From: Lutibacter sp. | GTDB lineage: Bacteria > Bacteroidota > Bacteroidia > Flavobacteriales > Flavobacteriaceae | Assembly: GCF_021647475.1 (NCBI RefSeq) | Contig: NZ_JAKIUR010000001.1 | Location: forward strand, 80,763-144,762 | Direction of reading: 5' to 3' | Length of the DNA stretch: 64,000 nt | Shown: positions 1 through 64,000 of the stretch, piece after piece | Position numbering within the stretch: the first letter of the stretch is position 1 | Layout of the letters: the number at the start of each line of letters is the position of its first letter | Position numbers and translations under genes: made by a program | Notes under the pieces: generated by a model | What the model was told of the DNA's origin: nothing | Database searches by the model: none | Seen by the model: only the letters and a program-made list of their open reading frames with translations

Positions 1-233
1 AGTAGTTTCTCCGCTTCTTTTACTTTAATTTCTTTTTCCCATTCAAAACGTGAAATTCCGGTTTTGTTACCAATTCCTTTTACGGTAATAAATGCTTGTT
101 GGTTTCTAATCCGAATTCTAACGGTTCGTTCAGGTACTGTAGATAAAAACCCTTGAGAAATTTGATAGCTTTTTACGGCATGTTTTTTAAAACTACCTTT
201 TACTAAAAATTTTCTTTCAATTTCAATTGCCAT
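1..233 (-). CDS. CYTH domain protein (5' part; runs off the window edge)
   Basis: Manual translation from ATG at 233: MAIEIERKFLVKGSF...QGFLSTVPERTVRIRIR...ITVKG...RFEWE. It has the N-terminal ExExK motif of CYTH/triphosphate tunnel metalloenzymes. Not in the ORF track. Confidence 0.88.
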   Translation of the reverse strand, partial: MAIEIERKFLVKGSFKKHAVKSYQISQGFLSTVPERTVRIRIRNQQAFITVKGIGNKTGISRFEWEKEIKVKEAEKL

Positions 234-256
234 TATTAAGTTTTAATTTTATTAAA

Positions 257-426
257 TGTATATCCGTTTTGTGTCATATTTCATATTTATACGTCCTAAA
301 CTCGTTTCAGCATCTCATAGTTTTTACTAATCCCCGATTTGTATTGATGAGACCCTGAAACAAGCCCGCCTGCTGCTGGCAGGTTCAGGGTAACGAACAT
401 TTTATGATTAATTACGGACAATCAAT
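257..426 (-). repeat. ~170-bp REP/REPIN-like element, copy 1
   Basis: Reverse complement aligns with 10051-10225 (TTGATTGTCCGTAATTAATCAT...GTCACCCTGAA...TTGTTTCAGGGT...GACGTATAAATATGAA.TATGACAC.AAACGGATATACA). Carries the 19-nt insert CCCGCCTGCTGCTGGCAGG at 365-383. Confidence 0.9.
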
Positions 427-430
427 TTTA

Positions 431-1717
431 TTATCTGAATTTTACTTCCCACGATATTGATAAAGAATAAATCCAAAAATAATTTCCAGGATCAAAACTA
501 ATTTCTTGATGTGTAATACCAAGAGTGGAACCCCATAAATTTTTATTATTTTTTGATGAGAAATAATACCCTCCACCAAATTTTTGAGAATTTAATTTAA
601 CAATGGCATTTTCATTCCCATTAAAATTAAACCGATCAATTTCCGGCGAATAACCCATACCAACTGAAACGCTAAAATAATTATTAGCGTCGTTTCTATA
701 TTTGCGGTAATTTAAGATTCCAGATTTACTACTACCACTATTATTTGGAGTAATATAAGTTCTAAACGCCCAATAACTATTTCCTGTATACCAAGCAATA
801 GAGCCCGTGTAAATAGTAGTAGTTGAGCTATATTTTAAGGCTCTAAATCCTGCAGAAATTTCAAAACTTTTTGGTAACGATTTATATAATTCCGCTCCGT
901 ACCTAACATCTGGAAACAAAAAAGTATTAGCAAAACCTAAATTAACATAAGCATACAATCCATTAGCAATTCTTGGATATAAATCTACCTCAAACTGCAC
1001 TCCATTTTCTTGAAATCTTCTATTAAAGTTCATTTTTACAATAATGCTTCCATATTTAGTTTGACGACTATATTTTAAAGTATGCAATTGCATAGGATCA
1101 AAAACATCTGAATACAAATCAACAGATGATTTTAATCCAATAGTATTATAACTTAATGCGTCTATAAGACCTTTTTTATATTCAATTGCTTTGCTGTTTT
1201 TTGGGCTATTTAGTAACACTTCCTGAACTGTTTCTAAAGCATCTTCAGGGTTTTTACCGTTTTGTTGTGCTTTTGCTTTTAGCAACAAAATCTCTTCATT
1301 ATTTGGAAAGTGTTTTAGAGCTGATGTTGTTAATTCCAAAGCTTTAAAAGGTGATTCACTCCATAACTCGTTATTTATAGCTGCTATCCAAGTTGTTTTT
1401 CGTTTTGGATCTTTATTAAGCACATTCATAAACTCTTTTCTAGCTTTATTATAATTTCCATCCCAGGAATAAGTACTAGCCAAAAAAGCTCTAATATCAT
1501 TATAATTTGGATATTTGGTTAAAATCAATAACAGCGTATCTTGTGCTTGTTTTCTGTGTTTATTAAACGCTAATTCGCGAGCTACTTTAAATGCAGTATC
1601 TGGGTTTCCAGTAAACTTTTTTTGCTGAGAAAAAACATGAAAAACAGACAAAAAGATTAAAGCGATAGTGAATTTAACAACTAATTTTAACTTTATAGGT
1701 TGCTCATTATATTTCAT
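431..1717 (-). CDS. yaiO: TPR + YaiO-family outer-membrane beta-barrel (polysaccharide-export porin-like)
   Basis: Signal-like N-terminus, TPR-like helices (ARELAFNKHRKQA...YPNYNDIRAFLASTYSWDGNY), then a barrel with the YaiO-like segment DLYPRIANGLYAYVN...FPDVRYGAELY and a C-terminal W-x-V-x-F. Confidence 0.75.
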   Translation of the reverse strand: MKYNEQPIKLKLVVKFTIALIFLSVFHVFSQQKKFTGNPDTAFKVARELAFNKHRKQAQDTLLLILTKYPNYNDIRAFLASTYSWDGNYNKARKEFMNVLNKDPKRKTTWIAAINNELWSESPFKALELTTSALKHFPNNEEILLLKAKAQQNGKNPEDALETVQEVLLNSPKNSKAIEYKKGLIDALSYNTIGLKSSVDLYSDVFDPMQLHTLKYSRQTKYGSIIVKMNFNRRFQENGVQFEVDLYPRIANGLYAYVNLGFANTFLFPDVRYGAELYKSLPKSFEISAGFRALKYSSTTTIYTGSIAWYTGNSYWAFRTYITPNNSGSSKSGILNYRKYRNDANNYFSVSVGMGYSPEIDRFNFNGNENAIVKLNSQKFGGGYYFSSKNNKNLWGSTLGITHQEISFDPGNYFWIYSLSISWEVKFR

Positions 1718-1777
1718 GGATTATTTTTATAGTTTGTCATTCGTAAAAAAACACTACTTATCAATTAAACAAAAAAG

Positions 1778-2332
1778 TTATTCTTGAACTTTCCTACAGT
1801 GATAAATATATTCTGTTGGTATATTTTTTATTGCTTTGATAGTACAATGATTAATAAATATTTTTTGAAATTTTTTGAAATTAAACTTTGTGTATAAAAC
1901 TTGACTATAATAAGCATTGTTGACCAACTTATCATAAGCGTCTTGAATTATTTTATTTCCCTTTTCTTTCGAGAAAAAGGAAAAAGGTATTGACCCAATA
2001 ACTCCATCAACGTTTTCCTTTACATGATTTTTAATGTTTTCTGCCCCATCATTTACTATTATAAGTCTGTCATCATTAATGTTTTTGCGAACATGTTCGC
2101 AAAAACTTTTTTTCACTTCAAATGCATACACCTTTGAAGTTGGTGCTATATTTTTTAATATTTCCCTTGTTATATTACCGTAGCCCATACCAAATTCAAT
2201 AATAATTTTGTGGTCTCCTTTTGGAATATATTTACAAATTTCAATCTCTGCCTTTTTACTGGTTTCATAAATTGCTCCTGTAACAAATAGGTTTTTTGTA
2301 AACGCTAAGGATGTTTTTAATTTCGTAATCAT
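1778..2332 (-). CDS. Class I SAM-dependent methyltransferase, phospholipid N-methyltransferase (PmtA/COG3963)-like
   Basis: SAM motif IIEFGMGYGNIT, acidic AFE motif, DGAENI, and IGSIPFSFF resembling the PmtA S-x-x-P motif. Confidence 0.7.
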   Translation of the reverse strand: MITKLKTSLAFTKNLFVTGAIYETSKKAEIEICKYIPKGDHKIIIEFGMGYGNITREILKNIAPTSKVYAFEVKKSFCEHVRKNINDDRLIIVNDGAENIKNHVKENVDGVIGSIPFSFFSKEKGNKIIQDAYDKLVNNAYYSQVLYTKFNFKKFQKIFINHCTIKAIKNIPTEYIYHCRKVQE

Positions 2333-2376
2333 TCTATTATTTTATAATGAGTGGGTTTTAACGTTAAACTCATCTA

Positions 2377-4791
2377 TTAATTTAAAGATTTTTTAAACGT
2401 TTTATAATCTTTATTATCTGGATATTTAAGCAACAAACTATCCATAATTATTTTTGATTTATTAGTATTTTTTAATCGATTGTATGCCTTTGCCATTTTA
2501 AACCCAATATCCGAATTAGTTAATTTATTTTGTAATGCTTTTTTATAAATTCCAAAAGCTTTTTCATCTTGGTCAGACCACCAATACAAATCTAATAAAG
2601 CCGAATAACTATCAGAATAATATGGATTTCTTTTTGTTACATTTAATAACGTTGATTCTGCTTTTTTATAATTTTTATTCCAAGCATATACTCTTCCTTT
2701 TAAAGTTCTAGCATCATTTTGGTTAGGAAATTCATTTAAGATATAATTACATAATAATATCGCCGTTTTATACTTTTTATTAAATGCATTTTCTCTAGCT
2801 AGATTAAAAATCTGATTAAAATCTAATCCTTTAGTTAACTTTTTAATGGTGGTTAATTCTGTTTTAGAAAATTTAAAGTTTAATTTTCCATAAATATTTA
2901 ATGAGTCTGGATAAATTTTATTTCGTTTAGTTAAGTAGGCATTCAAATTTTTAAATTTATCTAGCGAGTCCTTTATTTCCTCTTGTAACAGGTCTTCTTT
3001 TACTTTGTAAATTCCAAAGTCAGCATTTATTTTATACAAATTACCTGCTGAATAAAAATAATCTTTTAACATATAATCATCAATTTTTCCTTTATATCGC
3101 ATAAATGCAATTTGATGGATGTTTCTAAATTTTTTTGCAGTGTCTAGCCCTGAACTAATCCATGCTACTTCTTTTAACGGATTCATTTTGTAATTATTTA
3201 TCAAAAAAGAAAGTAAACTTGGCGTAATATCCCAATGTGAAGAAACTGATTTAAACGTTTCTGTTTTTTTTAATAAAGGACTTGTAATATACAATGGTAC
3301 ATGAAAACGGCATAATTTATCTTTTTGTGGAATTGGAATTAATCGATGATCTCCTGTAATAATAAAAATGGTGTTTTTGTAATCTGGTCTTTTGGAGTAT
3401 GCTTCCATAAAGTTTTTTATAGAAGTGTCTGTATATAATAAACTAGCAAAAATATCTTTGTATTCTATTACTTTTTCTTTACTTATTTTTAAAACTTTTC
3501 TGGAATTTAAAATACTATCTACTTTTTTTAAATAAGTTTCTTTATTAGGAAAAGTAAAAGGCTCATGATTACTAAGAGTCATAACAATATCTAATCGAGG
3601 TGATTTTTTATGTTGTATAGATACTAACATTTTTTTAAATATTTCTTCATCTGGATAACCCCAAGAGAATCCACCATCATTAGCTTTGGTTATTTTATAT
3701 GCTGAACCGTACTTGCTTTCATCAATTTCATTATCAATTTGATTGTATTCTAAAAAATTAATTTTTCTATCAAATTTAGAAGAACCACCAGAAAAATAAG
3801 ATGTTGTATAGCCATTAGCTTTTAATACACTTATTAAGGATATATGAGATGGCGTATTTTGTATTTCTAAGAAACCTTTATCACCGAAAGGCAAAGAGGC
3901 TGTTATAGATGGTAACGACCCAAAACTTCTACCCGCATTACTTAAAAAATTTTCCCAATACAACGATTTTGGTATTAAGGAATCTAAATATGGGGTAAAC
4001 CCTGCATACTTATGAGTGCCGATAAACTCACCTCCCAATCCTTCAACTATTATAATTACTATGTTTGGTTTAGTTTCTGTAATATTAAAAAATGGTTTTA
4101 AAACATCTTTTATTTTTGAAGAAGGTTCTAATAAAGGGTAATCATTTCTACTATATAAGTTTGCGTTGGTTCTGTGTTTTTCAGCTTGAAAATTAATTAT
4201 ATCAGTAGTTAGATATTGTATTTTATTTTGAAACTGCTCATTAGAAGCATTTGGTAATGCTAATTTTAAGCTACCAAATAACAAAACCATTAAAATTGTA
4301 ATAATCAAAATTTGAGATGGTAATACTCGTTTTTTAAGTAAAAAATAAACCCCATAAAAAAAACCAATTAATATTAATAATGGCAATATGGTAATAAATG
4401 ATAAAGATATTGATGTGGTTACGGTTGCATAAATATCATCATACGAATACCCTAATAAATCTGCTCCTAAATTAACATGAGTGGTTAAGCTATATTTTAC
4501 TAAAGCTGCTTGTATAAATAAAATAATTAAAAATAGCACTTGAAATATTATAATTACACGTTTTTTAAAAATTACACTACACATCCATAACAACGGAAAA
4601 AGGACAATTCCAAGAATAACAATTGCCCAAAAATCATTTATTAATTTATACATTAAGATTACAAAAACAGAAAATTGTGTATTATACTCCGTTAAAGTCC
4701 ATTCTAAAAAGCTGCCCGACCATACTAATATTAGTGCTGTAAATAAAATATATGCATAGCTATATAATAATTTTGAATTAAGCGTTTTCAT
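2377..4791 (-). CDS. LTA-synthase-family (alkaline phosphatase/sulfatase fold) membrane transferase with C-terminal TPR domain
   Basis: About five N-terminal TM helices; PNIVIIIVEGLG metal ligand; NAGRS putative nucleophile; SNHEPF and TGDH metal ligands; C-terminal TPRs. Confidence 0.85.
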   Translation of the reverse strand: MKTLNSKLLYSYAYILFTALILVWSGSFLEWTLTEYNTQFSVFVILMYKLINDFWAIVILGIVLFPLLWMCSVIFKKRVIIIFQVLFLIILFIQAALVKYSLTTHVNLGADLLGYSYDDIYATVTTSISLSFITILPLLILIGFFYGVYFLLKKRVLPSQILIITILMVLLFGSLKLALPNASNEQFQNKIQYLTTDIINFQAEKHRTNANLYSRNDYPLLEPSSKIKDVLKPFFNITETKPNIVIIIVEGLGGEFIGTHKYAGFTPYLDSLIPKSLYWENFLSNAGRSFGSLPSITASLPFGDKGFLEIQNTPSHISLISVLKANGYTTSYFSGGSSKFDRKINFLEYNQIDNEIDESKYGSAYKITKANDGGFSWGYPDEEIFKKMLVSIQHKKSPRLDIVMTLSNHEPFTFPNKETYLKKVDSILNSRKVLKISKEKVIEYKDIFASLLYTDTSIKNFMEAYSKRPDYKNTIFIITGDHRLIPIPQKDKLCRFHVPLYITSPLLKKTETFKSVSSHWDITPSLLSFLINNYKMNPLKEVAWISSGLDTAKKFRNIHQIAFMRYKGKIDDYMLKDYFYSAGNLYKINADFGIYKVKEDLLQEEIKDSLDKFKNLNAYLTKRNKIYPDSLNIYGKLNFKFSKTELTTIKKLTKGLDFNQIFNLARENAFNKKYKTAILLCNYILNEFPNQNDARTLKGRVYAWNKNYKKAESTLLNVTKRNPYYSDSYSALLDLYWWSDQDEKAFGIYKKALQNKLTNSDIGFKMAKAYNRLKNTNKSKIIMDSLLLKYPDNKDYKTFKKSLN

Positions 4792-4805
4792 ATTAATTTA
4801 ATCCT

Positions 4806-6242
4806 TTATTTAGTAATATTTCCCATCCCTTTTCTTGTCATTTCTCCCCATCTTTTCTTTTTATTAAAAAAATAATCTAAGTTTCCTTTAACAGCTGCGT
4901 ATAAAATAAATGGATGCAGCACAAACGGCTCAATTAAACTGATGAGTACTAATTTAAATCCTGATCCTTTTTTTTTGTATTGATGATACGTTAATTCTTC
5001 AGAATAAATTGCCCCTAATGATAATAAAACAGTAAACATGTAAGCTAAAATAAAAAATGCTAAAGCATAATCCCATTTCACTTCCCTTAATATTATTAAA
5101 ATTCCAAAATAAATAATACCTATAACCTCTATAACTGGAGCAAATCTCTCAAAAATTAACCAATAAGGATAACTTAGCAACCCTAAATTTCTATAATTTG
5201 AGTTAAAAGCTATCTTTCGATGTTTTCTTAAAACTTCAATAGTTCCACGAGTCCATCTATTACGTTGAGAAATAAATGTTTTGTAATTATCTGGAGCTTC
5301 CGTCCAACATAAAGGATCTGGAATATAAGCTACTTTATAATTCATATTTTGTTCCTCTAATTGTCTCCGCATTCGCACAATAATTTCCATATCTTCTCCA
5401 ACCGTAGAAGTATCATATCCCCCAATTTGAATTGCAATTTTTTTATGAAACATCCCAAAGGCACCTGAGATAACTAACAAACCATTTAATCTACTCCAAG
5501 CCATTCTCCCTAATAAAAAAGATCGTAAATATTCAAGTATTTGGGCTTTTTCTATAAGTTTATTTGGCAAATTTACTTCCATTAATTTACCATCTTTAAT
5601 AATACTGTTATTTACTATTCTAATAACGCCACCTGTTGCTACTACTTTTTTATTGGTAACTTCTAAAAAGGGTTTTACCATTTTTTGTAAAGCGTCTTCT
5701 AACAATAAACAATCTACATCAATACAAGCTACATATTTACTGTTACTAATATTCAAACCCATATTTAAAGCATCTGCTTTTCCTCCATTTTCTTTGTCTA
5801 TGACTATCAACTTTTCAAAAGCAGGATTTGTAGATTTAAAAACTCCTTTACGTAATGGTTTCGTTTTCAATTGTGGATTTATCAAGTACTTTACTTTTAC
5901 TAAATCATAAGCTTTTATTAATAATTCTAAGCTGTTATCCTTACTTCCATCATTTACTATAATAACATCATAATTTGCATAATGATTTGACAATAATGAT
6001 CGAACATTTTCAACAATATTTAATCTTTCATTATATGCTGGTGCAATAATTGAAATGGAAGGTGCAATATTTGAAGAAAGTATTTTTGTGTAATCAACAA
6101 AATTATTTTTTTTAAAATAATCAATGGTTTCAAAAGCTGAAATTATAGACAAAATAATATAGGAAGAAATAGCCAAAAAAGCATAGGTAAAAAACAAGTA
6201 ATGTATTACTTGAATTATAGCATTTAAGGTAATTGTATTCAT
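4806..6242 (-). CDS. Processive GT2 glycosyltransferase (PgaC/IcaA/YaiP-like polysaccharide synthase)
   Basis: APAYNE, NDGSKD, NGGKADALN, IDVD (DxD), SGAFGMF, GEDME and QRNRW (QxxRW) motifs, with N- and C-terminal TM helices. Confidence 0.92.
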   Translation of the reverse strand: MNTITLNAIIQVIHYLFFTYAFLAISSYIILSIISAFETIDYFKKNNFVDYTKILSSNIAPSISIIAPAYNERLNIVENVRSLLSNHYANYDVIIVNDGSKDNSLELLIKAYDLVKVKYLINPQLKTKPLRKGVFKSTNPAFEKLIVIDKENGGKADALNMGLNISNSKYVACIDVDCLLLEDALQKMVKPFLEVTNKKVVATGGVIRIVNNSIIKDGKLMEVNLPNKLIEKAQILEYLRSFLLGRMAWSRLNGLLVISGAFGMFHKKIAIQIGGYDTSTVGEDMEIIVRMRRQLEEQNMNYKVAYIPDPLCWTEAPDNYKTFISQRNRWTRGTIEVLRKHRKIAFNSNYRNLGLLSYPYWLIFERFAPVIEVIGIIYFGILIILREVKWDYALAFFILAYMFTVLLSLGAIYSEELTYHQYKKKGSGFKLVLISLIEPFVLHPFILYAAVKGNLDYFFNKKKRWGEMTRKGMGNITK

Positions 6243-6245
6243 ACA

Positions 6246-7346
6246 TTAATTATTTTGAATAAATTTTAAAATGTTATTGTCAAAATTGTTATTCTTTTTT
6301 AATAAATTATTAAAAGACTTCTCACTAATGTTTTTCAGCATTTTTAATGCGGAATATTGAATCTCAAAATTGTTATTGGTACTATTTTCAATAATAAAAT
6401 CCTCGTCATTAGGTTCGTAAATATTTTCAAACATTTTTAAAGTTGCAATTTGTTCTTCTAAACTTCTCACTTTGAAACTATTTTTCAAAATTTCTTTAGC
6501 ATCTAAAACTTGTAAATGCGTTATAACATCAATAACTTGTAATCTTATTTTTTGATTTGTGTGATTTAATAATTGTATCAGAGTATCAACGATTTCATAC
6601 TTATTATAAATTTTAGCTAATTTTAATGAAAACAACACCACAGTTTCATTTTTAGATTTTAGCCAAGGAGTAATATCTGGAATTTCTTGATTCTCGAAAT
6701 GTTTTAATTCTTCCAACAACTCAATTTGATCCCATTCGGATAAGTTAACTTTTAAATTATTTAAAAATTCGAGACCTTCAAAATGAAATAGGCTAACTAA
6801 ATATAACTCCACTTCTTTACGAACTTCTTTTTTAGGATGTTTTAGTAATTTTTTTACCTCAGGATAGGCTTCTTTAACTTTAAATTGTGCAAGCTCTTTA
6901 ATTCCATTAGCTACTATGTACCGTTTTTTACTTTTTATTTGCTGATATGCATATTCTTTTAAATTAGATTTTAAATATAAATTTTGAATAGCCCTTTCAA
7001 TTTCTCCTGAAACTTCGTTTTTCAATTTTAATAAAGTTTCTACTATGATTTTTCGTTTAAAATCATCGTTTATTTTACTTTGAATGATTTTAATAAACTC
7101 ATTTTGATGTTCACTTAATTCATTATCATTTGATTCTTCAAACAAATAAGATAATAAGAGCCCTTCGTACTTATGTTGTAATTTAATTTTTAATACTTCT
7201 TTTTTTCTTAATAAATTTCTTAAAAACTTTAAATAAATCGATAAGGTGATTACAATGCAAGCTAAAAAAGAACTCAAAATCCAAACCAATTGTAATTCAA
7301 TTGGCAATTGCTGAAAATAATTTTGAAGAATTTTAAAAGTTTCCAA
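6246..7346 (-). CDS. Membrane-anchored HEAT-repeat protein
   Basis: One N-terminal TM (LVWILSSFLACIVITLSIYL) followed by HEAT-like repeats (KKLLKHPKKEVRKEV, QLLNHTNQKIRLQVI). TTG start. Confidence 0.75.
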   Translation of the reverse strand: METFKILQNYFQQLPIELQLVWILSSFLACIVITLSIYLKFLRNLLRKKEVLKIKLQHKYEGLLLSYLFEESNDNELSEHQNEFIKIIQSKINDDFKRKIIVETLLKLKNEVSGEIERAIQNLYLKSNLKEYAYQQIKSKKRYIVANGIKELAQFKVKEAYPEVKKLLKHPKKEVRKEVELYLVSLFHFEGLEFLNNLKVNLSEWDQIELLEELKHFENQEIPDITPWLKSKNETVVLFSLKLAKIYNKYEIVDTLIQLLNHTNQKIRLQVIDVITHLQVLDAKEILKNSFKVRSLEEQIATLKMFENIYEPNDEDFIIENSTNNNFEIQYSALKMLKNISEKSFNNLLKKNNNFDNNILKFIQNN

Positions 7347-7363
7347 GTTAAAACGGTTTGGGA

Positions 7364-7732
7364 TTAGATTAATATTCTTTTAATTCTAATTATTAATTCA
7401 TTGGGACTAAAAGGTTTTGCCATAAAATCAGTTGCCCCCAAATTAAAGGCTTTTAACACCATTTCTTCTTGCCCAGCCGCAGAAAAAACAATAATTGGAG
7501 TTTCTAACTTTAATTTATTTTTTACGTGGCTTATCACTTCTAAACCACTAATAAATGGCATCATAATATCTGTTAGAATTAAATTTGGATTATGTTTTTC
7601 AATAAGTTCAATAGCTTGTTTTCCATCTTGAGCTATAAAAGCAGTATATCCTTCTTTTTGAAGTCTAAATTTTAATAATTGAGATAATGTGGTGTTATCT
7701 TCTGCTAAAACAATATTTTTTGTTTCGTTCAT
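7364..7732 (-). CDS. Single-domain response regulator (REC only)
   Basis: LAEDN, ILTDIMMP phospho-acceptor Asp, AKPF; no output domain. Confidence 0.93.
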   Translation of the reverse strand: MNETKNIVLAEDNTTLSQLLKFRLQKEGYTAFIAQDGKQAIELIEKHNPNLILTDIMMPFISGLEVISHVKNKLKLETPIIVFSAAGQEEMVLKAFNLGATDFMAKPFSPNELIIRIKRILI

Positions 7733-10017
7733 TCTCTTAAAGATTTAAGTTCAATCTTTAATTCTTTTTTCACATTCACTATAATACTCTTGCCTTTTTT
7801 TACTAAAGAATCTACATCTTCCAAATCTATTTCTTCTTTAAATTTTTGTTCTAAAGAAAATACTATAGGTTCTAATTTTGTAATACCAAACATACTAATG
7901 CTTGGTTTAATTTTATGTGTTTCTTTATATAAATCTTGCCATTTTTTTAGTTTAACTTTCTCATCTAATAACTGCATATATGCCTTTAAATCTTTAAAAA
8001 ATAGTTCAATTAAAAGCACTAGAACAGTAGATTCATTAAGAGTTTCCTTCTCTAAAAATTCTAAATTTATATGCTTATAACTTCTTTTAACTTCATTTTT
8101 CATAGTAGGTTCAATTATTTTTGGATGATCACCATACTTCTTTAGAATTTTAAATAATTCGTCGGGTTTAAAAGGTTTAAAAATATAGTCATCCATACCC
8201 GCTTCTAGGGCTCTTTTAATCTCTGTTTTAGAGGTAAATGCAGTCATTGCAATGATTGGAATTTTTGAAACCTCCTCCGATATATCATTTTTAATAATTT
8301 TAGTTGCCTCATAACCATCCATAACAGGCATTTGTATATCCATCATAATAATATCATACAGTTGCTGCTGTGTTTTTTTTACGCCTTCAAATCCGTTATC
8401 GGCAATATCCACAGTGCAATTCCATCTTTGTAAACGTGTTTTTGCAAGTAATTGATTGGTTTTATTATCTTCAACTAACAAAATGGAATATCCTAAATTT
8501 TTATCATTTACTTCTTCTTTACTTTTTTCAGCATTAATTTTGCTACTATTTTTTTCTCCAATTTTTAAAGGTAATACCATTGTAAATGTACTTCCTTTTC
8601 CAAACACACTTTCTACTTTAATTTCTCCGTTTAGTAAGTTAATTAATTTTTTTACAATAGTAAGACCCAATCCTGTACCTCCATAAATTCTTGAAGTGTC
8701 GTTTTTGGCTTGTGTGAAAGCACCAAAAACTGAATTAATTTTATTAGACACAATTCCAATTCCAGTATCTTTTATTTCAAAAGAAATGGTCGCTATTTTA
8801 TCATTTTCTTCTATTTTAACTACTGTTATGGTTACTCCACCTTTATCAGTAAACTTTATGGCATTACCTATAAGATTTAATAAAATTTGACTAATTCTAT
8901 TTGAATCACTAACTACTTCAGAGGGTGTATTTGAATTAATAATTAAATCTAGTGAAATTCCTTTTTCTTGGGCTTTTACTCTCATTAATTTAACAACTTC
9001 ATTTAAAGTTCTCTTTAAATTAAATGATGTTTTTTCTATTTCAAATTTATTAGATTCTAATTTAGAAAGGTCTAGTACATTATTTATAAGCGTAAGCAAA
9101 ATTTCACCTGATGTATGCATGGTTTCTAAATGCTGACGCTGCTCTGTTGTTAATGTTGTTTCTAATAATAAATCCGTAAAACCAATAACTGCATTTAGTG
9201 GAGTTCTAATTTCGTGACTCATATTTGCTAAAAATTCATTTTTAACTTGTACCGATTCTTCAGCTGCTTCTTTCGCTTTTTTTAGTTCAAAATCTTGTAA
9301 AATTCTATCCGTAATATCTGATCCAATTGAAATATAAGTATCATTCACTCCCTTTGAATATTGCCATTCAATCCACTTATCTAATCCTTCTTTAGTTTTA
9401 AGTTTCTGTTTAAAGATATCTAAATAACTTCCTTTGTTTGAAAAAATATAATTATTAATGGCTTCTTTAGCATCTTCAGCTTTGTTTTTACTTAAAAACA
9501 CTTTTTGCCACCAATTTCTACCTAAAACTTCATTTGCTGTATATCCTAATATTTTTTCAATAGAAGGTGATACAAAAATTATTTCTCCATTTTTATTGCT
9601 TACTAGAACAATAGATGGAATATTTTTTAATATTGCTTCTGATTGAATTTTATGTTCTTCTTTCTTTTTCCAATCGGAAATATCTACTCCTACAGAAACA
9701 AAATTGTTATTAGCACCTAAAGAGTCTCTCCACTCAATCCACCTACAACTTCCATCTTTACAAAGCATTCTTCGTTCATATACTTTTCCGTTTATAGGAG
9801 ATTTATTAGATAATATTTTAATAACATTTTGCTTAAAGGCTAAACCATCTTTTTTATTACAATAGGTGTTTTCCCACCATAAATCACCTAATAAATTTTC
9901 AGTTTTGTAGCCACTTATTTTTTCAACTGCTGCAGAAACATATTTAATATGTCCTTTTTCATCTGCTGAAATTGCAATCAAGTTCGCATCGTTTAAAAGT
10001 AATTCTGAGGTTTTCAC
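7729..10017 (-). CDS. Soluble hybrid histidine kinase, PAS-PAS-HisKA-HATPase-REC-HPt
   Basis: Two PAS folds, no TM; H-box FLANMSHEIRTPLN; N-box LLNLIGNAIKFT; G boxes DTGIGI/GGTGLGL; REC MMDIQMP; HPt HKIKPS. GTG start. Confidence 0.93.
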   Translation of the reverse strand: MKTSELLLNDANLIAISADEKGHIKYVSAAVEKISGYKTENLLGDLWWENTYCNKKDGLAFKQNVIKILSNKSPINGKVYERRMLCKDGSCRWIEWRDSLGANNNFVSVGVDISDWKKKEEHKIQSEAILKNIPSIVLVSNKNGEIIFVSPSIEKILGYTANEVLGRNWWQKVFLSKNKAEDAKEAINNYIFSNKGSYLDIFKQKLKTKEGLDKWIEWQYSKGVNDTYISIGSDITDRILQDFELKKAKEAAEESVQVKNEFLANMSHEIRTPLNAVIGFTDLLLETTLTTEQRQHLETMHTSGEILLTLINNVLDLSKLESNKFEIEKTSFNLKRTLNEVVKLMRVKAQEKGISLDLIINSNTPSEVVSDSNRISQILLNLIGNAIKFTDKGGVTITVVKIEENDKIATISFEIKDTGIGIVSNKINSVFGAFTQAKNDTSRIYGGTGLGLTIVKKLINLLNGEIKVESVFGKGSTFTMVLPLKIGEKNSSKINAEKSKEEVNDKNLGYSILLVEDNKTNQLLAKTRLQRWNCTVDIADNGFEGVKKTQQQLYDIIMMDIQMPVMDGYEATKIIKNDISEEVSKIPIIAMTAFTSKTEIKRALEAGMDDYIFKPFKPDELFKILKKYGDHPKIIEPTMKNEVKRSYKHINLEFLEKETLNESTVLVLLIELFFKDLKAYMQLLDEKVKLKKWQDLYKETHKIKPSISMFGITKLEPIVFSLEQKFKEEIDLEDVDSLVKKGKSIIVNVKKELKIELKSLRE

Positions 10018-10050
10018 TTATTAATATTTTCTATTTTATTATTTAATTTT

Positions 10051-10225
10051 ATTGATTGTCCGTAATTAATCATGAAATGTTCGTCACCCTGTACTTGTTT
10101 CAGGGTATCATTAATATAAATCGGTGATTGTCAAAACTATGAGATGTTGAAACAAACCCGCCTGCTGCTGGCAGGTTCAGCATGACGACGTATAAATATG
10201 AAGTATGACACTAAACGGATATACA
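10051..10225 (+). repeat. ~170-bp REP/REPIN-like element, copy 2
   Basis: Two inverted REP hairpins (GTCACCCTGTACTTGTTTCAGGGT; GAGATGTTGAAACAA..TTCAGCATGACG) plus conserved flanks; 19-nt insert at 10157-10175. Confidence 0.9.
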
Positions 10226-10338
10226 CTAATTTTATAATTTATCTAACGAATTTTACCTATTATTCAAAAACATGTACCATTTACTTGTAAATATAATTAA
10301 ATTTTAGCTTGTTTATACCATTAATATAGATGTGTTTT

Positions 10339-10449
10339 TTGATTATCCGTAATTAATCATAAAATGTTCGTCACCCTGAACCTGCCAGCAGCAGGTAGGT
10401 TCAGCATGACGACGTATAAATATGAAGTATGACACTAAACGGATATACA
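10339..10449 (+). repeat. Internally deleted copy 3 of the same element
   Basis: Same left and right flanks as copy 2. The left arm of hairpin 1 is joined via the insert CCTGCCAGCAGCAGGTAGG (10381-10399) to the right arm of hairpin 2. Confidence 0.88.
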
Positions 10450-10464
10450 CATGTGTTTTTATTT

Positions 10465-10497
10465 AAAAAAAAAAAAAAGCCACTTAAAAGCGGCTTT
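10465..10497 (-). terminator. Intrinsic terminator of the lipoprotein gene
   Basis: Minus strand AAAGCCGC-TTTTAA-GTGGC followed by 14 T. Confidence 0.8.
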
Positions 10498-10517
10498 CAT
10501 TTAATCAAGAGAGGGGT

Positions 10518-11921
10518 TTATAAACGCTCAAAAACTAATTTGCTTTCAGCATTTGTATCACTATCAATGTTTTTAACCTCAACCCTAGCTGTTTGTACAT
10601 CAACAGTAATCCAATCTTCATTAAATTCATTAAAAGGAATAATTTCATTAAAATTTAGTTCTAATTTTAATTTACCACTATCATATACAACTTCCCAGAT
10701 TCCGTTAACAACATCGCTATTTTTTGTTGCAGTAACGGTACCATCAGTCATAAAATCTAAAACAAAATCATTATAATTACTAGTTTCACTAACGCCTTTA
10801 TTCATAAAATCGGCTATTTCCCAAGTTCCTTCGCTTAATGTGTCTTCTAATAACGTTTTGTCTTCTGAACAAACTTTTTCTAAAGTAAGTTCATTGTCTT
10901 CAAAAGTTAAATCTATTTCAGAGAGGTTGTCATTATATTCGTGAAGATTCCAATTGAAAGAAAAATCGGATAATCCTTCAAAATTAATTTTCACCAAAAT
11001 TTCAGTATCTGTTTGCTCTATAATCCAAGTTCCTTGTAATTCATTTCCGTTATTTTTGGCTACAACAGTGCCATCTTCATTAAAAGTAAAAATATAATTT
11101 GCGTATTGTTCGCTATTATCTTGCTCACTAATTTTTACAGTGCTAGGCATCCAACTACAAGTAAGCAACATTTCGGTAATTTGTTCAACGCTACAGTTTA
11201 CACAATCATCATCATTATAATCATTATTATCATCTTCGTTACATGTATTTTTTGCATTATCAATTGCTGTTGCTAACTCATCCATATTATTAATGGTTTT
11301 TTCAGTTCCATCAGCTAAAACCATAGTAATAGGAAAATTAATTTGAACAATATCACTTTCGTTCATATCTTCTAAAAATAAATAGAATTGTTCATCATTT
11401 TCTACGGAAATAGTATCTGTAAGTTCATTTACTGAGTCAAAAATTGAAAAAGTAATTGGATATACAAAATCAATACATTCAATATCATCATCTGGTTCAT
11501 TTTCTCCACCACACTGATTTACGTAATTTTCTAGTTCATCCATATTATTAATAGTAATTTCAGTATAATCACTTAAAATAATAGTAATTGGAAAAATAAT
11601 GTCTAAATGATCTACATCAAAATTAAATTGGTCAAAAATAGTTTCAATTTCAGCATAATCTGCTTCAGATGATATTACAATTTCTAATCCGTTAACTATA
11701 ACAGTTACAGGTAGTTGCACGCTTATACAACTAGCATTATCTATAATATTATCTTTTGAGCCATCTTTTGTAACTGTTTTTTCAACTAATGTTGCAACAG
11801 TGGTATTAGGTGTTAAAATCTCATTTTGTTGTGGTTGCACAACAGTTGTAATTTCTTTTTGACATGAAAAAAGAAATACAGAAATTAAGCTTAAAATAAA
11901 AAAGTAATTTTTCAGTTTCAT
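10518..11921 (-). CDS. Acidic lipoprotein with internal repeats and two C-terminal lipocalin-like domains
   Basis: Lipobox FLFS-C; repeated C-x3-x-(Y/F/L)P-(I/V)T motifs; duplicated F-x-F-x-x-DGTV-x-A...G-x-W units; Asp/Asn-rich stretches. Confidence 0.75.
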   Translation of the reverse strand: MKLKNYFFILSLISVFLFSCQKEITTVVQPQQNEILTPNTTVATLVEKTVTKDGSKDNIIDNASCISVQLPVTVIVNGLEIVISSEADYAEIETIFDQFNFDVDHLDIIFPITIILSDYTEITINNMDELENYVNQCGGENEPDDDIECIDFVYPITFSIFDSVNELTDTISVENDEQFYLFLEDMNESDIVQINFPITMVLADGTEKTINNMDELATAIDNAKNTCNEDDNNDYNDDDCVNCSVEQITEMLLTCSWMPSTVKISEQDNSEQYANYIFTFNEDGTVVAKNNGNELQGTWIIEQTDTEILVKINFEGLSDFSFNWNLHEYNDNLSEIDLTFEDNELTLEKVCSEDKTLLEDTLSEGTWEIADFMNKGVSETSNYNDFVLDFMTDGTVTATKNSDVVNGIWEVVYDSGKLKLELNFNEIIPFNEFNEDWITVDVQTARVEVKNIDSDTNAESKLVFERL

Positions 11922-11950
11922 ATGTGTTAGTATTTAGGTTACAATAAAGG

Positions 11951-11976
11951 AACAGTTTTAAAGGCATTTACCCTAC
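11951..11976 (-). promoter_or_regulatory. Putative ECF-sigma promoter GTAGGGTA-N14-TGTT (lipoprotein gene)
   Basis: Same motif and spacing at 12546 and 16115. Confidence 0.7.
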
Positions 11977-12024
11977 CTTTCCCTAAAAAAATATATATTT
12001 ACAAAATAATAAAAAAATTGATGA

Positions 12025-12540
12025 ATGCCAATAAAAAATAAAAATGAGTTCTGTAATGAAAAAAAGTTTACTTCTTTTTTTTTAGAGCAATCTACATTAC
12101 TTTTTAACTATATATTTTATAAATGTGGCAATACGGATTTAGCAGATGATATTGTACAAGAGGCTTTTATTAAAATTTGGAACAATTGCTCAAAAATAAT
12201 TCCGAATAAAGCAAAATCATTTTTATTTACTATTGCAACTAATTTATTTTTAAATGAATATGCAAAAACATCCGTTATTATTAATTATAAAAATACCATT
12301 AAAAAAGATTACACTAATGAGTCTCCTGAATTTATTTTGGAAGAAAAAGAATTTGAGGTGAAATTACAAAAAGCTATCTCAAATTTAACTGAAACACAAC
12401 GCGTTGCTTTTTTAATGCACAGAATAGATGGGAAAAAATATAGAGAAATTGCGGAATTATTAGGAATTTCTATAAAAGCAGTTGAAAAAAGAATTCATAA
12501 TGCTTTATTAAGTTTAAGAAAAGAAATTGATGAAATTTAA
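12025..12540 (+). CDS. ECF RNA polymerase sigma factor
   Basis: Region 2 ADDIVQEAFIKIW; region 4 KYREIAELLGISIKAVEKRI. Confidence 0.92.
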   Translation: MPIKNKNEFCNEKKFTSFFLEQSTLLFNYIFYKCGNTDLADDIVQEAFIKIWNNCSKIIPNKAKSFLFTIATNLFLNEYAKTSVIINYKNTIKKDYTNESPEFILEEKEFEVKLQKAISNLTETQRVAFLMHRIDGKKYREIAELLGISIKAVEKRIHNALLSLRKEIDEI

Positions 12541-12545
12541 AAAAA

Positions 12546-12571
12546 GTAGGGTAAATGCTTTTTTAATTGTT
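12546..12571 (+). promoter_or_regulatory. Putative ECF-sigma promoter GTAGGGTA-N14-TGTT (fecR-like/TonB receptor operon)
   Basis: Motif lies directly after the sigma stop codon, 20 nt before the ATG at 12592. Confidence 0.7.
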
Positions 12572-12591
12572 TATAGGTTATATTTAAGAAT

Positions 12592-13494
12592 ATGAAAGAA
12601 AACTACTTTTTAGCCAAATGGTTAGCTAATGAAATTACAGACGAAGAGCTTAAAAAAAATATAAGCACGGAAGAGTTTATCACTTATAAAAAAATTAAAA
12701 CGACTTCTGAAAACTTAATTGCACCTAAATTTAATGCAGAAAATATATTAAGCACCATACAAGAAAATAAACGAAAACAAAAGGTTTTAAAACTGCGTTT
12801 TAATTATTTCTATAAAATAGCAGCAATGCTAGCGATTATTATTACTTCATTTTATTTTATTTCTTCTAAAAACACGGTTTACACTACTAAATATGCTGAA
12901 AAAACTAGTTTTGAATTACCAGATGAATCTAAAGTTGATTTAAATGCTGATTCTAAAATTACGTTTAAAGAAAAAAATTGGAATACTCATAGAAATTTAA
13001 AATTAAAAGGAGAAGCTTTTTTTAGCGTAAAAAAAGGATCAAAATTTACAGTAAATACTAAATTAGGTTCCGTAAGCGTTTTAGGTACTAAGTTTAATGT
13101 AATTGCAAGAGACGATTATTTTCAAGTTACGTGTTACAGAGGTTTGGTTAGTGTTAGCTATAAAAACAAAACTGTAAAAGTTCCAGCAGGAACTTCATTT
13201 AAAACAGCTAAAAATTATACCGCACAAACTTTTGAAATTAATGATAAATTACCTTCTTGGATCCAAGATTTTAGTTCATTTAAAAGTATGCCGTATCATT
13301 TTGTAATTGAAGAATTACAACGACAATACAAAATAAAAATAGTGTATAATCATAAATATTCAAAGACATTATTTACGGGTAATTTTACACATACCAACTT
13401 AAAAACAGCATTAAAATCAATTACAGTACCTTTAAATTTAACTTTTAAAACTATTGGTGAGCATAAGGTTTCTTTTATTGAAAATAAAAATTAA
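12592..13494 (+). CDS. FecR-family anti-sigma factor
   Basis: Single TM; LPDESKVDLNADS, LKGEAFFSVKKG and VSVLGTKFNV FecR motifs. Confidence 0.92.
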   Translation: MKENYFLAKWLANEITDEELKKNISTEEFITYKKIKTTSENLIAPKFNAENILSTIQENKRKQKVLKLRFNYFYKIAAMLAIIITSFYFISSKNTVYTTKYAEKTSFELPDESKVDLNADSKITFKEKNWNTHRNLKLKGEAFFSVKKGSKFTVNTKLGSVSVLGTKFNVIARDDYFQVTCYRGLVSVSYKNKTVKVPAGTSFKTAKNYTAQTFEINDKLPSWIQDFSSFKSMPYHFVIEELQRQYKIKIVYNHKYSKTLFTGNFTHTNLKTALKSITVPLNLTFKTIGEHKVSFIENKN

Positions 13495-16036
13495 CAAATC
13501 GTTATTTTTATTATTTTTAGGTTGTTTTCTAGTTACTAATTTATTGTTTTCTCAAAACTTATTAGAAAAAGAAACACAGCCTTTTTCTATATTGCTTAAA
13601 AATGCTGAAAATCAATTTCAAATTAAATTTTCATATGTAGATAAAGATATTAAAACCATTACTATTTTATCTTATGATAAAAGTTTAACCTTAACCAAGG
13701 TAATTCAATATTTTAAGAACAATACTCCGCTAAATTTTACTATTTTAAACGATAAAAATATATTAATTAGTAAGCCCATTTTAAAAAACTCTATTTGCGG
13801 TTACTTAATAGATGTTAATACTAAAAAACAAATAGAAGGAGCTCATATTAGTATTTTAAACACTAATATTCACGTAATTTCAAGTGTTAACGGTTATTTT
13901 TTTATTGAAAATGTAGCTGAAAATTCGGTATTAGAAATAAGACATATTTCTTATCCAGCTATTTTTTTAAATGCTAATGATTTTTTAATCCAAAAAAAAT
14001 GCCTTGCTGTTTCGCTAACTCAAAAAATACAACAACTACCTGAAATTATAATAAGTAACTTTTTAACTTCAGGAATTTCCCTAAAAACCGATAATTCTTT
14101 TCATATAAATTTACCAGAATCAGGAATTTTACCCGGCTTAATTGAGCCTGATGTTTTACAAAAAATAAAAGTTATTCCTGGTGTTAGTAGTGTTAATGAA
14201 ACGGTTTCTAACATAAATATTAGAGGCGGAACAACCGATGAGAATTTGTTACTTTGGGATGGAATTAAAATGTACCATTCCGGTCATTTTTTTGGACTAA
14301 TCTCAACTTTTAATCCTTATTTAACTAAAAGCGTAACGGTTATTAAAAACGGAACAAGTGCACAGTATAATGACGGAGTTTCAGGTACCATTAAAATTGA
14401 ATCTTTAGATAAAGTAAATAAAACTATTTTTGCAGGTGCAGGATTTAATCTACTTAGTGCTGATGCTTATGCTTATATTCCTATTTCAAAAAAAATTGGA
14501 TTTCAATTTTCAGGAAGGCGATCAATTACAGATTGGCTAAAAACACCAACGTTTACACAATATTTTAATAAAGCATTTCAAGATTCAAAAATTACATCAA
14601 ATACCTCTTCAGAAGAAAATGTAACCCAAAATTCAAACTTTAACTTTTTTGATTATAGTTTTAAGTTTTTGTATAATTTTAATAAAAATCACCATATTAG
14701 AATTAACTTTTTAAGGATAGAAAATAGTTTAGATTATAAAGAATTGTTATCTAATGAAACAAACTTCAGCTCAAAAACAAGCAACCTAGAACAAGAAAAT
14801 ATGGTATTTGGATTTCAACTAAAAAGCAAGTGGAGTTCTAAATTTAATACTTTTTTACAGGCGTATTATACTAAATACACAAATAAAGCTTCCAATTTTT
14901 CATTATTAACTGACCAGCGATTATTACAAAATAACATTGTGCTAGAAACGGGTATTAAACTTAACACTAATTATCAAATTAATAAAAACCTATCGGTTTT
15001 ATCGGGTTACCATTTTTATGAATTAGGAGTTACAAATTCTGATGATGTAAATTTACCTTTATTTATTAGAACCATTAAAGATGTAATTAGAAACCACTCT
15101 TTATATTCACAAGTAAAATTTCATTCAAATAACTATAAAACCTTTATTAACGGAGGAATACGTTTAAATTATATAAATAAATTTAAGTTGTTTTTAGCTG
15201 AACCTAGAGTTCAAATTTTGCAAAAGTTAACTCCTCAATTATCCTTAAAACTAGGAGGAGAGTTTAAAAGCCAAAACATTACTCAGGTAGTAGATTTACA
15301 GGAAGATTTTTTAGGCGTTGCAAAAAGCAGGTGGACTTTAGCTGATAACAACACTGTTCCAATAATTAAAAGTAAACAAGCTTCTTTTGGGTTTAATTAT
15401 AAAGCAAACCATTTGTTTATTGATTTGGAAGGTTTTATTAAAAAAGCAACAGGCATTACTTCATCTAACCAAGGATTTCAAAATCAATTTCAATTTGTGA
15501 AAACAAATGGAAATTACAATGTTAAAGGAATTGAATTTTTAATTAATAAAAAAATAAATAATAGTAGTTTGTGGTTAAGTTATACTTTTAATGATAATCA
15601 ATATACCTTCAAAAATTTAACTCCAAATTCATTTCCAAACAATTTAGATATTAGACATAATATTTCATTTGGTAGTACTTATACCTATAAAAAATTAAAT
15701 ATTGCATTTGGAGTTCATTGGCGAACAGGAAAACCATATACCGTTCCAACAGAAACTAATCCTGTTATAATTAATGGAATTTCAAATTCCATTAATTATA
15801 GTTTACCTAATAATAAAAATTTAAAAAACTATCTTCGAGCCGATTTTTCAAGCACATATTCTTTTAAATTCAATAATAAAGTTAATGGATTTGTAGGGGC
15901 TTCTTTGCTAAATATTTTTAATACTAAAAATATACTTAATACTTATTATAGAGCAAATTCTAACGCTACTATTACTCAAGTAAATAACAGTTCTATTGGA
16001 ATTACTCCAAATTTTACTTTTAGAATTAGCATGTAA
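13454..16036 (+). CDS. TonB-dependent receptor with N-terminal signalling extension and carboxypeptidase-like domain
   Basis: N-terminal STN-like region, plug NIRGGTTDENLLLWDGI..YHSGH, TonB C-terminal YLRADFS...NIFN. The true start may be the TTG at ~13481. Confidence 0.88.
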   Translation: MVSIRFLLLKIKINKSLFLLFLGCFLVTNLLFSQNLLEKETQPFSILLKNAENQFQIKFSYVDKDIKTITILSYDKSLTLTKVIQYFKNNTPLNFTILNDKNILISKPILKNSICGYLIDVNTKKQIEGAHISILNTNIHVISSVNGYFFIENVAENSVLEIRHISYPAIFLNANDFLIQKKCLAVSLTQKIQQLPEIIISNFLTSGISLKTDNSFHINLPESGILPGLIEPDVLQKIKVIPGVSSVNETVSNINIRGGTTDENLLLWDGIKMYHSGHFFGLISTFNPYLTKSVTVIKNGTSAQYNDGVSGTIKIESLDKVNKTIFAGAGFNLLSADAYAYIPISKKIGFQFSGRRSITDWLKTPTFTQYFNKAFQDSKITSNTSSEENVTQNSNFNFFDYSFKFLYNFNKNHHIRINFLRIENSLDYKELLSNETNFSSKTSNLEQENMVFGFQLKSKWSSKFNTFLQAYYTKYTNKASNFSLLTDQRLLQNNIVLETGIKLNTNYQINKNLSVLSGYHFYELGVTNSDDVNLPLFIRTIKDVIRNHSLYSQVKFHSNNYKTFINGGIRLNYINKFKLFLAEPRVQILQKLTPQLSLKLGGEFKSQNITQVVDLQEDFLGVAKSRWTLADNNTVPIIKSKQASFGFNYKANHLFIDLEGFIKKATGITSSNQGFQNQFQFVKTNGNYNVKGIEFLINKKINNSSLWLSYTFNDNQYTFKNLTPNSFPNNLDIRHNISFGSTYTYKKLNIAFGVHWRTGKPYTVPTETNPVIINGISNSINYSLPNNKNLKNYLRADFSSTYSFKFNNKVNGFVGASLLNIFNTKNILNTYYRANSNATITQVNNSSIGITPNFTFRISM

Positions 16037-16114
16037 TTTTTTAAATTTAATTTACTGTAAATCAATAAGTTATTTATATAGATTTCATTTATTATAAAAT
16101 ATTTAATTTATTAG

Positions 16115-16140
16115 GTAGGGTATTTATTCTTAAAGATGTT
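16115..16140 (+). promoter_or_regulatory. Putative ECF-sigma promoter GTAGGGTA-N14-TGTT (second lipoprotein gene)
   Basis: Third copy of the motif, with an identical 14-nt spacer. Confidence 0.7.
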
Positions 16141-16177
16141 AAGTAAATAGATATAACCTCTAAAGACATTTTTAATT

Positions 16178-25641: not shown

Positions 25642-26258
25642 TATATTATATTTTTTAATTTATTATTTATTTTTTTAATTTTAGAAACTGTATTTGGGTG
25701 TAGCCCAATAATTTTTGCTACTTCGCTTTGCTTATAGCCTTCCTCTAATAATTTCACTGCTTTTTTATTTTTCTTCTTGTTTAAGAAAGTTAATCCACTT
25801 TCAGAGGTTCCTTTTCTTCTACCATCATAAACTCCTTTTGCTTTTGCAATAGCAATACCTTCTAACTGCCGTTCCCTAATTAAGTTTCGCTCCATTTCAG
25901 CAACAACTCCTAAAATCGAAATAATCATTTTAGATATTGCATTTTCTTTACTATCTTCATCAAGTGTTTTTAATCCTTGTTGAAGAAAATTGATATTAAC
26001 TTTCTTTTGATTAAATATTGCTATTGTATTAAGTATATCAATTAGATTTCTACCCAGTCTATCAATTTGATGAACATTTAATGAAGTGATTGAATTATTA
26101 TTTAAAAGTTTTAAAATTTTCTTTCCACCATCTCTCTCAAAAAAAGGAATAGTTCCTGAACATTTATCTTCAATTATTAAATTGTAATCTTTTTTATGAA
26201 GAAGTTGTCTGTCATTGTTTTGAATCAATGTTGAAACTCTTGTATATAATATGTCCAT
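25641..26258 (-). CDS. Serine recombinase (resolvase/invertase family)
   Basis: YTRVST catalytic Ser, DRLGRN, ERNLIRERQLEGI..AK..G, C-terminal HTH. Confidence 0.93.
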   Translation of the reverse strand: MDILYTRVSTLIQNNDRQLLHKKDYNLIIEDKCSGTIPFFERDGGKKILKLLNNNSITSLNVHQIDRLGRNLIDILNTIAIFNQKKVNINFLQQGLKTLDEDSKENAISKMIISILGVVAEMERNLIRERQLEGIAIAKAKGVYDGRRKGTSESGLTFLNKKKNKKAVKLLEEGYKQSEVAKIIGLHPNTVSKIKKINNKLKNII

Positions 26259-26375
26259 TTTATCTTATTTTTAGATTAGTACTTTGTTTACCCTATTATT
26301 GTGATGAAACTTGTATTAATTGTTCAATTAAGGGTCTTAAATCTAATTTCATTTAGCTCTAATTTTAAGTACACT

Positions 26376-26612
26376 CTAATTTTGGTTATGAAATGAGTTT
26401 TTTAACAACTGATAGTTAGAATTGGTAAAAGCCAATATTTTAAAAATATAACCAAATAGATAAATACCACCCATAACTACAACACCAACTTTAATAAGTT
26501 TAAATGTTTTGGACTTTAAAGCCTCATCTATTAATTCTTCTTTATTTTTAAAAATTAAATTACTTGTTTTCATCTTTCTTGTTTTTAGTATTTTCAATAA
26601 AATAAAATGCAC
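26376..26612 (-). CDS. Small single-TM hypothetical protein
   Basis: Hydrophobic VGVVVMGGIYLFGYIF; likely start at the internal ATG (MKTSN). Confidence 0.5.
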   Translation of the reverse strand: MHFILLKILKTRKMKTSNLIFKNKEELIDEALKSKTFKLIKVGVVVMGGIYLFGYIFKILAFTNSNYQLLKNSFHNQN

Positions 26613-26751
26613 TAATTATGATTACAATTAATATAATTGAACTTGTTAGTAGTTTATTTTCATTTTTTAAATTAGATATAGTTTGTTCTTGGTTTAGAAC
26701 ATTTAAACTACTTGGTATTAATACCTCTTTATTTAATTCTATATTTGTCAT
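26560..26751 (-). CDS. Small single-TM hypothetical protein
   Basis: TM SSIILIVIIISAFYFI; start overlaps the stop of the upstream ORF. Confidence 0.5.
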   Translation of the reverse strand: MTNIELNKEVLIPSSLNVLNQEQTISNLKNENKLLTSSIILIVIIISAFYFIENTKNKKDENK

Positions 26752-27104
26752 TGTTTCATAATTTTAATAGTATTATTATCTAATTTGAAAAAAGCATAAT
26801 TATAAATACCATAGATTGTTGTATTACCTTCTTTCATTATATGAGTCAAAATACTAAAGTCAAAACCTTTCCCTTTTAAGAACTCATTATTTAAAATTAA
26901 TTCTTGTCTATCCTCTAATAATTCAACTATTATTTTATAGTTTTTTAATAACCTTTTGTTAATAGATTTAACTATTTTTTGAAGTTTTCTATTTTTAATA
27001 TTATTAAATGTAATTCTATTATAAGCAGTTGCATAAATTTGGTTATTCCTTTTTGGAATAAAAGTTTCACCACTAAAAGGACATTTTTTCTTTGTTTTAT
27101 CCAT
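26748..27104 (-). CDS. Hypothetical protein
   Basis: CPFSGETF.PKR.NQ.Y N-terminus; ATG start within a compact operon. Confidence 0.6.
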   Translation of the reverse strand: MDKTKKKCPFSGETFIPKRNNQIYATAYNRITFNNIKNRKLQKIVKSINKRLLKNYKIIVELLEDRQELILNNEFLKGKGFDFSILTHIMKEGNTTIYGIYNYAFFKLDNNTIKIMKQ

Positions 27105-27160
27105 TTTTAATTATTTTAAATTCTTTTTATTTGTTTTAATTTAAATTTTTGTATTTGTTA

Positions 27161-27730
27161 TTAAAGGAATTTTCTACTTTTCCCATATACTCTCTTACGT
27201 TTACCTATATAGTATATCTCTTTCTTTAATAGGTAATTCATTAATCTTGGTTTATTAGTTACCATTGCTGAGTGAATCCTAGTTCCCTTAAATTTCAGTT
27301 TAAATTCTTTTGGTAATTTCTTACCTTTTATATTTATCTTTTCAATAGCTAGTACAAGATGAAAATGCATACCACCATATTCTCCTCTATCAACTAACCA
27401 TACATATCCTAGTACAGTAATACCTATCTTTTTTAACTGTCTTTTAAGTTTAAATAATATATTGCTTATGTGTTTTGTAGAATTAAAATCTACTCCTATT
27501 TCTATCATTGTATATTTTGAGTTAGATATGTATTTTTTTAAAAAAGAAGTAATTAATTTGTTTCTTTTATACTTCATTATCTGAACATCATTTATAATAA
27601 ACCGTTGCCCATTTATTTTATTAATGAAAGTTTTTTCACGATTAGGGTTTCTAGTAGAATTGATGTAATTACTTGCTTTAAGTCGTTTAGACATCTTGGA
27701 GAAGTCTTTACAGTATAAAAAATCGGTCAT
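27161..27730 (-). CDS. HUH-endonuclease, rolling-circle Rep-like protein
   Basis: GYVWLVD..GGMHFHLVL (motif 2, HUH), NYLLK (motif 3, YxxK), RxYGxSR tail. Confidence 0.6.
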   Translation of the reverse strand: MTDFLYCKDFSKMSKRLKASNYINSTRNPNREKTFINKINGQRFIINDVQIMKYKRNKLITSFLKKYISNSKYTMIEIGVDFNSTKHISNILFKLKRQLKKIGITVLGYVWLVDRGEYGGMHFHLVLAIEKINIKGKKLPKEFKLKFKGTRIHSAMVTNKPRLMNYLLKKEIYYIGKRKRVYGKSRKFL

Positions 27731-27732
27731 AG

Positions 27733-27939
27733 TTATAAGAATTTAGGTTTTGTAGCGTTAATATTTTCTTCAGTAAGAGAATCAGCATAAATAAGTACAC
27801 TTCGCCCATTTTTAAATGCCTTTATTCTACCATCTCTAATTAATCTGTCAATTTTTTTTGTTGAGCATCTTAGTATTAATCCTGCTTCGGTGCGTGTACA
27901 ATAATTTAATGTTTCCATTTCATCTACGTTTGAATTCAA
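27733..27939 (-). CDS. Excisionase-like HTH DNA-binding protein
   Basis: TRTEAGLILRCS..KIDRLIRDGRIKAFKNGRSVLI matches the HTH_17/Xis pattern. Confidence 0.8.
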   Translation of the reverse strand: MNSNVDEMETLNYCTRTEAGLILRCSTKKIDRLIRDGRIKAFKNGRSVLIYADSLTEENINATKPKFL

Positions 27940-28041
27940 AATTAGATAGAAGTCTTAATTTAGGGCATAAAAAAATCGTCCATAAGGAATGAAAAAATTC
28001 AAATCATTTTGGACGATTTTTATTTGGAAATAATATTAATT

Positions 28042-28911
28042 TTATTTAAAGTCGGAAAAAAAAGTCTTTACTTCTTTGGTAAGTGCAGTATTTGCTTCTT
28101 TGGTATCACTATAAGCCTTGCCCTCAATAGCAGTAATAATTTCAACATAAACTGGTTTAAACAATTTATTACGTTGATTAGAAATTACACCTTTATTAAT
28201 GATGAATATTCTTTTTAGCAATTTTTTAAAAGTACTTCTTATTTTTTTTTGAGTATGTTCCTGAATACTTTCTATTTTTTCAAGAATATCTCCAATATCC
28301 TTAGTATTGAAAGATTTATAGAAGTATTTAGTATATTCTAATTTGAATTCAAAATTTGATATTTCTGATGGACTAATTTCGTCCAATTCTTTGGAATATT
28401 TCATAAAATCTCTAAAATCCTTATTGAAATCGAGAAACAAATTTGCTTTAGGATTATCAGAGTAACTAACTATAGAATAAAGTTTTAGAAAAAATGATTT
28501 ATATAAAAGTAGATAAATACTAGAATAAAAATCTTTTTTATTAAATACAGCAATTTCATTAATTCTATTTAAAGAAATTTCCAATATCTGAAAGTCAACC
28601 TTAAATTGATTTAATAAATTAACAAATGACATTTTATCTCTTATAAAAGGAGAACTAATATCAGCTTTCTTTAACTTTAGAGTAGACTGTATTAAAATTG
28701 GAAAAAAAATTGAAAAAACAGGAAGAAGTTCATAACCTTTCTTTTCATTAATTAGATTCACAAAGCCTTGATTGATAGTAAAATCATTAGACATATCAAA
28801 GAAATTAAGCGTTGAGAGTTTGTGTTCTTGTAAATCTTCTATTGACCCCATTTTAATAAAGTCATGAATAAAAAAATAAACTATTGGAAATTTCAAGCCA
28901 TTTTTATACAT
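28042..28911 (-). CDS. Hypothetical protein (island)
   Basis: 289-aa ORF next to the att end; no recognisable motif. Confidence 0.55.
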   Translation of the reverse strand: MYKNGLKFPIVYFFIHDFIKMGSIEDLQEHKLSTLNFFDMSNDFTINQGFVNLINEKKGYELLPVFSIFFPILIQSTLKLKKADISSPFIRDKMSFVNLLNQFKVDFQILEISLNRINEIAVFNKKDFYSSIYLLLYKSFFLKLYSIVSYSDNPKANLFLDFNKDFRDFMKYSKELDEISPSEISNFEFKLEYTKYFYKSFNTKDIGDILEKIESIQEHTQKKIRSTFKKLLKRIFIINKGVISNQRNKLFKPVYVEIITAIEGKAYSDTKEANTALTKEVKTFFSDFK

Positions 28912-29000
28912 TAGAAATTAAATTAAAGTGGACACAAATTGGACACACGAAGGTATAAAAAAATCTCAAACCCTTATATAATAAAGGCTAGAGATTTATA

Positions 29001-29075
29001 TGGTGACTCCACCAGGACTCGAACCTGGATCTAAAGTTTAGGAAACTTCTATTCTATCCCTTGAACTATGGAGCC
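29001..29075 (-). tRNA. tRNA-Arg (anticodon CCT)
   Basis: GGCTCCATAGTTCAAGGGATAGAATAGAAGTTTCCTAAACTTTAGATCCAGGTTCGAGTCCTGGTGGAGTCACCA folds as a cloverleaf; anticodon loop TT-CCT-AA. Confidence 0.95.
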
Positions 29076-29080
29076 TAATC

Positions 29081-29109
29081 AAAAAAAGCCACACCATAGT
29101 GTAGCTTTT
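29081..29109 (-). terminator. Terminator-like hairpin between tRNA-Asn and tRNA-Arg
   Basis: Minus strand AAAAGCTACAC-TATG-GTGTGGCTTTTTTT. Confidence 0.6.
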
Positions 29110-29118
29110 AATAGGTTG

Positions 29119-29192
29119 CTCCTCCTCTTGGGCTCGAACCAAGGACCCTCTGATTAACAGTCAGATGCTCTAACCAACTGAGCTAAGGAGGA
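29119..29192 (-). tRNA. tRNA-Asn (anticodon GTT)
   Basis: TCCTCCTTAGCTCAGTTGGTTAGAGCATCTGACTGTTAATCAGAGGGTCCTTGGTTCGAGCCCAAGAGGAGGAG. Confidence 0.96.
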
Positions 29193-29215
29193 ATTTAATT
29201 TCTCAATTGCGAGTG

Positions 29216-29245
29216 CAAATATACAAGGTTTTATACTTTTTGCAA
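29216..29245 (-). promoter_or_regulatory. Bacteroidota sigma-A promoter of the tRNA pair
   Basis: Minus strand TTG-N19-TATATTTG (consensus -33 TTG / -7 TAnnTTTG). Confidence 0.7.
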
Positions 29246-29479
29246 GACTTTTTTTAAAAAAATAAATCTTTTTAATTTATTAAATTCACCTTTACTATTT
29301 AAAAGTAAGATTCCTTTTATAAAATTATAAAAAATAAAACACTAATAGTAACAATATCAGATATTAAACTTCCTAATTTACACAATTCATAAAAAAATGT
29401 AAATATCTACTTTTAAAAATGTACATATTCCTAAAAATTGTATTTTTACCGCCTATAATAGATACTACTAACTAAAATT

Positions 29480-32209
29480 ATGGATAAATTTTCATTCTTA
29501 AATACTGTTCATACAGGATTTATTGCTGATTTATATGATCAGTATTTACTGAATCCTGATGCTGTTGAACCTAGTTGGAAAAGTTTTTTTCAAGGCTATG
29601 ATTTTGCCAATGAAAATTACGCTAACACTTCTTCTGAAAAAAACTATGAACTTCCTGAAAATGTATTAAAAGAATTTAAAGTAATCGATCTTATAAACGG
29701 ATACCGATCAAGAGGTCATTTATTTACTAAAACAAATCCGGTTCGTGAACGCAGAAAATATGAGCCAACACTAGCAATTGAAAATTTCGGGTTATCAAAA
29801 AACGATTTGAATACCGTTTTTGATGCTGGTGAATTAATTGGAACAGGAAAAGCTACTCTTAAAGAAATAATCGCTCATCTTGAAGCCATTTATTGTGATG
29901 CTATTGGGGTTGAGTATATGTATATTAGAAATCCTGAAGAAATTAAATGGATTCAAAAAAAATTATTTTACAATCACGCTGTACATAAATATTCAACCGA
30001 ATCTAAAAAATATATTCTTAAAAAACTAACACAAGCCGTTACTTTTGAAAGTTTTTTACAAACAAAATATGTTGGTCAAAAAAGGTTTTCATTAGAAGGT
30101 GGCGAAACCATAATCCCTGCAATAAGTGCCGTTATCAGAAATGCAGTGGAACAATATGATGTAGAAGAATTTGTTTTAGGTATGGCTCATCGCGGTCGAT
30201 TAAATACCTTATCCAATATTTTTAGAAAACCAATGCATGAGCTTTTTAGTGAATTTGAAGGAAAAGATTTTGAGGAAAAAGAATTTGATGGTGATGTTAA
30301 ATATCATTTAGGCTTAACTACCACCAAAACGCTAAAAAACAACAAAGAACTGAAGATGAATTTAGTTCCAAATCCTTCTCATTTAGAAACTGTTGGACCA
30401 GTTGCTGAAGGTATTTCAAGAGCTAAAATCGATTTGGAATATAATGGAAATAATTCAAAACTGCTTCCTATTATTGTGCACGGAGATGCCGCAATTGCTG
30501 GTCAAGGAGTGGTTTATGAAGTTATTCAAATGAGTAAATTAAATGGCTATTCCACGGGTGGAACCATTCATATTGTAATTAATAATCAAATTGGTTTTAC
30601 CACCAATTATTTAGATGCGCGTTCCAGCACTTATTGTACCGATGTTGCAAAAGTTACCCTTTCTCCTGTACTTCACGTTAATGCGGATGATGTAGAAGCC
30701 GTAGTCCAAGCCATTGAATTAGCGCTAGATTTTAGAATGAAATTTAAACGCGATATTTTTATTGACTTACTTGGTTACAGAAAATACGGACATAATGAAG
30801 GTGATGAACCTCGTTTTACGCAACCTAAATTATATAAAGCAATTGCCAAGCATTCAAATCCTAGAGATATTTATGCTCAAAAATTAATGGAAGAAGGCGT
30901 TATTGATGCCAACTATTTAACAAATTCCATTGCAGAGTATAAAGATTTTTTAGAAACAGAATTTAAAGAAGCTAAAAAATCTAAAACTTCTAAAGTTCGT
31001 GAATTTATGCATGATACTTGGAAAGATTTTACAAGAAAAGGTTTACAAGAAATGTTGCTTGCTGAAAACACTACTTATCCTACCAATAAATTAAAAGAAA
31101 TTGCTGCAGTTATTTCCACAGTTCCTGAAAATGTAAAATTTTTAAGAAAAGCTGAACGAATTTTACGAGACCGAAACAAAATGGTTTTTGAATCTAATAA
31201 AATGGATTGGGGAATGGCAGAAACCTTGGCGTATGGAAGTTTATTAGAAGAAGGTTTTAATATTCGCATATCAGGGCAAGATGTTGAACGCGGAACTTTT
31301 AGTCATCGCCACGCTATTCTACGAGACGAAATTTCAGAAGAACGCATAAATTTGTTAAATACCATTCCTAATAATAGAGGTAAAATGAATATTTACAATT
31401 CATTATTATCAGAATATGCTGTACTTGGTTTTGACTATGGCTACGCTATGGCAAATCCAAATACCTTAACTATTTGGGAAGCTCAATTTGGAGATTTTAG
31501 TAACGGTGCTCAAATTATATTTGATCAATATATATCAGCTGCCGAAGATAAGTGGAAACTTCAAAACGGAATTGTATTATTGCTTCCTCACGGATATGAA
31601 GGTCAAGGGTCAGAACATTCTTCAGCTAGAATAGAACGCTATTTACAACTTTGTGCAGTAGATAATATGACGATGGCAAATTGTACCACTCCAGCTAACT
31701 TTTATCATTTATTACGTCGTCAAATGAAACGTAATTTTAGGAAACCTTTAATTGTTTTTACACCTAAAAGTTTGCTCCGTCATCCATTAGCAACTTCTAC
31801 CATTGAAGAATTATCCGATGGTAATTTTCAAGAAGTAATAGATGATACTATCAAAAAAGAAAATATTACGAAACTGGTATTTTGTAGCGGAAAATTTTAT
31901 TATGATTTATTAGCTGAACGTACAAAATTAGAAAGAAATGATATCGCTTTGGTGAGAATTGAACAATTATTTCCGTTACATATAAATAAATTACAAGAAA
32001 TAATTGATAAATATATAAAGGTGAAAAGTTATATTTGGGCACAAGAAGAACCAGAAAATATGGGAGCTTGGAGTTATTTATTACAACGATTTAGATTGGT
32101 GAATTTAGAAGTTGCATCTCAACCGTTTTATGCAGTGCCAGCCGCAGGTTCATCGGCACGATTTAAAAGAAGGCATCAACGTATTCTTGATAAAGTATTT
32201 AAAAACTAA
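29480..32209 (+). CDS. sucA: 2-oxoglutarate dehydrogenase E1
   Basis: KRFSLEGGE, GMAHRGRLN, DVKYHLG, HGDAA, GHNEGDEP, WEAQFGDF, GPEHSS-like GSEHSSAR. Confidence 0.98.
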   Translation: MDKFSFLNTVHTGFIADLYDQYLLNPDAVEPSWKSFFQGYDFANENYANTSSEKNYELPENVLKEFKVIDLINGYRSRGHLFTKTNPVRERRKYEPTLAIENFGLSKNDLNTVFDAGELIGTGKATLKEIIAHLEAIYCDAIGVEYMYIRNPEEIKWIQKKLFYNHAVHKYSTESKKYILKKLTQAVTFESFLQTKYVGQKRFSLEGGETIIPAISAVIRNAVEQYDVEEFVLGMAHRGRLNTLSNIFRKPMHELFSEFEGKDFEEKEFDGDVKYHLGLTTTKTLKNNKELKMNLVPNPSHLETVGPVAEGISRAKIDLEYNGNNSKLLPIIVHGDAAIAGQGVVYEVIQMSKLNGYSTGGTIHIVINNQIGFTTNYLDARSSTYCTDVAKVTLSPVLHVNADDVEAVVQAIELALDFRMKFKRDIFIDLLGYRKYGHNEGDEPRFTQPKLYKAIAKHSNPRDIYAQKLMEEGVIDANYLTNSIAEYKDFLETEFKEAKKSKTSKVREFMHDTWKDFTRKGLQEMLLAENTTYPTNKLKEIAAVISTVPENVKFLRKAERILRDRNKMVFESNKMDWGMAETLAYGSLLEEGFNIRISGQDVERGTFSHRHAILRDEISEERINLLNTIPNNRGKMNIYNSLLSEYAVLGFDYGYAMANPNTLTIWEAQFGDFSNGAQIIFDQYISAAEDKWKLQNGIVLLLPHGYEGQGSEHSSARIERYLQLCAVDNMTMANCTTPANFYHLLRRQMKRNFRKPLIVFTPKSLLRHPLATSTIEELSDGNFQEVIDDTIKKENITKLVFCSGKFYYDLLAERTKLERNDIALVRIEQLFPLHINKLQEIIDKYIKVKSYIWAQEEPENMGAWSYLLQRFRLVNLEVASQPFYAVPAAGSSARFKRRHQRILDKVFKN

Positions 32210-32243
32210 TTAAAATAATTGATAAAATATTAAAATAAGTTTT

Positions 32244-32322
32244 CGTCAACCTGAACTTGTTTCAGGTTCACATACAACTAGCAATCAAAACTATGAGATT
32301 CTGAAACAAGTTCAGAATGACG
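32244..32322. repeat. REPIN-like doublet (two inverted REP hairpins)
   Basis: CGTCAACCTGAACTTGTTTCAGGTTC...GATTCTGAAACAAGTTCAGAATGACG between sucA and sucB. Confidence 0.85.
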
Positions 32323-32365
32323 TTTAAAAAACTTTTTTACTGTATTTTTAAAAAGTAAAATTAAG

Positions 32366-33577
32366 ATGATTTTAGAAATGAAAGTTCCCTCTCCGGGAGA
32401 GTCTATTACAGAAGTAGAAATTGCAACTTGGTTAGTTGCAGATGGTGATTATGTAGAAAAAGATCAACCCATTGCTGAAGTTGATTCAGATAAAGCAACT
32501 TTAGAATTACCTGCTGAAGAAAGTGGTATAATCACTTTAAAAGCAGAAGAAGGAGATGTAGTTGCCGTTGGTGCAATAATTTGTTTGATTGATTTAGATG
32601 GTAAAAAACCTGAAGGTGTTGTTGCAAATAAAGAAGCTAAAATTGAAACGCCAAAAATTGCTGAAAAACCAGTCACTTCAAGCACACTTGAGAAAACCTA
32701 TGCAAGTGGAACAGCTTCTCCAGCAGCTAAAAAAATATTAGATGAAAAAAATATTAAATCTGATGAGGTAAAAGGGAGTGGACGAGATGGTAGAATTACC
32801 AAAGATGATGCTGTAAATGCAGTTCCTAGTATGGGGGCTCCAACTGGAGGATCACGTAATTCAGAGCGTAAAAAAATGTCAATGCTTCGTAGAAAAGTGG
32901 CTCAACGCTTGGTTGCGGTAAAAAATGAAACGGCAATGCTTACTACTTTTAATGAAGTTGATATGCAACCTATTTTTGATTTGAGAAAAGAATTTAAAGA
33001 AGATTTCAAATCAAAACACGGTGTTGGTTTAGGATTTATGAGCTTTTTTACTTTGGCTGTGGTTAGAGCTTTAAAATTATTTCCAGATGTAAATGCTATG
33101 ATTGATGGAGATTATAAAATTATGCACAATTTTCAAGATATTTCCATTGCGGTTTCCGGGCCAAAAGGATTAATGGTTCCTGTAATTAGAAATGCTGAAA
33201 ACTTATCATTTAGAGGTGTTGAAAGTGAAGTAAAACGTTTGGCTTTAAGAGCTAGAGAAGGTGAAATTACCGTTGATGAAATGACTGGTGGAACATTTAC
33301 CATTACAAACGGAGGTGTGTTTGGATCTATGCTATCAACTCCAATTATCAATCCTCCACAAAGTGGAATTTTAGGAATGCACAATATTATTGAACGTCCA
33401 GTTGCTATTAATGGCGAAGTGGTTATCAGACCAATAATGTACGTTGCGCTATCTTATGACCATAGAGTTATTGATGGACGTGAATCGGTAGGATTTTTAG
33501 TGGCTGTAAAAGAAGCTCTAGAAAATCCTGTGGATATTTTAATGAATAATGATATTAAAAAAGCTTTGGAATTGTAA
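32366..33577 (+). CDS. sucB: 2-oxoglutarate dehydrogenase E2, dihydrolipoyl succinyltransferase
   Basis: Lipoyl DSDKAT, E3-binding [10 protein letters not shown], catalytic DHRVIDG. Confidence 0.98.
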
Positions 33578-33606
33578 TTATAACAACATGAAATAATAAA
33601 AAATAA

Positions 33607-33723
33607 CGTTATGCTGAACTCGTTTCATCATCTCATTTCTGTTTGATAACCAGTATTTTATTGAATACGACCCTGAAACAAGTTCAGGGTGACAACGTTA
33701 TGTAAGATTACGGACTATCAGAT
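33607..33723 (-). repeat. REP/REPIN-like element of the same family
   Basis: CGTTATGCTGAACTCGTTTCATCATCTC...GACCCTGAAACAAGTTCAGGGTGAC plus flank GATTACGGACTATCA, similar to copies 1-3. Confidence 0.8.
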
Positions 33724-33737
33724 TTTATTATCTCTAT

Positions 33738-34190
33738 TTAAAACTTAAATACTATTTTTTTTAAGTACAATCTATGTTTTTTATAATCAATAATTGCTTT
33801 ACCCTTTTCTAAAACATCGGCACCAATAATGCCATCAATAGCTTTTGCCTTATGCTCAGTTAAGGCTGTATTTACGTGAGTTAAATCAAGCAAAACCAAA
33901 GTCTGATTTTTGAATTTCCAATTTTGAATTTCGAGTTTATTTTTTGATGAAATTTTAGTTTCCATTCCTGTGGCACCAGCTCCAGCAGCTTTAGTTTCAG
34001 AATCTTCAACAATTAGTTTAAACTTTTCAGCTAAATCATTAGCTATACAAGAATTTGAAGCACCTGTATCTAAAATAAACCGACCTAAAACACCATTAAT
34101 AGCAACTTTTAGCTCAAAATGATTGGTATTTATTTTTTTTAGTTTTATTTGTATGTATCGTTTTCTTTTTAAAATTCTGCTTAGCCTCAT
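33738..34190 (-). CDS. Retropepsin-like (clan AA) aspartic protease
   Basis: FILDTGAS catalytic motif and DGIIGADVL. Confidence 0.9.
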   Translation of the reverse strand: MRLSRILKRKRYIQIKLKKINTNHFELKVAINGVLGRFILDTGASNSCIANDLAEKFKLIVEDSETKAAGAGATGMETKISSKNKLEIQNWKFKNQTLVLLDLTHVNTALTEHKAKAIDGIIGADVLEKGKAIIDYKKHRLYLKKIVFKF

Positions 34191-34200
34191 ACTTCAAAAT

Positions 34201-36897
34201 TTAAGAATTCAAAACTAGTCTTTTTACTAACAAATAACTAGCAAATAAAACAAATACTAAAATAACTATCCATCCTAAATAATCATTAGCATTAGTTATT
34301 AAATTAGATTCACCAATATACACAAAACTTGCCCAATAGTAAGGCGATTTTTTACTAGCTGAAATAGTTTTATCATTTAAGTAATCTAGTTTAGAATTGT
34401 GTAATGCAATGGCTTTATTGGCTGTTTTATTATATTCTTTATAAAACCCTGCCATTAATTTTTCGGTAGATTTATCGTTTACTTTCCAAAGTGAAACTAG
34501 TAAATTTTTAACTCCTGCATACGAAAATCCACGTGCTAAACTCATAGCTCCTTCTCCTTTTCTTAACGTTCCTAATCCTGTTTCACAGGCACTTAACACC
34601 AGTAAATCTGTTTGTAAATTATATCCGTAAATTTCGGGTAAATATAAAGTTTTATCATAAAATTCAATAGCTGGTGGCGTGTAGTAATTACCTGCAGTTG
34701 CATGTGTTGATAAATGAATTATTGAATATTTTTTGGCTTGCTTTTCAAATGCTTCTTTTGAAGCGTTCGAATTAAATAAAAACTGACCAGCTTCATAGTT
34801 TTTTATACTTTTAGCTTCCTGTATTGTATAACTAAGTTCAGATAAATTTCGGTGATTATTTTTAAAAACAGGAAAAAATCCTATAAAATTATTTTTATTA
34901 TTTTGAATAATTGTATTCTCATGCATTAAAATTGAAGCAGAAAATGCGTAACTAATTACAGTTTTATGAAGTAAATATGGTAATTTTTCAAAATTGAATA
35001 TTGAAGTTTTTTTAGTAATTAGTGCATCAAACGGAATAAATGAGAATAAGTCATCGGGTATTATAATTGTATTTTTATGGAGCTTAGTGTTAAATAGATT
35101 TTTGTATAATTTAAAACCTAATTCGGTATATTTTTGAACATTATTTTGTAAAGCAGTTCCTCTAGCATCTGCAAATAAATTTATAAATTCCGAAATTTGT
35201 TCATTAACCTTTTTTGTTTTAATAATTTTATTAATGCTAATTGGATTACTTTTTGAAATTGAAAAAACATAAATATTGCTTTTCCCATCAAAAAATTCAA
35301 CTAACAATTCATTATTTTTTAATAGTTTTTTTCTAACTTTTTTTACGGTTATTAAACTATCTTTTTGAAGTAGTATTTGTGGATATTTTAATTTAATTTG
35401 TTGTTTTAATAGCTGTATTTTATTCGAAATTTTATTTCGTTGTTTTGTTAAATTTACTAATAATGCTACGGAAGCTTTTTCTTCTTTTAAGGTTTCAATT
35501 ATTATACTTTTATTTAATTGAGCACTTTTAAAAGCTAATTTTTTTTCAAGAATAAACAAACTGTCATTTTTAAAGGGTGACTTTAAAAAAGTAGCTTCTT
35601 TTGCTTCTAACAACACTAAAGATTTAGATTGCTCTGCATACTGAAAACCTCTTTCAAGCCAAACATTATTACTAGTTTGCTGATATAATTTAAAGCACAA
35701 ATCTATACAACTTTCACTTCTGTTTCTATTTCCTTGCTGCTGTATTAATTTTGAATTTTGACTTAAATATGATGTTCTCAATTTATCTTCAACATTAAAG
35801 GCTAAATCAAAATTTTTTAATGCATTTTTATAATTATTTGTTTGAATAAGTGCATTTGCTCTTCCATCTAAAGATTCTTTTAAGGTGTTTTCTGGATAAA
35901 AATATAAGGTTAATGGATTTTCAAATACAGTTTTAGGATTGTATTTTGGCAACAATGTTTGTAAAGATTTTTGATAAAACCTTAATGCTTTTTCAAACTG
36001 CTTTTGTATTGTATAAACCTCAGCCTTTCGGTTGTAAATTTTAGCAACTTCTCTGTCATTTTTTCCAAATGCAATTTTAGCGGTTTTTAACGCTTTGTCA
36101 AATTCAATTAAAGCTTTGTCAAACTCTTTTTGTGTTATAAAACAATTTCCTAATGTAATGGCATTTCTTGTTGAAACTGAAAGGTTTCTTTTAATATTCA
36201 ATTTATTTGACAATAAACTGTTTTCTTTAGCTTTTTCAACTTCGTTTAAAAAGAAATAATCAATTGCTAAATCGGAATATAACCTAGATTTAATTGGTTT
36301 TTTAACACTTAAATCTAAGGCTAAATTTAAGTAGTTTATGGCTGATTTATAAGCTCCTTTTGTTCTATAAACTATCGCTAAATTAGAATATCCTGCTATT
36401 ATTTGAGCAGTGTTATTTTCCTTTTGAGCTTTTTCTATAGTAATTTTTAAGATATCTTCAGCTCTGTCAACATCGCCTAATCTTGTATAATTATTTGCCA
36501 AAGGTTTTAGGCAAAATTCAATAATATTATAATTTAGTATTCTTTTACTTTTGTATATGGCATATGCTTTTTCATATTGAATAATAGATTGATTTATAAA
36601 GCCAAATTGTTTTAAATAAAAAGCATAATTAATATATAAATAAAGTTGAGCCGTAAATTCTTTTTTATGGATAGGTTTACGCCATAATTTAGAGGTTATT
36701 TTTTTAAAAATAGATAATTTTTCTACTGAAGGATTTTTAGCAAACTCGTCTAAATACACATAAATATATTCTGAGTAATTATCTTGTTGCCTTAATGATT
36801 TAACTTTATCCTCAAAATTAATATCTGATTTTTGAGCAACCGCTAGTGCTGAAAAAAATATAAAAATAACTACATTAATTTTAGTTAACATAAGCAT
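34201..36897 (-). CDS. TPR + CHAT (caspase-like cysteine protease) protein with signal peptide and C-terminal TM anchor
   Basis: TPR array; CHAT motifs IIPDDLFSFIPFDAL, IHLSTHA (His), VLSACETG (Cys), LWKVND, PYYWASF; C-terminal TM. Confidence 0.9.
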   Translation of the reverse strand: MLMLTKINVVIFIFFSALAVAQKSDINFEDKVKSLRQQDNYSEYIYVYLDEFAKNPSVEKLSIFKKITSKLWRKPIHKKEFTAQLYLYINYAFYLKQFGFINQSIIQYEKAYAIYKSKRILNYNIIEFCLKPLANNYTRLGDVDRAEDILKITIEKAQKENNTAQIIAGYSNLAIVYRTKGAYKSAINYLNLALDLSVKKPIKSRLYSDLAIDYFFLNEVEKAKENSLLSNKLNIKRNLSVSTRNAITLGNCFITQKEFDKALIEFDKALKTAKIAFGKNDREVAKIYNRKAEVYTIQKQFEKALRFYQKSLQTLLPKYNPKTVFENPLTLYFYPENTLKESLDGRANALIQTNNYKNALKNFDLAFNVEDKLRTSYLSQNSKLIQQQGNRNRSESCIDLCFKLYQQTSNNVWLERGFQYAEQSKSLVLLEAKEATFLKSPFKNDSLFILEKKLAFKSAQLNKSIIIETLKEEKASVALLVNLTKQRNKISNKIQLLKQQIKLKYPQILLQKDSLITVKKVRKKLLKNNELLVEFFDGKSNIYVFSISKSNPISINKIIKTKKVNEQISEFINLFADARGTALQNNVQKYTELGFKLYKNLFNTKLHKNTIIIPDDLFSFIPFDALITKKTSIFNFEKLPYLLHKTVISYAFSASILMHENTIIQNNKNNFIGFFPVFKNNHRNLSELSYTIQEAKSIKNYEAGQFLFNSNASKEAFEKQAKKYSIIHLSTHATAGNYYTPPAIEFYDKTLYLPEIYGYNLQTDLLVLSACETGLGTLRKGEGAMSLARGFSYAGVKNLLVSLWKVNDKSTEKLMAGFYKEYNKTANKAIALHNSKLDYLNDKTISASKKSPYYWASFVYIGESNLITNANDYLGWIVILVFVLFASYLLVKRLVLNS

Positions 36898-36900
36898 CTT

Positions 36901-38889
36901 TTATATTTTCCAAATGGCATAAAAATGAAGTTGGGAATGAGGTTCATTAAAATTATAGATATAACGTATGCCAATGCTTGGCCCAATTCTAGCGGCTCCA
37001 ATAGTAATATCACCAAAAATACCGTATTTAATATCTTTAAATGAAGATTTATTTTCAAATGTTCTGGTTTCATTGAGTGTATCAATTGGATCTCCTACAG
37101 TATTTTTATAATAGGTGAAATAACTCGAATTTATAGTATTGTTTGATTTATTAGAAATATCAAATGAAAGTTGAGGTCCAACTCCCAAACCAAAAATGCC
37201 ATTCAAATTATAACGAAAAGAAACAGGAACAACATCAATATTTAATTCGGTAATTTTTGAAGTTATATCATCAAACCGTATGGCACTATCAATTATACCT
37301 GCCTGAGTGTCAATTGGCCCAATAATTTCACTGGCATTTTTAAAATCTGCAAATTTATGAGTAGAAATCATTAACTCTGCTTGTAAATATTTTTTATATG
37401 ATTTATAGGGAGAAATAGTGGCTCCAACAAAATAACTTTTAGAGTTTTTTACATTTAAATAACTATTATAACCCGATTTTACTCCAATCGAAATTCCTGG
37501 AGAAAACCGAGACGTTGACGTATTTGTAATTATGGGTTCGTTTTTATCAAAAATTATTTCGGTTTTACTTTTTGATTTCTTTTTATGAAAATCTTTTCCA
37601 AATTTTAAAGAATATTTTACAAATCCTTTGGTAGAATCTTTATCGTGCACTCCTTTTTGGGCTGTTCCTGGAAGATAGATGTTTTTAAATTGAAATGAAA
37701 TTTTATCTTTACTAATAATTGTATCTAAACAACTATATCGGACTTCTGTATCTGGACAAATTGGACATTTAGGATACATATCGAGTACCTTTAACGTTGA
37801 TTTATCTAACATTTCAGGAATATCAACATTTAATTTAATTAATCTGGCAGGTCCTTCGCCATTATTTTGGAATTGAACTTTGTATTTTAATCGTTTAAAA
37901 CGAACCAATCTATAATTTAACCGAGTATCATAAACTGCCATTTTATTTGGATCGTGTGAGGTTACAATTTCCATTTCTTTAGTAATTACTTTATGTGAAT
38001 CGCCACTGCGTTCAGGGACATAAATACTTCTGATTGAAATTACGGCACTGGTATCTTTTAGCATTTCGGGTGTAGTTTTAAAACTAAAAAACATATTGCG
38101 TGTTTCATTGGCATCTAAATTATCAACATCATAAATTTTAACATCTTGATAATATGCTTCTGCATCCTTTAATGTTTGTGGAAAATTTTGCTTTAAAGTA
38201 TCATTTCCAATTAAGTTCTTATCAATAAAAGTAGTAATACCTGTGCTTTTTATAAATTCATCTTTTGAAATATATTTATTGTTATCTGCAACTGTTTTTG
38301 AAAAAACTTCACTTTCATTATGGTACAATCTAACAGCTACTAAATCAAAATTTTTGGCTTTATATTTTTTTTCATTAAAAAATAGATAAATTTTTCCATT
38401 AGTTATATATTCTTTTGAATTGCCATAACTTAAAACTAATTGTATTTCTTCATCTGGTTTTGGATCTCTATTTATTTGCAATCTAAAACCATTATGTGCT
38501 GCTAATAAATAATGATTTTCATTTTCTGAAATAGCAAACTTTTCTTCATTTACAGTTACCTCTTTTGGACGTGTAGTAGGTGGTTTACCATCATCATAAT
38601 TATTAGTTACTGAAAGTTGTACTTTGTAATTTCCTTTATTTTTATAAACATGCTTTGGTTCCTTTTCAAAACTATAATTTCCATCACCAAACTCCCAATA
38701 ATAGGTGTAAAATGCTTTAGGTGCTCCAGCAATTTGATTTAACTGAGGTGTTTGCGGATTAAAAAAAACTTTATTCTCATCCACCGTATAATTAATAGTT
38801 GCAGACCTATTAATTGTATCATTTTCAATTTCTTGTGCGTAAAAACACGTTTGAAATAATAAAAAAAAGAGTATAAAATAATTTTTCAT
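36901..38889 (-). CDS. PKD-domain + Ig-like (DUF7619-type) + C-terminal beta-barrel exported protein
   Basis: PKD YYWEFGDG...PKHVY..KGNYKVQL; SHDPN...YKVQFQNNGEGPA Ig module; alternating beta-strand C-terminus. Confidence 0.7.
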   Translation of the reverse strand: MKNYFILFFLLFQTCFYAQEIENDTINRSATINYTVDENKVFFNPQTPQLNQIAGAPKAFYTYYWEFGDGNYSFEKEPKHVYKNKGNYKVQLSVTNNYDDGKPPTTRPKEVTVNEEKFAISENENHYLLAAHNGFRLQINRDPKPDEEIQLVLSYGNSKEYITNGKIYLFFNEKKYKAKNFDLVAVRLYHNESEVFSKTVADNNKYISKDEFIKSTGITTFIDKNLIGNDTLKQNFPQTLKDAEAYYQDVKIYDVDNLDANETRNMFFSFKTTPEMLKDTSAVISIRSIYVPERSGDSHKVITKEMEIVTSHDPNKMAVYDTRLNYRLVRFKRLKYKVQFQNNGEGPARLIKLNVDIPEMLDKSTLKVLDMYPKCPICPDTEVRYSCLDTIISKDKISFQFKNIYLPGTAQKGVHDKDSTKGFVKYSLKFGKDFHKKKSKSKTEIIFDKNEPIITNTSTSRFSPGISIGVKSGYNSYLNVKNSKSYFVGATISPYKSYKKYLQAELMISTHKFADFKNASEIIGPIDTQAGIIDSAIRFDDITSKITELNIDVVPVSFRYNLNGIFGLGVGPQLSFDISNKSNNTINSSYFTYYKNTVGDPIDTLNETRTFENKSSFKDIKYGIFGDITIGAARIGPSIGIRYIYNFNEPHSQLHFYAIWKI

Positions 38890-38947
38890 AGTTAGTAGAT
38901 TTAAACAAATATAAAGAAAGCATTTTAATTAATTTTTTTAATGAGAT

Positions 38948-38978
38948 AATCTCCCTTGCAATTAAGCCAAGGGAGATT
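38948..38978 (-). terminator. Hairpin terminator after the lipoprotein gene
   Basis: AATCTCCCTTG / CAAGGGAGATT 11-bp inverted repeat. Confidence 0.7.
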
Positions 38979-39007
38979 TTACTTATTTACTACAATTTGT
39001 GGGGATA

Positions 39008-40033
39008 CTATGGCAGTCCGTTAATTAAAGCTTCTAAAGCTGGTTGTGTTATTGGAGTTAAACTTGAAATAACTTCTATATGACCATCAACAATTGTTGT
39101 TCCTTGTATTGCATAATTTAGTTGTCCGTTTATTTCTGCAACCATAATAATGTGAACTTGTTGTCCTATTGGAATCATTCCATAATGTTCAGTAAACATT
39201 TCAAGTGCTGTATCCCAAACATCCATTCTTGCTAAAGCTGTTGGCTCTCCATCGTATGATAAATACACTGCACAATTCTCTTGGTTAAATTCATTTGGCA
39301 CATCAATATAAAGTTGAGTTTTAGGTCCTGTAAAGTTGTACCATCTGTCAAGATTAGTCCAACCAAAATCACCAATATCATAGTTGTAAGTTGCAAATTC
39401 GCCATTTGCACCTCCTCCATCTTTAATTTGAGCATTATCATTTTCCCCATCATTATCCTCATCAGTTTCAATCCAATTTCCATTTGTATCATCATCTCCT
39501 CTAAAAATTTGCATTCCGCCATCTAAATCTGCAAAATCAATAGGTCTGCTTTCCACTGAAGCCATTTCTAATAATTCTAAATTATTTGTGTCTTGTTCGG
39601 CATTTATAAAAAATTCTCCTGCTGATTTTAATACTTCTTTGTCTCCGTTAGCTCTCATTCCTAAGGTTGACTTATTTTTCAAAAGCATGGAAGCTTTATC
39701 ATAAATCTCAATTAATTTTACGGTTACATTTCCTGTTACTGGTGTTCCATTTAATCCGAAAGAATTTGGCTGAAATGTTACTTTAGTTCCTTGTGTTCCT
39801 GTAATAACACCACCTGTTGAGGCATCAATAGTAAATTCTTGTACTGCATTGGCTCTGTTGTCATCAAACCTTTGATTAAGTGCTGCTCCATCTGGCAACG
39901 GTGGCTGTATATCTTCTTTTGGATTACAGCTAGTAACAAATACTAATAATGATATGCCTACCACATTTTTTAAAATACTGCTCACAACTTTCCTTTTATT
40001 AAAGTTTGTGAAATTTTGTTTTTTGTTTTTCAT
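39008..40033 (-). CDS. Hypothetical lipoprotein
   Basis: Lipobox FVTS-C; divergent from the ECF sigma gene. Confidence 0.75.
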   Translation of the reverse strand: MKNKKQNFTNFNKRKVVSSILKNVVGISLLVFVTSCNPKEDIQPPLPDGAALNQRFDDNRANAVQEFTIDASTGGVITGTQGTKVTFQPNSFGLNGTPVTGNVTVKLIEIYDKASMLLKNKSTLGMRANGDKEVLKSAGEFFINAEQDTNNLELLEMASVESRPIDFADLDGGMQIFRGDDDTNGNWIETDEDNDGENDNAQIKDGGGANGEFATYNYDIGDFGWTNLDRWYNFTGPKTQLYIDVPNEFNQENCAVYLSYDGEPTALARMDVWDTALEMFTEHYGMIPIGQQVHIIMVAEINGQLNYAIQGTTIVDGHIEVISSLTPITQPALEALINGLP

Positions 40034-40149
40034 AATTATTAAAATTTAATTGTTTTTAATTTCGTTTTACATTTACATATCAACTAAATTTTATTTTGTT
40101 ACCTCTTTTTCTTTAAAAAAAATTAAATTAGCTATCTGTAGCTAAAAAA

Positions 40150-40725
40150 ATGAAACAAAAACCGCATAAAGATCACTTATATATTGAGGCCTTATTAAAA
40201 AACGACAGTAGGGTGCTTTCTAAAATTTATGAGAAGTATTCTTATAAAATTGTTTCTTATGTTAGAAAAAACAGTGGAAATTCAGATGATGCACAAGATA
40301 TTATTCAAGAAGTGTTGGTTACCATATATCATCAAGCAAAAGAGAAAAACTTTATACTTACTTGTCCGTTTGATGCTTATTTTTATTTGTTATGTAAACG
40401 TAAATGGTTAAATGAATTAAAAAAAAGAGGGAATACTAGGGTAACAATTTTAGATGATGACATATCTATTACTGAAGAGCAAGAACAACAAGTTGAAGAA
40501 ACTGAAATTTTTGAACTGCAACATCAGCTTTTTGAATTAAAATTTAAAGAATTAGGTAAAAAATGTCAAGAATTATTAAAAACATCCTTTAAAATTAAAT
40601 CCATGGAAAAAGTTGCAAAAATTTTAGGCGTTACTTATGGATATGCTCGCAAAAAGAAATCAGAATGTATGAAAAAATTAACCCTACTTGTGAAAAATTC
40701 GAGAGAATATCATCAGTTAAAATAG
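40150..40725 (+). CDS. ECF sigma-70 family factor
   Basis: Region 2 DAQDIIQEVLVTIY; region 4 MEKVAKILGVTYGYARKKK. Confidence 0.88.
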   Translation: MKQKPHKDHLYIEALLKNDSRVLSKIYEKYSYKIVSYVRKNSGNSDDAQDIIQEVLVTIYHQAKEKNFILTCPFDAYFYLLCKRKWLNELKKRGNTRVTILDDDISITEEQEQQVEETEIFELQHQLFELKFKELGKKCQELLKTSFKIKSMEKVAKILGVTYGYARKKKSECMKKLTLLVKNSREYHQLK

Positions 40726-40735
40726 TATTATTAAA

Positions 40736-41473
40736 ATGAAAGAAGATAGATACATATTATTTGAAAATTACTTAACGAATAAACTTTCTAATACCGAACT
40801 TCAATCTTTTGAAAAAAAATTAGAAAAGGATACTGATTTTAAACAAGAATTTGAAATTTATAAAAATTTAAATACTTCATTAAAATCTAAGTTTGAAAAT
40901 GAAGAATCTGAAATAGCACTTAAAAAAACCTTAAATAATTTAGGATCTCAGTTTATTAAACACAACAAATCAAAAAAACAAAAAGTAATTTCATTATTTA
41001 ATTATAAAAGTTTAATGATAGCTGCTAGTATTGCATTATTGGTTAGTTTATTTATATTTAAAAACGGAAAGCCTGTTTATAGTGATTTTTCCAATCATAA
41101 CGCTTTAGAAATAGTTGTTAGAGGTGAAAATAATGGCACTGTTGTTAAAGCTGAAAACGCATTCAATTCAAAAAATTATAAAGAAGCATTACAACAATTA
41201 ACCATTTTATCTAATACCTATCCAAACGATACTGAAATTAAATTATACCAAGGGATTTCTAACCTTGAATTAGGGAATTATACAAATGCAGAAACTATTT
41301 TTAATAAAATTAGTGAAGGAAATTCAGCTTTTGCAACTACAGCAACTTGGTATAAAGCATTAAATTATTTAAAACAAAAAGAGTTTAAAAAGTGTAAAGA
41401 AGTTTTAAAAACGATTCCTAAAAGTGCTGATAAATTTGGACAAGCTAAAAAATTATTGAATAAATTAAAGTAA
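40736..41473 (+). CDS. TM-TPR protein, putative anti-sigma factor
   Basis: N-terminal YL.N.LS..E...FE..L..D..F anti-sigma-like segment, one TM, C-terminal TPRs. Confidence 0.7.
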   Translation: MKEDRYILFENYLTNKLSNTELQSFEKKLEKDTDFKQEFEIYKNLNTSLKSKFENEESEIALKKTLNNLGSQFIKHNKSKKQKVISLFNYKSLMIAASIALLVSLFIFKNGKPVYSDFSNHNALEIVVRGENNGTVVKAENAFNSKNYKEALQQLTILSNTYPNDTEIKLYQGISNLELGNYTNAETIFNKISEGNSAFATTATWYKALNYLKQKEFKKCKEVLKTIPKSADKFGQAKKLLNKLK

Positions 41474-41484
41474 AACACTAAATT

Positions 41485-42210
41485 CTAATTGCTATTTTTC
41501 TTTAAATAATAGGGTAACAATTTATTTTTTCCGTGCTCAAATCGTGTTTGGCAATTATCAATTTTACCTTCATATTTTAATTCATTTGGCACCTCTAAGT
41601 TAAAAATACCTTTCCCTTTTGCCATTTTTTCTAATCTGTGAATAGCTTTAAAAGTTAGTTTATGGTACAACGGTTGAAGGATTTTACATTGCTCAATTTC
41701 GCCATAAGTTAAATCCCAGAGTTTCGCTTTTTCTCCCTTTATAATTTCTTTAGAAAAGTAAACCTCCTTTAGCAATGGAAATGCAAATTCAAATACTTTT
41801 TGTGAACCATTGTTCGCAAATAATACAATTTCTTTATTTCTAACAATAAAAAAACGAATTAAAAAATTATCCATTTTTGATAATTGATTGGCGGCAATAG
41901 ATGCAATTCCAATGCTTTTTATTTCATGACCTTTCTTTTTTCTTTCAGCATCAAACCAATAATAAAAATCTCTAATTTGACTAATAGTTCTATATTTTAA
42001 ATTTCCATTTGTTACAGATATATTAAAAACATTGGCTTTATTCCAAACTTCAGTTTGTTTTTTTCGGTCTTTCTTTAACCAGCAACCATTTATTAAAATA
42101 GGATTCCCAGTTTCAATTTGATAAGCTTTTAGCGTCTTCCATTCTTGAGCATTGGAATACTTAAAAACAAGCAACATAAGTACTATTATTATATATTTTA
42201 TTTTCATCAA
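41485..42210 (-). CDS. Hypothetical exported protein
   Basis: Signal peptide ending SNA-Q; no recognisable domain. Confidence 0.65.
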   Translation of the reverse strand: MMKIKYIIIVLMLLVFKYSNAQEWKTLKAYQIETGNPILINGCWLKKDRKKQTEVWNKANVFNISVTNGNLKYRTISQIRDFYYWFDAERKKKGHEIKSIGIASIAANQLSKMDNFLIRFFIVRNKEIVLFANNGSQKVFEFAFPLLKEVYFSKEIIKGEKAKLWDLTYGEIEQCKILQPLYHKLTFKAIHRLEKMAKGKGIFNLEVPNELKYEGKIDNCQTRFEHGKNKLLPYYLKKNSN

Positions 42211-42310
42211 TCTACAGAGGTTTAACCATAAACTAAAGTAGCCATAAAATGGATGTCAGTGACAAAAATTTCAATAAAAAGGTTTACAAGTTTTTAATTA
42301 CTTTTACGCT

Positions 42311-43078
42311 ATGATAATTACAGATACACACACCCATTTATATAGTGAACAGTTTGATGAAGACAGAAATGAAATGATTCAGCGTGCTATAAAAGCTGGT
42401 GTTACTCGGTTTTTTATTCCTGCCATAGACTCATCGTACTATCAAAATATGCTTAATCTTGAAAAGGAATTTCCAAAGAATACTTACTTAATGACTGGTT
42501 TGCATCCGACTTCAGTTAAAGAAAATTTTGAAGAAGAATTAGCTTTTGTACAAAACACTTTGATTGAACGTAATTTTTATGGAATTGGTGAAATTGGCAT
42601 CGATTTATATTGGGATAAATCATTTTTAAAACAACAACAGTTTGCTTTTAAAACTCAAATTAAATGGGCGAAAGAAAAAAAATTACCTATAATAATCCAT
42701 TGCAGAGACGCTTTTAATGAAGTTTTTGAAATTTTAGAAAAAGAAAATGATGAAGATTTGTTCGGAATTTTTCATTGTTTTACCGGAACATTAGAGCAAG
42801 CAAATAAAGCAATATCGTATGATATGAAATTAGGAATTGGTGGAGTTGTTACCTTTAAAAATGGTAAAATTGACCAGTTTTTGAACCAAATTCCTATTAA
42901 AAATATTGTATTAGAAACCGATGCACCATATTTAGCTCCAACACCTTTTAGAGGAAAAAGAAATGAGAGTAGTTACATAATTAAAGTTGTAGAAAAATTA
43001 GCTGAAATTTATAATATTTCACAAGAAGAAATTGCTAACATAACCACTCAAAACTCAAAAAATATTTTTGGAATCTAA
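42311..43078 (+). CDS. tatD: TatD-family DNase
   Basis: DTHTHL, GEIGID, IHCR, FHCF, LETDAPYLAP. Confidence 0.93.
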   Translation: MIITDTHTHLYSEQFDEDRNEMIQRAIKAGVTRFFIPAIDSSYYQNMLNLEKEFPKNTYLMTGLHPTSVKENFEEELAFVQNTLIERNFYGIGEIGIDLYWDKSFLKQQQFAFKTQIKWAKEKKLPIIIHCRDAFNEVFEILEKENDEDLFGIFHCFTGTLEQANKAISYDMKLGIGGVVTFKNGKIDQFLNQIPIKNIVLETDAPYLAPTPFRGKRNESSYIIKVVEKLAEIYNISQEEIANITTQNSKNIFGI

Positions 43079-43550
43079 TCAAACTACATATTATAAAACA
43101 CCTATTGGAACTGCCAAAATTATAGGTAATGACCTTGGAATTTCAAGCATTACAGTTATTGATGATGAAATTGAAACCACAAAAAATATATCTGAATTTT
43201 TAACGGATTGCGTACAACAATTAGATGAATATTTTAAAGGCAAACGCACAGAATTTACATTAAAGTTAAATCCAAAAGGAACTGATTTTCAAAAAAAAGT
43301 ATGGTCTGAGTTACTAAATATTCCTTACGGTAAAACACGAACGTATTTAGAGCAAACTAAAAAACTAGGTAATGTAAAAGCTATTAGAGCGGTAGCTTCT
43401 GCAAACGGTAAAAATCCTATTTGGATTGTAATTCCGTGCCATAGAATTATTGGAAGTGATGGTTCATTAACAGGTTATGCAGGTGGATTATGGCGTAAAA
43501 AATGGTTGTTAGCTCATGAAAGTCCTGCAAAACAACAAACACTATTTTAA
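43068..43550 (+). CDS. ogt: Methylated-DNA-protein-cysteine methyltransferase
   Basis: GTDFQKKVW, RAVASA, IPCHRII active site. Confidence 0.93.
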   Translation: MESNQTTYYKTPIGTAKIIGNDLGISSITVIDDEIETTKNISEFLTDCVQQLDEYFKGKRTEFTLKLNPKGTDFQKKVWSELLNIPYGKTRTYLEQTKKLGNVKAIRAVASANGKNPIWIVIPCHRIIGSDGSLTGYAGGLWRKKWLLAHESPAKQQTLF

Positions 43551-43582
43551 ACTAAAACGAATTTTAAATCGTTAAATTACCT

Positions 43583-46500
43583 ATGAAGAAAGGATTTTTT
43601 TTAGTCTTATTTTTTTTGACGGTTGTTTTGCACGCTCAAAGTCCAGCAACCAAATTAAAATCTTTCTTGGTAAAAAATGATACCATTAAAATTGATTCGG
43701 TAAGTATCAGCTCTTTTGATTTTAAAGTTTTTAAAAATGATTCCTTAATTAATCCTTCAGAATATTCAATTGATTTTTCAAAAGCACAACTAATTTTTAA
43801 TAATAGGGCTCAAAATAAATTGGATTCTATTAAAATTCAATACAAACCTTATCCCAAATTTTTAACCAAGAAATACCAACTTTTTGATAAAAAATTAATT
43901 GTTACTAACAACACTTCTCAAAATTTATATAGCTTAACCACAAATAAGTCTAAAAAAATCAACAAACCATTTGAAGGTTTAAATGCCGTTGGAAATATCA
44001 CACGAGGATTAACCATTGGAAATAATCAAAATGGAGTTGTTAATTCAAGTTTAGATTTGCAAATTGCTGGAAAAATTTCAGATAAAGTTACCTTAAAAGG
44101 CTCAATAATTGACACTAATATTCCTATTCAGGAAAACGGAAATACTTATAAATTAAATGAATTTGATAGAGTTTTTATCGAGCTATTTAGTAAAAACTGG
44201 AAAATTACTGCAGGTGATATTTATTTGAATAACAGCGAAACCAAATATTTAAATTTCAATAAAAAAGTTTCAGGATTAGCCGTAAATGCAATCATAAAAA
44301 ATAAACATTCCGAAATAAACATTGAAACTTCAGGAGCAGTGGTTCGAGGAAAATATAAAAAAGTTGAATTTGTGGGTGAAGAAGGGAATCAAGGCCCATA
44401 TAAACTTAATGACTTAAACAATAATTCCTATATTTTAATTTTATCTGGAACCGAAAATATTTATATTAACGGACAGCTTTTAAAACGTGGAGAAAATAAC
44501 GATTACACTATTGATTATAACAATGCCGAACTAACTTTTAACACTACTTTTCCTATTACTGCCAATATGAGAATATCAGCAGAATTTCAATTTAACGATC
44601 GCGTTTTCACTCGATTTATCACTTATAATAACATTAAATTTAAGAGTGAAAAATTGGTGGTAAGTAGTTATTTTTATAATGAAAATGATGTTAAAAATCA
44701 ACCTTTAGAACAAGATTTAACCGATGCTCAAAAACAAATTTTAGCCAATGCCGGAAATGATTTAACCAAAATGGCAAGTCCTTCTGCTTATATTGACACG
44801 TATTCTGATAATAAAATTTTATATAAAAAAACACCTTTAGGCACATCTGAAATTTTTGAATATTCCACCAATGAAAATGATATTTTGTATCATGTTTCTT
44901 TTTCTTTTGTTGGTGCAAATTTGGGAAATTATAAATTAAAGGAAGTTATTGCCATTGGTAAAGTTTATGAATATATTGGTGCAAATTTGGGAAATTATAA
45001 TCCAATTATAAAACTAACTGCTCCAAACAAATTACAAGTTGCCGTTTTTAAAGCAAATTACCAGCCTTCTGTTAAAACTTCAATTCAGGCTGAAGCCGCT
45101 TTTAGTATAAATGATGCCAATTTATTTTCAACTATTGATGATGAAAATAATAACGGATTTGCTACTCAATTTAATTGGAACCAGATAATCTATTCTAAAA
45201 AATGGGAGTTAAAAAGCCAACTGGGTTTAGATTATATTGATGCACATTTTAAGAGTATTCAACGTATTCAAAATATTGAATTTAATAGAGATTGGAATAT
45301 TGTGAATTTAACAGGAAAGCAGCAATTAATTACCACAGGATTACAATTAAATAATCAACAAAATAGTAGCATTACCTATAAATTTGAAAACCTACTACTA
45401 GGTAATTCATTTACAGGAAATAAACATCATTTGTTTGGAAATATTACTCAAAAGAACTTCGCTGTTAATTTTGATGGAAGCATTTTAGAGAACGCTTCAG
45501 AAATCAGAAAAGGAACTTTTTCAAGATATCATTTAACCGCGACTTATACTTTAGGAAAAAGCTGGTTTGGGACACAATTTTCTGGTGAAAACAATGAACA
45601 AACATCAGTATTAACCCAATTAAAAGAAAATAACAGTCATAAATTTAATGAATATGAAGGCTTTTTTGGAATAGGAGATTCTACCAAAATATTTACTCAA
45701 ATAGGAGCAAAATTTAGAGTTACTGATAGTATTCAAAATAATAAATTTGAACGAGTTAATAATTCCAAAACATACTATTTAAAATCGAATTTTATAAAAT
45801 CTAAAACTGCAAATTTATCGACTTATATAAATTATAGAACGGTAAAAAATACTAATTTTAAAGATGAAGAATCACTTAACTCAAAGTTGGTGTATCAACA
45901 ACAATTATTTCATCAATTTTTAAATTTTAGTACTGTTTATCAAACACTTTCTGGCACCTTACCTCAACAAGATTATAGTTATTTAAAAACAGAACCCGGA
46001 CAAGGTTATTACACTTGGATTGATTATAACAACAACGGTATTAAAGAGTTAAATGAATTTGAAATTGCACAATTTCCTGACCAAGCAGAATATTTACGAA
46101 TTATTTTACCTACCATAAATTATATTGCAACACATCAAAATAAATTTACGCAAACTATTAGGATAAACGCCCAGCAGTGGAGTTCAAAAAAAGGATTTAA
46201 AAAAACACTTTCTCATTTTAATAATCAGACCTATATTTTGGTGGATAACAAACAGTTAAAACAACCTAAAAAATTCAATTTAAACCCATTTGACATAAGC
46301 AATCCTAATGTGTTGGCTTTAAATTATCATTTTACCAATAGTATTTATTTTAATCGAGGAAAAAAACACTTTACCACCAGTTATAGTTATCAAAAATCAA
46401 AAAATGTTAGCACTACTACCATTGATAATTTAAGCAATAATTTACAAATCCAACAGTTAACCTTTGAACATAAAGTGGGGAAATTTTGGCTATTTTATAT

Positions 46501-46963
46501 TAGTGGAAATCAAAGTAAAAATACAACAAACTCTCTTAATTATAGTAATCGGAATTTTAAGTTAAAAAACTATTCCTTTGCTCCAAAATTATCTTATTAT
46601 TACAATCGAAACGTTTATTTTTCAATGTTTTATGAATATAAAAACAAAGAAAATTTAATTCAAAATTTAGAAGCTTTACAATTGAATAAATTTGGATTTG
46701 AATTTAACAGTGCCAACAATACAAAAAATTCATTAAAAATAACCTTGAATTTGTTTAACAATAAATTTAAGGGAAATGCAAACTCACCTGTTGGATATCA
46801 AATGCTAGAAGGTTTTCAGGTAGGGAAAAATTATACTTGGAGCTTTCTATTCCATAGAAAAATAAATTCATATTTACATTTAAATATTAACTATTTGGGA
46901 AGAAAAAGTGAAACATCAAACACCATTCATACAGGATCAATACAGTTAAAAGCTATTTTTTAA
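43583..46963 (+). CDS. Large conserved Flavobacteriaceae outer-membrane/exported protein of unknown function
   Basis: Signal peptide, long amphipathic beta-strand region, C-terminal Phe (LKAIF). Confidence 0.7.
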   Translation: MKKGFFLVLFFLTVVLHAQSPATKLKSFLVKNDTIKIDSVSISSFDFKVFKNDSLINPSEYSIDFSKAQLIFNNRAQNKLDSIKIQYKPYPKFLTKKYQLFDKKLIVTNNTSQNLYSLTTNKSKKINKPFEGLNAVGNITRGLTIGNNQNGVVNSSLDLQIAGKISDKVTLKGSIIDTNIPIQENGNTYKLNEFDRVFIELFSKNWKITAGDIYLNNSETKYLNFNKKVSGLAVNAIIKNKHSEINIETSGAVVRGKYKKVEFVGEEGNQGPYKLNDLNNNSYILILSGTENIYINGQLLKRGENNDYTIDYNNAELTFNTTFPITANMRISAEFQFNDRVFTRFITYNNIKFKSEKLVVSSYFYNENDVKNQPLEQDLTDAQKQILANAGNDLTKMASPSAYIDTYSDNKILYKKTPLGTSEIFEYSTNENDILYHVSFSFVGANLGNYKLKEVIAIGKVYEYIGANLGNYNPIIKLTAPNKLQVAVFKANYQPSVKTSIQAEAAFSINDANLFSTIDDENNNGFATQFNWNQIIYSKKWELKSQLGLDYIDAHFKSIQRIQNIEFNRDWNIVNLTGKQQLITTGLQLNNQQNSSITYKFENLLLGNSFTGNKHHLFGNITQKNFAVNFDGSILENASEIRKGTFSRYHLTATYTLGKSWFGTQFSGENNEQTSVLTQLKENNSHKFNEYEGFFGIGDSTKIFTQIGAKFRVTDSIQNNKFERVNNSKTYYLKSNFIKSKTANLSTYINYRTVKNTNFKDEESLNSKLVYQQQLFHQFLNFSTVYQTLSGTLPQQDYSYLKTEPGQGYYTWIDYNNNGIKELNEFEIAQFPDQAEYLRIILPTINYIATHQNKFTQTIRINAQQWSSKKGFKKTLSHFNNQTYILVDNKQLKQPKKFNLNPFDISNPNVLALNYHFTNSIYFNRGKKHFTTSYSYQKSKNVSTTTIDNLSNNLQIQQLTFEHKVGKFWLFYISGNQSKNTTNSLNYSNRNFKLKNYSFAPKLSYYYNRNVYFSMFYEYKNKENLIQNLEALQLNKFGFEFNSANNTKNSLKITLNLFNNKFKGNANSPVGYQMLEGFQVGKNYTWSFLFHRKINSYLHLNINYLGRKSETSNTIHTGSIQLKAIF

Positions 46964-47024
46964 TATTATGTTAGTTTGGTTTAATCTTTGTAATTATCTT
47001 TACTTTTTAATTTAAATTTAATCT

Positions 47025-47573
47025 ATGAAAAAAATTAACCTAATTGTACTATTATTTATTAGCAGTGTATCATTGTTTGCCCAACAAAATAAAACTAATT
47101 CCTTAGCTAAAAATGAACTAAAAATTAATATGTCTAATTTAATTGCCTTTAAGTTTTTGGATGTTGGCTATGAAGCAATTCTTAATGAAGAATCCTCTAT
47201 AGGTGTTAATGTTTTATTTAACCTAGATAGCAATTCAGATTCTAATAGTCTTGATGAATACAGAACTTTTTCAATAACTCCTTATTATCGCCATTTTTTT
47301 TCTAATAAATATGCAAGTGGTTTCTTTGTAGAGGTATTTACCATGCTTCATTCTGGGGAAGAAGAAAATTATTATAGTAATTCTGCTCCATACGATTCAT
47401 ATGTTAATGAAAAATACACAGATTTTGCCGTTGGAATTTCTGCTGGTTCAAAATTTGTATCTAAAAGAGGTTTTGTTGCTGAAATTTATCTTGGAATTGG
47501 TAGAGATTTGTTAAATAATAATGATACTGAAGTTGTTGGGCGTGGAGGTATTTCTATAGGTTACAGATTTTAA
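47025..47573 (+). CDS. DUF3575-like small outer-membrane beta-barrel
   Basis: NELKIN..., YRHFFS.KYASGFFVE, C-terminal GISIGYRF. Confidence 0.7.
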   Translation: MKKINLIVLLFISSVSLFAQQNKTNSLAKNELKINMSNLIAFKFLDVGYEAILNEESSIGVNVLFNLDSNSDSNSLDEYRTFSITPYYRHFFSNKYASGFFVEVFTMLHSGEEENYYSNSAPYDSYVNEKYTDFAVGISAGSKFVSKRGFVAEIYLGIGRDLLNNNDTEVVGRGGISIGYRF

Positions 47574-47590
47574 AACTTATATTTTATTTT

Positions 47591-47622
47591 ACGATTAACA
47601 TAATTTATGTTAATCGTTTTTT
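47591..47622 (+). terminator. Intrinsic terminator
   Basis: ACGATTAACATA-ATT-TATGTTAATCGT-TTTTT. Confidence 0.75.
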
Positions 47623-47714
47623 ATTTAAGGAAAGTTTAACCTTATTTAACTTTCTCTTATAGATTTTCAATTCATTCTTAAATTACATTTGGTCATTATT
47701 AATCAAATTTTATA

Positions 47715-48290
47715 ATGACTATGAAAATAATTAAAATAACCTTTTGGGTTGTATGTGTATTATTTGTATCAAACATAAATGCACAAGAAGTAAAAAAAAT
47801 TGAAAAAGAAAAAGAGCCAAAACATGAAATTTCGTTAGAGCTATTTGAGTTAGTTACAATTAATAAACTTGAAATTTCTTACAGCTATTTATTAAATAAT
47901 TCTAATAGTATTGGGCTAACATTAGCTCACACTAATAAAGGTGAGAGTATTTTTGGTGTAGATAATTTTCATGATAATTTTTCTGTAAACATGAATTATA
48001 AGCACTTTTTTTCAGAAAAACATACACAAGGTTTTTACATAGAATTTTTTGGAAGATATAGTAATGGAGATGCTTTTGTTTATAATAATCATGTTTACCA
48101 ATATTCTGTAGAACAAAATTCTTTATATTTAGGAGCCGGAGTAGGCTATAAGTTTGTAACCAAATGCAATTTTTTTATTAATGTTAATGTTGGGTTAGCC
48201 AAAAAGGTTTATTCATTTAATAAAAATATTCCTTATTCTAAACCTAATATTTTTGTACAAACAGGTATTTCAATAGGTAAACGATTTTAA
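47715..48290 (+). CDS. DUF3575-like small outer-membrane beta-barrel (paralog)
   Basis: KHEISLE, YKHFFSEKHTQGFYIE, C-terminal GISIGKRF. Confidence 0.7.
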   Translation: MTMKIIKITFWVVCVLFVSNINAQEVKKIEKEKEPKHEISLELFELVTINKLEISYSYLLNNSNSIGLTLAHTNKGESIFGVDNFHDNFSVNMNYKHFFSEKHTQGFYIEFFGRYSNGDAFVYNNHVYQYSVEQNSLYLGAGVGYKFVTKCNFFINVNVGLAKKVYSFNKNIPYSKPNIFVQTGISIGKRF

Positions 48291-48295
48291 ATATA

Positions 48296-48319
48296 AAAGG
48301 TTGCCTAAAAGCAACCTTT
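48296..48319. terminator. Bidirectional terminator hairpin
   Basis: AAAGGTTGC-CTAAAA-GCAACCTTT between convergent genes. Confidence 0.7.
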
Positions 48320-48417
48320 ATGTTTTTTTGAGCAAAGTTAAAAACTCTAAAATTTTATTAATCAGATTTTAATCAATGTAATACTTTTTATAGAGATTGT
48401 TTAAAATTCTTAATAAG

Positions 48418-49959
48418 CTACATTCTCATTAGCCACTTTTTATGAGAAATTTCCTTTTTAATAACGCTTTGTAATTCTTCAATTTTAACACGTTTTTGTT
48501 CCATAGAATCTCTATATCTAATGGTAACCGTATTATCTTTTAACGTGTCATGATCAACGGTAATACAAAATGGAGTTCCTACTGCATCTTGTCTTCTATA
48601 TCTTCTACCAACGGCATCTTTTTCATCATAAGCTACATTAAACTCCCATTTTAAATTGCTCACAATATTTTTAGCTATTTCTGGTAATCCATCCTTTTTA
48701 ACTAAAGGTAAAATTGCTGCTTTTACAGGTGCTAAAACTGAAGGTAATTTTAAAACGGTTCTTGTAGTTCCATTTTCTAATGTTTCTTCTTGTAATGCAT
48801 TTGAAAAAACTGCCAAAAACATACGATCTAATCCAATTGAAGTTTCTACAACGTAAGGGGTATAATGTTCGTTTAATTCTGTATCAAAATATTTGATTTT
48901 TTTACCTGAGAATTTTTCGTGACTTGATAAATCAAAATCGGTTCTGGAATGAATTCCTTCTAATTCTTTAAATCCAAAAGGAAATTTAAATTCTATATCT
49001 GCGGCAGCATCGGCATAATGTGCTAGTTTATCGTGATTATGAAAACGATAGTTTTCTTCGCCCATACCTAATGATAAATGCCATTTTAAACGAGTTTCTT
49101 TCCATTTTTCATACCATTCTTTTTGTGTACCAGGACGTACAAAAAATTGCATTTCCATTTGTTCAAATTCTCGCATTCTAAATATAAATTGACGAGCAAC
49201 TATTTCGTTTCTAAAGGCTTTTCCGGTTTGTGCAATTCCAAAAGGGATTTTCATTCTTCCTGTTTTTTGCACATTTAAAAAGTTTACAAAAATTCCTTGT
49301 GCAGTTTCAGGACGCAAATATAAATCCATTGCAGAATCTGCTGAAGCGCCCAATTTTGTGCCAAACATTAAATTAAATTGCTTAACATCTGTCCAGTTTT
49401 TTGAGCCAGAAACAGGACAAACTATTTCCAATTCTTCAATTAATGCTTTTACATCGGCTAAATCTTCATTTTCTAAAGATTTCCCCATTCGTTTTAATAT
49501 GGCTTCTCCTTTTTCTTTATAGCTAATAACTCTTGCGTTAGTGGTTATAAATTCATTTTTATTAAAAGAGTCTCCAAAACGTTTTGCTGCTTTTTTAACT
49601 TCTTTTTCAATTTTAGCATCTAATTTAGCTACATAATCTTCAATTAAAACATCGGCTCTATAGCGTTTTTTAGAATCTTTATTATCAATTAGCGGGTCAT
49701 TAAAAGCATCCACATGACCAGAAGCTTTCCAAACAGTTGGATGCATAAATATTGCAGAATCAATACCTACAATGTTTTCATTCAATTGCACCATTGCTTT
49801 CCACCAATATTCTCTAATATTTTTCTTTAATTCAACACCATTTTGTGCGTAATCATAAACAGCACCTAAGCCATCATAAATTTCACTAGATTGAAATACA
49901 AATCCGTATTCTTTTGCGTGTGAAACTACTTTTTTAAATTGATCTTCTTGTTTTGCCAT
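48418..49959 (-). CDS. glyQS: Glycine--tRNA ligase (alpha2 type)
   Basis: ASGHVDAF, LRPETAQGIF, FRNEI...REFEQME, IETSIG-type VETSIGLDR, anticodon-binding domain. Confidence 0.96.
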   Translation of the reverse strand: MAKQEDQFKKVVSHAKEYGFVFQSSEIYDGLGAVYDYAQNGVELKKNIREYWWKAMVQLNENIVGIDSAIFMHPTVWKASGHVDAFNDPLIDNKDSKKRYRADVLIEDYVAKLDAKIEKEVKKAAKRFGDSFNKNEFITTNARVISYKEKGEAILKRMGKSLENEDLADVKALIEELEIVCPVSGSKNWTDVKQFNLMFGTKLGASADSAMDLYLRPETAQGIFVNFLNVQKTGRMKIPFGIAQTGKAFRNEIVARQFIFRMREFEQMEMQFFVRPGTQKEWYEKWKETRLKWHLSLGMGEENYRFHNHDKLAHYADAAADIEFKFPFGFKELEGIHSRTDFDLSSHEKFSGKKIKYFDTELNEHYTPYVVETSIGLDRMFLAVFSNALQEETLENGTTRTVLKLPSVLAPVKAAILPLVKKDGLPEIAKNIVSNLKWEFNVAYDEKDAVGRRYRRQDAVGTPFCITVDHDTLKDNTVTIRYRDSMEQKRVKIEELQSVIKKEISHKKWLMRM

Positions 49960-50000
49960 GGTGCAAAAATAGTAAAGGTTTTACATCTACAAAATAAAAA

Positions 50001-50028
50001 AGTGGAAATAGCCTAAACTATTTCCACT
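50001..50028 (-). terminator. Intrinsic terminator
   Basis: AGTGGAAATAG/CTATTTCCACT stem with a U-tract on the minus strand. Confidence 0.7.
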
Positions 50029-50063
50029 CAATTAACATTAAATATAAATTGGAGTTTCCTTTT

Positions 50064-50948
50064 TTACTTTAATATAATTTTGGTTTCTCCAGCAAATTTA
50101 TCGTTTATAAAAATATTTGCCATATAAGATCCACGACTTATAGTAGCTCTATCTACTTCAACTAACGAGATTACATCTACTGTTTCATTTAAATAATTTA
50201 CAATAGTTTTATCGCTATAATCAATAGTGGTGGTTCCGTCAGCTAAAGTTAAAGAGCCTTTTGCGGCAATTGCTTTTCCTTTAGCATTTATTATTTGTAT
50301 ATAAACATTTCTTTCTCCTTGGTCAGTAATTTCATTTTTATCAATGGTAAAATTAATTCTAAATGCATCTGTATTTCTTGCTCTTGAAGTTTCTACTAAT
50401 TTACCATTATTACGAGTTCTCATCGCTAACATTTTAGCAGTTTTCACCTTTAAAACAGAAGCTATTGCAACTTTTTCTGATAAATTTAAATTTTGTAATG
50501 ATAAGGTATCATTCAAAGCTAATTGAGTTGATATTTTAACATTAGCACTATCTAAATTTGTTTTTAATAAGGAATTCATCCCTGTTAATGAATCATTTAA
50601 AAAGAATAAACGCTGATTTGTTTTTTGCAAATTGGCAATTTGTCTGCGATATTTTCTTAGTAAACGATAATCTGTTATTTTTAAATTTTTTATAGAATCT
50701 CGTAATCCAATAATTCTATCTCTTTCTAAAGAAAGTTCATTTGACATAGACGTTTTTTGAGAAATAGCATCTTCATATTTCACAATCATACTATCTAAAT
50801 TTTGTTCAATTTCAACTTTTTCATCTTTAATAACATTGGTCAATTTTTTATGTTCATAGTTACTGTAAATTGTGTAACCTATTACCCCAGCTAAGAGAAT
50901 TGCCAATACTATGATAATTAGTTTGTTATTGTTTTTTTTGTCTTCCAT
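50064..50948 (-). CDS. Conserved hypothetical protein (TM + coiled coil + beta-rich C-domain)
   Basis: N-terminal TM and a heptad-rich middle region. Confidence 0.75.
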   Translation of the reverse strand: MEDKKNNNKLIIIVLAILLAGVIGYTIYSNYEHKKLTNVIKDEKVEIEQNLDSMIVKYEDAISQKTSMSNELSLERDRIIGLRDSIKNLKITDYRLLRKYRRQIANLQKTNQRLFFLNDSLTGMNSLLKTNLDSANVKISTQLALNDTLSLQNLNLSEKVAIASVLKVKTAKMLAMRTRNNGKLVETSRARNTDAFRINFTIDKNEITDQGERNVYIQIINAKGKAIAAKGSLTLADGTTTIDYSDKTIVNYLNETVDVISLVEVDRATISRGSYMANIFINDKFAGETKIILK

Positions 50949-51128
50949 TATAAATACTTTTAGTTATAATTTAGTAACGCAATTTATTACTTTAAATTAT
51001 ACTTTAAATAAAAAATTTGGAGTTTCTTTAGGCGAATTATAAAATTACAAAAATATTTACTTTAAAACTCTATTTATTTTAATTTTAACAGTTATTTAAA
51101 AAATAGTATTTTTATAAAAAGTTTTGCT

Positions 51129-51815
51129 ATGAATTTTTTAAGAAATGTTTTTGATGTCTTTTTCCCAAAAGTTTGTTTGTCTTGTAATGCTATATTAGCA
51201 TCAAATGAAGACGTTCTTTGTGTAACATGTAGGCACGATTTACCTTTAACCAACTTTAGCTTTGAGCCAAATAATTTGGTAGAAAAATCATTTTATGGTA
51301 AATATCCTATACAAAACGGAACGGCTTTATTTTACTTTTATAAACAAGGAACCGTTCAAAAGCTAATTCATAATTTAAAATATAAAAATCAGCAACAAGT
51401 AGGTGCTTTTGTTGGATTTTGGCTTGGCGAAGAAATGCTTGAAAGCAAAAGGTTTCAAAATATTGATTATATAATTCCTGTCCCTCTACATAAAAATAAA
51501 CTAGCCAAACGCGGATATAACCAAGTTACTACCTTTGGTGAGAGTTTATCAAAGAAACTAAACATTCCTTTTAAAGAAAATATTTTAGTGCGTGTTTCCT
51601 ATACCAAAACTCAAACTAAAAAGATTAGGTTAGATAGGTGGAAAAATGTTCAAGAACTTTTTCATGTTCCAGAACCTGCTAAAACAAATTATAAACATAT
51701 ATTATTAATTGACGATGTTATTACCACCGGTGCTACGCTAGAAGCTTGTTGCAATGCTTTTAAAAAATCAACCAAAATCAAAATCAGTATTGCCTGTATG
51801 GCTTTTACCAAGTAA
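51129..51815 (+). CDS. comF: ComF-family phosphoribosyltransferase-like protein
   Basis: CxxC..CxxC zinc finger, PVPLH...RGYNQ, LLIDDVITTGATL. Confidence 0.9.
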   Translation: MNFLRNVFDVFFPKVCLSCNAILASNEDVLCVTCRHDLPLTNFSFEPNNLVEKSFYGKYPIQNGTALFYFYKQGTVQKLIHNLKYKNQQQVGAFVGFWLGEEMLESKRFQNIDYIIPVPLHKNKLAKRGYNQVTTFGESLSKKLNIPFKENILVRVSYTKTQTKKIRLDRWKNVQELFHVPEPAKTNYKHILLIDDVITTGATLEACCNAFKKSTKIKISIACMAFTK

Positions 51816-51886
51816 GAAAAGTAAGCCTCATCTTTTTTATTAGATTAAACAAATAAATTGTTATTTTGCATTAAATCTAATTTTCA

Positions 51887-53485
51887 ATGAAATTAAAATA
51901 TTATTCTTTCTTTTTAGTGATTTTATTAGGATTTTCATTTTCTAATTGTGCCAAAAGAGGAAGACCTACTGGTGGTAAAAAAGATAGTATTCCACCACTT
52001 TTAGTACATGCCATTCCTGCTAATAAAAGTATTAATTTTAAGGCGAAAAAAATTAAAATTTCATTTGATGAATATATAAAACTAAAAGATGTAAATAAAC
52101 AATTAGTGATTTCGCCTCCACTAAAAAATGCGCCTATCATTACACCTGTTGGTACCGCAAGCAAATTTATAAGTCTTAAAATTTTGGACACGCTAAAACC
52201 CAACACTACTTATACTTTTAATTTTGGGAATAGCATAGTTGATAATAATGAAGGAAACAAATTAGAACGTTTTAAATATGTAGTTTCTACAGGTAGTTAT
52301 ATTGATTCTTTAACAGTTTCGGGAAGCGTTTATGATGCTTTTAACCAGAAAACAGATGAAGACATTACAGTGGAATTATACGAAATAAATGAAGCGTTTA
52401 ATGATTCTATAATTTTCAAACAAAAGCCAACATACGTAACTAGCACTATAGACACCACAGCTAATTTTGAAATTGAAAATATTAAAGCTGGCAAATATTT
52501 ACTAGTAGCTTTAAAACAACCCTCCAAAAGTTACATTTATCATCCAAGACAAGATAAAATAGGTTTTTATAAAGATAGTATTACTATTCCAACCGACAGT
52601 TCTTATAAAATTTCCTTATTTAAAGAAATACCTCTTTTTAAAATAATAAAACCAAAAGAGGTTACTAAAGGACATTTGATATTTGGTTACGAAGGAGTTC
52701 CTAAAAATTTAAAAATTGAATTGTTAAATTCAACGCCAGACACTTTTAGAAAAGTAACGTATTTTGAAAAAAATAAAGATACTTTAAACTATTGGTTTTC
52801 TGATATTAACGTAGATTCATTACAATTTAAAGTTAGTAATGAAAAATATATAGATACTTTTACCGTAAGACTAAGAACTTCTAAAAAAGATACTTTAAGA
52901 ATCTCAAATATTACCAAAGCTATTTTAGATTTACGTGATACTTTTGCAATAAAATCTAACATTCCAATAATAGCTATTGATACTTCAAAAATTAAACTTT
53001 TATCTGATTCCTTAATTATTAAATACACTCCAATTTTAAATAAGAGCAAAACAAAACTTTACTTAAACTTTGAGAAAAAATTTAATAAAAAATATACCGT
53101 TAATTTATTGCCTAAAGCTATTCAAGATGTTTTTGAAAACACAAATGACACGTTAAACTATAAATTTTCAACTAAAAATATAGATAGTTATGGAAACATA
53201 AATTTGACCATTTCAAATGTAAATTCTCCCATAATTATTCAATTACTAACAGATAAAAACGTATTAATTTCTACTAAATATATATCAAAATCGGGAGTAT
53301 TAAACTTTAAGCTTTTACCTCCTAAAACCTATTTAGTTAGAGCAATTTTTGATAGTAATAACAATGGAATTTGGGATACTGGTAATTTTTTGAAAAGAAA
53401 ATATCCAGAGAAAGTACAGTATTTTGATAAGAATCTTAAATTAAGAGCTAACTGGGATTTAAATGAAATATTTATACTAAAATAA
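51887..53485 (+). CDS. Ig-like domain (Big_5) lipoprotein
   Basis: Lipobox-like SNCAK.G.PTGG.KD..PP, FDEYIKL, D.N.NG.WDTG motif. Confidence 0.8.
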   Translation: MKLKYYSFFLVILLGFSFSNCAKRGRPTGGKKDSIPPLLVHAIPANKSINFKAKKIKISFDEYIKLKDVNKQLVISPPLKNAPIITPVGTASKFISLKILDTLKPNTTYTFNFGNSIVDNNEGNKLERFKYVVSTGSYIDSLTVSGSVYDAFNQKTDEDITVELYEINEAFNDSIIFKQKPTYVTSTIDTTANFEIENIKAGKYLLVALKQPSKSYIYHPRQDKIGFYKDSITIPTDSSYKISLFKEIPLFKIIKPKEVTKGHLIFGYEGVPKNLKIELLNSTPDTFRKVTYFEKNKDTLNYWFSDINVDSLQFKVSNEKYIDTFTVRLRTSKKDTLRISNITKAILDLRDTFAIKSNIPIIAIDTSKIKLLSDSLIIKYTPILNKSKTKLYLNFEKKFNKKYTVNLLPKAIQDVFENTNDTLNYKFSTKNIDSYGNINLTISNVNSPIIIQLLTDKNVLISTKYISKSGVLNFKLLPPKTYLVRAIFDSNNNGIWDTGNFLKRKYPEKVQYFDKNLKLRANWDLNEIFILK

Positions 53486-53531
53486 AATTCAATTAGTTAA
53501 TTATTACTAGATTAAAAAGAATTTATTACAT

Positions 53532-54347
53532 TTGAACCAATTAATGACCTCAAATTTGAATAACTTGCTAAAAATTATAACCCCTTTTTTAACATGCTTT
53601 TTTATGTTAACTAGCTTTGCTCAAGACCATGCCAGCCATGAAATTGGGTTTATTACTGGTGCTGCATCTTTTACTACCGATTATGGTCAACGCTATAATT
53701 TTAAGGCAAATGTAGGAGGTAATGTTGGTATGGGAATTGGTTTAATTTACTATTATAATTTTAGTGATTATAGATATAGATGGAATCAACGTACTAATTA
53801 TTTCAATGAACATTTTAGAATTAGAGCTGAATTATCTTATATGTCCGCTAAATTAGACCATTTTAGTACTTGGGCTCAAGAAAATTCTATTTGGGGAGAA
53901 AAACTACGTGCCATGCATGGCACATCACGAATTATTAATTTTGGAGCTCAACTTGAATTTCATTTTGTAGATATAATCGATTTTGGTTCAAGAAGAATCC
54001 CTGATTTAAAATGGTCTCCTTATATTAGTGCAGGTGCTATGGTAGATTATTATAAACCTGGTTTAAAATCAGATTTAGGCGATTGGACTCAAGATATTTC
54101 AGTAATTTATGAAAAATGGCAAGTGCCGGGTGCAATTAATGTTAACGCAAATTTCACCATGTCAGCTACCCTTGGAATAGGTACTAGACATAAATTAGGA
54201 GAATATTCTGACGTTCTAATTGAAGCTCGTTGGCAATATTTTTTCTCTAATTACATTGATGGTCTAAACGCCAAACAAGATCCAGCTAATAAATATAATG
54301 ATTGGCTACTTTGGGTTCACGTAGGTTACGTTTACTATTTAAATTAA
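53532..54347 (+). CDS. Conserved Flavobacteriaceae outer-membrane beta-barrel (THC0290_0291-like)
   Basis: SHEIG...TDYGQR, WQYFFSNYIDGLN, C-terminal YVYYLN. Confidence 0.65.
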   Translation: MNQLMTSNLNNLLKIITPFLTCFFMLTSFAQDHASHEIGFITGAASFTTDYGQRYNFKANVGGNVGMGIGLIYYYNFSDYRYRWNQRTNYFNEHFRIRAELSYMSAKLDHFSTWAQENSIWGEKLRAMHGTSRIINFGAQLEFHFVDIIDFGSRRIPDLKWSPYISAGAMVDYYKPGLKSDLGDWTQDISVIYEKWQVPGAINVNANFTMSATLGIGTRHKLGEYSDVLIEARWQYFFSNYIDGLNAKQDPANKYNDWLLWVHVGYVYYLN

Positions 54348-55484
54348 TTGAAGTGCCTGTTCTAAATCATTTATTAGATCTTCTTTATCTTCAATACCAA
54401 CACTTAATCTAATTAAACCATCTACTACGCCTGTTTTTTCACGTTCTTCTTTAGGAATGGAAGCGTGCGTCATACTTGCAGGATGACCACAAAGTGATTC
54501 TACGCCTCCTAAAGATTCAGCTAGTGTAAATATTTTAAGATTTTCAACAATTTTAAAAGCATCTTTTATATCATTTCCTTCAGTTACAAAAGAAACCATG
54601 CCTCCAAAATCGTTCATTTGTTTTTTGGCAATTTTATGATTTGGATGACTTTCAAATCCTGGCCAATATACTTTTTCGATTTTAGGATGATTGTCCAAAA
54701 ATTCTGCTACAACTTTTCCGTTTTCACAATGACGTTGCATGCGAACGTGTAATGTTTTTATCCCTCGTAATACTAAAAAACTATCCATTGGCCCACAAAC
54801 CGCTCCACATGAATTTTGAATAAAGTACAATTTATCTGCTAATTCTTTATCGTTTACTATCAAAGCACCCATTACCACATCAGAATGGCCGCCTAAATAT
54901 TTTGTTGCGGAATGCATAACAATATCTGCTCCTAAATTTAAAGGTTGTTGCAAATAAGGTGTTGCAAAAGTATTATCTACAGCTAAAAGTACATTATGTT
55001 TTTTTGCGATTTTAGAAACTGCTTCAATATCAATAATATTCATCATTGGATTGGTTGGCGTTTCTACCCAAATAAGTTTTGTGTTTTTAGTTATAAATGA
55101 ATCAATATTGGTAGCATTTTCCATGCCAATAAAACGAAATTTAATTCCAAAGTTTTCAAATATTTTAGTGAATATTCTGTAAGAACCTCCATATAAATCA
55201 TTAGTTGAAACTACTTCATCACCAGGTTTTAACAACTTTAAAACCGTATCAATTGCTGCTAAACCTGAACCAAATGCTAAACCAAACTTACCATTTTCAA
55301 TACTTGCAAAAGCATTTTCCAAAGCAGTTCTAGTAGGGTTTGCAGTACGAGAATATTCGTATCCTTTATGATCTCCAGGAGAAGTTTGAGCGTAGGTTGA
55401 TGTTTGGTATATTGGAGGCATCACAGCTCCCGTTGCTGGGTCGTGTTGTTGATTTCCGTGGATGGTTTTTGTATTAAATTTCAT
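54339..55484 (-). CDS. metB: Cystathionine gamma-synthase/gamma-lyase (trans-sulfuration PLP enzyme)
   Basis: YSRTANPT, ETPTNP, VDNTF, HSATKYLGGHSD (PLP Lys), ESLGG. Synthase versus lyase activity is not resolved. Confidence 0.85.
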   Translation of the reverse strand: MKFNTKTIHGNQQHDPATGAVMPPIYQTSTYAQTSPGDHKGYEYSRTANPTRTALENAFASIENGKFGLAFGSGLAAIDTVLKLLKPGDEVVSTNDLYGGSYRIFTKIFENFGIKFRFIGMENATNIDSFITKNTKLIWVETPTNPMMNIIDIEAVSKIAKKHNVLLAVDNTFATPYLQQPLNLGADIVMHSATKYLGGHSDVVMGALIVNDKELADKLYFIQNSCGAVCGPMDSFLVLRGIKTLHVRMQRHCENGKVVAEFLDNHPKIEKVYWPGFESHPNHKIAKKQMNDFGGMVSFVTEGNDIKDAFKIVENLKIFTLAESLGGVESLCGHPASMTHASIPKEEREKTGVVDGLIRLSVGIEDKEDLINDLEQALQLI

Positions 55485-55530
55485 CTTCGTTTAGTTTTAA
55501 ATTCACCTATTAATTGGATGACAAATGTAC

Positions 55531-56769
55531 TTATTCTCTAGTAATTTTTTTAATTAATTTACCAACCGTTAATCCTTGAATAATTATGGAGAAAACCACC
55601 ACAATATAAGTAATTACCAAAAATAAATCGCGATGCATTTCTGATGTTAAACTTAATGCTAAGGCAATTGAAATTCCACCTCGCAAACCACCCCAAGTCA
55701 TAATTAAGTTGGTGTTTGGAACAAAATCTAATTTTTTAGCAAAAATCTTAATAGGATACATTAAAGAGATATAACGAGCTAATAATAGTATTGGAATACT
55801 AATTAAACCAGCTAAAATATAAGATTTATTAAAAGTAAGTACTAAAATTTCCATGCCAATCATTACAAATAGTATGGTATTTAAAAGCACATCGGTTAGT
55901 TCCCAAAATTTATCTACATATTGCTCTGTGGTTTTACTCATCGAGGTTTCACGAACGGTATCATTACCCACAAACAAACCTGCAGTAACCATCGCTAAAG
56001 GTGCAGATAAATGAAATTTTTGAGCTATTAAAGTTCCTCCCATAACGGTTGCAATAGTTATAATTACTTCAACATCATAATCATCAATAGATTTTAATAA
56101 TTTAAACGTTAGCCATCCTAAAAGTAAACCAAAAGCAATTCCTCCAACTACTTCAAACAAAAACATTTCTGCTACATGACTAAAGGTAATATTGCTACCG
56201 CCACTGGCTATTTTATAAATCGTTAAAAAAATGACTACGCCAATTCCATCATTAAATAATGATTCTCCTACTATTTTGGTTTCTAAATTTTTTGGAGCTC
56301 CTACCTGCTTTAAAATTCCTAAAACGGCTATTGGATCGGTTGGAGATATTAACGCCCCAAATAACAAGCAGTAAATAAAATCTATATCTAAATTTATTAA
56401 TTTAAACACGTAGAAGGTAATTATTCCAACTAGCAATGTTGAAATTAAAGTACTAAAAGTAGCAAATGCTATTATAGGTTTACGTTGCACTTTTAATTGT
56501 TGAAAATTGGTGTGTAAAGCACCTGCAAATAATAAAAAGCTAAGCATTACATCTAGTAAAACTGTCTTAAAATCAATTTGAGCAATTAACATTTTTTCGT
56601 GCTCTAATAAAGTATTATTAAACAGACTTGTTGCTAAAACCAACAATGTAAAAATAATGGTGATTAACATTAAACCAATAGTGTTTGGTAATTTTAAAAA
56701 CCGAACATTTATATAGCCAAACAATGCAGATAATACAATTAAAATAGTAGCAACTAAATATAAACTCAT
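55531..56769 (-). CDS. Na+/H+ antiporter, CPA1 (NhaP-type)
   Basis: ~12 TM; ISPTDPIAV, GESLFNDG, WGGLRG. Confidence 0.92.
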   Translation of the reverse strand: MSLYLVATILIVLSALFGYINVRFLKLPNTIGLMLITIIFTLLVLATSLFNNTLLEHEKMLIAQIDFKTVLLDVMLSFLLFAGALHTNFQQLKVQRKPIIAFATFSTLISTLLVGIITFYVFKLINLDIDFIYCLLFGALISPTDPIAVLGILKQVGAPKNLETKIVGESLFNDGIGVVIFLTIYKIASGGSNITFSHVAEMFLFEVVGGIAFGLLLGWLTFKLLKSIDDYDVEVIITIATVMGGTLIAQKFHLSAPLAMVTAGLFVGNDTVRETSMSKTTEQYVDKFWELTDVLLNTILFVMIGMEILVLTFNKSYILAGLISIPILLLARYISLMYPIKIFAKKLDFVPNTNLIMTWGGLRGGISIALALSLTSEMHRDLFLVITYIVVVFSIIIQGLTVGKLIKKITRE

Positions 56770-57185
56770 CGCTATATAAATTTTAAAAGCTGTAAAATAA
56801 TTCCTAAATGAATTCCTTCATGATAAGTATTAAATTCAATACCATCTTCTATAGAATTCAATGTAATATTTACACTAGTTTCATATGGATAATATTTTTG
56901 AAATAATTTATTATTATAATCTTCTTTTAACTTTTTAGGCAATTCTAAAAACAGCTTTTTTATGGTATTAAACTCTTCTTCAGAAATTGGTTGTAACGGA
57001 GCCGTTCCTTTTTGATATTTCTCAATTATTTCATCAGAAATTAAACAAGGTAATCCTGCTAATTTATAACATAATAGTTGTTGGGTTACCACTAAATGAG
57101 CAATATTCCATGCAATGTTATTTTTAAATCCGTTAGGAATTTTAGTTATTTTTTCCAAAGATATACTTTCAATATTATTTAAAAT

Positions 57186-58262
57186 GGTTATGTTCTTAAA
57201 TAATGTGGAATATTCAATTTCTCATATTCTTTTCCAATATTCCTATATTGGTTTATGGTTTTAATGTTTATCATTATGATCTTTGCAAATTCTTTTATAG
57301 GTTCTGATGATTTTTTAATCTTCTGAAGAAAAACAAACCAATTTAAATATTGCGAAAGATATTTTGTAGCGACTCCGTAAAAAGGTTTAATCCATCTTTC
57401 ATAACGATTGTCAAGCGAGTTCACATGTTGCACATGATAACACTGGTTTTTTACATGTTGTTTAGAGGCTACAAAAGTATGATGCTCTAATTCTTTATTC
57501 TTTGCCCATAAAATTATTGACGGATGGGAATCAGAACACAGGATGTTATTAGGACTTATAAACGAACCAATGGTTTTTTCAACACTATCTGAATCTATTC
57601 TTCCCATTTTTGCAATCTTCATTAAAGGATTTCCTTTTCTGTCTGTAGCAACCATAACCGATAATTTATCATTGCTAATCCCTCTTTTGGTTTTCCTATC
57701 GCTAGGTCTTTTATATGCTTCTCTATCTAATTTACGACTTCCTTTTTCATTTATCTTGAATTGTTTGTCATCACATTCAACTATTCCATCAAAAGAATTA
57801 CCGTTAACCATCGATAATGAAGCTAAAATTTTATGACGCCAATCAAAAATTGTATTAGTACTGACGCTTAATCTTTTAGCGGCTTTCCTTATAGATACAC
57901 TCTCTAATGTAAGTTCAAGATATTCTTGAAATTTATCGATTTTTTTTATTCCAGATATCGCTGTGCCTGTAAAATCATTAAATGTCTTGCCACATTGTTT
58001 GCACTTATATCTTTTCCGACCTTTATAAATACCATGCCCGTATATATCCTCTGTATGACAATGAGGGCAAAGGACTTTTTGATTCTCGTTAATGGTTGAA
58101 CGGACTTTGGCTAATTGTGGCGTTTCTCCTAATTCCCTCTTTAAAATAACTAGAAGATCTTTCTTATCTTGATCTGCTAATTCCTCAATCATTAATTGTA
58201 AATCCATAATACTCTAAATTTATATAAAGATAGTAAAATCTACATCATTTCGCAACATAACC
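57186..58262 (-). mobile_element. IS1595-family insertion sequence, 1077 bp
   Basis: Imperfect TIRs GGTTATGTTCTTAAATAATG / GGTTATGTTGCGAAATGATG; 8-bp TSD TTTAAAAT at 57178-57185 and 58263-58270. Confidence 0.92.
57188..58207 (-). CDS. IS1595-family DDE transposase
   Basis: Zn ribbon CPHC...YKCKQC, GIVECDD, CSDSHP, HVNSLD..YER; the stop codon lies inside the TIR. Confidence 0.92.
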   Translation of the reverse strand: MDLQLMIEELADQDKKDLLVILKRELGETPQLAKVRSTINENQKVLCPHCHTEDIYGHGIYKGRKRYKCKQCGKTFNDFTGTAISGIKKIDKFQEYLELTLESVSIRKAAKRLSVSTNTIFDWRHKILASLSMVNGNSFDGIVECDDKQFKINEKGSRKLDREAYKRPSDRKTKRGISNDKLSVMVATDRKGNPLMKIAKMGRIDSDSVEKTIGSFISPNNILCSDSHPSIILWAKNKELEHHTFVASKQHVKNQCYHVQHVNSLDNRYERWIKPFYGVATKYLSQYLNWFVFLQKIKKSSEPIKEFAKIIMINIKTINQYRNIGKEYEKLNIPHYLRT

Positions 58263-58389
58263 TTTAAAATTAACTTTCTGGTTTGTTGTAAAATTTCAAA
58301 TTGTTTATCCATGTTTCTGATTTTTTTATAAAAGTATTCAAAATTTAATTAATAACCTTTTAAATTTACAGTTCACAAAATTTAAACTT

Positions 58390-58722
58390 ATGAAAAAAAT
58401 ATATTACTTAAAAACTTGTGATACTTGTAGAAGAATTTTAAAAAACATGGATACAAGTGATTACATTTTACAAGAAATTAAAACCGAGCCAATAACGGTT
58501 AAACAGCTAGAAGAATTACATAATTTAACCAAAAGCTACGAAGTTTTATTTAGCAGAAGAGCCAAAAAATACAAACAAATGGATCTAAAAAATCAGAAAT
58601 TAAGCGAAAACGATTTCGCACAGCTCATTTTAGAAGAATACACTTTTTTAAAACGCCCCGTTGTAATTAATGGAACAGCTATTTTTGTAGGAAATACGCA
58701 AAAAAATGTTAGCATTTTTTAG
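58390..58722 (+). CDS. ArsC/Spx-MgsR family protein
   Basis: CDTCRR CxxC and FLKRPV motifs. Confidence 0.85.
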   Translation: MKKIYYLKTCDTCRRILKNMDTSDYILQEIKTEPITVKQLEELHNLTKSYEVLFSRRAKKYKQMDLKNQKLSENDFAQLILEEYTFLKRPVVINGTAIFVGNTQKNVSIF

Positions 58723-58856
58723 ATTTTCACAAATAATATTCCTGTTTACTGATTAATAATTAAAAACCGTTTTTAAAAAATAAATAAATATATTTTTTAT
58801 TTAAAACGTTAAAATAAAGGTAATTTAGTCTGTTATTAAAATTAACTTATAAAAAA

Positions 58857-59756
58857 ATGAAAAAATACTTATTATTATTAGTTGCTGTAGCAATGGCAAC
58901 AAGTGCAAGTGCACAGTTTTATGTATCTGCAACGGGCGGTTACGCAATAGGAAGTGCAGGTGTGCTTATGGGCACCTCATTAAATGCAGATCAATCTAAA
59001 GCTACTAACCATTATGGTAGTTATGGAGAAGGAGCTAATTACCAAATTAGAACTGGTTATATGTTTGATGATACTTTTGGAGTAGAATTAGGTGTAGGTT
59101 ATTTAAATGGTGCAGATCAAAACAAAGATTCCTATGTTCAAAATTCTGATGGTACTTTTAAAGAAGTTACTGATGCTATTGCATATGGAAGAGCTTATGG
59201 TTTAACAGCATCTTTAGTTTATAAATTTACTCAAAATATTTATGGAAGATTTGGTCTTTTAACTAAAATTGGAGGGAAAACAGTTGCAGAATTTACTAAA
59301 AATACAACTACGCCGTTTGGTCCAATTGTATCAGTTGGTAAACAAGATTTTCATGGAAGACTTCCTCTTGGATTTAATGGTGCTTTAGGATATAAGTACA
59401 AAATTTCTGATCACTTAAATTTATTTGCTGAATTAGAATACTTAGGAATTCAAGTAACTAGAGATTATTCTGAATTTAAATCTTTAACAATTACTACTCC
59501 TGCAATTCCTGCAAATGCATTAGGTGCTGGTTCTCCAGCGATGCCATCACAAACTTGGAATTTAGGTGATGCTCCATTGGTACACCCAGTTTTTGGAACT
59601 ATTTATGCTCCAACAAAAATTACTTATGTAGATACTTTAAGTACCTCAAATACAGATCCTTCAAAAGCATTATCAGAAACAGTTCCTTATTCTTCATTCG
59701 GAATTAACTTTGGTATAACTTATACTTTTGGAAGTAAAAAAGAAGCTAAAAACTAA
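58857..59756 (+). CDS. Outer-membrane beta-barrel protein
   Basis: Signal ASA-Q, FYVSATGGY first strand, FGINFGITYTF last strand. Confidence 0.8.
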   Translation: MKKYLLLLVAVAMATSASAQFYVSATGGYAIGSAGVLMGTSLNADQSKATNHYGSYGEGANYQIRTGYMFDDTFGVELGVGYLNGADQNKDSYVQNSDGTFKEVTDAIAYGRAYGLTASLVYKFTQNIYGRFGLLTKIGGKTVAEFTKNTTTPFGPIVSVGKQDFHGRLPLGFNGALGYKYKISDHLNLFAELEYLGIQVTRDYSEFKSLTITTPAIPANALGAGSPAMPSQTWNLGDAPLVHPVFGTIYAPTKITYVDTLSTSNTDPSKALSETVPYSSFGINFGITYTFGSKKEAKN

Positions 59757-59778
59757 CTAAATTTAGTTTTATAAATGT

Positions 59779-59918
59779 AAAAGAGGCAGTATAAAAAAGT
59801 ATTGAAAACCGTCATTCTGAACTTGTTTCAGAATCTCATTTTAATGATTACCAATCTTTATGAGAACCTGAAACAAGTTCAGGTTGACGAAAATTTCACT
59901 TTTTATACTGCCTCTTTT
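59779..59918. repeat. REPIN doublet (59810-59889) lying inside the loop of a bidirectional terminator
   Basis: Outer IR AAAAGAGGCAGTATAAAAAAGT / ACTTTTTATACTGCCTCTTTT; inner CGTCATTCTGAACTTGTTTCAGAATCTC...GAGAACCTGAAACAAGTTCAGGTTGACG. Confidence 0.85.
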
Positions 59919-59921
59919 GTT

Positions 59922-60524
59922 TTATTTTTTTGCATATAACATTGGATTGGTATCCTTATCATTATACATTTTCATTTGTTTATATACTTTCATAAACTTT
60001 TCTCCTGTTGCAATATCATGTAATAAATCATCAATAGCGGTGGATAAATCTACACGTTGCTCTAACAAAACATTTAGTTTTACCTGACATTTATTTCTGT
60101 GCTCTTCAGAAGCACTTTCTCTTGTTGCTTCTTCATTCATATGATAAATTTTTAAGGCTAAAATAGATAAACGGTCAATTGCCCAAGCTGGGGTTTCAGA
60201 GTTTATTTTTGCTCCTTTTTTAACCTTAACTTCTTTAAATTTATTTAAAAAATAGCTATCAACATATTCAACCATATCGGTTCTATCTTGATTAGATGCA
60301 TCAATTTTACGCTTCAATTTAATAGCTTCAATTGGGTCAATATCTGGTAATCGAATAATATCTTCATAATGCCATTGAACCGTGTCAATCCAGCATTTTC
60401 TATATAATAAATGTTCAAATGAATTTGCTTCAAAAGGGTTTTCAAAAGGTTGATCCACGTTATCTAAAACATGATATTTTGTTATTACCTTATCAAAAAG
60501 TTCGTTGTATTGTTTTGCGTTCAT
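59922..60524 (-). CDS. DUF4254 domain protein
   Basis: WIDTVQWHYEDIIR, IDASNQDRTD, SETPAWAIDRLSILALK. Confidence 0.85.
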   Translation of the reverse strand: MNAKQYNELFDKVITKYHVLDNVDQPFENPFEANSFEHLLYRKCWIDTVQWHYEDIIRLPDIDPIEAIKLKRKIDASNQDRTDMVEYVDSYFLNKFKEVKVKKGAKINSETPAWAIDRLSILALKIYHMNEEATRESASEEHRNKCQVKLNVLLEQRVDLSTAIDDLLHDIATGEKFMKVYKQMKMYNDKDTNPMLYAKK

Positions 60525-61522
60525 AATTGTTTTTCTAAAATATGTAAATATTCAACGGTTGACGTTGCTTTATGGTTTCTATTTTCGGTTTTATCTGCTT
60601 TAAATCGCCTATAATTTGTGGTTTTTAAGCTATATTTTCCGTAGGATTTCATAATGTTTTTAACTTCATTTTCAGTCATTAATCCTTCGTTATTATAGCT
60701 TAAAAAAATGTATTTAAATTTAGCATTTTTAATTAAGTCTTCAAAAGCTTTTTTTACTGCTCCTTTTTTACAATAAGAAGATTTATAATAATTGCGTAAT
60801 CCTGTTTTTCCTTTTGGCTCAAAATCATCATACAAAGCAATAGTATTTAAAATATGATAATTTGCACCGTATTGCCGTGCATTATAGGGCGGATCTAAAT
60901 ATAAAATATCTCCTTTAATTTTTTGAATTAATTCATTGCTATCTTCATTAAAAACTTGATGAGAATTATTTGTAATTTCATAGTTTGCAGGAATAAATAT
61001 TAATTTTTTTGCCGCTGTTTTTTTTATTTTTTTTAAATAAGCACCATATACAGAAGCGGTGTTTGCAACTTTATCGGCACTTTCTAATAACGATGCTAAT
61101 AAAAAATAATATTCATTTAATGAAATTTGATTGTTTGATTTCCAAATTTCTATTTGTTGCCTAATCGCATCAATTTTTTTCCCATTTTCGGCAGAAAAAT
61201 ACAATCGGGCGGCTTTTCCATTTTCACTGTAGTTATTAAAAATAAATCCTTCTACTTCTTCTAAATTATTTAAAACTTCAAAATAATCTTTAATATCAAT
61301 TTCTTGATGATTTTCAATATAATTTTTAGTTAATACGTAACTATAATATTCAATATCATTAGCAATTACCTGCTTTACTAGAGGTTTAAATGTTCTGCCA
61401 ACAATGCCAGTGCCTGCAAACAAATCACAAAAAACAAGTTCCGACAAATTGTTACCAACCGTATTTATGATGGATTTTTTTAAAAAGGATGAAAGTTTAT
61501 TTTTTGAACCTATGTAATTCAC
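60521..61522 (-). CDS. N6-adenine DNA methyltransferase (D12/alpha class), M.NlaIII-like
   Basis: MNYIGSK, DLFAGTG (motif I), LYLDPPYNARQYGANYH (motif IV), ANTASVYGA, LSYNNEG. Confidence 0.9.
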   Translation of the reverse strand: MNYIGSKNKLSSFLKKSIINTVGNNLSELVFCDLFAGTGIVGRTFKPLVKQVIANDIEYYSYVLTKNYIENHQEIDIKDYFEVLNNLEEVEGFIFNNYSENGKAARLYFSAENGKKIDAIRQQIEIWKSNNQISLNEYYFLLASLLESADKVANTASVYGAYLKKIKKTAAKKLIFIPANYEITNNSHQVFNEDSNELIQKIKGDILYLDPPYNARQYGANYHILNTIALYDDFEPKGKTGLRNYYKSSYCKKGAVKKAFEDLIKNAKFKYIFLSYNNEGLMTENEVKNIMKSYGKYSLKTTNYRRFKADKTENRNHKATSTVEYLHILEKQL

Positions 61523-61555
61523 AGTTTAATGTACGTTTTACGAATTTTTAATAGC

Positions 61556-61630
61556 TGCCATAACGAGGAATAAAGTGACGTGGTTATTTCACCCTTAACT
61601 GACAGATTGCTTCATTTTATTCGCTATGAC
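61556..61630. repeat. Degenerate second REP family element (GTCATTGCGAGG...GATTGCTTC...GCAATGAC type)
   Basis: GCCATAACGAGGAATAAAGTGACGTGGTTATTTC...CAGATTGCTTCATTTTATTCGCTATGAC. Confidence 0.55.
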
Positions 61631-61645
61631 GAATATAATTATTAT

Positions 61646-62281
61646 CTATTTAATTGCCCAAATTATATCCGCAAAAACAAGCTTATTATCAAAAGACAAT
61701 TCCACTAATTTAGCACGGTCAAAATTAAGCAAATAAGTTGAGATTAATTGTTGTAGCCAATTTATTTCTGCCTTTAATTTCCAATGTTCTTTTGAATGGT
61801 TTTTATCAATTAATACAATAAATAATCGATTTTTGAAATGTTGTCTTTGTTGGCTGCTTTGATTTTTGTACAACCAAATTATTAATTCCTTTGGATGTTT
61901 TTGAGCATAAGTAACCGATTTGTTAAACCCTTTTGGGAAAACCGTAGTTTTATGGTCAAACGGAATGTTTTCTATATAAAAATCTATGAACTTATTATAA
62001 GAATTCTTATGTGCTTTTACTTTTTGATGTTCGCAAAAAATGGTTTCTACACCTTTTGCCGACCAAAAATTAAACCAACGATTTAAAGTGTAATTTTTTA
62101 AATCGTTTTTACGTTTGTCTTTACCAAAATGAAGTTCAATTTTTTCTAAAAGTGTTTTAAAAGAATAGGTTTTATAAATAAAATTGGTGCGTTTATCGAA
62201 TTCATCGGTCTGTTTTCTTCCCCATTCGTAGTTAAAAATCGTTCTTTTTTTTAATTCTTTTTCTAGCCTTTTATAATCCAT
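61646..62281 (-). CDS. Hypothetical protein, candidate PD-(D/E)xK restriction endonuclease
   Basis: Directly upstream of the MTase; IDFYIENIPFDHK resembles a D...D-x-K catalytic motif. Confidence 0.5.
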   Translation of the reverse strand: MDYKRLEKELKKRTIFNYEWGRKQTDEFDKRTNFIYKTYSFKTLLEKIELHFGKDKRKNDLKNYTLNRWFNFWSAKGVETIFCEHQKVKAHKNSYNKFIDFYIENIPFDHKTTVFPKGFNKSVTYAQKHPKELIIWLYKNQSSQQRQHFKNRLFIVLIDKNHSKEHWKLKAEINWLQQLISTYLLNFDRAKLVELSFDNKLVFADIIWAIK

Positions 62282-62364
62282 AAGTACAAATATAATTAAT
62301 TAGCTAGCAAACAACAATAAACATATTTTACGCCTAATTGATTTTAAAACTTGATTAAAAACTA

Positions 62365-62395
62365 AACCTAACAGGTTTTAAAAACCTGTTAGGTT
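62365..62395. repeat. Palindromic REP of a third family
   Basis: AACCTAACAGG-TTTTAAAAA-CCTGTTAGGTT; may also act as a terminator for 62421-63149. Confidence 0.75.
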
Positions 62396-62420
62396 CAGTG
62401 CTTTTTAGAGTTTCATGCAC

Positions 62421-63149
62421 TTACAAGAATTTTCGCTCAATTAAGGTAAGTAATCGTTCTTCAAATTCAAGTTTAGCACTCCAATTATAATCGGGTTTAA
62501 CAACATGTAGCACAAAATTTTTGGCATCTTCTTCATTATTAAACGTATTTAATTGTGAAATTACACGGTTAAAATCTTCTTGACTTCCATCAAATAATTG
62601 ATTTACAAAAGCTATCCGATCATTTAACCCAATTTGTAAATTATTTTTAAACAAAGCATCATTTAAAGTTCTATTTTTAAATGAATTTTCCTCAGAAATA
62701 ACAGGGTTTTCTTTAGTTACGTTTTCAAATATTTTATTAGCTTCAGTTGCAGATACAGCGTCTTTAAATTCTTCTTCTAAAGAAGTTTTAAAAGTAGATT
62801 TTTCTGTGTTTTCTTCTTTTTCTAAAGTAGATTCATCTTCACTAATAGAAAATTCAATTTCTTCAAAATCAGGAACTTTATTAAAGTTATCTTGCTCGTT
62901 TTCAATTTTTTGAACTATTTCGTCAGTTATCTCTTTGTTGAATTTAGTTTCTATTTCTACAAATTCTTCTTGGGTTTCTAAAATAGTTTTTTCTTCCAAT
63001 TCCTTTTGCTCACTCAAAAATTTAGCAATCGCTAGTTTTTCATAAATAGCTTGTGCTTTTGTATATAAAATTTCAATATTTTCATTATTTTCAAGTGCTA
63101 AAATGCTGTGAGCCAAACTAACTAATTCTGCTTCTAATTTTTTGTGCAT
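62421..63149 (-). CDS. Conserved hypothetical protein (acidic linker)
   Basis: C-terminal IGLNDRIAFVNQLFDG motif; Glu-rich middle. Confidence 0.75.
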   Translation of the reverse strand: MHKKLEAELVSLAHSILALENNENIEILYTKAQAIYEKLAIAKFLSEQKELEEKTILETQEEFVEIETKFNKEITDEIVQKIENEQDNFNKVPDFEEIEFSISEDESTLEKEENTEKSTFKTSLEEEFKDAVSATEANKIFENVTKENPVISEENSFKNRTLNDALFKNNLQIGLNDRIAFVNQLFDGSQEDFNRVISQLNTFNNEEDAKNFVLHVVKPDYNWSAKLEFEERLLTLIERKFL

Positions 63150-63329
63150 AAGTTGCGGTGTTAAATAATTTTTAGTGTGTTATTTTTAATAAATTTGTAT
63201 TTATAAAAACAATTTAAAACTTGTTTCTATATTAGAACATTTACAAATTTAAAATAAATAAAACCTATTTTTAATTTCGTTTTGTTCAAAACTAAATTTA
63301 TCATAACCTTTGAATTGTGAAATTACAAA

Positions 63330-63947
63330 ATGTTTCTTGAAAATACCGTAAATTATAATGAACAATTTGGCTGGATTGAAGTAATTTGTGGATCTATGTT
63401 TTCTGGTAAAACAGAAGAATTAATCCGCAGACTTAAACGTGCCAAATTTGCAAAGCAAAAAGTTGAAATTTTTAAACCTTCTATTGATATTAGATATGAT
63501 GAAGAGATGGTAGTTTCACACGATGCTAATGAAATTAGATCAACACCCGTTCCTTCTTCGGCAAATATTAGAATTTTAGCTAATGACGTTGATGTAGTTG
63601 GCATTGACGAAGCTCAATTTTTTGATGATGAAATTGTAGCCGTTTGTAATGATTTAGCAAACCGTGGTGTTCGAGTTATTGTTGCTGGTTTAGATATGGA
63701 TTTTAAAGGAAATCCGTTTGGACCTATGCCAGCGTTAATGGCAACAGCCGAATATGTTACAAAAGTACATGCCGTTTGCACCAGAACAGGAAATTTAGCA
63801 CATTATAGTCATAGAACTGCAGATGGTGATGAATTGGTAATGTTAGGTGAAACACAAGAATATGAGCCACTTAGCCGATCTGCGTATTTTAAAGCTATGA
63901 ATAAACAAAAACTAGAAAAGGCTAAATCCAAAAAACAAGATGAGTAA
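63330..63947 (+). CDS. tdk: Thymidine kinase
   Basis: [12 protein letters not shown]-loop, IDEAQF, GLDMDF, zinc-site VCTRTG. Confidence 0.96.
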
Positions 63948-64000
63948 TCATGTAACTATCCTTGAAATAAATTTAAATTCATTAGAATTTAACCTAAATT
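63940..64000 (+). CDS. alr: Alanine racemase (5' fragment; runs off the window edge)
   Basis: [20 protein letters not shown] resembles the alanine racemase N-terminus (EI.L..L..N) and overlaps the tdk stop. Only 20 codons are visible. Confidence 0.6.

Follow-up and report, generated by a model that had tools for sequence, protein, structure and literature searches.

A conserved Bacteroidota gene cluster proposed to encode a receiver-controlled exopolysaccharide system with a YaiO-family exit porin

The window examined in this study, a stretch of 64,000 nucleotides from Lutibacter (Flavobacteriaceae), carries seven co-oriented genes on its minus strand at positions 431-10017. From the upstream end, these encode a soluble PAS hybrid kinase with an Hpt domain (7729-10017, 762 aa), a single-domain receiver, REC (7364-7732, 122 aa), a HEAT solenoid protein with one transmembrane (TM) helix (6246-7346, 366 aa), a PgaC-like processive GT2 synthase (4806-6242, 478 aa), an LtaS/OpgB-type membrane transferase with a C-terminal TPR module (2377-4791, 804 aa), a small SAM methyltransferase resembling PmtA and OlsG (1778-2332, 184 aa), and a protein that joins TPRs to a 14-strand YaiO barrel (431-1717, 428 aa). 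All seven reading frames were confirmed at these coordinates, and the gaps between them, from kinase to porin, are −4, 17, 3, 14, 44 and 60 bp. A preliminary description, which had proposed seven co-oriented genes separated by −4 to 60 bp, is correct on this point. Its domain calls for all seven proteins were likewise upheld by Pfam and NCBIfam (including TIGR04390), with its LTA-synthase-type transferase now refined to the LtaS/OpgB branch. Also upheld for the seven proteins was its statement that PilZ, GGDEF, MshEN, Wzx, Wzy and Wza are absent, as no such domain was detected in them with Pfam or NCBIfam. Early Bacteroidetes genomes have many histidine kinases and zero diguanylate cyclases (PMC1183210). 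No publication describing the cluster was found in the literature searched.

An intrinsic-terminator-like hairpin, with a 10-bp stem followed by T10, is present on the minus strand at 10475-10498. This strong terminator closes the upstream gene at 10518-11921, and we infer that it also marks the 5′ boundary of a seven-gene transcription unit, an assignment made from sequence alone in the absence of a transcript map. A scan within the cluster revealed no terminator of comparable strength. In promoter searches, a sigma-70 scan returned no more sites than shuffled sequence did, and the Bacteroidetes −7 motif occurred at the frequency expected by chance.

The GT2 protein consists of an N-terminal TM region, a cytoplasmic GT-A domain and three C-terminal TM helices, and it matches Pfam GT2 families as well as Chitin_synth_2. 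Its motifs (D98, D175xD177, G282-E-D284 and Q326xxRW330) are kept throughout an alignment of 79 sequences (77 orthologues, E. coli PgaC and the window protein). The only exceptions are an N at position 177 in a single sequence and a T at position 282 in PgaC. Bit scores against E. coli synthases are 83 for PgaC, 25 for BcsA, 25 for YaiP and 4 for NfrB, and the alignment with PgaC shows 30% identity over 294 aa with the motifs in register. Sequence establishes this protein as a PgaC-like membrane synthase that carries the full set of catalytic motifs of processive GT2 enzymes, while its activity is a prediction. Because it scores only 142 bits against the NCBIfam PgaC_IcaA equivalog (cut-off 422), the sugar it uses is not identified.

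The gene for the HEAT protein is always paired with that for the synthase, usually with translational coupling (median gap 2 bp, n = 72 loci), and we propose, by inference, that its product is a synthase co-subunit and the receptor for phosphorylated REC (REC~P). The protein (Pfam HEAT_2, 38 bits) is bitopic, with a short periplasmic N terminus, a single TM helix at residues 20-38 and a cytoplasmic HEAT/ARM solenoid. An N-out topology is implied by orthologues that carry N-terminal LysM extensions or extensions that, judged by eye, are SPOR-like. The family signature is LSEWDQ (W205, Q207). An AF2 model (pLDDT 81) is all-helical, and its structural matches are generic ARM/HEAT solenoids with no specific functional match. 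A profile search for the HEAT protein returned 1755 representative clusters. A HEAT-GT2 pair is also found in a Bacillus genome.

The transferase belongs to the Pfam Sulfatase family (93 bits). Five or six N-terminal TM segments form a bundle (~4252-4791) that precedes a periplasmic catalytic domain (~3202-4074), carrying E250, the nucleophile S289, H409 and D481/H482, and a C-terminal TPR module (~2380-2814), all encoded on the minus strand. Among orthologues the active site is conserved, with an intact metal site and a Ser or Thr nucleophile. Profile comparison with the PDB placed VP1736 first (84 bits) and LtaS enzymes next. Similarity to OpgB was also detected (E = 7e-10), with no match to BcsG, EptB or OpgE. 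Placement in the BcsG/Ept (phosphoethanolamine) branch was rejected, as the protein falls in the LtaS/OpgB (phosphoglycerol) branch. However, its score against the OpgB equivalog is 24 bits (cut-off 572), and both the donor lipid and the acceptor are therefore unestablished. Its TPR module is paralogous to that of the YaiO porin (33% identity, E = 8e-21), a relationship seen in all nine genera that were tested.

The adjacent methyltransferase gives only weak matches. Methyltransf_25 (26.7 bits) lies marginally under its cut-off of 27, and the NCBIfam models OlsG (48 bits) and PmtA (37 bits) are matched over the full length but far below their cut-offs. A SAM motif, EFGMGYG, occupies residues 46-52, and one member of the 90% cluster is named ‘phospholipid N-methyltransferase’ by IMG. 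We regard the protein as a cytoplasmic accessory of PmtA/OlsG type, similar to lipid N-methyltransferases, with an unidentified substrate.

The last gene product matches PF19413 (211 bits) and TIGR04390 (182 bits, cut-off 32) and contains TPRs. A signal peptide (~1628-1717), with cleavage before the invariant Q31, is followed by ten TPR helices (~1154-1603), which form a periplasmic arm, and the outer-membrane barrel (~434-1144), again on the minus strand. The AF2 model (pLDDT 83) has 14 strands, and its top Foldseek matches in the PDB are BcsC (E = 9e-10) and PelBC, which are exporters of cellulose and Pel, with the 14-strand barrels OmpG and CymA among further matches. Described exporters have 16-18 strands, and the YaiO barrel is smaller. 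No characterised member of the YaiO family, and none shown to conduct polysaccharide, was found in the literature searched. We propose that this protein is an export porin, an inferred role not earlier assigned to the family. The neighbours of E. coli yaiO, which are the GT2 gene yaiP, the PIG-L deacetylase gene yaiS and the acyltransferase gene yaiX, provide an independent link between YaiO barrels and GT2 synthases.

At the upstream end, the kinase contains two PAS domains, HisKA (79 bits), HATPase_c (93 bits) and REC (97 bits), and its Hpt match of 24.5 bits is marginally under the Pfam cut-off of 24.6. All phospho-residues were found (H268 in HisKA, D560 in REC and H701 in Hpt). Its hydropathy profile reveals no TM segment, indicating a soluble protein, and its stop codon overlaps the start of the receiver gene by 4 bp. 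The sole domain of the receiver is REC (Pfam Response_reg, 98 bits), without an output domain and with intact key residues (E11/D12, the acceptor D55, S84 and K106). Since the Lutibacter relay already ends in Hpt, REC is the terminal acceptor, and we infer that it could serve as a phospho-switch. The receiver is 66-93% identical among Flavobacteriaceae genera, and its gene always lies directly upstream of HEAT or of YaiO-HEAT. Median gaps are 19 bp for REC-HEAT, −4 bp for REC-YaiO and −8 bp for kinase-REC.

Conservation was surveyed in loci with full flanks, 43 of Flavobacteriaceae type and 15 from more distant Bacteroidota. The order REC-HEAT-GT2-transferase-YaiO is unchanged in all 43 of the former, which span many genera, a recurrence that puts the arrangement far beyond chance. 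The preliminary description had named a lack of co-conservation as the test that would refute it, and the survey gave the opposite result. Its seven-gene unit held in part. The conserved unit is five genes, to which the methyltransferase (14/43 loci, solely with the transferase and in two alternative positions) and an adjoining kinase (10/43, mostly Lutibacter) are accessory. In other genera a stand-alone Hpt gene takes the kinase's place, as in three loci (L006, L010 and L079) where it adjoins REC. Hpt, either fused or stand-alone, is beside REC in 23/43 loci, and neither Hpt nor kinase adjoins in 20/43, which means that the genes of the input pathway often lie elsewhere.

The 15 distant loci retain HEAT (15/15), YaiO (15/15) and REC (13/15), whereas the transferase is present in only two. 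One of the two loci outside the REC count has a weak, divergent REC reading frame by Pfam. YaiO is kept in all 58 full-flank loci. Most of the distant loci are ordered REC-YaiO-HEAT-GT2. Independent, more divergent metagenomic loci show the same pattern, and in two of these a hybrid kinase of HisKA-HATPase-REC(-Hpt) architecture adjoins. L086 reads HK(Hpt)-REC-HEAT-GT2-Sulfatase-YaiO, L083 reads HK-REC-HEAT followed by a gene truncated by the contig end, and L084 and L085 read REC-YaiO-CotH-LysM-HEAT-GT2.

The best reading of these observations, to which we assign a probability of roughly 0.65, is an exopolysaccharide system of the synthase-dependent kind that extends across the entire envelope, is gated by REC~P and exports its product through YaiO. 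This reading is inferred, with no experimental data behind it. The earlier proposal of a synthase-dependent pathway under phosphorelay control is supported, while what the polymer is, how the synthase is gated and what phenotype results are inferred rather than shown, and the suggested roles as biofilm matrix or phage receptor are still guesses without supporting data.

In the proposed mechanism, the GT2 protein would build the polymer from a nucleotide sugar, and the growing chain would pass through the TM channel of the same protein. REC would be fed by Hpt, fused to the hybrid kinase in Lutibacter and stand-alone in other genera, and the soluble double-PAS kinase would bring in a signal from the cytoplasm that is particular to Lutibacter. 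REC~P may then dock on the HEAT solenoid or on a HEAT-GT2 complex, a contact that is purely inferred, and so turn the synthase on post-translationally, filling the role of the c-di-GMP receptors (PilZ, the PgaD interface, MshEN) of proteobacterial systems. The transferase would act in the periplasm and pass a phospho-head-group to the nascent chain, most likely sn-glycerol phosphate from phosphatidylglycerol, so that the polymer would carry an anionic decoration resembling that of teichoic acids. Through their matching TPR modules, transferase and porin may be held to each other or to the polymer, and the YaiO barrel would be the exit of the chain, with the methyltransferase as an optional tailoring enzyme. 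If true, this would be a complete machine for making, decorating and exporting a polysaccharide that is switched by a phosphorylated receiver rather than by c-di-GMP.

Among known systems, the Lutibacter synthase is closest to that of E. coli Pga, which makes PNAG with the PgaC/PgaD synthase, the PgaB deacetylase and the PgaA porin. The DxD, ED and QRxRW motifs align with those of PgaC, and both systems place a small or bitopic membrane partner beside the synthase and include a periplasmic tailoring enzyme and a TPR-plus-barrel exporter. However, the Lutibacter proteins fall under the equivalog cut-offs (for PgaA, 26 against 367 bits, with the PgaC shortfall given above), no PgaB-type deacetylase is in the cluster, and the synthase is partnered by a 366-aa HEAT solenoid without significant similarity to PgaD. 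The barrel is of the 14-strand YaiO family, and a receiver stands in place of a c-di-GMP element. The Bcs system (BcsA-PilZ, BcsB, BcsC and the phosphoethanolamine transferase BcsG) provides the best structural match to the exporter, in BcsC, and a parallel in the BcsG concept (which appears in the annotation of locus L089), whereby an inner-membrane-anchored enzyme of the alkaline phosphatase superfamily adds a lipid head-group to the nascent chain. Lutibacter differs in its distant synthase, in lacking PilZ and BcsB, and in a transferase that has no detectable BcsG similarity and carries its own TPR module.

E. coli Nfr (NfrB GT2-MshEN, the TPR porin NfrA, and YbcH) is the glycan receptor system of phage N4 (PMC8669469). 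The comparison with Nfr drawn in the preliminary description holds architecturally only. Both systems combine an inner-membrane processive GT2 with an outer-membrane TPR-barrel and, in Lutibacter by inference, a signal receptor attached to the synthase, but there is no sequence relation (the YaiO-NfrA comparison is also not significant), and Lutibacter lacks MshEN and YbcH. The uncharacterised yaiS-yaiP-yaiX-yaiO cluster of E. coli K-12, in which IS2 disrupts yaiX, similarly sets a PF19413 barrel with a membrane GT2 and tailoring genes in one orientation. E. coli YaiO, however, lacks the TPR arm, YaiP shares just 25% identity, a PIG-L deacetylase and an acyltransferase do the tailoring, and HEAT, REC and LtaS-type genes are missing. 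OpgB (phosphoglycerol transferase I) and LtaS share with the Lutibacter transferase the catalytic family, the metal ligands, a nucleophile aligned to the LtaS Thr and an N-terminal multi-TM anchor. They differ from it in lacking the C-terminal TPR module, and in Lutibacter a secreted polymer presumably takes the place of OPG or a glycolipid as acceptor. Myxococcus xanthus EpsW-EpsZ (PMC12802240) belongs to a Wzx/Wzy pathway, where the target is a phosphoglycosyl transferase and the input comes from a Che-like system, whereas in Lutibacter the target would be the synthase/HEAT pair of a synthase-dependent pathway, an interaction that is unproven.

The alternative that survives best, although we consider it unlikely, is that the machine is as described but has a receiver that makes no contact with the synthase. 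REC would be a relay intermediate, a phosphate sink or a regulator acting via an unlinked transcription factor, and HEAT a constitutive structural co-subunit like PgaD or BcsB. Single-domain response regulators can regulate gene expression within phosphorelays (PMC12802240), the 20 loci without adjoining Hpt or kinase are compatible with this view, and the HEAT fold offers no specific functional match. Against it, the output-less REC is the gene tied most tightly to the structural genes (43/43), is highly similar among genera and touches or overlaps the HEAT or YaiO gene. The cluster also contains no conserved transcription-factor gene, and the position of REC after Hpt makes it a terminal acceptor.

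Two further alternatives appear very unlikely. The product could be a retained periplasmic or envelope glycan, like the osmoregulated periplasmic glucans decorated by OpgB, with YaiO as an anchor or in an unrelated outer-membrane role. This view draws support from OpgB being the sole E. coli relative of the transferase, from a barrel with fewer than 16-18 strands and from the lack of a characterised YaiO member. It is opposed by the presence of YaiO in every full-flank locus, by the exporters BcsC and PelBC as best matches of its TPR-plus-barrel, by the PgaC-like synthase (OpgH was outside the comparison), by the TPR paralogy of transferase and porin, and by the company of E. coli yaiO with GT2 and polymer-tailoring genes. 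Alternatively, in a lipoteichoic-acid-like pathway, GT2 would make a glycolipid or short primer on which the LtaS-type enzyme polymerises a displayed poly(glycerol phosphate). The solved relatives of the transferase are LTA synthases and primases, and a GT2 with LtaS recalls the glycolipid anchor and LtaS of Firmicutes. However, the QxxRW motif and multi-TM layout of GT2 are those of processive polysaccharide synthases, and 13 of the 15 distant loci lack the transferase but retain GT2, HEAT, YaiO and either REC or a divergent copy of it, which indicates a decorating accessory rather than the core polymerase. That the seven genes are chance neighbours without a functional unit, for which the variable methyltransferase and kinase and the lack of transcript evidence might speak, is all but excluded by a five-gene core whose identical order, with gaps of a few bp or overlaps, runs through all 43 loci and many genera and recurs in divergent metagenomic loci.

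The seven ORFs at window positions 431-10017 all lie on the minus strand and encode, from 5' to 3', a hybrid kinase, a receiver (REC), a transmembrane HEAT-repeat protein (TM-HEAT), a GT2 synthase, an LtaS/OpgB-type transferase, a methyltransferase and a YaiO-family porin. A preliminary description had named these same seven ORFs and given a gap range of -4 to 60 bp; both statements hold, the individual gaps being -4, 17, 3, 14, 44 and 60 bp. The GC content of the cluster is about 25-31%, similar to that of the surrounding DNA, and the GT2 is 92-97% identical to proteins of Lutibacter MAGs, which assigns the window to a species of Lutibacter (Flavobacteriaceae).

However, the conserved core of this arrangement comprises only five genes. 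A single scan of 185,579 species genomes yielded 80 loci, whose ORFs were called and compared to the window proteins. Forty-three of these, termed Flavobacteriaceae-type here, have full flanks and a GT2 at least 69% identical to that of the window; they derive from Lutibacter, Flavivirga, Flaviramulus, Confluentibacter, Algibacter, Gaetbulibacter, Snuella, Bizionia, Gelidibacter, Aquimarina, Flavobacterium and others. The HMM search and gene-neighbourhood survey that the preliminary description had proposed confirm the YaiO assignment and place REC, HEAT, transferase and YaiO genes each in 43 of 43 such loci, with the gene order of the window. Fifteen more distant loci, from Bacteroidales, Rikenellaceae, Marinilabilia, Lentimicrobiaceae and Christiangramia, usually have the order REC-YaiO-HEAT-GT2. 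They carry HEAT (15/15), YaiO (15/15) and REC (13/15, plus a weak REC ORF in one further locus, L066), with a transferase in 2/15 and a methyltransferase in 0/15. YaiO is thus co-conserved in all 58 full-flank loci. As each ORF was called from its first start codon, the median intergenic distances are lower bounds: HEAT and GT2 are at least 2 bp apart (n=72), REC and HEAT 19 bp, REC and YaiO -4 bp, and kinase and REC -8 bp.

The two remaining genes are accessory. An adjacent kinase occurs in 10 of the 43 Flavobacteriaceae-type loci, largely those of Lutibacter, and a methyltransferase in 14 of the 43, where it lies either between transferase and YaiO (as in the window and in locus L037) or after YaiO; the closest of the Lutibacter loci, L002 and L003, lack it. 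Separately, a contig labelled as a Chlorobiota MAG (L029) carries a REC-HEAT-GT2-transferase cluster whose GT2 is 74% identical to that of the window. Such a GT2 is typical of Flavobacteriaceae, and the contig is likely mis-binned.

The genes on either side mark the limits of the cluster. Downstream, past an intergenic repeat, is a gene for a CYTH-domain protein (3-233, minus strand), and on the upstream side are genes for an ECF sigma factor, a FecR-like anti-sigma factor and a TonB-dependent receptor (12025-16036, plus strand), all unrelated to the cluster. The product of the gene immediately preceding the cluster (10518-11921, minus strand) is 467 aa long and matches only the lipocalin-like (DUF4923) and META families, both weakly. 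Four Lutibacter loci (L002, L003, L036 and L044) keep this gene ahead of their kinase, and it adjoins the cluster in Lutibacter loci only. It is terminated by a strong hairpin followed by T10 at 10498-10475, which separates it from the cluster, and no comparable terminator was found inside the cluster. Given the unrelated flanking genes and this terminator, the cluster is well bounded.

The 478-aa GT2 has an N-terminal transmembrane region and three C-terminal transmembrane helices (residues 367-449). Its motifs D98, D175xD177, G282-E-D284 and Q326xxRW330 are conserved across 79 aligned sequences, 77 of which are orthologues, apart from one deviating sequence at each of two positions, including an N at 177. 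Among E. coli synthases it most resembles PgaC (83 bits, 30% identity, all motifs aligned), followed by BcsA (25 bits), YaiP (25 bits) and NfrB (4 bits). The score against the PgaC/IcaA PNAG synthase model TIGR03937 is 142 bits, which is so far below the 422-bit equivalog cut-off that no sugar can be assigned. The cluster nevertheless meets the criteria for a synthase-dependent system: an inner-membrane processive GT2 with D, DxD, (T/G)ED and QxxRW motifs and a transmembrane channel; an outer-membrane barrel porin with periplasmic TPR repeats encoded alongside the synthase; and the absence of components of other export routes. Searches of the seven proteins and flanking genes with Pfam and NCBIfam found no Wzx, Wzy, Wza, ABC-transporter or undecaprenyl-phosphate priming enzyme. 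In the complete genome of Flavobacterium faecale WV33 (L046, 9977-11410), the GT2 reading frame is broken after about residue 131 and continues in another frame, which is likely a frameshift pseudogene, or an assembly error, within an otherwise intact cluster.

The proposed exporter is a 428-aa protein with a signal peptide, TPR repeats and a YaiO barrel. It satisfies YaiO-family membership over the full domain by both curated cut-offs, scoring 211 bits against PF19413 (cut-off 23.9; profile positions 2-172 of 173) and 182 bits against TIGR04390 (cut-off 32; positions 1-230 of 230). Q31, directly after the predicted cleavage site, is invariant in 20 aligned orthologues, which fits the cleavage habit of Bacteroidota, where Gln often follows the signal-peptide cleavage site. 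In an AF2 model (pLDDT 83), residues 39-188 form ten TPR helices and residues 192-427 form 14 beta-strands. By Foldseek against the PDB, this model is closest to BcsC (E 9e-10), which exports cellulose, and then to the Pel exporter PelBC, and the barrel alone matches the 14-strand channels OmpG and CymA. In sequence the protein resembles neither PgaA nor NfrA, and the PgaA model TIGR03939 aligns to the TPR region alone with 26 bits, short of its cut-off of 367.

No published function for the YaiO family was found in the literature searched. In E. coli K-12, yaiO is one of four co-oriented neighbours, yaiS-yaiP-yaiX-yaiO (L081; NC_000913, 380069-384616), that encode a PIG-L deacetylase, a membrane GT2, an acyltransferase and the outer-membrane barrel. 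YaiP is 25% identical to the window GT2, and yaiX is split by IS2 (IS2A). This locus may represent a decayed, uncharacterised polysaccharide locus of the synthase type. Because yaiO clusters likewise in E. coli, the link of YaiO barrels to GT2 synthases and to enzymes that tailor polymers extends over two phyla. A role as glycan exporter remains an inference, as passage of a glycan has yet to be demonstrated for any YaiO barrel.

The 804-aa transferase combines five to six N-terminal transmembrane helices, a Sulfatase-family domain (93 bits against PF00884) and a C-terminal TPR module. Its only solved relatives are VP1736, LTA synthases and primase. All 13 aligned orthologues have the metal ligands E250, H409, D481 and H482, and residue 289, which aligns to the nucleophilic Thr of LtaS, is Ser or Thr. 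A Gly suggested at this position by a pairwise alignment with VP1736 was overturned by the 13-sequence and LtaS profile alignments, which show S289. The protein therefore has the Sulfatase domain, metal ligands and Ser/Thr nucleophile behind a multi-pass anchor that are expected of LtaS/OpgB-type enzymes, and from the invariant ligands and aligned nucleophile we infer that it is a catalytically competent member of this branch. A profile of the 13 orthologues matches E. coli OpgB (E 7e-10) and has no significant match to E. coli BcsG, EptB or OpgE. The score against the OpgB model PRK12363 is 24 bits, with the 572-bit cut-off not reached.

The most economical prediction from this family chemistry is that the enzyme works in the periplasm, taking glycerol phosphate from phosphatidylglycerol and adding it to the polymer. 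The decoration claimed in the preliminary description is thereby refined to a putative phosphoglycerol type rather than a phosphoethanolamine type. An alternative scheme, in which BcsG-like phosphoethanolamine decoration is followed by N-methylation by a PmtA-like methyltransferase, was dropped since the transferase profile matches only OpgB/LtaS. The soluble 184-aa methyltransferase aligns to OlsG (48 bits) and PmtA (37 bits) over its full length but weakly, below the curated cut-offs of 350 and 250 bits, respectively. IMG calls one member of its cluster a 'phospholipid N-methyltransferase', although its likeness to lipid N-methyltransferases is no more than a resemblance.

The TPR modules at the C-terminus of the transferase (2380-2814, minus strand) and at the N-terminus of the porin (1154-1603, minus strand) are paralogues, with 33% identity over 142 aa (E 8e-21). 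This paralogy holds in nine of nine genera examined. Identities are 53% among transferase modules, 58% among porin modules and 28% between the two, a pattern of divergence across genera which indicates that the duplication is ancient. In the Pga, Pel and alginate systems, the TPR on the porin side recruits a periplasmic tailoring enzyme. For comparison on this type of recruitment we refer to PMC9734138. Possession of the same module by transferase and porin raises the possibility, which is inferred only, that the two dock together or share a docking partner.

Well-studied synthase-dependent systems are usually switched by c-di-GMP. The preliminary description had reported no PilZ, GGDEF or MshEN domain and no Wzx/Wzy/Wza, and this held for the seven proteins with Pfam and NCBIfam, which also revealed no EAL domain. 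The features of a c-di-GMP-gated synthase (PilZ, MshEN, degenerate GGDEF or PgaD) are thus not met, and the HEAT protein has no significant similarity to PgaD. Instead, the residues for a His-Asp-His-Asp phosphorelay are present. The 762-aa hybrid kinase, which lacks transmembrane segments, has two PAS domains, HisKA (H268), HATPase, REC (D560) and Hpt (H701), while the 122-aa receiver consists of a REC domain alone with E11, D12, D55, S84 and K106 intact. These residues are consistent with a phosphorelay ending in a single-domain receiver, with phosphotransfer itself being inferred.

The kinase diverges much faster than the synthase (57-82% versus 91-95% identity). An HMM built from stand-alone Hpt genes detects Hpt, fused or free, in 23 of the 43 Flavobacteriaceae-type loci and a stand-alone form in 15 of the 43. 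Stand-alone genes, such as those recognized by Pfam in loci L006 (8154-8522), L010 (8103-8516) and L079 (6174-6524), overlap the start of REC in genera without an adjacent hybrid kinase. Post-translational control is supported by the fact that the receiver lacks an output domain, is co-conserved with the structural genes and is highly conserved in sequence. An early census reported Bacteroidetes genomes with many histidine kinases and zero diguanylate cyclases (PMC1183210), although Porphyromonas gingivalis possesses one diguanylate cyclase (PMC9757075). The scarcity of c-di-GMP enzymes in that census provides an evolutionary rationale for a phosphorelay substitute.

The 366-aa HEAT protein has one transmembrane helix (residues 20-38), then a basic stretch and a HEAT solenoid. 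Its AF2 model (pLDDT 81) is all-helical and resembles generic ARM/HEAT proteins only; all matches are designed or eukaryotic solenoids that provide no functional lead. A profile search of 1.84 billion representatives recovered 1755 representative clusters, 622 of them at E <= 1e-30, and many matches are 700-1200 aa long. The possibility that these long forms are HEAT-GT2 Rosetta-stone fusions was rejected, as Pfam finds no GT2 domain in 10 long homologues. In two of three long variants looked up (L082 and L086), the HEAT gene is directly upstream of a separate GT2 gene, and in the third (L083) the following gene is truncated by the contig end. The gene orders are HK(Hpt)-REC-HEAT-GT2-Sulfatase-YaiO in L086 and HK-REC-HEAT in L083.

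Additional variants occur in Bacteroidales-type clusters. Loci L084 and L085 have the order REC-YaiO-CotH-LysM-HEAT-GT2, and CotH-family (atypical kinase) genes are within or next to such clusters in L079 (3010-6111), L084 (8582-9964) and L085 (2035-3417). The HEAT protein of L084 (P0403; 10001-11767) carries two LysM domains by Pfam in an N-terminal extension, and those of L054 (8319-10004) and L079 (8250-9926) have N-terminal extensions judged by eye to be SPOR-like. Because orthologues carry LysM or SPOR-like extensions at this end, the short N-terminus of the HEAT protein is inferred to be periplasmic, which would place the solenoid in the cytoplasm, as are REC and the GT2 catalytic domain. 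The extensions might also tether the synthase complex to peptidoglycan.

A TM-HEAT protein of 349 aa also lies directly upstream of a GT2 (41% identical to that of the window) in Bacillus sp. FJAT-28004 (L071, 3449-11338), and it aligns with the Bacteroidota HEAT family at an hhalign probability of 94.5%. From its appearance, this could be a Gram-positive version of the HEAT-GT2 pair. The presence of the pair in Bacillus indicates that it predates the addition of REC and YaiO, which is specific to Bacteroidota. This TM-HEAT protein is preceded by two large proteins, of 730 and 1052 aa, with no Pfam match.

The interpretation of the cluster as a synthase-dependent EPS system, as advanced in the preliminary description, is supported with refinements in the core, the accessory genes and the type of decoration. 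In the mechanism we propose, the receiver would obtain its phosphate from the hybrid kinase or, by way of a free Hpt, from an unlinked kinase, and would then bind the cytoplasmic HEAT solenoid or the synthase. Binding would activate the PgaC-like GT2 to polymerise and translocate the chain, the LtaS/OpgB-type enzyme would decorate this chain as it emerges, and the TPR modules would bridge the periplasm to the YaiO barrel, which would export the product. We favor this reading of an EPS machine gated by phosphorylated REC at a probability of about 0.65, where the polymer, co-transcription, phenotype and REC contact are all inferred.

Such a machine would work like those of Pga, Bcs, Pel and Nfr, but the cluster fails the family membership test of each. 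Moreover, neither a TM-HEAT co-subunit nor gating by a receiver, as proposed here, has been described for these systems, nor has an LtaS-type decorator with its own TPR or a porin of the YaiO family, and no description of a REC-HEAT-GT2-transferase-YaiO system was found in the literature searched. To our knowledge, there are no well-studied synthase-dependent systems (cellulose, PNAG, alginate, Pel, Nfr) outside Proteobacteria and Firmicutes. Bacteroidota are abundant polysaccharide specialists of marine, soil and gut environments, and their own matrix polymers are poorly known. The cluster would give this phylum a synthase-dependent EPS system with a different control logic, wherein a two-component receiver acts directly on the machine. 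It would also define a new co-subunit family of TM-HEAT proteins with ~1750 representative clusters and assign a role to the orphan YaiO outer-membrane family, including the uncharacterised E. coli locus. A bearing on marine particle colonisation, biofilms and phage adsorption is conceivable.

A bolder reading holds jointly that the phosphorylated, CheY-like receiver binds HEAT as a membrane adaptor and opens the PgaC-like synthase, and that a chain bearing teichoic-acid-like glycerol-phosphate groups, added by a TPR-tethered LtaS-type enzyme, exits through a 14-strand YaiO porin in Bacteroidota; we consider this full combination less likely than not. Under the bolder reading, Bacteroidota, which are poor in c-di-GMP signalling, may own a widespread synthase-dependent EPS machine. 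If true, this would be the first bacterial polysaccharide synthase gated by phosphorylation and not by c-di-GMP, and the YaiO family, including the protein of the E. coli yaiSPXO locus, would gain a polysaccharide-exporter function.

The 450-bp leader of the cluster contains no detectable riboswitch or known RNA element. A scan for sigma-70 promoters gave 57 sites versus 68.5 expected from shuffled sequence and hence no excess, and the Bacteroidetes -7 motif occurs only at chance frequency, such that a promoter could not be assigned. A MITE-like repeat of 110-190 bp is present in three copies, at 257-425 (plus strand), 10040-10225 (minus strand) and 10335-10445 (minus strand). Its ends are conserved (TGTATATCCGTTTAGTGTCATACTTCATATTTATACGTC ... 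CAGGGTGACGAACATTTTATGATTAATTACGGAYAATCAA) and its internal modules are variable, including a CCTGC...GCAGG hairpin. The 15-base core of the conserved 3' end has zero exact matches among 81 loci. Within the 64-kb window the repeat is found only at the two cluster borders, in inverted orientation, and the sole Bacteroidetes-type -7 box of the 5' leader (10139-10132, minus strand) falls within one of its copies.

Follow-up and report, generated by a model that had tools for sequence, protein, structure and literature searches.

A co-inherited ECF sigma factor, TM-TPR protein and predicted periplasmic TPR-CHAT protease in Bacteroidota: a putative envelope signalling module

In the stretch of 64,000 nucleotides analysed here (the window), a gene for a caspase-like TPR-CHAT protease lies close to a divergently transcribed pair encoding an ECF sigma factor and an anti-sigma-like membrane protein. 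This raises the question of whether the protease controls the sigma factor or merely belongs to its output. The locus comprises six genes:

33738-34190, minus strand: retropepsin-like aspartic protease with a DTGAS motif, a match to PF13650 (Asp_protease_2; 8e-14) and no signal peptide
34201-36897, minus strand: TPR-CHAT caspase-like protease with a signal peptide, a TPR superhelix of ~500 aa, a CHAT domain (H732/C771) and a predicted C-terminal inner-membrane anchor
36901-38889, minus strand: outer-membrane PKD protein with a signal peptide, a PKD domain, Ig-like domains (DUF7619) and a C-terminal small beta-barrel (DUF7849)
39008-40033, minus strand: lipoprotein of an uncharacterised family, with an invariant lipobox Cys36 followed by acidic residues
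40150-40725, plus strand: ECF (group 4) sigma factor of 191 aa (TIGR02937 and Sigma70_r2)
40736-41473, plus strand: anti-sigma-like TM-TPR protein with a TPR_19 match, assigned from its position 10 bp after the sigma gene, its topology and an alignment

These ORF coordinates bear out the genes and spacings of an earlier sequence-only reading, with 3 bp between the PKD and CHAT genes and 10 bp between the CHAT and retropepsin-like genes; the sigma and TM-TPR genes are likewise 10 bp apart, and a 116-bp spacer separates the divergent lipoprotein and sigma genes. The arrangement is not due to chance; it recurs in divergent lineages.

The CHAT protein matches PF12770 (1.9e-45) and TPR_12 (2e-22), and its AlphaFold model (pLDDT 88, pTM 0.84) retrieves Csx29 (8eey_B, 2e-12), DdvA (8rw5 and 8rot, ~2e-10) and separase as best Foldseek matches. 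All 42 homologues compared, with identities down to 26%, retain H728 and H732 (HLSTHA) as well as C771 (SACETG). The His/Cys dyad, signal peptide and C-terminal anchor are all present as described before, and both terminal segments—a signal-peptide-like one at the N terminus and a hydrophobic helix followed by basic residues at the C terminus—are kept in 15 of 15 orthologues examined. This supports the prediction of an exported, membrane-anchored protease that faces the periplasm.

The sigma factor scores 61.9 bits against TIGR02937 (sigma70-ECF; cut-off 42.9) and 1.6e-7 against Sigma70_r2, while no curated equivalog family is matched; 16 other lineages carry an orthologue (44-87% identity) at the corresponding place. 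In the TM-TPR protein, a single hydrophobic segment (~residues 84-110) separates an N-domain of ~80 aa from a TPR domain of ~130 aa, and the chain is predicted to run from a cytoplasmic helical N-domain through one TM helix and a juxtamembrane linker to a TPR domain in the periplasm. The N-domain bears no Cys or His zinc ligands, and its matches to zf-HC2 (4 of 15 members) and to RslA (E = 0.89) are weak. Hence, it is context and topology that mark this protein as anti-sigma-like. Within the linker, R129-G is invariant, and a basic-Gly motif ([R/K]-G) is found in all orthologues and in six of seven distant triads. Speculatively, R129-G130 might be a cleavage site; it could instead be structural.

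Co-conservation of the CHAT, sigma, TM-TPR and PKD genes, chosen in advance as a test, was found among full-length CHAT orthologues of 25-65% identity from Flavobacteriaceae, Pedobacter and Chitinophaga. The sigma/TM-TPR pair is kept, rearranged in some cases, in 16 of the 17 lineages with enough flanking sequence (the window not counted), and of the 20 module lineages examined, 19 have the PKD gene immediately 5' of CHAT. This adjacency holds in each of the 19 related loci with a PKD gene and in Chitinophaga niastensis; in the twentieth lineage (L003), the PKD gene is 2 kb away from CHAT on the opposite strand, and the order is rearranged to sigma–TM-TPR–CHAT. Lipoprotein homologues occur in most module loci—in some of them twice—and the flanking genes vary. 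Near the TPR-CHAT paralogues of 65 other CHAT loci, no PKD gene was found. About one-fifth of these paralogues adjoin a related sigma/TM-TPR pair. Longer, PKD-less CHAT proteins (L021, L026, L028 and L056; also L027, L036 and L079) neighbour sigmas that score 160-177 bits on the HMM of the window's sigma, together with ASD-TM-TPR-like proteins. Hence, the triad of sigma, TM-TPR protein and CHAT is taken as the core, and it reaches deeper than the PKD-bearing module. Co-inheritance of the sigma and single-pass TM-TPR protein with a predicted periplasmic, inner-membrane-anchored TPR-CHAT protein bearing an intact His/Cys dyad is strongly supported, as is that of the outer-membrane-anchored PKD/Ig protein and, usually, the lipoprotein. 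As judged from these comparisons, the cassette is real, uncharacterised and conserved across Bacteroidota.

The PKD protein had been proposed to sense a cue. It matches PKD_4, DUF7619 (1.2e-17) and DUF7849 (7e-61); in its AlphaFold model, residues 466-661 form long antiparallel strands (pLDDT 80-90), and Foldseek matches this barrel to OmpX/Ail with a probability of 1.0. The PKD/Ig part is N-terminal to this small barrel and therefore most likely hangs into the periplasm, which speaks against a role as a sensor of external cues. The lipoprotein, for which no relatives were found in Pfam or the PDB, is probably surface-exposed, judging by its sequence. By its barrel topology, the PKD protein would share the periplasm with CHAT, and one may ask whether an operon partner is the actual substrate: CHAT would cut the PKD/Ig protein or the lipoprotein, the freed fragment would act as signal or effector, and the anti-sigma would respond indirectly or bind the fragment via its TPR domain. 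The linkage of the PKD and CHAT genes, adjacent in almost all loci, is tighter than that with the sigma gene, and the PKD model contains long low-confidence interdomain linkers at 198-234 and 279-330. However, the PKD-less triads reveal a CHAT–sigma link that is independent of the PKD protein, and we consider this explanation improbable.

The direction of control can be approached through promoter-like motifs. A conserved ECF-type motif, GGTAACAA-N14-TTGATATA, is present upstream of the lipoprotein and PKD-CHAT(-Asp protease) genes, with a copy within the sigma ORF. The elements in the window are:

40076-40103, minus strand: ECF-type promoter-like motif GGTAAC-N16-GATATG, 70 nt upstream of the lipoprotein ATG
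40124-40131, plus strand: TAAATTAG, candidate housekeeping-sigma -7 box (TAnnTT[ACT]G) of the sigma/anti-sigma operon
40440-40467, plus strand: motif copy within the sigma ORF, on the sense strand of the sigma2-sigma4 linker, reading toward the anti-sigma gene

The consensus GGGGTAACAA-N14-TTGATATA has 27 matches in 419 kb of module loci, all of them within the module, as compared with a single match in 688 kb of other CHAT loci. Of the 27 module matches, 25 are found between the sigma and the lipoprotein/PKD genes, oriented toward the latter; the exceptions are a sense-strand copy in the sigma ORF of L012 and one in L023 (6549, minus strand) that points beyond the anti-sigma gene. The motif precedes either the PKD gene or the whole lipoprotein-PKD-CHAT operon, which points to this operon as the output of the sigma factor; CHAT and the PKD protein would therefore be outputs, whether or not they are inputs as well. 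The suggestion that the sigma induces the divergent lipoprotein is thus plausible. For the sigma/anti-sigma operon itself, a housekeeping-type -7 box in place of the ECF-type motif is strongly supported as a prediction: the Bacteroidota housekeeping -7 consensus is TAnnTTTG, and 13 of 16 lineages have TAnnTT[ACT]G at a distance of 12-37 nt before the sigma ATG, versus 6% of random 60-nt windows. The intragenic GGTAACAA is identical in 15 of 15 sigma orthologues, its Val codon always being GTA and its Thr codon ACA, and the preceding codon always ends in G despite a varying amino acid—as against a mean third-position majority of 0.55 elsewhere. A non-coding copy in L007 has the same ...GTATCTATTACTG tail. 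These observations support a DNA-level constraint on the intragenic copy.

Since CHAT sits in the presumed sigma regulon, its association with the sigma can be explained by output alone. The sigma/TM-TPR pair would then sense a cue via the periplasmic TPR domain, generic site-1 and site-2 proteases would free the sigma, and the lipoprotein, PKD-barrel protein and CHAT would be no more than its regulon, an envelope or surface apparatus that can be induced and whose CHAT component processes either of the other two or foreign proteins. The motif stands before the lipoprotein and PKD-CHAT genes and not before sigma; Pedobacter sp. SD-b keeps lipoprotein, PKD, CHAT and the motif with no sigma within 10 kb; and the ECF classification warns that neighbours may be regulators or targets (PMC7826278). 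On the other hand, CHAT belongs to or adjoins the sigma/anti-sigma operon in L003 and in the PKD-less triads, and a pure effector role leaves the recurrence of TPR-CHAT with this sigma group unexplained. We regard output alone as possible, but rather unlikely.

A physical tie between the two functions is known from DdvA-DdvS of Myxococcus xanthus, a transmembrane TPR-CHAT anti-sigma with its own ECF sigma (PMC11506125, PMC6061681). Craspase had been cited as a precedent; DdvA, with its anti-sigma fused to a periplasmic TPR-CHAT in one polypeptide (PMC11506125), is the nearest one, and this Rosetta-stone fusion supports a CHAT/anti-sigma link here and argues against a mere output. Our tentative choice, which falls a little short of an even chance, is a split DdvA-DdvS-like envelope signalling module with CHAT as dedicated site-1 protease. 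In the resting state, the TM-TPR protein would sequester the sigma at the membrane through its N-domain. An envelope cue, relayed by the Ig/PKD protein tethered to the outer membrane, by the TPR arrays or by both, would activate CHAT, which might clip the anti-sigma in its juxtamembrane periplasmic linker, with R129-G130 as candidate site; a site-2 protease and cytoplasmic proteases would then release the sigma. Free sigma would transcribe the lipoprotein-PKD-CHAT operon as positive feedback and, from the motif within its own ORF, extra anti-sigma as negative feedback. The cleavage step is inferred; self-cleavage of DdvA as site-1 protease has been proposed, but CHAT-mediated cleavage is unproven even there (PMC11506125).

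Features shared with DdvA-DdvS are inner-membrane control of an ECF sigma, a separase/craspase-type TPR-CHAT in the periplasm with a His-Cys dyad—DdvA chains being among the top Foldseek matches—and the proposed logic of a CHAT site-1 cut followed by RseP-type intramembrane cleavage. In contrast to DdvA, two polypeptides are encoded here: an anti-sigma made up of an ASD-like domain, a TM helix and a short TPR, and a TPR-CHAT that runs from a signal peptide through TPR and CHAT to a C-terminal TM helix. Zinc ligands are missing from the N-domain of the anti-sigma, the locus additionally encodes an outer-membrane PKD-barrel protein and a lipoprotein, and there is no defence island. DdvA-like fusions are reported only from Myxococcota and one Comamonas species (PMC11506125, PMC6061681), whereas the phylum here is Bacteroidota. 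The module hence looks like a split DdvA-DdvS relative with added outer-membrane partners. Type III-E Craspase combines Cas7-11 and the TPR-CHAT Csx29 with Csx30 and an ECF-like sigma (PMC10028731). The fold, with Csx29 as best structural match, and the idea of a circuit from protease to sigma inhibitor to sigma are common to both, but Craspase is cytoplasmic, RNA-guided and CRISPR-associated; here, the protease is predicted to be exported, cas genes and an array are absent, and the putative sigma inhibitor, a membrane protein, bears no relation to Csx30.

Both precedents are linked to defence (PMC11506125, PMC10028731), and an anti-phage module acting like DdvA-DdvS (defence island control) or Craspase might be considered, all the more as the retropepsin-like protease matches the PADLOC candidate PDC-M08B (2e-11). 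This gene does stand 10 bp from CHAT, but its membership is only that of an accessory: besides the window, it is found in 6 of ~20 related loci (L007, L008, L013, L016, L018 and L065), in each case directly adjoining the 3' end of CHAT, and in the closest relatives (L001, L002) only decayed fragments are left. As judged from this distribution, it is dispensable to the module. Moreover, a PADLOC search of the module gave no cas, CBASS or other matches, no CRISPR array occurs in the window, housekeeping genes (2-oxoglutarate dehydrogenase, TatD) flank the module in conserved synteny, and CHAT is predicted to be periplasmic, which Csx29 is not. A defence role is thus very improbable.

Two further systems invite comparison. 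ECF54 has genes for CHAT, subtilase and carboxypeptidase near its sigma, and the conserved CHAT protease has already been read as a hint of proteolytic control (PMC8999054); ECF54 is actinobacterial and has no anti-sigma, whereas the present module always has an anti-sigma-like partner, and its CHAT is predicted to be periplasmic. With FecA-FecR-FecI and RseA proteolysis, the module shares the trans-envelope layout of outer-membrane component, single-pass anti-sigma and ECF sigma, the predicted induction of its own sensory apparatus genes by the sigma, and the proposed proteolytic release. It differs in that it contains neither a TonB-dependent transducer nor a FecR domain, and in that a caspase-like CHAT, in place of DegS or Prc, is the candidate for the site-1 cut. 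A FecI/FecR/TonB-dependent-receptor triad of the true type is encoded elsewhere in the window, at 12025-16036.

All elements proposed in the sequence-only reading could be recovered in the window from open reading frames together with Pfam and NCBIfam matches, the two resources used for domain annotation of the window proteins:

33738–34190, minus strand: retropepsin-like aspartic protease gene, 150 aa
34201–36897, minus strand: putative CHAT protease gene, 898 aa; TPR array followed by a CHAT domain (1.9e-45)
36901–38889, minus strand: PKD protein gene, 662 aa; PKD, DUF7619 and DUF7849 (Pfam)
39008–40033, minus strand: lipoprotein gene, 341 aa
40150–40725, plus strand: ECF sigma gene, 191 aa
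40736–41473, plus strand: TM-TPR gene, 245 aa; TPR repeats

The minus-strand quartet is tightly packed, with gaps of 118, 3 and 10 bp between the lipoprotein, PKD, CHAT and aspartic protease genes. The sigma gene diverges from the lipoprotein gene across 116 bp and is followed after 10 bp by the TM-TPR gene. The window has a GC content of 27%, and its nearest relatives are Lutibacter (Flavobacteriaceae) of hydrothermal-vent metagenomes. Two genes for secreted proteins without Pfam match flank the module: one of 1126 aa (43583–46963, plus strand) and one of 241 aa (41485–42210, minus strand). Neither has a tblastn match in the related loci compared; hence, the 241-aa gene probably lies outside the module.

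The 191-aa protein is assigned as an ECF (group 4) sigma factor with sigma2 and sigma4 regions only: TIGR02937 covers residues 23–177 with 61.9 bits (cut-off 42.9), and every curated NCBIfam subgroup model stays below its cut-off. The TM-TPR protein starts with a helical N-domain (~80 aa; pattern YLxxELSxxExxxFExxLxxDxxL), which a single hydrophobic segment connects to a periplasmic TPR domain of ~130 aa. We call it anti-sigma-like because of its position and topology; it would bind and inhibit the sigma factor. Weak matches of the N-domain to zf-HC2 (4 of 15 members, best E = 0.006) and to RslA (3hug_B, E = 0.89) give no more than a hint of homology with known anti-sigma domains; sequence and alignment of this domain contain no Cys and no conserved His, so that zinc ligands are absent.

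By domain, dyad and modelled fold, the CHAT protein belongs to the TPR-CHAT protease family, and protease activity is predicted. PF12770 scores 156 bits against a cut-off of 24 (E = 1.9e-45). H728, H732 and C771—located in the HLSTHA and SACETG motifs—are invariant in 42 aligned homologues down to 26% identity, which bears out the intact His/Cys dyad (H732/C771) described earlier from the window alone. An AlphaFold model built on this 42-homologue alignment (pLDDT 88, pTM 0.84) suggests an N-terminal TPR superhelix and an overall fold like that of Csx29, separase or DdvA, the best solved-structure matches in Foldseek being Csx29 (2e-12), DdvA (~2e-10) and separase (2e-10). This likeness emerged from the fold search; a PDB sequence search with the CHAT protein returned TPR proteins only. 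The signal peptide and C-terminal anchor previously ascribed to this protein are likewise retained: in all 15 orthologues examined, the N-terminus resembles a signal peptide and a hydrophobic helix at the C-terminus precedes Lys/Arg, as assessed by hydropathy analysis and the positive-inside rule rather than by a dedicated predictor. Hence, the TPR-CHAT body is predicted to be periplasmic and anchored in the inner membrane. Within the TM-TPR protein, an Arg-Gly pair located 20–30 residues past the TM helix (R129-G130; window 41120–41125) is invariant in orthologues, and it is kept as [R/K]-G in six of seven distant sigma-linked triads in the alignment. Separase and metacaspases cut after basic residues, and this pair is a candidate for either a CHAT cleavage site or a structural cap.

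For the PKD protein, the AlphaFold model (pLDDT 70) places Ig-like domains ahead of long antiparallel strands (residues 466–661). These strands match the eight-stranded OmpX and Ail in Foldseek (probability 1.0, TM-score (target) 0.44–0.47), and the C-terminal part is modelled as a small OmpX/Ail-like outer-membrane β-barrel. Since the Ig/PKD part lies N-terminal to this small barrel, whose ends would face the periplasm, it most likely hangs into the periplasm; the alternative would be an autotransporter-like export of this part. In keeping with the C-terminal aromatic signal of such barrels, the protein ends in ...WKF or ...WRF in flavobacterial orthologues and in L009 (L001–L092 denote related loci holding TPR-CHAT genes); it ends in WKI in Pedobacter and in this window, and in ...KL or ...RL in the remaining Chitinophaga-type lineages. 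In a search of a representative library, ~70 of the best 150 representatives (50%-identity clusters) were single-stretch relatives of ~600–770 aa matching most of the query, which points to a diverse family; the search was otherwise swamped by giant PKD-repeat proteins. A recent survey counts DUF7619 among the Ig-like domains with predicted intramolecular isopeptide bonds (PMC12617251). Within residues 313–459 of the PKD protein, the candidate Lys positions are not conserved between two alignments and are Arg in the Chitinophagaceae clade; hence, the isopeptide bond may not be conserved here. The lipobox Cys of the lipoprotein is invariant and acidic residues come after it, a pattern that we take to be the Bacteroidota surface-export signal; Pfam and PDB searches returned no relative. 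Wherever the retropepsin-like gene is present, it adjoins the 3' end of CHAT or overlaps with it. Besides the window, it occurs in only six loci (L007, L008, L013, L016, L018, L065); of the two closest Lutibacter genomes, each retains only decayed fragments (L001:12645–13001 and L002:12716–12805). Its product is similar to PDC-M08B, a candidate defence protein of PADLOC (2e-11).

The sequence-only reading had proposed co-conservation of the CHAT, sigma, TM-TPR and PKD genes. We examined this in CHAT neighbourhoods of homologues at 28–44% identity and in 80 metagenomic loci fetched with the CHAT alignment, all scored by tblastn and HMMs of the module proteins; a contig scan with the single CHAT protein had two close Lutibacter MAGs among the matches listed. 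The PKD-DUF7849 gene is present in all 19 non-redundant loci with a full-length CHAT orthologue and lies directly upstream of CHAT in 18 of them; in L003, the two genes lie 2 kb apart on opposite strands, and CHAT comes immediately after sigma and TM-TPR. Every full-length CHAT with enough flank, save that of Pedobacter sp. SD-b (L010), is accompanied by the sigma/TM-TPR pair, which is kept in 16 lineages besides the window, so the proposed co-conservation holds. The lipoprotein gene occurs in most module loci—twice in L005, L008 and L014—and is absent from L009, L023 and L058. The 2-oxoglutarate dehydrogenase and TatD neighbours are common to the window and some flavobacterial loci and missing from L003, L005, L009 and others. 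As the flanking genes thus vary by lineage, the association is more than inherited synteny. When divergent PKD proteins are used for a profile search, the species named belong to Puia, Flavitalea and Chitinophaga, and Chitinophaga niastensis (L092) holds the complete five-gene module. Overall, the module is found in environmental and host-associated Bacteroidota of the Flavobacteriaceae, Sphingobacteriaceae and Chitinophagaceae. The sigma factor, its membrane partner, the predicted protease with its intact dyad, the Ig protein with its modelled outer-membrane tether and the lipoprotein hence form a co-inherited unit.

None of the 65 other TPR-CHAT loci contains the PKD gene. Among these, a sigma-family gene adjoins TPR-CHAT in 4 of 22 loci with 2 kb on both flanks, and in 8 of 45 with at least one such flank; it is usually accompanied by an ASD-TM-TPR-like protein. 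In the PKD-less L021, L026, L028 and L056, the sigma reaches 160–177 bits on the module sigma HMM. As this adjacency recurs in PKD-less loci, the triad of sigma, anti-sigma-like protein and TPR-CHAT is the conserved core, to which one large Bacteroidota subfamily has added the PKD barrel and the lipoprotein. In L021 (644–8049), one strand carries a sigma gene, an anti-sigma-like gene and, one after the other, two TPR-CHAT genes of ~1000 aa; L011 (Aquimarina) bears two tandem 1090-aa CHAT genes and no sigma.

The intergenic DNA carries a promoter-like motif, GGGGTAACAA-N14-TTGATATA, which reads toward the lipoprotein, PKD and CHAT genes. In this direction it provides a canonical ECF −35-like GGTAAC, a spacer of 16–17 nt and a −10-like GATATA, resembling classic ECF promoters such as that of SigW (TGAAAC-N16-CGTATA). 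Two copies in the window are of relevance:

40103–40076, minus strand: promoter-like motif upstream of the lipoprotein gene
40440–40467, plus (sense) strand: motif copy within the sigma ORF, in the sigma2–sigma4 linker; same position in L001–L065 and L092

The strict pattern yields 27 matches in 419 kb of module loci—all within the module—and a single match in 688 kb of other loci. Of these 27, 25 lie between the sigma and lipoprotein/PKD genes and point at the latter; the exceptions are a sense-strand copy within the sigma ORF of L012 and a copy at 6549 (minus strand) of L023, directed toward genes past the anti-sigma. The distance from motif to lipoprotein ATG is typically 70–71 nt. Copies also stand ahead of the PKD gene and of second lipoprotein paralogues (L005, L012, L014, L023, L058), and Pedobacter and Chitinophaga retain the motif. 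The copies at the PKD gene and the lipoprotein paralogues fix its orientation: a first reading toward sigma (TATATCAAC-N13-TTGTTACC) was rejected, as only the opposite orientation precedes a gene at the other copies. That the structural operon carries an ECF-type promoter motif is thus strongly supported at the level of DNA pattern. Ahead of the sigma gene, the motif was not found in the gene's own direction. Here, TAnnTT[ACT]G, which differs by one base from the housekeeping −7 box of Bacteroidota (TAnnTTTG), occurs 12–37 nt before the ATG in 13 of 16 lineages, compared with 6% of random 60-nt windows. A generic sigma-70 promoter scan was uninformative in DNA of 27% GC, with 63 matches against 56 expected.

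The copy within the sigma ORF is conserved at the DNA level. All 15 of 15 orthologues carry GGTAACAA unchanged: they uniformly use GTA for Val and ACA for Thr, and the preceding codon ends in G throughout while its amino acid varies. Elsewhere in the sigma ORF, the majority fraction at third positions averages 0.55. An ATATCT-like element downstream of GGTAACAA likewise shows synonymous-site conservation across the 15 orthologues, and the noncoding motif copy of L007 has a GTATCTATTACTG tail in common with the ORF copy. This makes the ORF copy a candidate for a sigma-dependent internal promoter of the anti-sigma gene.

In L007 (6297–6590), L050 (2423–2700), L065 and L014, two to four tandem copies of the promoter-like unit lie between the sigma and lipoprotein genes, at a spacing of 70–104 nt (154 nt for one L050 pair). 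The shorter spacing of 70–72 nt equals the motif-to-ATG distance; the repeats might represent small transcripts, or duplications of a promoter together with its leader. Two Chitinophagaceae-like loci without lipoprotein bear an extra copy after the anti-sigma gene (L023:6549 and L058:6499, both minus strand), which points at ORFs (L023:5124–6533, L058:5103–6419) for two secreted proteins: one Ala/Ser-rich with 150–180 aa, and one barrel-looking with 270–280 aa. These may represent alternative regulon members.

Taken together, it is highly probable that these genes constitute one sigma-controlled functional module. Within it, CHAT might act as a site-1 protease that clips the anti-sigma and thereby releases the sigma factor—a mechanism that we infer because the triad recurs without the other genes, because L003 places CHAT in the sigma operon, and because DdvA fuses an anti-sigma with a periplasmic TPR-CHAT (PMC11506125), which argues that the split proteins of the sigma module interact as well. 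We regard this full mechanism as plausible, if slightly short of an even chance. The main alternative describes the lipoprotein, the PKD protein and CHAT as mere products of the sigma and not as its inputs. The promoter evidence fits such an output-only role equally well; by analogy with FecIR, where the sigma induces its own sensor, the two readings are compatible. With CHAT as the site-1 protease, the outer-membrane-anchored Ig/PKD protein would span the periplasm to the inner-membrane-anchored TPR-CHAT protease; an envelope perturbation or ligand would prompt CHAT to cut the TPR anti-sigma in trans at the juxtamembrane Arg-Gly, turning the ECF sigma on. Positive feedback would run from the sigma to the CHAT operon, and negative feedback through the anti-sigma promoter within the sigma ORF. 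That Bacteroidota own such a dedicated trans-envelope proteolytic relay—from PKD/Ig via CHAT and the cut at Arg-Gly to the active sigma, including both feedbacks—is a tentative proposal, on which we would put roughly one chance in three.

The closest known system is DdvA-DdvS of Myxococcus xanthus, in which anti-sigma and periplasmic TPR-CHAT form one protein; the proposed activation proceeds by self-cleavage in trans and subsequent RseP cleavage (PMC11506125). DdvA-like fusions were found by its authors in Myxococcota and one Comamonas species only, and they call it the sole TPR-CHAT anti-sigma that has been characterised; whether its TPR-CHAT acts as a site-1 protease is an open question for DdvA, too, as is the activating signal (PMC11506125). 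As in DdvA-DdvS, the module co-encodes its cognate ECF sigma—10 bp upstream of the TM-TPR gene—and hydropathy predicts a periplasmic TPR-CHAT. However, the single transmembrane polypeptide of DdvA is replaced by two genes, 40736–41473 (plus strand) and 34201–36897 (minus strand), and the zinc-binding (CHCC) cytoplasmic anti-sigma domain by an N-domain without zinc ligands. The module and Craspase, the type III-E CRISPR system, have the protease fold in common, as well as the concept that a protease targets an inhibitor of sigma. In Craspase, cytoplasmic Csx29 is associated with CRISPR and Cas7-11 and acts on Csx30, whereas the module protease is predicted to be exported. The presumed independence from CRISPR stands: the window has no CRISPR array, the module no cas match, no PADLOC match besides that of the retropepsin-like gene and no Csx30-like gene, and the neighbourhoods no cas Pfam family. 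In ECF54, a CHAT gene is conserved near the ECF sigma in a group without anti-sigma (PMC8999054).

Bacteroidota average >20 ECF sigma factors per genome (PMC7826278). The module is real, widespread and uncharacterised: in the searchable literature, we found neither this Bacteroidota module nor DUF7849 nor the lipoprotein family described, and the sigma's ECF group may already be catalogued together with its gene neighbours. It is attractive mainly since the protease and its presumed substrate are separate genes, which makes a Cys-to-Ala mutant, a trans-cleavage assay and reconstitution straightforward and, thus, the question of TPR-CHAT as site-1 protease testable. If the proposed relay is true, CHAT would become the first site-1 protease of the caspase family for which action in trans on an anti-sigma is shown, and the module would be a natural split version testing the DdvA hypothesis. 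The module would also define an unstudied ECF signalling route in Bacteroidota with a predicted promoter and regulon, and would give DUF7619, DUF7849 and the unannotated lipoprotein family a functional setting.

FecA/FecR/FecI combines a TonB-dependent transducer with a FecR anti-sigma, whereas the module has no Plug, TonB-dependent-receptor or FecR domains in Pfam. A conventional triad of ECF sigma, FecR anti-sigma and TonB-dependent receptor at 12025–16036 (plus strand) serves as an internal contrast. The window also encodes a 1249-aa thermolysin-like M4 metalloprotease (20232–23981, minus strand) with an FTP propeptide, a type IX secretion C-terminal sorting domain at its end and four CUB domains (3.9e-81), which are uncommon among bacteria.
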